Assembly (NCBI GenBank): GCA_964016885.1
Contig: CAXHJY010000351.1
Coordinates: 8,994-72,993, forward strand
Direction: 5' to 3'
DNA length: 64,000 bases
DNA from: Eledone cirrhosa
Taxonomy: Eukaryota
The stretch's first letter is position 1. Each line of letters starts with the position of its first letter. The notes beneath the pieces were generated by a model, which had not been told where the DNA came from, ran no database searches, and worked only from the letters and a program-made list of their open reading frames with translations. A program made the position numbers and the translations under genes. Shown here one piece after another: positions 1-64,000 of this stretch.

Positions 1-1187
1 CGTGGATGAGCATTCCACAAACACGTGTACACTTAATGTAATTCTCGGGGAGATTCAGCATAACACAGTGTAACAAGGGCCTCCAAGAGAAATTTTGCAA
101 GGCGGTACAAGACCCCTTTGGGGCCCGAAGCAGGGAATGATTTTTCTCAAAATTGATGTTGCAGGGTTGCTGTGGGGCCTTCTTAGCTCTTGGGCCCTGG
201 AACAATGTACCGACTGGATCCCCCTCACATAGGCCCTGGTAACATGACTTGTAGGTCCTAGTATTTGTGAAATTATGTGTCTTTGTCAACTCCACAATGC
301 ACACCCGAGAATCGAATTCACAACCTTATGATCTTGAACCAATGCCCTATCCTCTAAGCCATATGCCTGCACTCCATACCAAACCACTGAAACCTATCAA
401 TGGTGCCTCTACACGAACGCTTGGCCTGCTAGAAATAGAACCCAAATTTACCACAAAGCATTCAGCTATTACTAAAACTACGACCACAACTACCATCACA
501 AACACTACCACACCACTACCACTAAAACTACAACCACAACTACCATCACCAACACTATAACCTCCACCACCACCACTACCACTACCATTACCACTAAAAC
601 TACGATCACAACCAACACTACCACCAACACCAACACCAACACCACCACTACCAATACCACTAAAACTACGACCACAACTACCATCACGAACACTATCACT
701 ACCACTAAAACTACAACCGCAACTACCATCACCAACACTACCACCACTACCACTAAAACTACAGCTACAACCAGAATTGCCACCACAACAACCACCACCA
801 CCACCACTACCACCAGCAACACCACTACCACTACTACCGCCACCACTACTACTACCACTACCACTACTACAACCACCACCACCACCACACCACAACCACC
901 ACTACTATCACCACCACCACTACTACCACTAGCTCCACCTAACGACACACTAGAGGATAAAATGCTAAGCTAAAATAAACTACGGTGAGTTAAGAGATTT
1001 GTGCGTGTGTGTCTGGGGGGGGGGGGTTGTTTGGGGGTCTCGGGTGGTATATAAAGAGAGAAGGGGGAGGGGTAAAATAATAAAGTGTAGTAGAGAAGGA
1101 GATAGAGATTGTGAGGCAGGGGTGAAAATACCAATATAAACAAGCGCGTGTGTGAGTCTAGATATATATATATACACACACACACAC

Positions 1188-1218
<31 letters not shown>

Positions 1219-1302
1219 CATAAACACACACACACAAAATATACATATACATACATATATATATACACACACATATATATATATTTATATATACATATAC
1301 AT

Positions 1303-1333
<31 letters not shown>

Positions 1334-1444
1334 CATATATATATATATACACGCATATATACATGTATTTACATACATACATACATATATATATAGACAT
1401 ATATATATACACACTTATATATATATATACACGCATATATACAT

Positions 1445-1489
<45 letters not shown>

Positions 1490-2005
1490 TACTCGCAAGA
1501 CAGACATACAAAATAGGTGGTTGTTTTGGACAGCCATGCTTGGTCAGTTTACAAAACCTAAATGCGTGTTTACTATTATTGTTGTTGTTACTGTTGTAGT
1601 TGTTGTTGTGATGATGATATCGATGCAGCTGTTGTTGTTGTGATATCAATGCTGCTGCTGTTGTTGTTGACCAACACCATGATAAGTTCCTCAGCAATAC
1701 ACCATTTGCTCCTAGATCAACGATAAAAGCCGGTCTTGTTGTGGAAGCGATCCTCATAAATCTAGAATGTTCCAACACACAACAGACACAGTACAGATAC
1801 TGAATGAAGACCGAATACTCTGGAGACATTTAGACATCAGCATATTGCGCATGCTCCACTGACCATCAACTCGACTGCTTCAGCTAAAGAGAATATCATC
1901 CTTGACCTGCTAAATATAATGGTTTTTAATTTAGACACAAGGCCAGCAATTTTGGGGTAGGGAAAAGTCGATTAAATCGACCCAGTGCGTTACTGGTACT
2001 TTACT

Positions 2006-2053
<48 letters not shown>

Positions 2054-2221
2054 ATACTAATAATGCTAATAATTGTTTCTACTTTTGGCACAAGGCCAGC
2101 AATTATCGCAGTGTATTACTGGTACTTTATTTTATCGACCCCCATAAGGATGAAAGGCAAAGTTGACCTCGGCGGGATTTGAACTCAGAATAAGGATAAG
2201 GTCTAACTTTACTTATCAGCT

Positions 2222-2652
2222 GTAGGTGCTAATCCAACATGGTCTAATAACTGAAACAAGTTGGTACTACTGCAGCATGGCCGCAGTCTAATGCCTGAAA
2301 CAAGTAGGTGCTACTCCAGCATGGCCGCGGTCTAATAACTGAAACAAGTTGGTACTACTCCAGCATGGCCGCAGTCTAATGACTGAAACAAGTTGGTACT
2401 ACTTCAGCATGGCCGCAGTCTAATAACTGAAACAAGTAGGTGCTACTCCAGCATGGCCGGAATCTAATGCCTGAAACAACTAGGTGCTACTTCAGCATGG
2501 CCGCAGTCTAATAACTGAAACAAGTAGGTGCTACTCCAGCATGGCCGGAATCTAATGCCTGAAACAACTAGGTGCTACTTCAGCATGGCCGCAGTCTAAT
2601 AACTGAAACAAGTAGGTGGTACTCCAACATGGCCGGAATCTAATGCCTGAAA
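2222..2652. repeat. 44-bp minisatellite, about 9.5 copies, apparently from a SINE 3' segment
   Basis: CTGAAACAAG recurs at 2251, 2295, 2339 and onward; similar single-copy sequence at about 11670-11718 (-) and 44078-44120. Confidence 0.9.
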
Positions 2653-2957
2653 TCAATAAAGCGACATACATATCAAAGGTCAAAGATAAAATAAGACATT
2701 TTCGAGGTTTTGGTAAATATTTTATTAATCTTTTTGTTTTGTTTGTTTCAATATTTTGTTGTTTTTGTTGTTGTTGTTGTTTATTATTAACAAATCGATT
2801 ACATTGATTCTTCAACCCATTCTCCTTCCCCACTCCTCTTCCTTCCGTTATCCTCTCTTTGGCGCTTGTTTGTATATATATATAAATGTATATATATATA
2901 GACATTTAAGTTCTTTTTATATATATATATATATGTATATATTTAAATATCTCTATA

Positions 2958-3058
<101 letters not shown>

Positions 3059-3092
3059 TTATATATATATATACATATACATACATATATAC

Positions 3093-3133
<41 letters not shown>

Positions 3134-4338
3134 CATACACATACATATATATGTATATGTATATATGCAAGTTTTTTTTTATATATTTATATAATTTTCT
3201 TTTTACATATTTCTGGACGTTTTGTTCTTTCTTTTTTTCTTTATAATTTCCCCATAAATGGAATTACAGTCACAATCACCACCACCATCACCATCATCAT
3301 CACCGTACTAAATAATTAACCATCTTCCCATCTCTTTCATAATTATGAAATGTCTGTCTTAATTACAATTACCAACATCATCATCATCATCACAATTTTA
3401 AAAATATTTTTTTAATAATTTTTATTCATTTTTCCATTTATGGAGTCTCCACATTTTTGCGGAATTTATTTAAATGTTTCTTTTCTTAATCTTATATAAA
3501 TCCTATTTTATACAAAATCCCCCTCTCCACACTGTATCATCCTGTACCGTCTTTAATGTTTCCTTAATGTGAGCCCTGTGTGGCTAATAAAGAAATCATC
3601 ATTATCATTATTATTAGTGGCTCTTGTGGCCAATAAAGAAATTATTATTATTATTATTATTATTAACGAAAAAATAAAGTACCAGTAATGTACTGGGTAA
3701 TTGCAGGCCTTGTGCCAAAAAGTAGAAACAATTATTATTATTATTATTATTAGTAGTAGTAGTATTGTTACGGCCATCTTTATTCCCCCTCCTCTTCCGC
3801 CTTCATTACCATCTCCTGTCTTCCTCCCCCTTCCCCGCCCCACAATCATAATATTCACTCATTTTTCCTCATGAATTTCTATTAACATTACATCTCAGGT
3901 AGTCTTCTTTCATTTTCCTGTGTTAATTGTTAAATTATTATACTTTTTAATTAATTAACTGTTTTGTTAGTTAATAATAATTAGTAAATTTCAGTCTTTC
4001 ATTTTGTTCTTGTTTGCTTTTCTTGATTTTATTTTTTGTTCTTCTTCTCAGGGTTTGTTGTGAGTTTGTAGTTATTGATATGTTTGTGTGTGATTATATA
4101 TAGAGAGTGAGAGAGAAAGACATAGTATTTTCTACATATATAAAGCATGATTATATATAGAGAGTGAGAGAGAAAGACATAGTATTTTCTATATAAAGCA
4201 CATAATATTTCGGAAAAAAATACCTATTTCAAAATGGAAAAAAGTTCTTTTTCCAAGTTGAGGGACGAATTTTTCTGAAATATTATGTTCTGTATATATG
4301 TACGAAATAGTATGTTTCTCAAACGATATATGGTTCCT

Positions 4339-4387
<49 letters not shown>

Positions 4388-4514
4388 CTTTTAATTGAAA
4401 TTAATGCTTTGGACAAATGTCCCTTGAGATTTTCTATTGAGAAACATAAGCATCATACATAGTATATACGTTGTGATACCTTAAATAGATGTGTATATGT
4501 GTGTGTGTGTATGT

Positions 4515-4546
<32 letters not shown>

Positions 4547-4547
<1 letters not shown>

Positions 4548-4750
4548 AGTCTCGGGTTCAATCGGGGTTAACCACAGTAAGTACGGTACCCAATACATTA
4601 GTAGAGTATATACAACACAATTTAATATAGAACTGGCTTCTACAAGACTAGAACTGTCTCATTCGAAGGAATTCATCAGGAAAGCCCTGATCATTTCCTC
4701 CGAATGAAACAATTCTAGTTCTGTAGAAGCCACTTCTATATTAAATTTTG
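4547..4750. mobile_element. Penelope-like pseudo-LTR, family C (copies about 12430-12620, 14025-14190, 18647-18710, 21450-21760, 24935-25010, 51683-51803)
   Basis: Shared CGGGTTCAATCGGGG..GTACTCAATACAT..GGCTTCTACAGGACTAGAACTGTTTCATTC block, inverted duplication around the hammerhead, next to (TG)n/(TA)n. Confidence 0.7.
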
Positions 4751-4759
4751 TTATATATA

Positions 4760-5091
<332 letters not shown>

Positions 5092-5309
5092 GTGTATAGA
5101 TGTAGGTTGTGTTGCAGGTTTTCAAGTGTATGTATAATGTATATATGCAAATATACAAATAATGATTATAATAATTAATAATAATAATAGTAATAATGAT
5201 AATAATAATAATTACTTTATTGGCCACAGGGGTCGAAAACAATAATAATAATCCACAAAGACATAGAAACAAATACAACACAAAACACACTGTCTGTTCT
5301 GTGTGGTCT

Positions 5310-5875
5310 GGCGTGTGGTGGGGTGTGGTGTGGTGTGTGGTCTGGTGTGTAGTGGTGTGATGTTGTGTGTGGTGTGTAGTGGTGTGTGGTGTGGTGTGTA
5401 GTGGTGTGATGTTGTGTGTGGTGTGTAGTGGTGTGTGGTGTGGTGTGTAGTGGTGTGTAGTGTGGTGTTATGTGTGGTGGTGTGTGGTGTGGTGTGTAGT
5501 GGTGTGGGTGTGGTATGGTGTGGTGTGTGGTGTGGTGGTGTGATGTTGTGTGTGGTGTGTAGTGGTGTGTGGTGTGGTGTGTAGTGGTGTGGGTGTGGTA
5601 TGGTGTGGTGTGTGGTGTGGTGGTGTGATGTTGTGTGTGGTGTGTAGTGGTGTGTGGTGTGGTGTGGTGGTGTGATGTAGTGTGGTGGTGTGTGGTGTGA
5701 TTTAGTGTGGTGGTGTGATGTGTGTGATGTGGTGTATGTATGTGGTATGTGATGTGAGTGTGTTGTAGTGTGTGATGAGTGTGTTGTATGTGTGTGTGAT
5801 GTCAATGTGTGTGGTGTATGTGTGTGGTGTGTGTGTGGTGAGATGTGTATGTGTGTGTGTGTGTGTGTGTGTGGT
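5310..5875. repeat. GT/GGT-rich low-complexity tract directly 3' of the Hox3 stop (CA-rich in the mRNA)
   Basis: Directly visible; similar tracts at about 470-940, 56575-57495 and 60890-62355. Confidence 0.95.
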
Positions 5876-5891
5876 GTCTTTTTTTTTCTTT

Positions 5892-7825
5892 TTAGAGATG
5901 TGTAAGTTTCGGTATATAGGAATAGGTGTCATGGTGAAGTTCATGAGCGCTGGGTATACCACATGGCCCCAGCTGTGACGTATGTGTCAGCTGGTAGTGT
6001 ATGCCACCACTAGCGTCCTCTAGTAGCGAACCTGTAATGTACGGGGAACTAGGTCCGGTCACGTGATGCAACATATGTGAGTTCATGTAGGCGTGGGGGG
6101 AGCCCACGTTCGGCGGCTGAGGCGATGATGATGATGAGGTTTGATGATGATGATGGTGATGATGTGGATGAGGTTGTTGTTGTTGTTGTTGATGGTGTTG
6201 CTGTTGTTGTTGATGGTGCTGCTGCTGATGATGTTGCTGCTGCTGCTGTTGATGGTGATGCTGTTGTTGTTGCTGATGGTGGTGATGTTGTGCATGGTGA
6301 TGCTGCTGCTGCTGCTGCTGCTGTTGTTGTTGATGATGTTGTTGCTGCTGATGATGATGATGTTGTTGTCGTTGTTGTTGCTGTTGTTGCTGTTGTTGGT
6401 GAGGCACGTACGTTGTGAGCGGCGGCGGGTGGTGCGGAGGCGGCGGGTGCGGCTGGGAGTGGTGGTGTGGAGGCATCGACCCTCCTCCCGCCGCCGCAGC
6501 CACGTGGTGAGCGACTGAGGCGCCGGCGGCGGAGTGGTGCTGGCTGATCGGATGGTGGGACGAGTGAGAAGGTGGTGGAGGCGGCGGCGCGAGCACTGCT
6601 GCTGCTGCTGTCGATGCTGCTGTTACCTGGTGATGGGCTTCCGTCGCTGGCGGCGACATCGAACACGCCGCCGTTCCAAGCATTTGTAGACTCCCCGCCG
6701 CCAGGCAGTTCCCGTTTGTCATGGCAACACCACCACTGTTACTGTTAGGGTTATTATTATCATTATCAATGTCATCAGCATCCTTGATGTCATCACCATC
6801 ATCATCGTCGTCACCACCACCGCCACCTACAGGCGTATTGTGGTTGTGACTGTTGTTGTTGTTGTTGTGTGTGGAGAGGAGGAGAGAGGAGTCTTTCATG
6901 TGTTGCGATGACGACGGCGTTGACGTCGTCGACGACGACGTCGCAGACGACGCCGCCGCCGCCAACGCCAACGCCGCTGACGACGATGATGATGATGTGG
7001 AGGAGGAGGAGGCGGCGGATGCTGATGAAGATGAGGACGACGATGATGATGATGAAGAAGAGGAGGAGGAGGAAGAGGAGGAGGATGAGGAGGAGGCCGA
7101 AGAGGAGGAAATGGTGGTAGTTATGGTGGTGATGGTCGGCGTGACAGAACAGTAAAGACCCGGTGTGCCGCTTCGCACCCCACCACCACCACCACCACCA
7201 CCAACACCACCATTACCGCCACCGCCACCACCACCACCACCACCACCGCTCATGCCAGGTGGCGGCGGCCCCAGTCCTCCTAGATTGTGTGTAGCGGGAC
7301 CTTGTGTCGTCGTCATCATCATTAAACCACCCCCTCTCGGTGAAGGGGTCGCCGATTGAGGGCGGTAGGGAGATATCGCCGAACCGCCAATCACAACTTC
7401 GTCTGAGGATAAGTTATTACCACCTCCTCCACCACCACCAACACCAACACCAACACCAACACCTCCACCGTTCATTTTTCCTAGTCGCTCCAGACTTTTC
7501 ATTGAGCTCTGACTGTCCGAATCAGAGTTGATATTTGTGAGACAATCAGAAGATTTGCCACTACCACTAGCGCTGCCATTACTGCTATTACTGCTGTTAT
7601 TGCTACACTTGTCCATATTAACCTTCATTTTTTTTTCCTTCTTGAACTTCATCCGACGATTTTGAAACCAGATTTTAATCTGACGTTCGGAGAGGTTCAG
7701 CAGAGCTGCCATCTCAATTCTCCGAGGCCTACAAAGGTACTGGTTGAAATGAAACTCTTTTTCCAATTCGACAAGTTGAGCACTCGTGTAAGCAGTTCTG
7801 GCTCGTTTTGCTGGCTGTTCACATT
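5892..7825 (-). CDS. Hox3: Hox paralogue group 3 transcription factor, terminal (homeobox) coding exon
   Basis: Pyrimidine tract plus CAG acceptor (AG at 7827-7826, phase 1), then [63 protein letters not shown] (homeodomain 7811-7632). PG3 signature residues RARTAYT and LCRPRR. Open to TAA at 5892 and ends PKLTHL like vertebrate HOX3 proteins. The ORF-track start at 7766 is an internal Leu. Confidence 0.96.
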
Positions 7826-7884
7826 CTGTTGAAGAAGAAGAAGAAAAAATGAAAATGAAATTATTATTACTTTCTTGTACAAAA

Positions 7885-8360
7885 TAATCATGCTTTCTGA
7901 TTTAGGCACAATGCCAACACTTTTTGGGGGAGGGAAAGTCGATTAATTCAACCCCAGTACACGACTGGCACTTTATTTTATCGACCCCGTAAGGATGAAA
8001 GGCAAAGTTAACCTCGGCGGGAATTGAACGCAGATCATAAAGGGCCGTAACTCTATGCTTCAAAGCATGGTGTCTGACTCTCTACTGATACTACCAATCC
8101 ACCTCTCTTTGTACAAAATAATAATTGTTTCTACATTTGGCACAAGGCCAGCAATTATCTCAGTATATTACTGGTACTTTATTTTATCGACCCCGTAAGG
8201 ATGAAAAGCAAAGTTAACCTCGGCGGGTTTTGAACTCAGACCATAAAGGGCCGTAACTAATAATGGTTTCTGATTTCAGGCACAATACCAACAATTTTTT
8301 GGGATGGGCAAAGTCCATTAAATCGATCCCAGTACATTACTGGTGCTGTATTTTATCTAT
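7885..8360 (-). mobile_element. Three tandem SINE copies about 60 bp upstream of the Hox3 acceptor
   Basis: Three successive matches to the SINE consensus in the same orientation. Confidence 0.85.
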
Positions 8361-9048
8361 TTACACACACACACATACATATATATTTACATATATGTAC
8401 ATGTATAATCACATATATGTACATATACATGTATATATATAAGTATATATAACATTTACATATATATATATACATGTACATATATACCTTCAATTATATC
8501 TATACACACATACGTGTAGATATATACACATACATATACATACATGTACATACATGTACTTATACATACATACATATTTGTACATATACACAGACAGACA
8601 CACACACACACACACATATATACACATATATAACATATCCACACACACACAGATACACAGAATCCAATATAAATCTTTTATTCAGTTCCGTTGAACAGAA
8701 CACCACTGATATTATCAAATCAATAAAACATGCACCCCTCCCGTCTCACACCCCACCACCACCACCACCACCACCACCACCACCACCACCACCACCACAA
8801 CTACCACCACCACTACCACCACCACCACCACCACCACCACCGCTGCCATTGATCCGACCAGTTGTTCTAGCATTTCTTGTAAAGAGCTATCATTGTAATT
8901 TACCAAACATTGGCTCTTATCTCTCAGTTATCTCCCCTGCAAATGACTCGTTATCGATTGGCAACAGAATAGAAATTCTTATTAACATCCTGACAACATC
9001 TCTATCAACTCATTAGATAGAGGAAAAGGAAGGGGCTTTGTTATACAC

Positions 9049-9153
<105 letters not shown>

Positions 9154-9195
9154 TATATATATAATTGGTAGATGGATATGCGCACACACTTACGC

Positions 9196-9235
<40 letters not shown>

Positions 9236-9237
<2 letters not shown>

Positions 9238-9697
9238 GATATTAACAAATGGAAACTATATTTATAAAACCATATTTATTTCATTATACATATTTCAAGG
9301 ACACTAAGTTAAATTATGGTGTGCTTTCATCAGATAAAATATAATATAGATCAGTTTTATAAATAAATATTGACATATTAAAAATAAAAATATCCAATAC
9401 TAATAATAATATAATTAAACAACTCCAGTATCCGGGAGCTTCCAACAGTAATGGTTGCATTTTTTAAGGGTATGTCAATATTTATTTATAAAACTGATCT
9501 ATATTATATTTTATCTGAGGAAAGCACACCATAATTTAACTTGGTGTCCTTGAAATATGTATAATGAAATAAATACGGTTTTATAAATATAGTTTCCATT
9601 TGTTAATATCGTATTTTTACTCCAAATATTTGTTGAGTGCTTTATATCAGTTATAAAAATATTTGCTTGTTGTATCCCAACAATTTAAATAGAACTT
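9236..9697. mobile_element. Penelope-like inverted pseudo-LTR pair, family A (other copies about 11970-12200, 13062-13380, 29398-29815, 54677-54835)
   Basis: About 140-bp arms in inverted orientation, each with a hammerhead motif; one arm extends about 85 nt further; flanked by (TA)n. Confidence 0.7.
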
Positions 9698-9698
9698 C

Positions 9699-9764
<66 letters not shown>

Positions 9765-9804
9765 TGTGTGTGTGTGAATTAAAAGGGACAAGGTGCTGTG
9801 TGGT

Positions 9805-9951
9805 TACTAATAAATGTTGTTTAGTAATGTAAGAGAAACACATCAGACAATTCCCCTCATCAGTTGTCTGCTGTGGGCCGCTGATGTTTCGATTCACAGC
9901 AGACAACTGAAGAGGGGAATTGTCTGATGTTGTGTTTCTCTTACATTTCTA

Positions 9952-9957
<6 letters not shown>
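9805..9957. mobile_element. Inverted-repeat element with hammerhead half-motifs (related sequence near 28745-28900)
   Basis: About 65-bp inverted arms, CTGATGA/CTGAAGA-GGGGAATT in each arm, CGAAACATC in the spacer (minus strand); (TA)n flanks. Confidence 0.5.
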
Positions 9958-10017
<60 letters not shown>

Positions 10018-10102
10018 CTGTTGGGTTATATCCGTAGTAGATGATGATCCGACTAAGGTGAAACAATTGTTCTCGGAAATGGTGAATTAACTGTTGTGGA
10101 AT

Positions 10103-10145
<43 letters not shown>

Positions 10146-10146
10146 G

Positions 10147-10194
<48 letters not shown>

Positions 10195-11005
10195 TACTAA
10201 CGTCCGAATTGTTAAGACCCTCTTCCTGCTATTTCAAGCGTTATATATATGTATGTATGTATATATAGTGGGTGTGTATACATTTTTTGGCGAACTATGT
10301 ATGTGTGTTTAATTACTTTTTACTCATCATGTATAAATATACAAAGTAATCATCGAAGGCTGCCCTGGGTGATATCGCACACACCGACAGCAAAAAAAAA
10401 AAGCAATAATATAAGAAAAAAAGGAAGAAAAACAAAAAATAAAAAAATAAAAAAATAAAAAGATGAAGAAAGAAGGTAAGAAGAAGAAGAAAAAGAACAA
10501 CAACATCAATAACTAGTAAAAAAACAATATAAAATTCTACGTTAAAAAATGGTGGAATATTGGATAATTTCCAATTGTTTCTATTGGACTGATTCCTGAC
10601 ATGGATTGGCACCATTCCACCAATTCTATAGACTATTACAGTTATTATTGTAGCTGTAGACGTTGTTGCTGTTGCTTGATTATATAGCACTTGCAGTCTA
10701 GGCATGACCCCAGTCCAATGACGAATACTAGGATAAAGATAAATATATCATCATCAATATTGTATATATCTACATATATATATATATATACACACATATA
10801 TGACACTTTACAGTGTGGGCTGGGCCTCTTTTGCCGTGTCACTAACATGACCACTACACAGTGTATATATATATACTGAAGTAAAAGTTAAGTGGAAATA
10901 TCCAAGAGTAAGAGCACTCAGTCCATAAGACGAGTTTCATGACAGGCCGAATGAATTGGGGCCCAGAACCCAAAGAAACTTGAGTACCTGTTTATATCAG
11001 TGTTG

Positions 11006-11057
<52 letters not shown>

Positions 11058-11769
11058 ATATATATACACACACACATATAAACAAACATATAAATATATA
11101 TAAACACATTTTTTACACTATCCCACCTTGGTGTATATATATATATATGGATACACACACACATATATGTGTATGTTATTTGTTTAAACATGGCCTGGGA
11201 CGATAATTGGCGAAAATTACCGAAGTTACGCATACACATACATCCGTACATGAACGGAGTATAACTGCCTCTAGACACACGTCAACGTCCATACGCACGT
11301 ACACAGAAACACACCATACACACACACACACACACCATACACACACACACACGCGGAGCGTAGAAATAAATTAATTAATAAAGACAAAGATACAATGAAT
11401 AGATTATGCACGTTCACCATGTTCCAACAACTCGACAGTTCATTGGTTGATAATATCGCAGCCAATCAGAACGATAGTTTAGAAATAAATATTGCAAAGA
11501 GTAGAATAAGGCGTGGCTTCCCTCAGCCTGGCTGATGGTTGCTAGATTTCTTGAAGTGATACGGCGACGGCTAAGGGACATAACTCTAGTACGACTAAAA
11601 GTTCAATATACAGTCATTGTGTGTGTGTACTTATATACACCAAGACGGGATACCATAAAACATTTGTTTACTCTTTTACCTGTTTCAGCCATCCGGCTGA
11701 GGCCATGCTGGGGCACCGTTTATATATATATTTATATATAATCATGTTAACAATTCAATTCACTGATAA

Positions 11770-11820
<51 letters not shown>

Positions 11821-11835
11821 ATTTCTATACCTTTC

Positions 11836-11879
<44 letters not shown>

Positions 11880-11894
11880 ATTTCTATACCTTTC

Positions 11895-11944
<50 letters not shown>

Positions 11945-12204
11945 TATATATAACATATATATATATATACTATATTTATATAACCATATTTATTCTATTA
12001 TATATATTTCAAGGGTACCAAAACTTTGGTACGCTCTCATCAGATAAAATACAAAGTTTGTTTTATAAATATTGACATATCCAGTGTAAAACAAACTTTG
12101 TATTTTATCTTGATGAGTGCGTACCAAAGTTATGGTACCCTTGAAATATATATAATAGAATAAATATAGTTTTATAAATATAGTTTCCATTTATTTAATA
12201 TCAT

Positions 12205-12247
<43 letters not shown>

Positions 12248-12274
12248 CGATTCTGTTATTTCTGTTTACCTTTT

Positions 12275-12360
<86 letters not shown>

Positions 12361-12652
12361 TTGTAGCAAGGTTCCTTGGATGCGTCCATAAGCGGTATGC
12401 CAGTTGAGGAACTCTATGCTGATTCGGAGTAGAGTATAATAATACGGAAAACGAAGAATCAGTGAGATTATAGTGAAATATAGAAATGGCTTCTACAGAT
12501 TTCCTTCGAATGAAACAGTTCTAGTCCTGTAGAAGCCATTTCTATATTTAATATTCATAACCTGCTATGTATTGAGTACCTTACTTACTGTGGTTACCTC
12601 CGATTGAACCCGGGATACACACACACACACACACACACAGACACAGACACAG

Positions 12653-12692
<40 letters not shown>

Positions 12693-12818
12693 TAATATTA
12701 TCTATTATATATATACATATATTAATATTATATTATATTATATTATACGGGGTCGATAAAATAAAGTACTAGTAATGTACTGGGTAATTGCTGGCCTTGT
12801 GCCAAAAGTAGAAACAAT

Positions 12819-12903
<85 letters not shown>

Positions 12904-12971
12904 GAAGGAGGCTGTAAGGGAAATAAAGGATTAGAAAAGAAACAACGGAGAAAGAGGGAGTGAGATGAGAG

Positions 12972-13015
<44 letters not shown>

Positions 13016-13419
13016 GGAGAGAGCTGAGGGAATGATATATATATATATATGTAGAGGTTATATTTAATTTGTTGGGATACAACAAGCTAAATATTTTTAT
13101 AACTGATATAAAGCACTCAACAAATTATTGGAGTAAATATACAATATATTAACAAATGGAAACTATATTTATAAAACCATATTTATTTCATTATACATGT
13201 TTCAAGGGCCACTTGAATGGTTGCATTTTTTAAGGGTATGTCAATATTTATTTATAAAACTAACCTATATTATATTTTATCTGATGAAAGCGCGCCATAG
13301 TTTGCTCTGGTGGCCCTTGAAATATGTTTAATGAAATAAATATGGTTTTATAAATATAGTTTCCATTTGTTAATATATTGTATATATATATAAAGAGGGA
13401 GCGAGAGCAAGAGCGAGCG

Positions 13420-13494
<75 letters not shown>

Positions 13495-13960
13495 GAAAAA
13501 GTGGGTGAAATAAATAAAAGAACGAACAGAAAGAATGAAGAAAAAAAAATACAACCAAAAAATAAAAGAAACCAAAAGAAAAACGAACAAAACAAAGGAA
13601 AGAAAGGAAGAAAAAAGTGTGAAATGAATGTCATAAAATTAAGTCCTAGAAGTTGTTATTGTTGGTGTTATTGTTGTTGTTGTAAATGTGAAGGTGGGTG
13701 ACCTTATTAATAGACTATCAAATAACGATAACTCATACAAAACTGACCGTTCGGTGTTAAACTGACCTCACTTTACAACTGTAGCTACTTTACTTGAGAT
13801 TTTGGGGAAGGGTTCCTTTTCAGGGATTCTGAAGGTCAAATGTTGGTGTTATTTAAAGTTAGTTTAGTTTAGAAAATGGGCCTGGATGTGGTAGGTGGGA
13901 TGGTTATGGTGGGGTATAGGCCGTCCTGATGGTGTAGGGCTATTGTGTGGGTGGTAGTTA

Positions 13961-14026
<66 letters not shown>

Positions 14027-15019
14027 TCGGGTTCAATCGGGGGGTAATCAAAGTAAGTGAGGTATTCAATACATTAGTAGAGTATAAACATCAAATTTAA
14101 TATAGAAATTACTTCTACATGACTAGAACTGTTTCCTGATGATTTCTTTTGAATGAAGCAGTTTTAGCCCTGTAGAAGCCATTTCTATAATAAACATGAT
14201 ATATATAGTACATATATAAACATTGTTCACACACACGTGTGTGTGTGTATATATATATATGTGTGTGTGTGTATGTGTATATATATATATCAAACACACA
14301 CATATATACACACATCTACATATGCACACATATATATACACACATCTACATATACACACATGAATACACCTGCAATTTCTGAAATATGAACACATATCTA
14401 AATGAAATTTGGTGGAGATAAACTGACCCAAGACCCATCATGTGTGTGTGTATGTGTGTGTACAAGTACCTGTATACATGGATGTGTCAGTGTTTGTGTC
14501 TATGTATGTGTGTGTGTGTGCATTCGAGTGTCTTTACCTCGACACCACTTGAACAGGTGGTAACATTTGTTTATATACTGCACCACTATATTTCTATGTG
14601 TGAAGACCAGTGCCAAAACAATCTCACTGAATAACAAGCTAGTATCTGTGTTAGAAAGAACATGTAATAATATAATTGTTTCTACTTTTGGCACAAGGCC
14701 AGCAATTATACCAGTGTATTACTGGTACTTTATTTTATCGACACCGTAAGGATGAAAAGCAAAGTTAACCTCGGCGGGATTTGAACTCAGACCGTAAAGG
14801 ACCATAACTCTAAGCTGCAAACATGGTGTCCGACCCTCTAAGCGATACTACCAATCCACCGCCCTTACATCTAATAATACAATGCTGCTTTAAATACACG
14901 CGTTTAAAACATGCTACCATGGTAAACTGGATGTTAAGACTCTCTTGCTGCTATTTCAAGCCTTAAACTAATATATTCTTTCCATATACAGTAATTTTTG
15001 TGTTATTATTTCTGTTTAC

Positions 15020-15090
<71 letters not shown>

Positions 15091-15170
15091 CCTCCACATC
15101 CACCAAGCGTGAACTTAATATAACTGCGTAAAAATTGCCTCCTGTGTTTTGTGTCTTTCATTTATTAACT

Positions 15171-15996
15171 ACTAGCAGATGTACCCGGCGTTGCTCAGGA
15201 AATGAATGACAGCCTGTTTGTCCGTATAGAGAGAAATGTAATTGTAAAAAACAGTTTAACAAAATGGGTGTACAGTGACATGATTGAGTGAAATAAACGG
15301 CAACATGGGGTAGCTTGAGTTAATTGATGTGAATGATTTCAGGTCCGGCCTTGCTGTAGTATGTATGAGTAAGGGGATAAAGATGGAATAGACGCACCGT
15401 ATGTCCTTCAGTAAACTAAACCCTATGTGTAAGATGGCGCTGCCACTACCACGTTGACCATCCACTGGACATAGAAATATCATTCCTTGGAGCAACTATC
15501 CCCCCCCCCCCCCCCCTCAACGCCTGAATACACGATGAGAATGAGCAAAAAGGTTAAGTTAATCAAAACGAAGACACTGTTGCCGAGAATGCTGGTGCAC
15601 GTTTTTCAGAGGCCATAGCGAGTCAAGCTGCTAGGTTAGGGGGCCATAGCGAGTCAAACTGCTAGGTTAGGGGGCCATAGCGAGTCAAACTGCTAGGTTA
15701 GGGGGCCATAGCGAGTCAAGCTGCTAGGTTAGGGGGCCATAGCGAGTCAAACTGCTAGGTTAGGGGGCCATAGCGAGTCAAACTGCTAGGTTAGGGGGCC
15801 ATAGCGAGTCAAACTGCTAGGTTAGGGGGCCATAGCGAGTCAAACTGCTAGGTTAGGGGGCCATAGCGAGTCAAGCATATAAACAACATGTGTGCCAAAT
15901 TTGGTTGAAATCGGCCTAGTACTTCAAAAGTTAAAAGGAGCCTAGTATTTGTATACAGACAGACAGACAGACACACACAGACCGACTTGCTTTTAT
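15171..15996 (+). mobile_element. Non-autonomous Helentron/HINE (Lep1/DINE-like) element
   Basis: Starts ACTAGCAGATGTACCCGGCGTTGCTCAGG and ends TGTGCCAAATTTGGTTGAAATCGG..(CAGA)n..CTTTTATATAT; has an internal tandem array. Confidence 0.65.
15611..15877. repeat. 31-bp minisatellite, about 8.5 copies
   Basis: Unit GGCCATAGCGAGTCAARCTGCTAGGTTAGGG starting at 15611, 15642, 15673 and so on. Confidence 0.95.
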
Positions 15997-16411
15997 ATAT
16001 ATATATATATAGGAACGAGTAGGACCCCGACGACTGAGCTCAAGCCGTTTCGACTCAGCCGTCGGGGTCCTACTCGTTCCTATTACCCACTCTACTACCC
16101 TAAGTATTGAGTACTTTGGTGCGTTATGGTCCACCTGGTTCCTGACAACATTTCCTTCGTTATATATATATATATAGTTAAAAGAATAGAGGTGTAACAC
16201 ACAAGTTATTATATATTGGTAAACGGAATAGAAAATGCTGACAAATTGTTCACAGTTGAAAAATGGTTTAATTAGGAATAAAAGAGTATTAGTGATTGTA
16301 TGGGTTAGTATTCAGTTGTGGTTTTAAGTTTTTAAGTTTTTACCGGTTGCGCATTTCTAAATGCCTTTCAAAAATAATTTTGAGATAGAGTGTCCGTGCT
16401 GTTTGCTCTGA

Positions 16412-16510
<99 letters not shown>

Positions 16511-16555
16511 CCAGCAGTCCAACATTACATAAACTAATATGCATCCACATGTGTG

Positions 16556-16602
<47 letters not shown>

Positions 16603-16925
16603 GTGTATATGTAATAGTGCATACATACAAGTTCATTAAATCAGGAAATGAAGCGAGAATCATAGAAAATGTTGATGTTAACAACTGACCAACAATCTCT
16701 ACAGTATTATATACAGTATCATATATACAGTATCATATATATATATATATATATACGACTATATAGTGTTATATGTCAGCACCTTGCTGTGATATCTTGG
16801 CACAGAGCCAGGCCATTCCAGAACCGACATTATACGTTCTGTTTATCAAGATGACCAATGCTGGAACACTGCCAAGTCTTCATTTCTAATGACAGAAATA
16901 CCATGACAGCACTTGTGTGTGTGTG

Positions 16926-17043
<118 letters not shown>

Positions 17044-17199
17044 GAAATCTTAGTTAAAATTACTAAGATCAAATTTAAATGACTATTTCATGCATATTCA
17101 ATAAAGTTAATCTGGAGGAACTATATATATACTGTATATATTTATACACACACACACACAAATATATATACACAAACACACACACACCCTCTCTCTCTC

Positions 17200-17311
<112 letters not shown>

Positions 17312-17709
17312 GAGCTCTGTTGAAGTTTTTCAGTCAATCACAAGTATGGAGATTTTGCATATATAAGTAACATTCATATATATATATACAGATATATATA
17401 TATATATAGAGAGAGAGAGGGGGGGGGGGTAGATAGATAGAGAGAGTGAGAGTGAGAGAGTGAAAGAGAGAGAGCGTGAGAGAGAGGGAGAGATAGAGAG
17501 AGAGAGTGAAAGAGAGAGAGAGAGTGAAATAGAGAGAGCGTGAGAGAGAGTGAAAGAGAGAGAGAGTGAAAGAGAGAGTGATAGAGAGAGAGATATAGAC
17601 ATAAATGACATGAAAAACATCTCTAAACCTGACCTCTATTAAGACCCACTTTAGACCCAAATATATTAAATTTATGTATCTAGGTCATGCACAGAAAAAT
17701 ACACACACT

Positions 17710-17744
<35 letters not shown>

Positions 17745-17926
17745 GCGTCAAACACACACACACAGACACACAAACAGTCACACATACTCACACACAAACA
17801 CATACACAAACAAACCAACACATACATAGAGAGGTTGTAACAAGAAAACGCCATCATATATTCCGTGTTAAAAAATGTAGCCATATATATTCCAAGCTAT
17901 TTCAATACCAAACAAACACTTTTCGT

Positions 17927-17959
<33 letters not shown>

Positions 17960-18154
17960 CTCTTCCCCCCTCTCTCTCTCTCTCCCTCTCTTATTCTGGC
18001 CATAATAAATGTCAAAGACAATGATTGGAACTGGTGGATGTATGGCAGTAGAAATCTACTCGTATATTCATATACATATATAATACATGCACACATACAC
18101 ATACACTCACACATGCATATATATATAAGACACACACGCACACATTGTATATAT

Positions 18155-18193
<39 letters not shown>

Positions 18194-18353
18194 CAATGTA
18201 TACACAGAGTTGTTTTGGTAAAATACAGGAGTAAGCAGGAGAAAGCTCTCTACATTCGTAATGTGTAGTTACCATAGAGATTCAGTAAAAGAACAACATT
18301 AAAAAAAAAATCCTGATATTACATAAATGGTCTAATCATTATAATTATTTCAA

Positions 18354-18584
<231 letters not shown>

Positions 18585-18709
18585 TTATATATATACACAT
18601 ACATATATATATATATATTTCTCTCTCTCTCTCTCTATATATATATACTTGGACAGCCAGCTTCCTGATGATTTCTCACGAATGAAGCAGTTCTAGTCCT
18701 GTAGAAGCT

Positions 18710-18775
<66 letters not shown>

Positions 18776-19052
18776 AAAGTTAAACAGAAATAAGAAGAAC
18801 AAAAGGCACAGTACATGAAATAAATATATTAGTTTAACGCTTGAAATAGCAGGAAGAGAGTCTTAACGTGTCGGACATTTGTTCTTCATCAGAAGTTAGA
18901 ATGAGAAATAAAAGATGAGAAGAAGAAGGAACAGTCCTTCAGGTTTTCTAAGGTCTTTAATAAGAATTTGAGAGGTTGGGCCGCCAACCAGGTCTCTGTG
19001 ATACCCTTAAAGCAGAAACATTTCAGCACCCCCTCGTATATACATATATATG

Positions 19053-19111
<59 letters not shown>

Positions 19112-19299
19112 CTACTCCAGAGAAGACCCGCCTTACCTAAATATATAGTAAAACCTACTCCAGCTAGTAGGCATCTCTAACAAAATACACCCCGTCCCAC
19201 CACCCCCACCCCATCCACACCACCCCGTTCTATGTAAAGTTATGTTGGTACCACAACATCCAGGCCGAAACAAATGAGATCGTGTAGGTGTCACGACAA

Positions 19300-19532
19300 A
19301 AAAACACACAGTCCACGCTGTAATGTGGCCGTGTAGGCAACACGGTAAAAACCTCCCAGACCCACACTGTAAATGTGGTTGGTGTTAGGAAGGGCATCCA
19401 ACTGTAGAAAACCTGCCAGACAGTCCTATGCGAGCAAGACAATCACTCTTGCCTCAAGTGGGACTACCCCCGTCCAAACCCATGCAAGCGTGGAACACGG
19501 ACGTTAAACGTTGATGATGATGATGATGATGA
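19300..19532 (+). mobile_element. SINE 3' portion with (GAT)n tail
   Basis: GGTGTTAGGAAGGGCATCCA..CGGACGTTAAACGTTGATGATGAT. Confidence 0.6.
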
Positions 19533-19577
19533 TATATATATATATATAAATATTTTAATTTCATGAATCTCACTATT

Positions 19578-19611
<34 letters not shown>

Positions 19612-19629
19612 CATACGCACACACATATA

Positions 19630-19686
<57 letters not shown>

Positions 19687-20181
19687 TCTTTGGTGCTTCT
19701 CAATGAAACGTGACATTTCATTTGGTACAAAAAACCCACTGTCATCACCAGACGGCGTTAGTGTGCTCACACAGGGGAAAAAAAACACTAAAATAGCTAA
19801 ACCCATTTAACTGGGCCGTCTCCCAACACTACACCACCAAACGAGGCTGTCACCACTCCAACCCACCACCCTAAACTAGGCCCTCACGCCACCACCAACA
19901 CCACTCGTCCTCCCTCATATCTAATTATGCTAATGTATTCATGTGTAAAATAAAATATATCTGTTTGACCTTTGTTGCCTGTCAGCAGGATTACTTCCGG
20001 TTATTGTAGTGCAAGCACCCCTACACCCCCGCTGACACCGCCATCTTCATCACCATCACTATCATCAACATTATAATCTTCACCATCCTTATGATGATGA
20101 TGATGATCATCATCATCATCATCATAAACCTCACCAATATGATACTCACCTCCAAATTTTAAGACCACCACCACCACCACG

Positions 20182-20216
<35 letters not shown>

Positions 20217-20517
20217 CATCACCATCATCCCTATCATCTGCCTCAACAATTTATTCCACCGCCACCACTACCACCACCACCACCACCACCGCAATATCAT
20301 CCCCCACTGCCACTGTTGTTATTAACGTCATCATCATCATCATCACCACCATCTTTACCACCCCTCTCTTACTCTCTACACCGCTACCATCACTCTTGCC
20401 GTCACCCTCAATACCATCACTATCATCATTAGTATTGTTACCCTCCTACCGCCATCCCTAGTGCCACCACCACATATATTACTACTATGCCACCACCACC
20501 ACCACCACTACAACAAA

Positions 20518-20570
<53 letters not shown>

Positions 20571-20819
20571 ATCAGATTATATTACCATTCTATTATCTAT
20601 AAATAAACATTCCTGTAATGTCCTCTCGATTAGGATTACCACCGTCTTCAACGTGGAGGAATCCATCCTTCCGGTGTAGGCCACCACACAGGCGAATTCT
20701 TCCTCCTCCCCCTCCTCAGAGAGATAGGTAGAGAGAGAGAGGGGGGAGAGAGAGGAAAGACAAAAAATGAGAAAGAGAGAGAGAGAGAATGATTGAGGGA
20801 GAAGGAATGAAAGAGCAGG

Positions 20820-20854
<35 letters not shown>

Positions 20855-21010
20855 TGAGAGGGAGAGAAGGAGAGTTAAGAAGTAGTTTATAGATATGTAT
20901 ACAAACATCCATTCAAATATTAAAACACAGCCGAAGGAAGGGGAGATAAGCGAGGCTGGTAAATACAGCAATGGCGAAGATAGATTGTGTCTTCTACTAC
21001 AACATGAAGT

Positions 21011-21028
21011 ATTAATGACCTCTGAACC
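21011..21028 (-). promoter_or_regulatory. Candidate nuclear-receptor DR1 element overlapping a homeodomain site
   Basis: TGACCT-C-TGAACC (minus GGTTCA-G-AGGTCA) at 21016-21028, preceded by ATTAAT; motif match only. Confidence 0.3.
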
Positions 21029-21212
21029 TATATAACCTCTGCACTGTTCCACTGACCTGGCACAAATTAACACCGTTTCTTTAGTGGCTCTAACGATTGT
21101 AATACATCATTTAGGGGACTTCTTTAAGAACATATAGCTGAGTAAAAGTAATACGCAGAGTAGCTTTATCTATCTAGGTATATGAACGTTTGCTCGTGTA
21201 AAAACATACACT

Positions 21213-21319
<107 letters not shown>

Positions 21320-21706
21320 GGGTAAGAGGAGGAAGGAAGCAAATGGGAAGATTTAAAGAGAAAGTAAGGATTCTAGAGAGATAGAGGGCAGAAGATGAGT
21401 CTGTTGTGTTTGTGAATTTTCGGTGATTATATATATATATATATATAAATTTATCCCGGGTTCAATGGAGGGTAACCACAGTAAGTAAGGTACTCAATAC
21501 ATAGCAGAGTATAAATATCTAGAACTGTTTCATTCAGGAGAAATCATCAGGAAGCCGGCTGTCCAAGTAATATGGTGGTATTTCGAGGTCGAGTTTGGTC
21601 AGCATGGTCTCTTGGTGATGGTTAAGAGGGGTACAAAGAATGCTTAAAGATAAGTTTATCCCGGGTTCAATCGGGGGTAATCACATATCATGTTTAATAT
21701 AGAAAT

Positions 21707-21757
21707 GACTTCTACAGGACTAGAACTGTTTCATTCAAAATAAATCATCAGGAAATC
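21707..21757 (-). ncRNA. Type-I hammerhead ribozyme motif (family C)
   Basis: GATTTC-CTGATGA-(weak stem II)-GAA-ACAG ttctagtc CTGT-A^GAAGTC. Related copies at 4635-4686 (-, perfect ATTC/GAAT stem II but GAGAC) and 18659-18709 (+, GAAGC). Confidence 0.7.
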
Positions 21758-22033
21758 CGGCGACTGACTTTGAAAGATTGTTGTATTTATATGTTTTCTG
21801 TTGGTTCGGGGCAGGTGGTGATTTGGGATATGGGTGGAGGTCATTGGCCAAGGGATTTTATATAAAATAATACAATAATATGGAAAATCAAACAAATGAA
21901 ACCAAACAGCAATGGCGCCTATGTATGGGATCTCAAGAAGAACCCAGAACTCCAGACCACATGATAACGTAGTGAGCTTTGTAATATTTTAGCTATGCCC
22001 ACCTGTTCCGCCATCCGAATATATATATATATA

Positions 22034-22075
<42 letters not shown>

Positions 22076-22094
22076 GGTGTGTGTGTGTGTGTGT

Positions 22095-22212
22095 CTGATG
22101 GAGAACTAGCGTCCGAAACGTCAAGACCCTCTTCCTGTTATTTCAAACGTTAACCTAATATATTCCTTCCATATACTCTACCGATTGTGTTGTTATTTCT
22201 GTTTACCTTTTA
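22095..22212 (+). mobile_element. Penelope-like pseudo-LTR, family B (copies about 10198-10243, 14925-15025, 18772-18895 -, 43703-43830 -, 51410-51490, 63498-63580 -)
   Basis: Hammerhead followed by AAGACCCTCTTCCTGCTATTTCAAGCGTTAAACTAATATATT..TTATTTCTGTTTACCTTTTA, usually running into (CA)n. Confidence 0.68.
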
Positions 22213-22230
22213 CACACACACACACACATA

Positions 22231-22366
<136 letters not shown>

Positions 22367-22673
22367 CGTGCGTCTTGTAAAGAGAAAGATAGATAAATAA
22401 ATAGATAGATAGATAAATAGATTGGTAGGTAGATAGATAGATAGATTGGTAGATAGGGAGATAGAGAGGGTGAGGGTTGTAACACCTATGAATAACAAAC
22501 TTTCGAAAGCAGAAATGTCCCAAATTCTCGAACCGCCCAAATTGTTCTATTTTAAAGAAACATTTTTTGATGACACTTTGTGACATTCAACAGAATAGAT
22601 GCACCATGGGAAAACGTTCCTCTTTACTCTTCCACACATGCCCGTTTATATTTAACCCTCTTACAGACATCCA

Positions 22674-22726
<53 letters not shown>

Positions 22727-22729
22727 GTG

Positions 22730-23310
22730 GGGCTATGTAGAACGACTATTGCCGTGGGTGGGACCAATCCGGTTGACCACCGAGTCCATTGTCATGCTCA
22801 AACCCCCACCCACCTTCAAAAACGAAGGAGAGGCGGTTTTCCTTTGTGTGATAGCTATGGCGAAAGACGTTGTATGGTGGACAAGGTTGAAAGGGCTGAG
22901 GTCAGACACCTTTCTCTCCGGCCAACAACTGATTCTTTTTTTCAAATACCACTTTGGAAGAAGAATCAGGATGGAGAGAGAGGTGCTGTACCCCAGCAAG
23001 TTTTATGAAAGGTGGGTGAAAGTGGCGAGAATGGCCCGAGTGAATGGGCCTTCTCTCTATATCAGCCTGTAGGTTGAGGAAAAGGAGGAGGAGAGGAAAG
23101 GAGTACAAGCTCTTCGTACTCCTGGAGATGAGGGTTGCACATTTTTTTCGGGGGTCTGTGTTACCCATATAAACTGTCTCCCTCTATTGGGGAAAATCGA
23201 CTAACTTTTAAATTCCATCTGTGATAACATTTTACACGTTTTTATTGTATGTAAACTTCCCCCTTTGTATTTGTCCCCTTCTTTTGTGCCCCTGTGGCTA
23301 ATAAAGAAAT
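22730..23310 (+). mobile_element. L1/Tx1-like LINE 3' end (ORF2 tail, 3' UTR, AATAAA); shorter second copy about 23360-23610
   Basis: ..AKDVVWWTRLKG..FFKYHFGRRIRMERE..ERWVKVARMARVNG is duplicated; ends CTGTGGCTAATAAAGAAA; embedded in (TCTA)n. Similar 3' tails at about 3520-3645 and 5215-5230. Clade call is by resemblance. Confidence 0.55.
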
Positions 23311-23311
23311 A

Positions 23312-23359
<48 letters not shown>

Positions 23360-24801
23360 GTTAAGTACCACTTCAGAAGGAAGGTGAGAGTGGAGAGAGA
23401 GGTGCTACGCTCCAGTAAATACGCTGAAAGGTGGGTGGATGTGGCGAAAATGGCCCGAGTGAATGGGCCTTTTCTGTTTATAAACCTGTAGGTTGAAGAA
23501 GACGGGAACACCTACAAAACGTGTTCCTGGTGTTGAGGGTTTTTCTATCCACGGGGTGTAAAACAACCCTGCAGTAAGGTTCCCCCTATTGGGGATTTCG
23601 ATTGTTTTATTTTATATATAGTTTATTGTTATTCATTATTGTTAAAGATTTTATGTAAAACGCTATCTATCTATCCACGTGTATTTGTGGGTATTGTGAT
23701 TAACCTACTAAGCATGTACTGAATCAAGGATTCATATTGTGTATAGAATCCGTATAATAATTGTTATTACGGATGTGTGTTTACTTCAAAGTTTCGCCAA
23801 TGTCTTTGTTTTATAGATATTATATTGATACGCCAATAAATTCTGTTATACTGTAGGAAACAGTCATTATCAATAACACAGACAGACACACATACACACA
23901 GACATACATATATATAGTTCAAGGTGATAACACAGAGGTACAAAAAGTCTTATTAGTTCCATGCTATATATGGAAAAGGAGAAAGAAAGATCGACGTGTC
24001 GGATTTAAGTCCTTCTTCAGGAGTACAAAATAGAGACAGGATTACAAAAGTGAAATAGAAATAAAGGAATAAAGGAGGCCCTCCCAACAATATATATATA
24101 TATATTTATATGAAAACTTGAAGATTTAAACTTGAAATATTTTTCACTAAAATCACACTCTTGAAGAAGCATTCTGAGCGCTTTTCCTCACATTTACATA
24201 AGTTTTTTACCACATATAAACACGTTAAACCAATTAACGACCCTGTGTGTTAACGGGTAAGCATATTTGACTATGGCATTCTTTAGTTACACACACATAC
24301 ACACAGGTTTCAACACATATACAATCATAGGAACAGTCCCTCACATCCGAACAGTCATACAAACCTACACACGTACACGCCATTCCCAAAACAAGACCTG
24401 TCAATGCAAAAAAGATTTATTAAAAATCTGAAATTAGCTTTATAATATTTTGGTATGAGATTTACTTAATTATGCTTCAATTAAGAGTAATTAGATGGAT
24501 ATTACGGCTTTATAGGGACATAGAGGGGTAGAAGTGGTGTTGGATTATATATGGGTTGTTGTATATTGGTGTTAAGATGTAAATGGTGTATTTAGGGCAC
24601 TTATGGCGCTTCTGTTTAAGTTACTGGTATCGTTTATAATGTAGTTACAACCTCAGATTTAGGTTTTGTGTTTTGTTTAGGATACTGTTACAAATATTGA
24701 TGTTGATCTTGTTGTTGATATTTAATTCTAGAGCAACCACGTTTCGGTTAGAACTATGACCAAATGTGTTACAGCCGAAACCGTCTTATCGTCTCCCCTA
24801 C

Positions 24802-24889
<88 letters not shown>

Positions 24890-25237
24890 CACACATGTTT
24901 GTATGTATGTATATTACATATGATTATATAATGAAGAAATTGCTTCTACAGGATGAGAACTATTTCATTCTACAGGACATGAAGCAGCTCTAGTCATGTA
25001 GAAGCAATCTCTTTATTATTACTAGTGTTATAAATCACCGAAACGCTGGGTGATTCGAAATTTGAAAACGTGAGTGACCCAAAGACAGAAAATAACTGTA
25101 ACAACAATAGATCGTTATGTATAATAGCTTAAATATCGGGTAAAATACCCCTGGAAACGGAAGAAAGTGGCCAGTGTATTATAATGGACGTAGGGGGTGA
25201 TTGATTATGTTAACATACAAAGAAATGGTTCACTTAC

Positions 25238-25279
25238 GTGGATGCTGTCGAGGTAATACGTCCCTAGAGGAATTCAGAC
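25238..25279 (-). CDS. Hox3: Candidate 42-nt phase 1-1 microexon of Hox3 (linker upstream of the homeodomain), encoding LNSSRDVLPRQHP
   Basis: Minus strand: long U-rich tract ...ttttcttatttttctttcttcatcatcAG|GTCTGAATTC...CAGCATCCAC|GTAAGTG. Length is divisible by 3, and only the phase-1 frame (the one the homeobox exon needs) lacks a stop. Confidence 0.65.
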
Positions 25280-25939
25280 CTGATGATGAAGAAAGAAAAA
25301 TAAGAAAATAAATACAATATAACAAATAAAAGGATTCATTCATAAATATGACCGAATAAGGGTTACGAAATTATACATATATAATAGACATATATAAACA
25401 CTGAAAGACATTACTGACATATAGACATATATACATATGATTTCCAATTTAGGCAATGGGGGGGGGGGGGGGGGTACAAGTCAATTACATCATCTCCAGT
25501 ACATGACTGCTACTTCATTTTATCGATCTCTGAAGGATGAAGGGCAAAGTTGATCTGGACCTAGAGGTCTTAGTAGTTCACAAGCGAGGAAGAACTCAAT
25601 ACATATAACAAAGTAAATATATATAATTATTTATTCGGTTTGTTTAGAAGTAAACACCCTCATAAAAGACGGCTGTTTACTTATTGGTAAAGGGTCGGAC
25701 GCTATGCTTTGTAGCATAGAGTTACGGCCCTTTATGGTCTGAGTTCAAATCCCACCAACGTTAACTTTGCCTTTCATCCTTATGGGGTCAATAAAATAAA
25801 GTACCAGTAATACACTGGGATAATTCCTGGCCTTGTGCAATTATTATAATATTATTATTTTCTCACAAATATATTTAGGTATCCACTACGTTAAGAGCGA
25901 AAACAAATTTTGTTTTTTATTTATACATTTCCTTACACT

Positions 25940-26706
25940 ATATCTATCCCTTATATTGCTACCATAGAAGTTTGGACTACATCTATCCCTTATATTGCTA
26001 CCATAGAAGTTTGGACTACATCTATCCCTTATATTGCTACCATAGAAGTTTGGACTACATCTATCCCTTATATTGCTACCATAGAAGTTTGCACTACATC
26101 TATCCCTTATATTGCTACCATAGAAGTTTGGACTACATCTATCCCTTATATTGCTACCATAGAAGTTTGGACTACATCTATCCCTTATATTGCTACCATA
26201 GAAGTTTGGACTACATCTATCCCTTATATTGCTACCATAGAAGTTTGCACTACATCTATCCCTTATATTGCTACCATAGAAGTTTGGACTACATCTATCC
26301 CTTATATTGCTACCATAGAAGTTTGGACTACATCTATCCCTTATATTGCTACCATAGAAGTTTGGACTACATCTATCCCTTATATTGCTACCATAGAAGT
26401 TTGCACTACATCTATCCCTTATATTGCTACCATAGAAGTTTGCACTACATCTATCCCTTATATTGCTACCATAGAAGTTTGGACTACATCTATCCCTTAT
26501 ATTGCTACCATAGAAGTTTGGACTACATCTATCCCTTATATTGCTACCATAGAAGTTTGGACTACATCTATCCCTTATATTGCTACCATAGAAGTTTGGA
26601 CTACATCTATCCCTTATATTGCTACCATAGAAGTTTGGACTACATCTATCCCTTATATTGCTACCATAGAAGTTTGGACTACATCTATCCCTTATATTGC
26701 TACCAT
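25940..26706. repeat. 39-bp minisatellite, about 19.5 near-identical copies
   Basis: Unit ACATCTATCCCTTATATTGCTACCATAGAAGTTTG(G/C)ACT. Confidence 0.97.
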
Positions 26707-27255
26707 ACAAGTTCCTGGGTTCTAATCCTACATTTGTCCCTGTAAATATCATAGTTATTTCTCTAGAGATACTAATATATTTAATACTGTATATCATTTC
26801 TACACATATGCTGAACATTTATATAATTATATCCTAGAAATATATTATCAAATTATCATTCTTATCTTTAATAACTTCCACATGTCACTAGTCAACATAA
26901 ACTATAGGGTTCCTTTTCCGCAAACAATTAATTTGTCAAAACACTATTTTCCAGTTTGTTGATTGTTTAAATACCCAGTAATCCTGGTACATATGACCTA
27001 CCAATACTGAGCTCCAAAAATTCAATAGTTTAATATTAGTGTCGCCATTATTGTCGACACTAGTGCAATATTATGAAAGACATATTTCAATTATTTAGCC
27101 CGTCGTTGCCGTTTATCAGAAAGGCAGGCTTTATTGAGCAACCCTATAATTAGATTTGAGCAGCCTTATGACTAGGTGGCGAATTGGCAGAGTCGTTAGA
27201 ACGTCGGATAGAATATTTTATGGTATTAGTTGCGGCTCTCTGCCCTCTGAACTCA

Positions 27256-27540
27256 GAGCTGTACGGGAGCCTCCCAAAAGTCAGCTCAAGAGTAACACAG
27301 AGGAGACTGAGGTTAGCTGGACATGCTCACCGACATCCAGAGTTGACACTCCACTCAGTGCTCCTGTGGCAGCCGCTACATGGACACACTGGAAGCGGAA
27401 GACCAAGGTTAATGTATGTTGATGCCCTAAGGACAGACACTGGTCTCATGGAGACGCAGGACATGGCAGCGATAACGAGGGACAGAGACCGCTGGAGAGA
27501 ACTCGTCCATGGATCTCGAGAATCTTACCCGCCCTAGACA
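27256..27540 (+). mobile_element. RTE-like LINE 3' fragment
   Basis: ELYGSLPKVSSRVTQRRLRLAGHAHRH..LLWQP..GRPRLMYVDAL..DRDRWRELV, typical post-RT region. Confidence 0.8.
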
Positions 27541-28251
27541 TAGACAAGGTCGATAAAAAAAGTAGCAGTCTAGTCCTGGGCTGGATTCTTCTCCTATATC
27601 TCTTTCTCATTTCCTCTCTCTCACTTTCTATCTTTCTCCGGAAGAAATTTGCTGTACTCAGGCCTGGAGTGGGATGGGCTCCGCCAAACTTAAAAGGGCC
27701 AAGAAACACCGTTTGTCAATACGGTGCCCCTACGACTCTATAAGGAGTTACGGGACCATACTTGATTAAATATATTCGTCAAATGAGGACCATATCGTCT
27801 TTTATACAAACAACTTTACTCGTGTCACAATTATCCAATGTATCTCTTCATAAAATAATGAACGAGGCGATTTGAAGAATGGGGTGCTATTTCTAGCGTT
27901 CTAAAATACTCATTAGCTTGAGATGGTTGATACTTTGGACAAGATTCGAAAAACTTCCGGTTTTACAAGAGGGTGGTGCGGGGTGGCGGGGGTGGGTGGG
28001 TGGGGGGGGGGTGTACCATTTTGATATCATTGTAATTCTCTACCACAATACCAGCTGGTTTACATTTGTACAGACCGAGAGAAAGTACATTTATGACTGG
28101 CGGATGTACTTGACATATTCACTACATATGAATATGTATGTATGTACGTGGAACTATGTATGTATGTATATATATATATATGTATATATATATATACATA
28201 TATGTATGTACGTGTATATATATATATATATATATACATATATGTATGTAC

Positions 28252-28298
<47 letters not shown>

Positions 28299-28307
28299 TG
28301 TATGTAC

Positions 28308-28390
<83 letters not shown>

Positions 28391-43940: not shown

Positions 43941-44334
43941 GGAAAAAGTATGACTCCGACGGCAGTGCTCAAGCCGTTTCGACGGCTATTTCTGGCCAGA
44001 AATACCGGTCGAAACGGCTTGTGCTCTGCCGTCGGGGTCTTGAACATTTTCCCATATATATATATATATATTTATATGCCTCAGCATGGTCTCAGCTGGA
44101 TGGCAGGTAAAAGAGTAAAAGATATATATATATATACATATGGAAATTTGTAATAAATTGAAGTGAAATCGAACAGGTGCGTGTGTTTTTATTGGCAGCA
44201 ATATATATTCTGGTAGTTAATTTATCCATCTCTTTTTGTCGAATCATTAAAAAGCAACAGTAAACATAAACACATACACACACGCACTCTCATATATATA
44301 CACGCACAGATACATGTACACACACACATATATG

Positions 44335-44368
<34 letters not shown>

Positions 44369-44403
44369 TATATACATACAGTATATATATATATATATAT
44401 ACA

Positions 44404-44474
<71 letters not shown>

Positions 44475-44476
44475 CA

Positions 44477-44508
<32 letters not shown>

Positions 44509-44958
44509 TTCCACTCACTCACTCACTCTCCGTTTCTCCCCTTCTCACTTCCTCCCGCTTGGCTTGTAGTGGGTCTCTTCTTGCTCACATCTCACACACA
44601 TCAACACGGTCTGTACCTCTCTCGCTCATGAAATCCACCCAGCTTATGCTGACCGGACAACCATGTTGCTTGTTTATTTTCCTATCTTCGGTTTGCTTTT
44701 ATCCGTCTATGTTGTTTACTTGTCCCCCTCGCCTTACGCGAATTCTGGTCCCAATAACTTCTTTAGTTATTGCTCGCACCAACCTGAGGTATCTGATTTT
44801 TAATGCGATCAAATACCAATGATGGTTGGAAAATCACTGACGAAGGACTATTTTTATCATATGTAACCCATTTGCAAACCACGCAGTATTCTTCTTTCTT
44901 CTCATGTTTTTATATATATATATATATAGTATATATATATATATAGTATATATATATA

Positions 44959-45018
<60 letters not shown>

Positions 45019-45048
45019 TATATATACAGTATATATATATATATAGTG

Positions 45049-45113
<65 letters not shown>

Positions 45114-45132
45114 TATAGATATATATATATAC

Positions 45133-45181
<49 letters not shown>

Positions 45182-45245
45182 TATATATATATATACTATA
45201 TATATATATATATACTATATATATATATACTATTATATATATACA

Positions 45246-45322
<77 letters not shown>

Positions 45323-45608
45323 GGAAGGTCATATTTGCGTAATATTGCCAGAATTAATAACAGAACACACTCACTGTTTGGTTGGTTTTCGCTTCTCGCT
45401 GTCTTTTATATATATATATCTGCAATCTAACTTACTCGGTCCTCAATGTTGCCATTGACTGACCGGCGGTCAAAAATAATACAGATACAATATAGACACA
45501 AACACATATATATAGTTTACATAATTTACATAAATCTTTCGTTGCACATCTGCAACATCGTCAGTGGTGTTATATTCATTACATTATATTCATTATATAT
45601 ATATAGTG

Positions 45609-45734
<126 letters not shown>

Positions 45735-45889
45735 CGCAGACAGGGAAGTCTATGATGTATACCCCCGATACTACACTATCACACAGTCTTACAGATATCC
45801 TCTTATAAATCTATTCCTTGTCAGATATAGTACATTATATTGTTTACTATATATATATCTATATCTATATATATATATATATATATATA

Positions 45890-46275
45890 TCTATATATCT
45901 ATATATTTATGTTTTACTTTATATCTCTCTATCTATATTTCTATATATCTATATATTTATGTTTTACTTTATATCTATATATCTATATTTCTATATATCT
46001 ATATATTTATGTTTTACTTTATATCTATATATCTATATTTCTATATATCTATATATTTATGTTTTACTTTATATCTATATATCTATATTTCTATATATCT
46101 ATATATTTATGTTTTACTTTATATCTATATATCTATATTTCTATATATCTATATATTTATGTTTTACTTTATATCTATATATCTATATTTCTATATATCT
46201 ATATATTTATGTTTTACTTTATATCTATATATCTATATTTCTATATATCTATATATTTATGTTTTACTTTATATA
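45890..46275. repeat. 50-bp AT-rich minisatellite, about 8 copies
   Basis: GTTTTACTTT recurs every 50 bp from 45911 to 46261. Confidence 0.95.
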
Positions 46276-46499
46276 TTATATTGATACGTGTGATATTATA
46301 TTTTTCATACGGTATGTTATACGTTGTTGCCGTTAATCCATTACATGATTAAGATATCACGGTGATATCTCCCGTGGATATATCTGATATGGAATGTATG
46401 TATTGTTCTACGTGTATGTGGTTGTTGATGCTAATGAAGATGGTATCGGTGGTGGTGATGATGGCGTTGGGGGTGGTGATGATGGCCGTGGAGCCAACA

Positions 46500-46899
<400 letters not shown>

Positions 46900-47091
46900 A
46901 TAGTCACCTTAACGATTAACACATGTCCTTATTAAGAAACACAAACGAAGCGTAGCAGTCTGTCTCTCTCCCCCTCTCTCTCTCTCCCTCTCTCTTTCAC
47001 CTTATTCTACTGCACCATTACCACCACAACCATTATCAACGTCAACACATACACATAGAGACATACAAGTACACACACACACGCACATATA

Positions 47092-47201
47092 TACAGGGTG
47101 TCCCCAAAAATCTATACACACTTCAACGGCATTCTAATAAATATTTCCTGTACAGGTAATCAAAGTGTGTATATGTTTGGTGGGGTGGGGAGGGGCACCC
47201 T
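47092..47201. mobile_element. Tc1/mariner-type MITE (copies about 33012-33091, 42110-42185; single ends at about 31435, 32915, 48629)
   Basis: TA-CAGGGTGTCCC..GGGACACCCTG-TA style terminal inverted repeats, 80-110 bp. Confidence 0.65.
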
Positions 47202-47319
47202 CTTTATATACGCGTGATACGGACGGACGTGAGAATGAGTACTCAATACCAAATTGGATTTAAATATTATTTATTATGGCTGTTAAGTGGGGAGTGTGAA
47301 CTCAGAGGATCGTCGATGT

Positions 47320-47703
47320 TCAGGACAAAAAGTCCAATCGAAGGAACGACAGATCGTTATGTAACGACTCTACGGACTGTCATGCACACAAAGTTTCCGC
47401 CGTGAGCAGTGAGGGATATGTCATACCTTCTCACTTCCTTCCTCAGGACCTAAGGACAATGCTGCTGATTGTAAGGAGGTGTTGGAAAGGGCAGTGTGAC
47501 CTTAGATAGAGATTGTAAGCAAAGGAAGACCGTACACCTACCAACAAGTTTCTACACTGTCTCATAAGGCCAAGACGAACCAATAAGGGATGTGTTAGAA
47601 TCCCGCCAATCCCGTCACCACTAAATATATGGCCCCTTAGTTCTTCAGACTTGAATCTGTAGAACTACTATGAATGGCGTGTAGTCGAGAGGGAAGTCAA
47701 TCA
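47320..47703 (+). pseudogene. Decayed Tc1/mariner-superfamily (DD37D-like) transposase fragment
   Basis: VMHTKFP..SEG..HF..GRPYTYQQVS..HKAKT..IWPLSSSDLNL*NYYEWRVVEREVN resembles WPPSSPDLNPLDY; stops and frameshifts. Confidence 0.75.
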
Positions 47704-48059
47704 TTTAAAACAGAAGGTTACCAAACTATAGATCCCCCTTGTCGACACCTTCTCCAACAACCTCTGTTCAAATTATCTCGTAATTGCATTTAACATTTTC
47801 AAATCCCATAATTTGTTCTCCATAAGTTTATTGCAACAGGTGACCATCTAACGACCCATAATTATATAACTATCCCTTAAAAGGATTACGAAACATGAAC
47901 AAAAATCCCTTTATACAGCGCCAGAGATTTAATACAATACCCCTCTAGCGGTATTTTTACCTCGCATCTCGGATCAGTCACGTGGTAAAGATCCAAACCA
48001 GAGGTGAACGTCCTTACCATATGGAGGTGTGGCAGATAGACATACTACCACATACGCAG

Positions 48060-48101
<42 letters not shown>

Positions 48102-48454
48102 GCAACAAAAAGAAACAAGCATAAAACACAGTTATTGAGCCCCACAGATGTGAAACAAACGATATAGAAAAATATTTAATAATGAAGCATTTGATCCAGC
48201 ATGGACCTGGCCTTGGTAGGTAAAAATTAACCTAAAGAACTAAAGGTGAAATCTATTTAACACGACTTCTTCCCCTAAACTAGAAGTTCTTACAGAACAT
48301 TGACTTAAGACCGGAACCCAGAGAGACAGACGAGTGAGTGTCAAACAGAACCGCTAGACAACTCCTCTCTGATAATATATATATATTTCATGTACAACAC
48401 TACACACACATATATATATATATACATATATATATATATTTCATGTACAACATT

Positions 48455-48506
<52 letters not shown>

Positions 48507-48529
48507 GTGTGTATATGTATATATATATG

Positions 48530-48636
<107 letters not shown>

Positions 48637-48664
48637 TTCCAAAAGATGTATACATACTTCAACA

Positions 48665-48850
48665 ACATTCTAATAAATATGTGCATATATATTATATATA
48701 TATATACATTCTAATAAATATGTGCATATATATTATATATATATATACATTCTAATAAATATGTACATATATATTATATATATACATTCTAATAAATATG
48801 TGCATATATATTATATTATATATATACATTCTAATAAATATGTGCATATA
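48665..48850. repeat. About 40-bp tandem repeat (5 copies) seeded from a MITE end
   Basis: CATTCTAATAAATATGTGCATATAT.. repeated directly after an AGGGTATTCCAAAAGATGTATAC terminal repeat. Confidence 0.8.
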
Positions 48851-50464
48851 TATATATACATATAATATATATTCCCCCCCCCCCACACACACACGTGTCT
48901 TGTTAAGCTCAACAGGACCGTGTGTGCCTGTTGGCAAAATGTTGCGAGCAGATGTATCTTTAAAAGCTGGAGACATCACGTGTTCTAGATTACAATTTTA
49001 ACACTCATGTCGCATCTCGCCCTCCTTCCTCCCACTACCTCTATCTCCTGCCACCCCCTCATATATCTCCTTCCTCCCACTACCTCTATCACCTGCCACC
49101 CCCCTCATATGTCTCCTTTCCCTCCTACTCCATATATTTCTTCATTTTCTTTATTTTTCCCTATCTATTTTCTACGTTGGAAAATGTTGGCTACGGGAAT
49201 CACCCTTCATCCTCCTCTTCATCTTGCTCTGGTGGTGTCCAGCAGAAGCAAGGGGGGACAATCGTCGATGCATTTCAGACTTAACTGGTTCTCATCAGCA
49301 CGATCCCCCCTCCCACGCAACTGATGGACTTGAAAACTGTCGAGAATATATAGTTTTTTTTTCATCTGTGTAAATGAGCTGATTTATCTCATTTGCATAT
49401 GAAGCTGCATAAGTATGCTCAACTTATAATAGAATAGAATTAGAATTTAGCTACACTTTCCGTCTATTTAATATCACTCACAAGTCATGAGTTGACCCTA
49501 GGCCATTGTTAACGACACCTGCACCCAAAGATTCCATGCAGAGGAATTGAAACCGGTATATAATAATTACGAATCGAAGTCCTTAACCATTTTAAGAATA
49601 TCCCTTGCTACGTCTACTAAATATTTACACAACAGAAAATACAAATAAATACAACAAAAAAAAAAGCACACACACACACAACCAATGACAAAAAAGTTAT
49701 AAATAATGACCCCCCACCCCCACCCCCCCGCCCCCGCCCCCAACAAAAACACAATCAAAACAAAAAACAAAAAAAAACTATTGTCATCTAACGTGACCGA
49801 AATGTTTGACATAAAAAAGAAAGAATATCTAAAAATAAAACAGCATAACAGACCTATAAAAGAACAGCAGCAACAACAACAACAACAACAACAACACAAC
49901 CATTGTCTCGGCGTGACCTTAACTATTAACAAACACCACAACAATATTTTTTTAAATATAAAATTAATGAATTGGATGTGAAAAAAAGCACGTGGCTGTA
50001 AAAGCTATGGTGCGTTACAAAACCGAAACGTTTGATGATCAACAATGTAAAAAACCCTGAATAAAACAATAATGGAATGTCTAATGATAACCTTGTTACA
50101 ATCTAAAGTCTATGAAGAGCCATTTAATGTTTGACAAAGACAACAAAAGTTTAAACATAGAAAATATATAATTCCTAATAAATATATCAAATACAAAACA
50201 CAAATAAAACTAAATTACAATTTTAGAATTTAAACATACACACAATATCGCTTGATATGAGCACAGCCAAGTCCCTAGCAGGACAAGACTAAAAAGCCAC
50301 GTCAATGACGCTCATGCTTAAGTATCAATTGATAGCATTACTCAAAATAAAGTTGCAGCTATCATCATCATCATCATGTATGTATGTATGTATGTATGTA
50401 TGTATGTATGTATGTATGTATGTATGTATGTATGTATGTATGTATGTATGTATGTATGTATGTT

Positions 50465-51405
50465 TCTTGGTGAGGAGGGTGACTTTGGACATCCTGCAGG
50501 ACTAAAAACAAAACCTGTCAAAGGGCAAAGGAGCTCTTAAGAGTCAATGGCCATCCAAAATCACTGGGAGAGATGACCCCTTAGCCTTTGTCAAGGCAGA
50601 ATTCTAGGAGAAGGAAAACTCTGATATAACACCTGCAACCCTGATGGTATCCAATGATGTTGACTTATTCTTCTTTTTGGTAAATATCATCTTGGTTAAG
50701 AGAGTGGGACTGGCTTTGTGCAGTGCCTTTGCTCACTATAAAAGCTTCACGGCACAGGTATTGCTTTATAACTGGAGATCTCTCTGCACTTGTCGTCACA
50801 TGGTACCATGGGCCCAGAACTATGTGTCAATAATTGTCACAAGTGTAGTGTTTGTACCAGAGTTTTCAAGTCGTTGGCTGAACTAAAAAATCACACTCGT
50901 TCACCGCATCGGTAGGGGTTCTCCTACATGGATATAAAGTAGTGGCCGTACTCGAAAACGAGTTGGCAGCCACTATGTATGTATGTATGTATGTATGTAT
51001 GTATGTATGTATGTATGTATGTATGTATGTATGTATGTATAAATATATATAATGTCAGGTTGTTCTTCGGCGCTACAAGTAATATTTAACTCAGTACAAC
51101 CTATGCATGATCGGGACGTTGGTGACTAAACCATCAACCTCACAAGGCTTGCTTGGTGAGGAGGCTGATTTTTGGACATCCTGTGTGATGAAATCAAAAC
51201 CTGTGAAAGGGCGGAGGAACTCAGGAGAGTCAACGGTTATACAATAACGTTTTTTTTTTGTGGATCGTGAGATTCCTAGTCTTCATTAAGACACCCCTCT
51301 AGGAGAAGGTCACTCTGATATAAAACCTGCGACTTCGTTTGCATCCAATGATGTAGATCAGTGCTTTCTTTTGGGTAAATGTATTCGATGTTCAGAGAGT
51401 AGAAC
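50465..51405 (+). mobile_element. Two diverged copies of a retroelement segment (RTE 5' UTR-like), each downstream of a (TATG)n tract
   Basis: CTTGGTGAGGAGG..TTTGGACATCCTG..AAAACCTGT..AAGGGC..CTAGGAGAAGG..ACTCTGATATAA at about 50466 and 51153. Confidence 0.5.
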
Positions 51406-51485
51406 TCATTTCCTGCTATTTCAAGCGTTAAACTAAAATATTCCGTCAATGTACCGTGTCGTTTGCTTTCTTATTTCTGTTTATC

Positions 51486-51535
<50 letters not shown>

Positions 51536-51805
51536 TATTCATATATATGTATTTTTCTCTAAGGATAGTTTTTTCAAAGAATCCCGATTGTTCAAATCCA
51601 TCAGCCAATGACCTCCACCCAACCCACTCACCACCTTCCCCTACCACTAGAAAATGTATAAATACCACCACAACACATTAACAGTCGGCTTTCCTTTGAA
51701 TGAAACAGTTCTAGTCCCGTAGAAGCCATTTCTATATTAAATATTTATACTCTGCTATGTATTGAGTACCTTACTTATTGTGGTTACCCCCGATTGAACC
51801 CGACA

Positions 51806-51911
<106 letters not shown>

Positions 51912-52013
51912 AACGAGTAGGTCCTACTCGTTCCTATTACCCACTCTACTACCCTAAGTATTGAGTACTTTGGTTCGTTATGGTCCACCTGGTTCCTTAC
52001 CACATTTCCTCCG

Positions 52014-52074
<61 letters not shown>

Positions 52075-53165
52075 TATATATATATAGATAGATTACATAA
52101 GTATCAAAGTTATGTTTAAATCATTTAATCGCTGACAATTGTTTCTTCCAAACTTAAGCTTGGAATACTCGGAGCATTATCAATGTGTGTACATATAATT
52201 AACCTCCTATTCAACTGAAGAATCATACAGATACATATATATTGATGTTGTGGACAACAGTTTCATGTTTACAGGGTGAAATGGATGCGACATATATTAT
52301 ACGAGAAGTGTACAATAATTAAAATTAAGATTAAAATTAAAATTAAAAATTAAAAATTAAAAATTAAAAATTAAAATTAAAAGCACAGAGTGGAATACAT
52401 GCGACAGCTAATACAAGAGAATAGTCTAATAATTAAAGAGATAGTACATGCGTTAGTCATATATAAAGGAATGGAACAAGCAAATGTATTATGCATATAT
52501 GAGTACTGTATTGTCAGCGATTAAATGATTTAAACATAACTTTGATACTTATGTAATATATATTACTGCTCTGTAAAACACCTGATTTTCTTACCTTGAG
52601 CTATTTCTCTTACTGGTAATAAGGTAGTAATACATTACTGACCTTCCCTCTTTATAGTTGTTTATAGTATAGTATATACATAACTATAAATAGTATCTTT
52701 AATATTATATATATATATATATACACTTGATTGATGTCTTTTGGATATTTAATCACCTATCATTATCAATTTTTATCAAGCAAATTAGACAAACAAAGTA
52801 TTATTAAAGTGGTTCGCAGTGGAAATTGTACTACTGAACTTCACAATCACGACAAAACAGATCAAATATGTAGCAAGAAAGTCAGAAAAAAATCAATGGC
52901 TAACGATGACACCGAAACGTTAGCAGTGAAATATACAGGGAATTAAGAAAATAAAAAAAGAAGTTTAAGTCTTTACTTAATACCAGTTGAATCCGGAACT
53001 TAATACATATTTATTACATGAAAAAATATTATTACACCACATGTTTCTGTTCTATATAGCTAACTAGTACATACACATAGAAACATAGAGATATATACAT
53101 TTTATATGAATATATATATATGTATATATATATATGATGTGTGTGTATATTTTTACACACATACA

Positions 53166-53206
<41 letters not shown>

Positions 53207-53402
53207 ACGTGTACATTCATACATTTCCATACACAAACATATATACACATACTATTTATCTATATATGCATACTAATATACACACACAAACACATATATA
53301 GGTATATGTATATACAAACATGTGTACGCAAAAAAATTGATATATATACTTGTGTGTACATGCATACATACATATATATATATATATATACATACATATA
53401 CA

Positions 53403-53484
<82 letters not shown>

Positions 53485-53545
53485 TATATACATATATATA
53501 CATATATATATATTTATATATATACATACATATATATATATACAG

Positions 53546-53581
<36 letters not shown>

Positions 53582-53711
53582 GCACTTTCGGATTTCTGGC
53601 TCATTGACTTTGTGAACGTATAGACATGGCGGAAGAAATAGTTCAGTTTATAGAACCTATTATTATTATTACTATTATTATTATTATTATTACTACTACT
53701 ACTACTACTAC

Positions 53712-53751
<40 letters not shown>

Positions 53752-53847
53752 GTTATTGTTATCATTATTGTTGTTCTTGTTGTTGTTTGCTTTTAGGGAC
53801 CAAATAAACAGATAAATAAAGAAATATATGTAAGGTCCCAGTGGACC

Positions 53848-53867
53848 ACTTACCTAAGGGAAACATT
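53848..53867 (-). other. Candidate recursive splice site (ratchet point) or 5' splice site of a tiny exon
   Basis: Minus strand AATGTTTCCCTTAG|GTAAGTGG: a 3' splice site fused to a perfect 5' splice site at 53854/53853, in non-repetitive sequence with a U-rich upstream stretch. Confidence 0.4.
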
Positions 53868-54016
53868 TTCGACTTACACTGGAAACACCCATATGGTGAA
53901 TGTTGGGGTCGGGGTTGGAGAGGGGGATTAAAAAAATTTGAATAAAATAAAAAATGCAAATAAATAAACAAAAATAAAATCTTTTCCTTATGTGTTTTAT
54001 AGCACAGTTTTCATGA

Positions 54017-54080
<64 letters not shown>

Positions 54081-54128
54081 TGTAAAAAATATTTCCCAGT
54101 GTAAACATATACAGACACACATTCACAC

Positions 54129-54219
<91 letters not shown>

Positions 54220-55092
54220 GTATATATATATACATTCATGTAAACACATATTTCAGGTAAAATAACTCCGAGTGAGTATTAGTGTACTTAGTGACGTTAA
54301 ATTCCTCAAGTCAACTAAACATAGGCACACATGTGCTTCACACACACACATACACGCACATGCACACATACACACACACACACACACACATACAGACACA
54401 CACACAAGCACACACTGATGCAAACCACACTCGACATCAACATGTCATATAAGTCAAATGTTTTATGACCCTATACACACCCAGCAGAAACTCCTGAATA
54501 TCAGGCCACTGACTCGACCTTAATAAAACTATTCATCTCTTCTGTGGTTATTGAGGTCTCATTCTTACGTTTGTCAATGCTAACAAGAGTATATATATAT
54601 ATATAATTAGGGAGAGTCACACACAAACGAAGTGTGCATATACATATATACGTATACAAATATATAATATATATATATACGATATTAACAAATGGAAACT
54701 ATATTTATAAAACCATATCTATTTTATTATACATATTTCAAGGATACCATGTTAAATTATGGTATGCTTTCATCAGACAAAATACAATATATAACAGTTT
54801 TTGCTTGTTGTATCCCAGCAATTTAAATAGAACTTTTGCATATATATATATATATATATATTTATAAAAATAATAGATTAAAGTTTAAGCAAAGAATCGC
54901 TGCTTTCACGGGATCTTCTGCAGATCCCGTTAAGGTTGAAAGCAGCGATTCCTTGCTTAAACTTTAATCTGTTATTTTAATAAATATTTGCTCTACGGTT
55001 TTTATATATTTGATATATATTTATCCTTATCGAGCCCTCTTTGGATTTTAGTCTTCAAATTTATTATTATTACTATATATATATATATATAT

Positions 55093-55312
55093 ATAACGAA
55101 GGAAATGTGGTAAGGAACCAGGTGGACCATAACGCACCAAAGTACTCAATACTTAGGGTAGTAGATTGGGTAATAGAAACGAGTAGGACCCCGACGGCTG
55201 AGTTCAAGCCGTTTCGGCGGCTAATTCTGGACTAAAGAGATCCATTCCATTTTAGTCAAGAATTAGCCGTCGAAACGGCTTGAGCTCAGCCGTCGAGGTC
55301 TTACTGGTTCCT
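55093..55312. mobile_element. Penelope-like pseudo-LTR, family E (copies about 16010-16162, 29200-29380, 43940-44053, 51909-52015, 55510-55677)
   Basis: Shared AACGAAGGAAATGTGGTAAGGAACCAGGTGGACC.. block in (TA)n. Inverted arms keep the hammerhead 3' half GAAACGGC..GCCGTC^GRGGTC. Confidence 0.62.
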
Positions 55313-55673
55313 ATATATATATATATATATATTGTTATACTTGGGAAGGGTCATATTTGTGTAATATTGCCAGAATTAATAACAGAACACACTCACTGTT
55401 TGGTTGGTTGGTTTTCGCTTTTCGCTTCTGTGTCTTTTATATCGGTAATCTAATTTATTCGATCCTCCATGTTGCGATTGACTGACCAACGGTCAAAATA
55501 TATATATATATAACGAAGGAAATGTGGTAAGGAACCAGGTGGACCATAACGCACCAAAGTACTCAATAGTTAGGGTAGTAGAGTGGGTAATAGGAACGAG
55601 TAGGACCCCGACGGCTGAGCTCAGAGTTAGCCGTCCAAACGGCTTGAGCTCAGCCGCCGGGGTCCTACTCGTT

Positions 55674-55752
<79 letters not shown>

Positions 55753-56065
55753 TTATATATATATATATACACACATGGCATACACATTGGAGGGTTAGGT
55801 AGGTAACTATATAATAAATGTATCCAGCACTGAAAAAGCCAAGCTACAATAATATCTGCAGCGAGAGAGAAATTAATACTAGGGAAAAAAATACTGAAAA
55901 TGAAACCAACAAAAAAAATATTTTGCGATGACTAATATTGTTTGTTTTATTGTTTACCAATTGTATTGTAGTAGATTCCTTGGTCAAGATAGTGGACATC
56001 ATCATCATCATCAACATCATGAACATCATTACATCATCATCATCACTTTATTATCATCATTATCT

Positions 56066-56142
56066 GCCTCTGTGGCCCAATGGATAAGGCACAGGCCTCC
56101 TTAAGCCGGGGATTGGCGGGTTCGAGTCCCCGTCAGAAGGTA
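56066..56142 (+). tRNA. tRNA-Arg(CCT)-like gene or pseudogene
   Basis: GCCTCTGTGGCCCAATGGATAAGGCACAGGCCTCCT(T)AAGCCGGGGATT(G)GCGGGTTCGAGTCCC(C)GTCAGA(A)GGT. A and B boxes, pairing acceptor stem and CCT anticodon, with T-runs just downstream. Four extra homopolymer bases. Confidence 0.75.
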
Positions 56143-56160
56143 TTAGTAAATTTTGTTTTT

Positions 56161-56362
56161 AGGTGCGGTGGATTGGCAGGTATCGGTAGAGGGTCGGGCA
56201 CAATGCTTTGAAGCATAGAATTACCTCCCTTTATGATCTGAGTTTCAAATCCTGCCGAGGTTAACTTTGCCTTTCATCCTTACGGGTGGTCGATTAAATA
56301 ACAGTACCAGTAATGCACTGGGATAATTGCTGGCTCTGTGTGCCAAAAAGTAGAAACAATTA
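56161..56362 (+). mobile_element. Abundant tRNA-derived SINE, full-length example (about 18 copies in window)
   Basis: A-box-like TGGCAG..GGTAG, B-box GAGTTCAAATCC, core GCCTTTCATCCTTACGGGGTCGATAAAATAAAGTACCAG, tail GTGCCAAAAGTAGAAACAATTA. Copies near 1920, 2070, 3675, 7885, 8120, 8262, 12747, 14672, 25438, 25690, 27170, 31588, 33530, 34412, 36265, 43143 and 59257. Confidence 0.85.
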
Positions 56363-58207
56363 ATTATCATTATCGTCATCATCATCATTTCATCACCATC
56401 ATCACAATTATCATTATCATCAATAAATCATCGAATTATTATTATTATCATCATCATCATCATCATCATCAACATAAGAATCAATAGTGCATCGAATGAA
56501 ATGTATTGCTTTATTTAGTTACAACCCTTTATATTCTGGTTTCAAAACATACTCTATAGCAATCTATGTTATATCACACACGACACTGCACCATACTACA
56601 CCACACCACATTATATCCCACTACGTTACACCACACCACACTGCATTATATTGCACCATGATACACCACACTGCACCTCACTATAGAACACCACACAACA
56701 CCGCCGCACCACACTATAGAACACCACACCACACTATATTCCACTACGCTACACCACACCACACTGCACAATACAAGACCACACCACTTCATACAACGTC
56801 ACAACATATCACCCCACACCACACCACACTACACGACACTCCCACCACACCACACTACACTACACCACATCACTCCACACCACACCACACTGCACTAACT
56901 ACAACACATTTCCACCATACCACACCACACTACACCACATCACTCCACACCACACTACACGACACTCCCACCACACCACACTACACTACACTAACTACAA
57001 CACATTTCCACCATACCACACCACACCTCATCACACTACACTACACTACACCACACGACACTTTAATCGCACTACGCCACAACGCACCACACCACACGAA
57101 ACTATATCATACCACTCCATACCACATCACACTTTATCACACAACACAACACACCACCACACTGCACCATACAACACCACACCACTCCAAACCACACCAC
57201 ACTGCACTACACTAACTACACCACATTTCTGCCATACCACACCACTCCACACCACATCACACTTTATCACACAACACGACACACCACCACACTGCACCAT
57301 ACAACACCACACTACATCACTCCACACCAAACCACACTAACTACACCACATTTCCACCACACCACACCACATCACTCCATACCACATCACACTATAATCG
57401 CACTACGCTACACCACACCACACCACACCACATCACACTTTATCACACAACACAACACACCACCACACTGCACCATACACCACCACACCACCATCCGATG
57501 AAACGATAAATGGATGGGTGGATAAAAATGTAGATTACGACTGAAAATATCCAGTTTGACGCCATCTTTAATATCTCAGTACCTGAACAACCCCAAAAGT
57601 CATCCAGCCATCCAGAAGCCACATATTTCCCGCTCTACGTTATCTTGTTTTGTTTTTATTTTAGTTTATCTGTCATTCTTTCTTTAGTTTATTTCGTGTT
57701 GTGTTCTAGTTACAAGCCTCAATTGAGCGGAAAGCTCAAAGTCAGGTGTTCAATTTCCGGCCGGGCTAGGTTCTGAGTTAATAACTAGATTGTTACTACA
57801 TATTATAGTTTGTATTGTTACTGTTGTAAATTGTCGCAGCACGCCATTTTCCATTTTTCATTTATATTTTTCCCTCCGCTGTGACCAGTCTGTTTCTTTC
57901 TTACTGCTATCCCCTTTCTCTCTCCTTGTATCTCTTACCCTCATTCACCCCTCTGCCAGTCACCCTATCTCGGCTGGCCTCTTCCTCACACTTTCACTGA
58001 CTCCCTCTCTGCTACTTTCCCCCCTCTCACTTCCTCCCGTCTGACCTGTGTGAAATCCTTTTCTCGCTCACATTTCACCTGGTTTCCATAATATTTTTTA
58101 TATCGAATAATAATAATATTCGAACCATTTGCAAGCAAACAGTTTCAATATGCTATGTGTTTTAGACGACCATCGCTATCTTTTTCTTCTGACTGTGACA
58201 GAGATAG

Positions 58208-58257
58208 ACGATCTTGACAAAGGGCAATAACCCAGAAACAATATTATTGTCGATTGT
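58208..58257 (+). ncRNA. Degenerate hammerhead motif inside an imperfect inverted repeat (about 58125-58340)
   Basis: ACGATC-TTGACAA(mutated core)-AGGG caataa CCCA-GAA-ACAAT att ATTGT-C^GATTGT, preceded by a pyrimidine-rich tract. Confidence 0.55.
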
Positions 58258-58344
58258 TCCTCTCTGACACTGGTAGAACAAAAGGAGTAGGATGGTCATC
58301 TAAAAAACATAGTGTAATGAAGCTGTCTGCTTACAAACGAATCA

Positions 58345-58377
<33 letters not shown>

Positions 58378-59153
58378 TCATTTATCTTGCTTTATGTTCA
58401 TACGAGTTATCACCAAGTCACAACCAGTGACCCCAAGAGACAATAAGGTCCGCCATGTTCAAGAAAGAACACATACACACATACATGTATCTAGGTGTTT
58501 AGACCTGTGATGTATTTATATTGACAGAATCTTCCTTAGTATATGAGCAGTCCCCATTAGTACTATCTTTTGTATTTTTTCTATACGCGGGTTTCCTGGG
58601 ATTTGGGATAAGTAATCATTAGACCTAATATTATTATTTGATATAAAACTCACAAATGCATTTACATATCCGTTATGCTAGAGCGAAACTAATTTTGTTT
58701 TTACATATTATGACTGCCTTTTTTTTTTATATACGAATAAATTATTTCTCTAAAAAAACATTTGCTTTAATTAATGACTTACTAAAATTATGGGGGTGAG
58801 GATTATCTGGGCTCAGCGACTTTTAGAAAATCGTTTGTAAATGAGGTAGGGAAGCCACTGTCCTAGATATACAAAACAGACGGTTTAGTAATAACTCTAT
58901 GTAAATTTGATTGAAAATTAACTAAAATTTAATTAAATATAAATTTGACTATATTATTAACAATATATATATAAAGTAATAATAAATGTGAAGACTAAAA
59001 TTCGAAGATGGTTCGATAAGGATTATATATATATATATAATATATAATATATAATATATATATATAGTCCCGTAGAGCAAATATTTATTATGAGAACAGA
59101 TTAAAGTTTAAGCAAAGAATCACTGCTTTCACCCTTAACGGGATCCTCTGAAG

Positions 59154-59203
<50 letters not shown>

Positions 59204-59530
59204 CATATATACACATACATATATATGAGTATTCAATACCATAATAAATATTATTGAGGGTCGGACGCCATGCTTTGCAGCAAAGAGTTACGGCCCTTTA
59301 TGATCTGTTTTCAAATCCCGTCGAGGTTAACTTTGCCTTTCATCCTTACGGGGTCGATAAAATAAAGTACCAGTAATACACTGAGATAATTGCTGGCCTT
59401 GTGACAAAAGTAGAAACAATTATTTCCTTTATTAAGGGCGAGTTTTTGTCTTGTTACTACTAGTTCTTTCTGAGTAACCACAGGGTCATCAGACAGCACC
59501 TTCGCCTTTCAAAAGAAAACACCGCCCACC

Positions 59531-59566
<36 letters not shown>

Positions 59567-64000: not shown

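What the first reader, a model, noticed from the sequence alone, without database searches (positions are those of the whole stretch)
25238..25279. Hidden 42-nt linker microexon of Hox3, 17.4 kb upstream of the homeobox exon
Seen: strong pyrimidine tract with CAG, GTAAGT donor, length 42, and stops in both frames except the phase-1 frame required by the homeobox exon. The joined protein reads [26 protein letters not shown]. Established: Drosophila Ubx and pb use alternatively spliced microexons between hexapeptide and homeodomain. Inference: linker-length isoforms of this Hox3 could tune Pbx/Exd cooperation. Too short to appear in the ORF track.
Basis: partly seen in the sequence, partly recalled or inferred. 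Interest (0 to 1): 0.75.

Follow-up and report, generated by a model that had tools for sequence, protein, structure and literature searches.

The report
Extra linker exon in octopus Hox3
The body-patterning gene Hox3 of this octopus-like animal has a 42-base middle exon, found spliced in wherever the junction was covered in related species and absent from the snail and bivalve versions compared; it likely just lengthens a flexible spacer, and no form lacking it was seen.

Summary
The exon is real. Window 25279..25238 (minus strand) has a pyrimidine tract with CAG, a GTAAGT donor, and only the phase-1 frame open. The hexapeptide exon is not in the window; it lies on contig C8, between the Hox1-like and Hox5-like homeoboxes. 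I laid contigs of 7 of 24 listed runs, all from relatives and guessed to be RNA. Five reached a junction, and all 5 include the exon (5 organism codes, 5 studies). One contig has exactly 42 nt between the flanking exons. The three variable sites are synonymous. None skips the exon, but contigs hide minor isoforms and no RNA of this species was listed. Snail and bivalve Hox3 splice exon 1 straight to the homeobox exon, so the exon is probably a cephalopod-lineage gain; squid and Nautilus were not testable. The 35-residue linker (21 without the exon) lies inside the 16-70 range of lophotrochozoan Hox3. Extra linker exons are known in fly Ubx, sea-star Xlox and cuttlefish xLox. Modest interest.

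The parts
25238..25279 (-). 42-nt phase 1-1 coding exon (middle coding exon) of Hox3; 13 whole codons LNSSRDVLPRQHP plus two junction codons
   Evidence: spliced on both sides in relatives' contigs
25280..25400 (-). 3' splice site: CAG, pyrimidine tract (0.86 pyrimidine at -25..-4) and a 119-nt AG-free zone; no UGC within 50 nt, no UCUC/CUCU within 50 nt, no CUAAY within 150 nt
25232..25237 (-). 5' splice site GTAAGT
7826..25237 (-). Intron between the small exon and the homeobox exon, 17,412 nt, phase 1
   Evidence: removed in contigs of X1, X10, X15
5892..7825 (-). Homeobox exon, coding part to the stop codon (Hox3 homeodomain, long low-complexity tail, C-terminal PKLTHL); 3' UTR not mapped
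25280..64000 (-). Downstream part of the first linker intron; it runs off the contig. The hexapeptide exon lies on G000:C8 (L002:1469-2453, donor after C8:4,416,489). Intron at least about 71 kb if C378 fills the nearer assembly gap (inferred)

Best explanation
This is a frame-preserving 42-base coding exon of Hox3 that is included in the spliced contigs of related species, was likely gained in the cephalopod lineage inside the one old linker intron, and likely acts as a fixed, always-included extension of the flexible spacer between the Pbx-binding YPWM motif and the homeodomain. Shown: splice signals and frame in this genome; both junctions and exact 42-nt spacing in relatives; direct exon 1-to-homeobox splicing in snails and bivalves; linker of 35 residues with the exon and 21 without. 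Inferred: splicing in this species itself, near-constitutive inclusion, lineage-specific gain, and the spacer role (from fly Antp and Ubx work).
For: 5 of 5 informative runs (of 7 laid; 5 organism codes, 5 studies) include the exon; 6 of 6 junction observations. The X1 contig (1717 nt, same length and depth in both calls) has the homeobox exon at record 573-915 and L002:1467-1679 at 956-1168, which leaves 42 nt once the 2 shared letters are assigned. Three variable sites, compared by eye, are all synonymous; 31 of 117 possible changes are synonymous, naive p about 0.02. Full +1..+6 donor; no UGC, UCUC or CUAAY. Exon-1 read-through ORFs of the Mytilus, Haliotis, Ruditapes/Mercenaria and Biomphalaria clusters end where their full proteins continue directly with the homeobox exon. 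Lophotrochozoan Hox3 linkers span 16-70 residues, so 35 is ordinary.
Against: All evidence of inclusion is from assembled contigs, which drop rare variants and give no inclusion level; the runs are only guessed to be RNA, tissue unknown, and none is from this species. The exon is symmetric, skipping keeps the frame and gives a 21-residue linker like annelid Hox3 (20-21). The AG-free zone is long (119 nt; 3% of 2858 AG gaps in the region reach 100), a mark of regulated exons in flies. Lingula Hox3 has two RefSeq isoforms differing by 7 residues at this site, which weakens both 'constitutive' and 'gain'. No full-length squid, cuttlefish or Nautilus Hox3 was retrieved, so the gain is undated. Only three sites support the synonymous bias.
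Confidence: 0.6

Rival explanations
1. The exon is a regulated cassette: mostly included, but skipped in some tissues or stages, giving 35- and 21-residue linker isoforms that would differ in DNA affinity and Pbx cooperation, as for fly Ubx and Antp.
For: Symmetric phase 1-1; the skipped form is open and has an annelid-like linker length. Long AG-free zone. Precedents: Ubx microexons (PMC4186791), Antp long and short linkers (PMC6602345), two cuttlefish xLox isoforms differing by 28 residues upstream of the homeodomain (PMC4186843), Lingula Hox3 X1/X2.
Against: 0 of 5 informative runs show a skipping contig. No UGC, UCUC or CUAAY motif, and a full GTAAGT donor.
Confidence: 0.28
2. The exon is not a cephalopod gain but descends from an old optional linker exon of Hox3, or of Hox3 and Xlox together, lost or overlooked in snails and bivalves.
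For: Lingula X1 carries 7 extra residues at the same site, with a slight NSS-D likeness. Sea-star Xlox has an extra linker exon, and its authors suggest the feature may be old (PMC3710244).
Against: No mollusc Hox3 member listed shows an extra linker piece within a species (not all members were listed). The likeness to Lingula is 4 residues, and whether its 7 residues are a separate exon was not tested. No 84-nt phase-1 candidate was found in this genome's Xlox intron.
Confidence: 0.1
3. The segment is a chance match to splice signals, or a dead exon no longer used in this species.
For: A looser filter gives 2 candidates against 1 on the control strand. No RNA of this species was laid.
Against: Relatives splice this sequence at both predicted boundaries with 1-3 differences per 30 nt, all synonymous; both splice sites are intact here.
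Confidence: 0.02

Closest known systems
Sea-star Xlox (PmLox) extra linker exon (PMC3710244) and Sepia officinalis xLox isoforms (PMC4186843); passages read
   Same: An extra piece between hexapeptide and homeodomain of a related homeobox gene; a separate exon in the sea star, missing in close comparators.
   Different: Different gene (Xlox, not Hox3); 23 and 28 residues against 14 here; cuttlefish xLox has both isoforms, whereas only the included form was seen here.
Drosophila Ubx microexons mI, mII and b element (PMC4186791; passages read)
   Same: Small coding segments beside the homeodomain, in the linker after the YPWM motif (linker placement as described in PMC6602345).
   Different: Ubx inclusion is stage- and tissue-specific with tested functional differences; no skipping was seen here. 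No sequence relationship was tested or is implied.
Drosophila Antp long and short linker isoforms (PMC6602345; passages read)
   Same: Linker length between YPWM and homeodomain is set by splicing and changes DNA affinity and activation versus repression.
   Different: Antp uses an alternative splice site adding 4 residues, not a separate exon 17 kb away.
Hox3 of gastropods, bivalves, annelids and brachiopods
   Same: Homeodomain 53-58 of 60 identical, same motif after YPWM, same C-terminal motif in most, intron in the same linker region.
   Different: The snail and bivalve clusters checked have one linker intron and no middle exon; bivalves lengthen the linker with glutamine-rich sequence inside exon 1 instead.

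Membership tests
Hox3 (paralogy group 3) | Homeodomain closest to named Hox3 proteins | tested here: met
   53-58 of 60 identical to eight invertebrate Hox3-named proteins, 28-43 of 60 to the seven C8 homeodomains; Pfam Homeodomain E 5e-22. No tree was built.
Hox3 (paralogy group 3) | YPWM hexapeptide upstream of the homeodomain in the same transcript | tested here: met
   Hexapeptide exon on C8, joined in one contig of X1
Hox3 (paralogy group 3) | Position in the Hox cluster between Hox1/2 and Hox4/5 | tested here: inconclusive
   Exon 1 lies between the Hox1-like and Hox5-like homeoboxes (names recalled from diagnostic residues); the homeobox contig is unplaced, with two 200-N gaps in the right interval
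Ubx-type alternatively spliced linker microexon | Lies between YPWM and homeodomain | tested here: met
Ubx-type alternatively spliced linker microexon | Frame kept when skipped | tested here: met
   42 nt, phase 1-1; both forms open to the same stop
Ubx-type alternatively spliced linker microexon | Differential inclusion by tissue or stage | tested here: inconclusive
   0 of 5 informative runs skip; contigs hide minor forms, tissues unknown
Ubx-type alternatively spliced linker microexon | Isoforms differ in DNA or Exd/Pbx binding | not testable with these tools
   needs binding assays
Microexon (size class) | Usually 3-30 nt (PMC7392893, start of abstract in listing) | tested here: not met
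   42 nt; it fits only the wider limit of 51 nt (recalled)
Neural eMIC/SRRM4-dependent microexon | Long AG exclusion zone (10.1101/2021.02.24.432780) | tested here: met
   119 nt; 3% of 2858 AG gaps in the region reach 100 nt
Neural eMIC/SRRM4-dependent microexon | UGC near the 3' splice site, UCUC-rich tract, CUAAY branch point | tested here: not met
   none found within 50, 50 and 150 nt
Neural eMIC/SRRM4-dependent microexon | Neuron-enriched inclusion | not testable with these tools
   no raw reads or tissue labels available

The most novel reading that the evidence does not exclude
Cephalopods gained a conserved cassette exon that lets one Hox3 gene switch, by tissue or stage, between an ancestral 21-residue linker and a new 35-residue linker, tuning Hox3-Pbx cooperation in arms, funnel and nervous system. 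With cuttlefish xLox, Lingula Hox3 and sea-star Xlox, this would make the Hox3/Xlox linker intron a repeated site of regulatory exon gain.
Probability: 0.2. Interest if true: 0.6.

Novelty: new member of a known kind. Interest (0 to 1): 0.3.

Why it matters
Practically, it completes the Hox3 gene model of this genome, which is split over two contigs and whose middle exon an ORF-based reading misses. It also gives an exact junction to count in existing cephalopod RNA-seq. Evolutionarily, it is a dateable exon gain in the linker that tunes Hox activity in flies. It would matter more if skipping were found; as a fixed 14-residue insert in a linker that already varies from 16 to 70 residues, it is a modest finding.

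Tried and rejected
No RNA holder of this species was listed; this says nothing about expression. Runs X5 and X6 (organism B) gave no junction: X5 did not reach 7825 and nothing of X6 was laid; they are left out of the 5 of 5 count. The hexapeptide exon is not in the window, and the contig ends at the window's end. Four protein searches returned no full-length cephalopod Hox3; P0025 has an identical homeodomain but covers only the homeobox exon. A second candidate exon (57 nt, 51144-51200) and one on C8 (45 nt) are rejected for the main isoform because X1 has exactly 42 nt between the flanking exons. No unique overlap of C378 with the C8 stretches was found, only short repeat-like matches, so the gap it fills is not fixed. 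No Rfam match in the window. No 84-nt candidate in this genome's Xlox intron (filter-dependent, weak). Literature: the exon's peptide motifs in full text, 0 papers; Hox3 + alternatively spliced + linker + mollusc, 0; listings showed no title on this exon. Supplements of PMC4186843 and PMC5103448 could not be read and may hold cuttlefish or pygmy-squid Hox3 sequences that include this peptide; the one supplement of PMC10509229 had none of the motifs. Two papers were not held; PMC9068888 had no Hox passage. No structure or complex was predicted.

Full report
Observation. On the minus strand, window 25279..25238 is 42 nt, preceded by a pyrimidine tract ending in CAG and followed by GTAAGT. Frames 0 and 1 hold stops; the phase-1 frame reads LNSSRDVLPRQHP. 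The homeobox exon begins at 7825 in phase 1 and runs open to 5892. The intron between them is 17,412 nt. In the 56 kb upstream of the homeobox exon a simple filter finds this exon as the only candidate with a full GT[AG]AGT donor (control strand 0), and one of 2 with a looser donor (control 1). The exon with flanks occurs once in the genome.

The gene. The homeodomain is 53-58 of 60 identical to eight invertebrate proteins named Hox3 and 28-43 of 60 to the seven homeodomains on contig C8. The window is the end of a 73-kb contig, C378, and has no hexapeptide exon. A degenerate pattern found one match in the 3.0-Gb genome, C8:4,416,521-4,416,549: a 985-nt coding exon with the YPWM motif, ending at a phase-1 GTGAGT donor. 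It lies between a Hox1-like homeobox at 4.11 Mb and a Hox5-like one at 4.99 Mb on the same strand (names recalled from diagnostic residues). Two 200-N gaps, at 4,230,393 and 4,383,559, lie where the rest of Hox3 should be. C378 probably fills one of them, making the first intron at least about 71 kb (inference). The animal is inferred to be an octopod.

Splicing evidence. The run search listed 24 runs, none on record as RNA. I laid 7 of them, all contigs guessed to be RNA, X1 twice. On the homeobox exon, 3 of 4 runs (X1, X10, X15) have a contig that stops at 7825, and each continues into the last 30 nt of the small exon; X5 did not reach the site. On the hexapeptide exon, 3 of 4 runs (X1, X9, X14) stop at the donor and continue into the first part of the small exon; nothing of X6 was laid. 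The X1 contig has the same length (1717) and depth in both calls; it carries the homeobox exon at 573-915 and exon 1 from 956, of which two letters are shared with the donor, leaving exactly 42 nt. So 5 of 5 informative runs, from 5 organism codes and 5 studies, include the exon and none skips it. Contigs that break exactly at AG and GT boundaries are most simply spliced RNA. These organisms are 88-90% identical in the flanking exons and align without gaps across a Ser/Asn-rich stretch that P0025 lacks, so they are probably other octopods (inference). By eye, the loose ends differ from the exon at 1-3 of 30 letters, at three sites in all, each synonymous (one Arg, two Ser codons). Of 117 possible single changes 31 are synonymous, so three of three has a naive probability near 0.02. 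Limits: contigs drop rare variants, tissues are unknown, and no RNA of this species was seen.

Comparison. With the exon the linker from YPWM to the homeodomain is 35 residues; without it 21, also in frame. Lophotrochozoan Hox3 linkers in hand range from 16-18 (snails, Nucula), 20-24 (Chaetopterus, Owenia, brachiopods, phoronid) and 52 (Urechis) to 32-70 (other bivalves); the vertebrate Hox3-type linkers are 29-34 (the automatic list also held a few non-Hox3 linkers from fused gene models, which I left out). In the Mytilus, Haliotis, Ruditapes/Mercenaria and Biomphalaria clusters, exon-1 read-through ORFs end where the full proteins continue directly with the homeobox exon: one linker intron, no middle exon. 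The simplest history is a symmetric exon gained inside that intron on the cephalopod line. It cannot be dated here, because four protein searches gave no full-length cephalopod Hox3. Against a simple gain, Lingula Hox3 has RefSeq isoforms X1 and X2 differing by 7 residues at this site.

Regulated or fixed? For regulation: symmetry, an annelid-like length when skipped, and a 119-nt AG-free zone, reached by 3% of 2858 AG gaps in the region. Against: no UGC, UCUC or CUAAY motif (features from 10.1101/2021.02.24.432780, passages read), a full GTAAGT donor, and no skipping contig. I put near-constitutive inclusion with a cephalopod gain at 0.6, a regulated cassette at 0.28, an old optional exon at 0.1.

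How it works. Shown: the exon adds 14 residues to the linker. From established work: the YPWM motif contacts Pbx/Exd, and linker length changes DNA affinity and activation versus repression for Antp and Ubx (PMC6602345, passages read; PMC4186791, passages read; PMC4901127, passages read). Inferred: the peptide is part of a flexible tether, kept by selection on the protein, and sets one fixed spacing rather than a switch. Hox3 is expressed in funnel, arm pillars and stellate ganglia of Octopus vulgaris embryos (PMC10509229, passages read), which names the tissues to test.

Known kinds and novelty. Extra linker pieces are in print for Ubx, sea-star Xlox (PMC3710244, passages read) and cuttlefish xLox, which has both isoforms (PMC4186843, passages read). 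The pb precedent is recalled only. At 42 nt the exon exceeds the usual 3-30 nt microexon size (PMC7392893, listing only). I found no paper on this exon, but deposited cephalopod Hox3 cDNAs, and two supplements that I could not read, may well contain the peptide. Earlier scan notes held nothing on this gene.

Verdict. Observation confirmed; interpretation partly supported. A real, conserved middle exon of octopod Hox3, a new member of a known kind, with no evidence yet of isoforms. Interest 0.3.

Noticed in passing
G000:C378 (whole window) and C8:4,230,393 / 4,383,559: Hox3 is split by the assembly: exon 1 on C8, the other two coding exons on the small contig C378, which probably belongs in one of two 200-N gaps of the Hox cluster.
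   Followed up: partly
window 5892-7630 and L002:1469-2453: Large runs of Gln, His, Ser and Gly make this Hox3 about 986 residues, against roughly 320-500 for the named lophotrochozoan Hox3 proteins.
   Followed up: no
window 7639-7760: The homeobox core shows 0 (X1) to 2 (X10, X15) listed differences in relatives, against 25 listed for X1 in 7521-7638. It may be an overlapping element, but the runs were picked by shared exact words, which biases this.
   Followed up: no
window 25937-26713: 39-bp tandem repeat, about 20 copies, 98% matches, 660 nt upstream of the small exon's acceptor.
   Followed up: no
window 40833-41957 (-): 374-residue frame with a weak reverse-transcriptase match (Pfam RVT_1, E 7.8e-6, below the cut-off), likely a LINE remnant in the first intron.
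   Followed up: partly
P0083 and P0091 (Lingula anatina Hox3): RefSeq isoforms X1 and X2 differ by 7 residues in the linker at the same site; exon structure not checked.
   Followed up: partly
L042-L061 (G000:C3:233,544,264-233,679,403): Xlox-like gene with a 135-kb phase-1 linker intron; no 84-nt candidate matching the cuttlefish long isoform passed my filter.
   Followed up: partly
window 51144-51200 (-): Weaker 57-nt exon-like candidate, open in phase 1; not in the X1 contig.
   Followed up: partly
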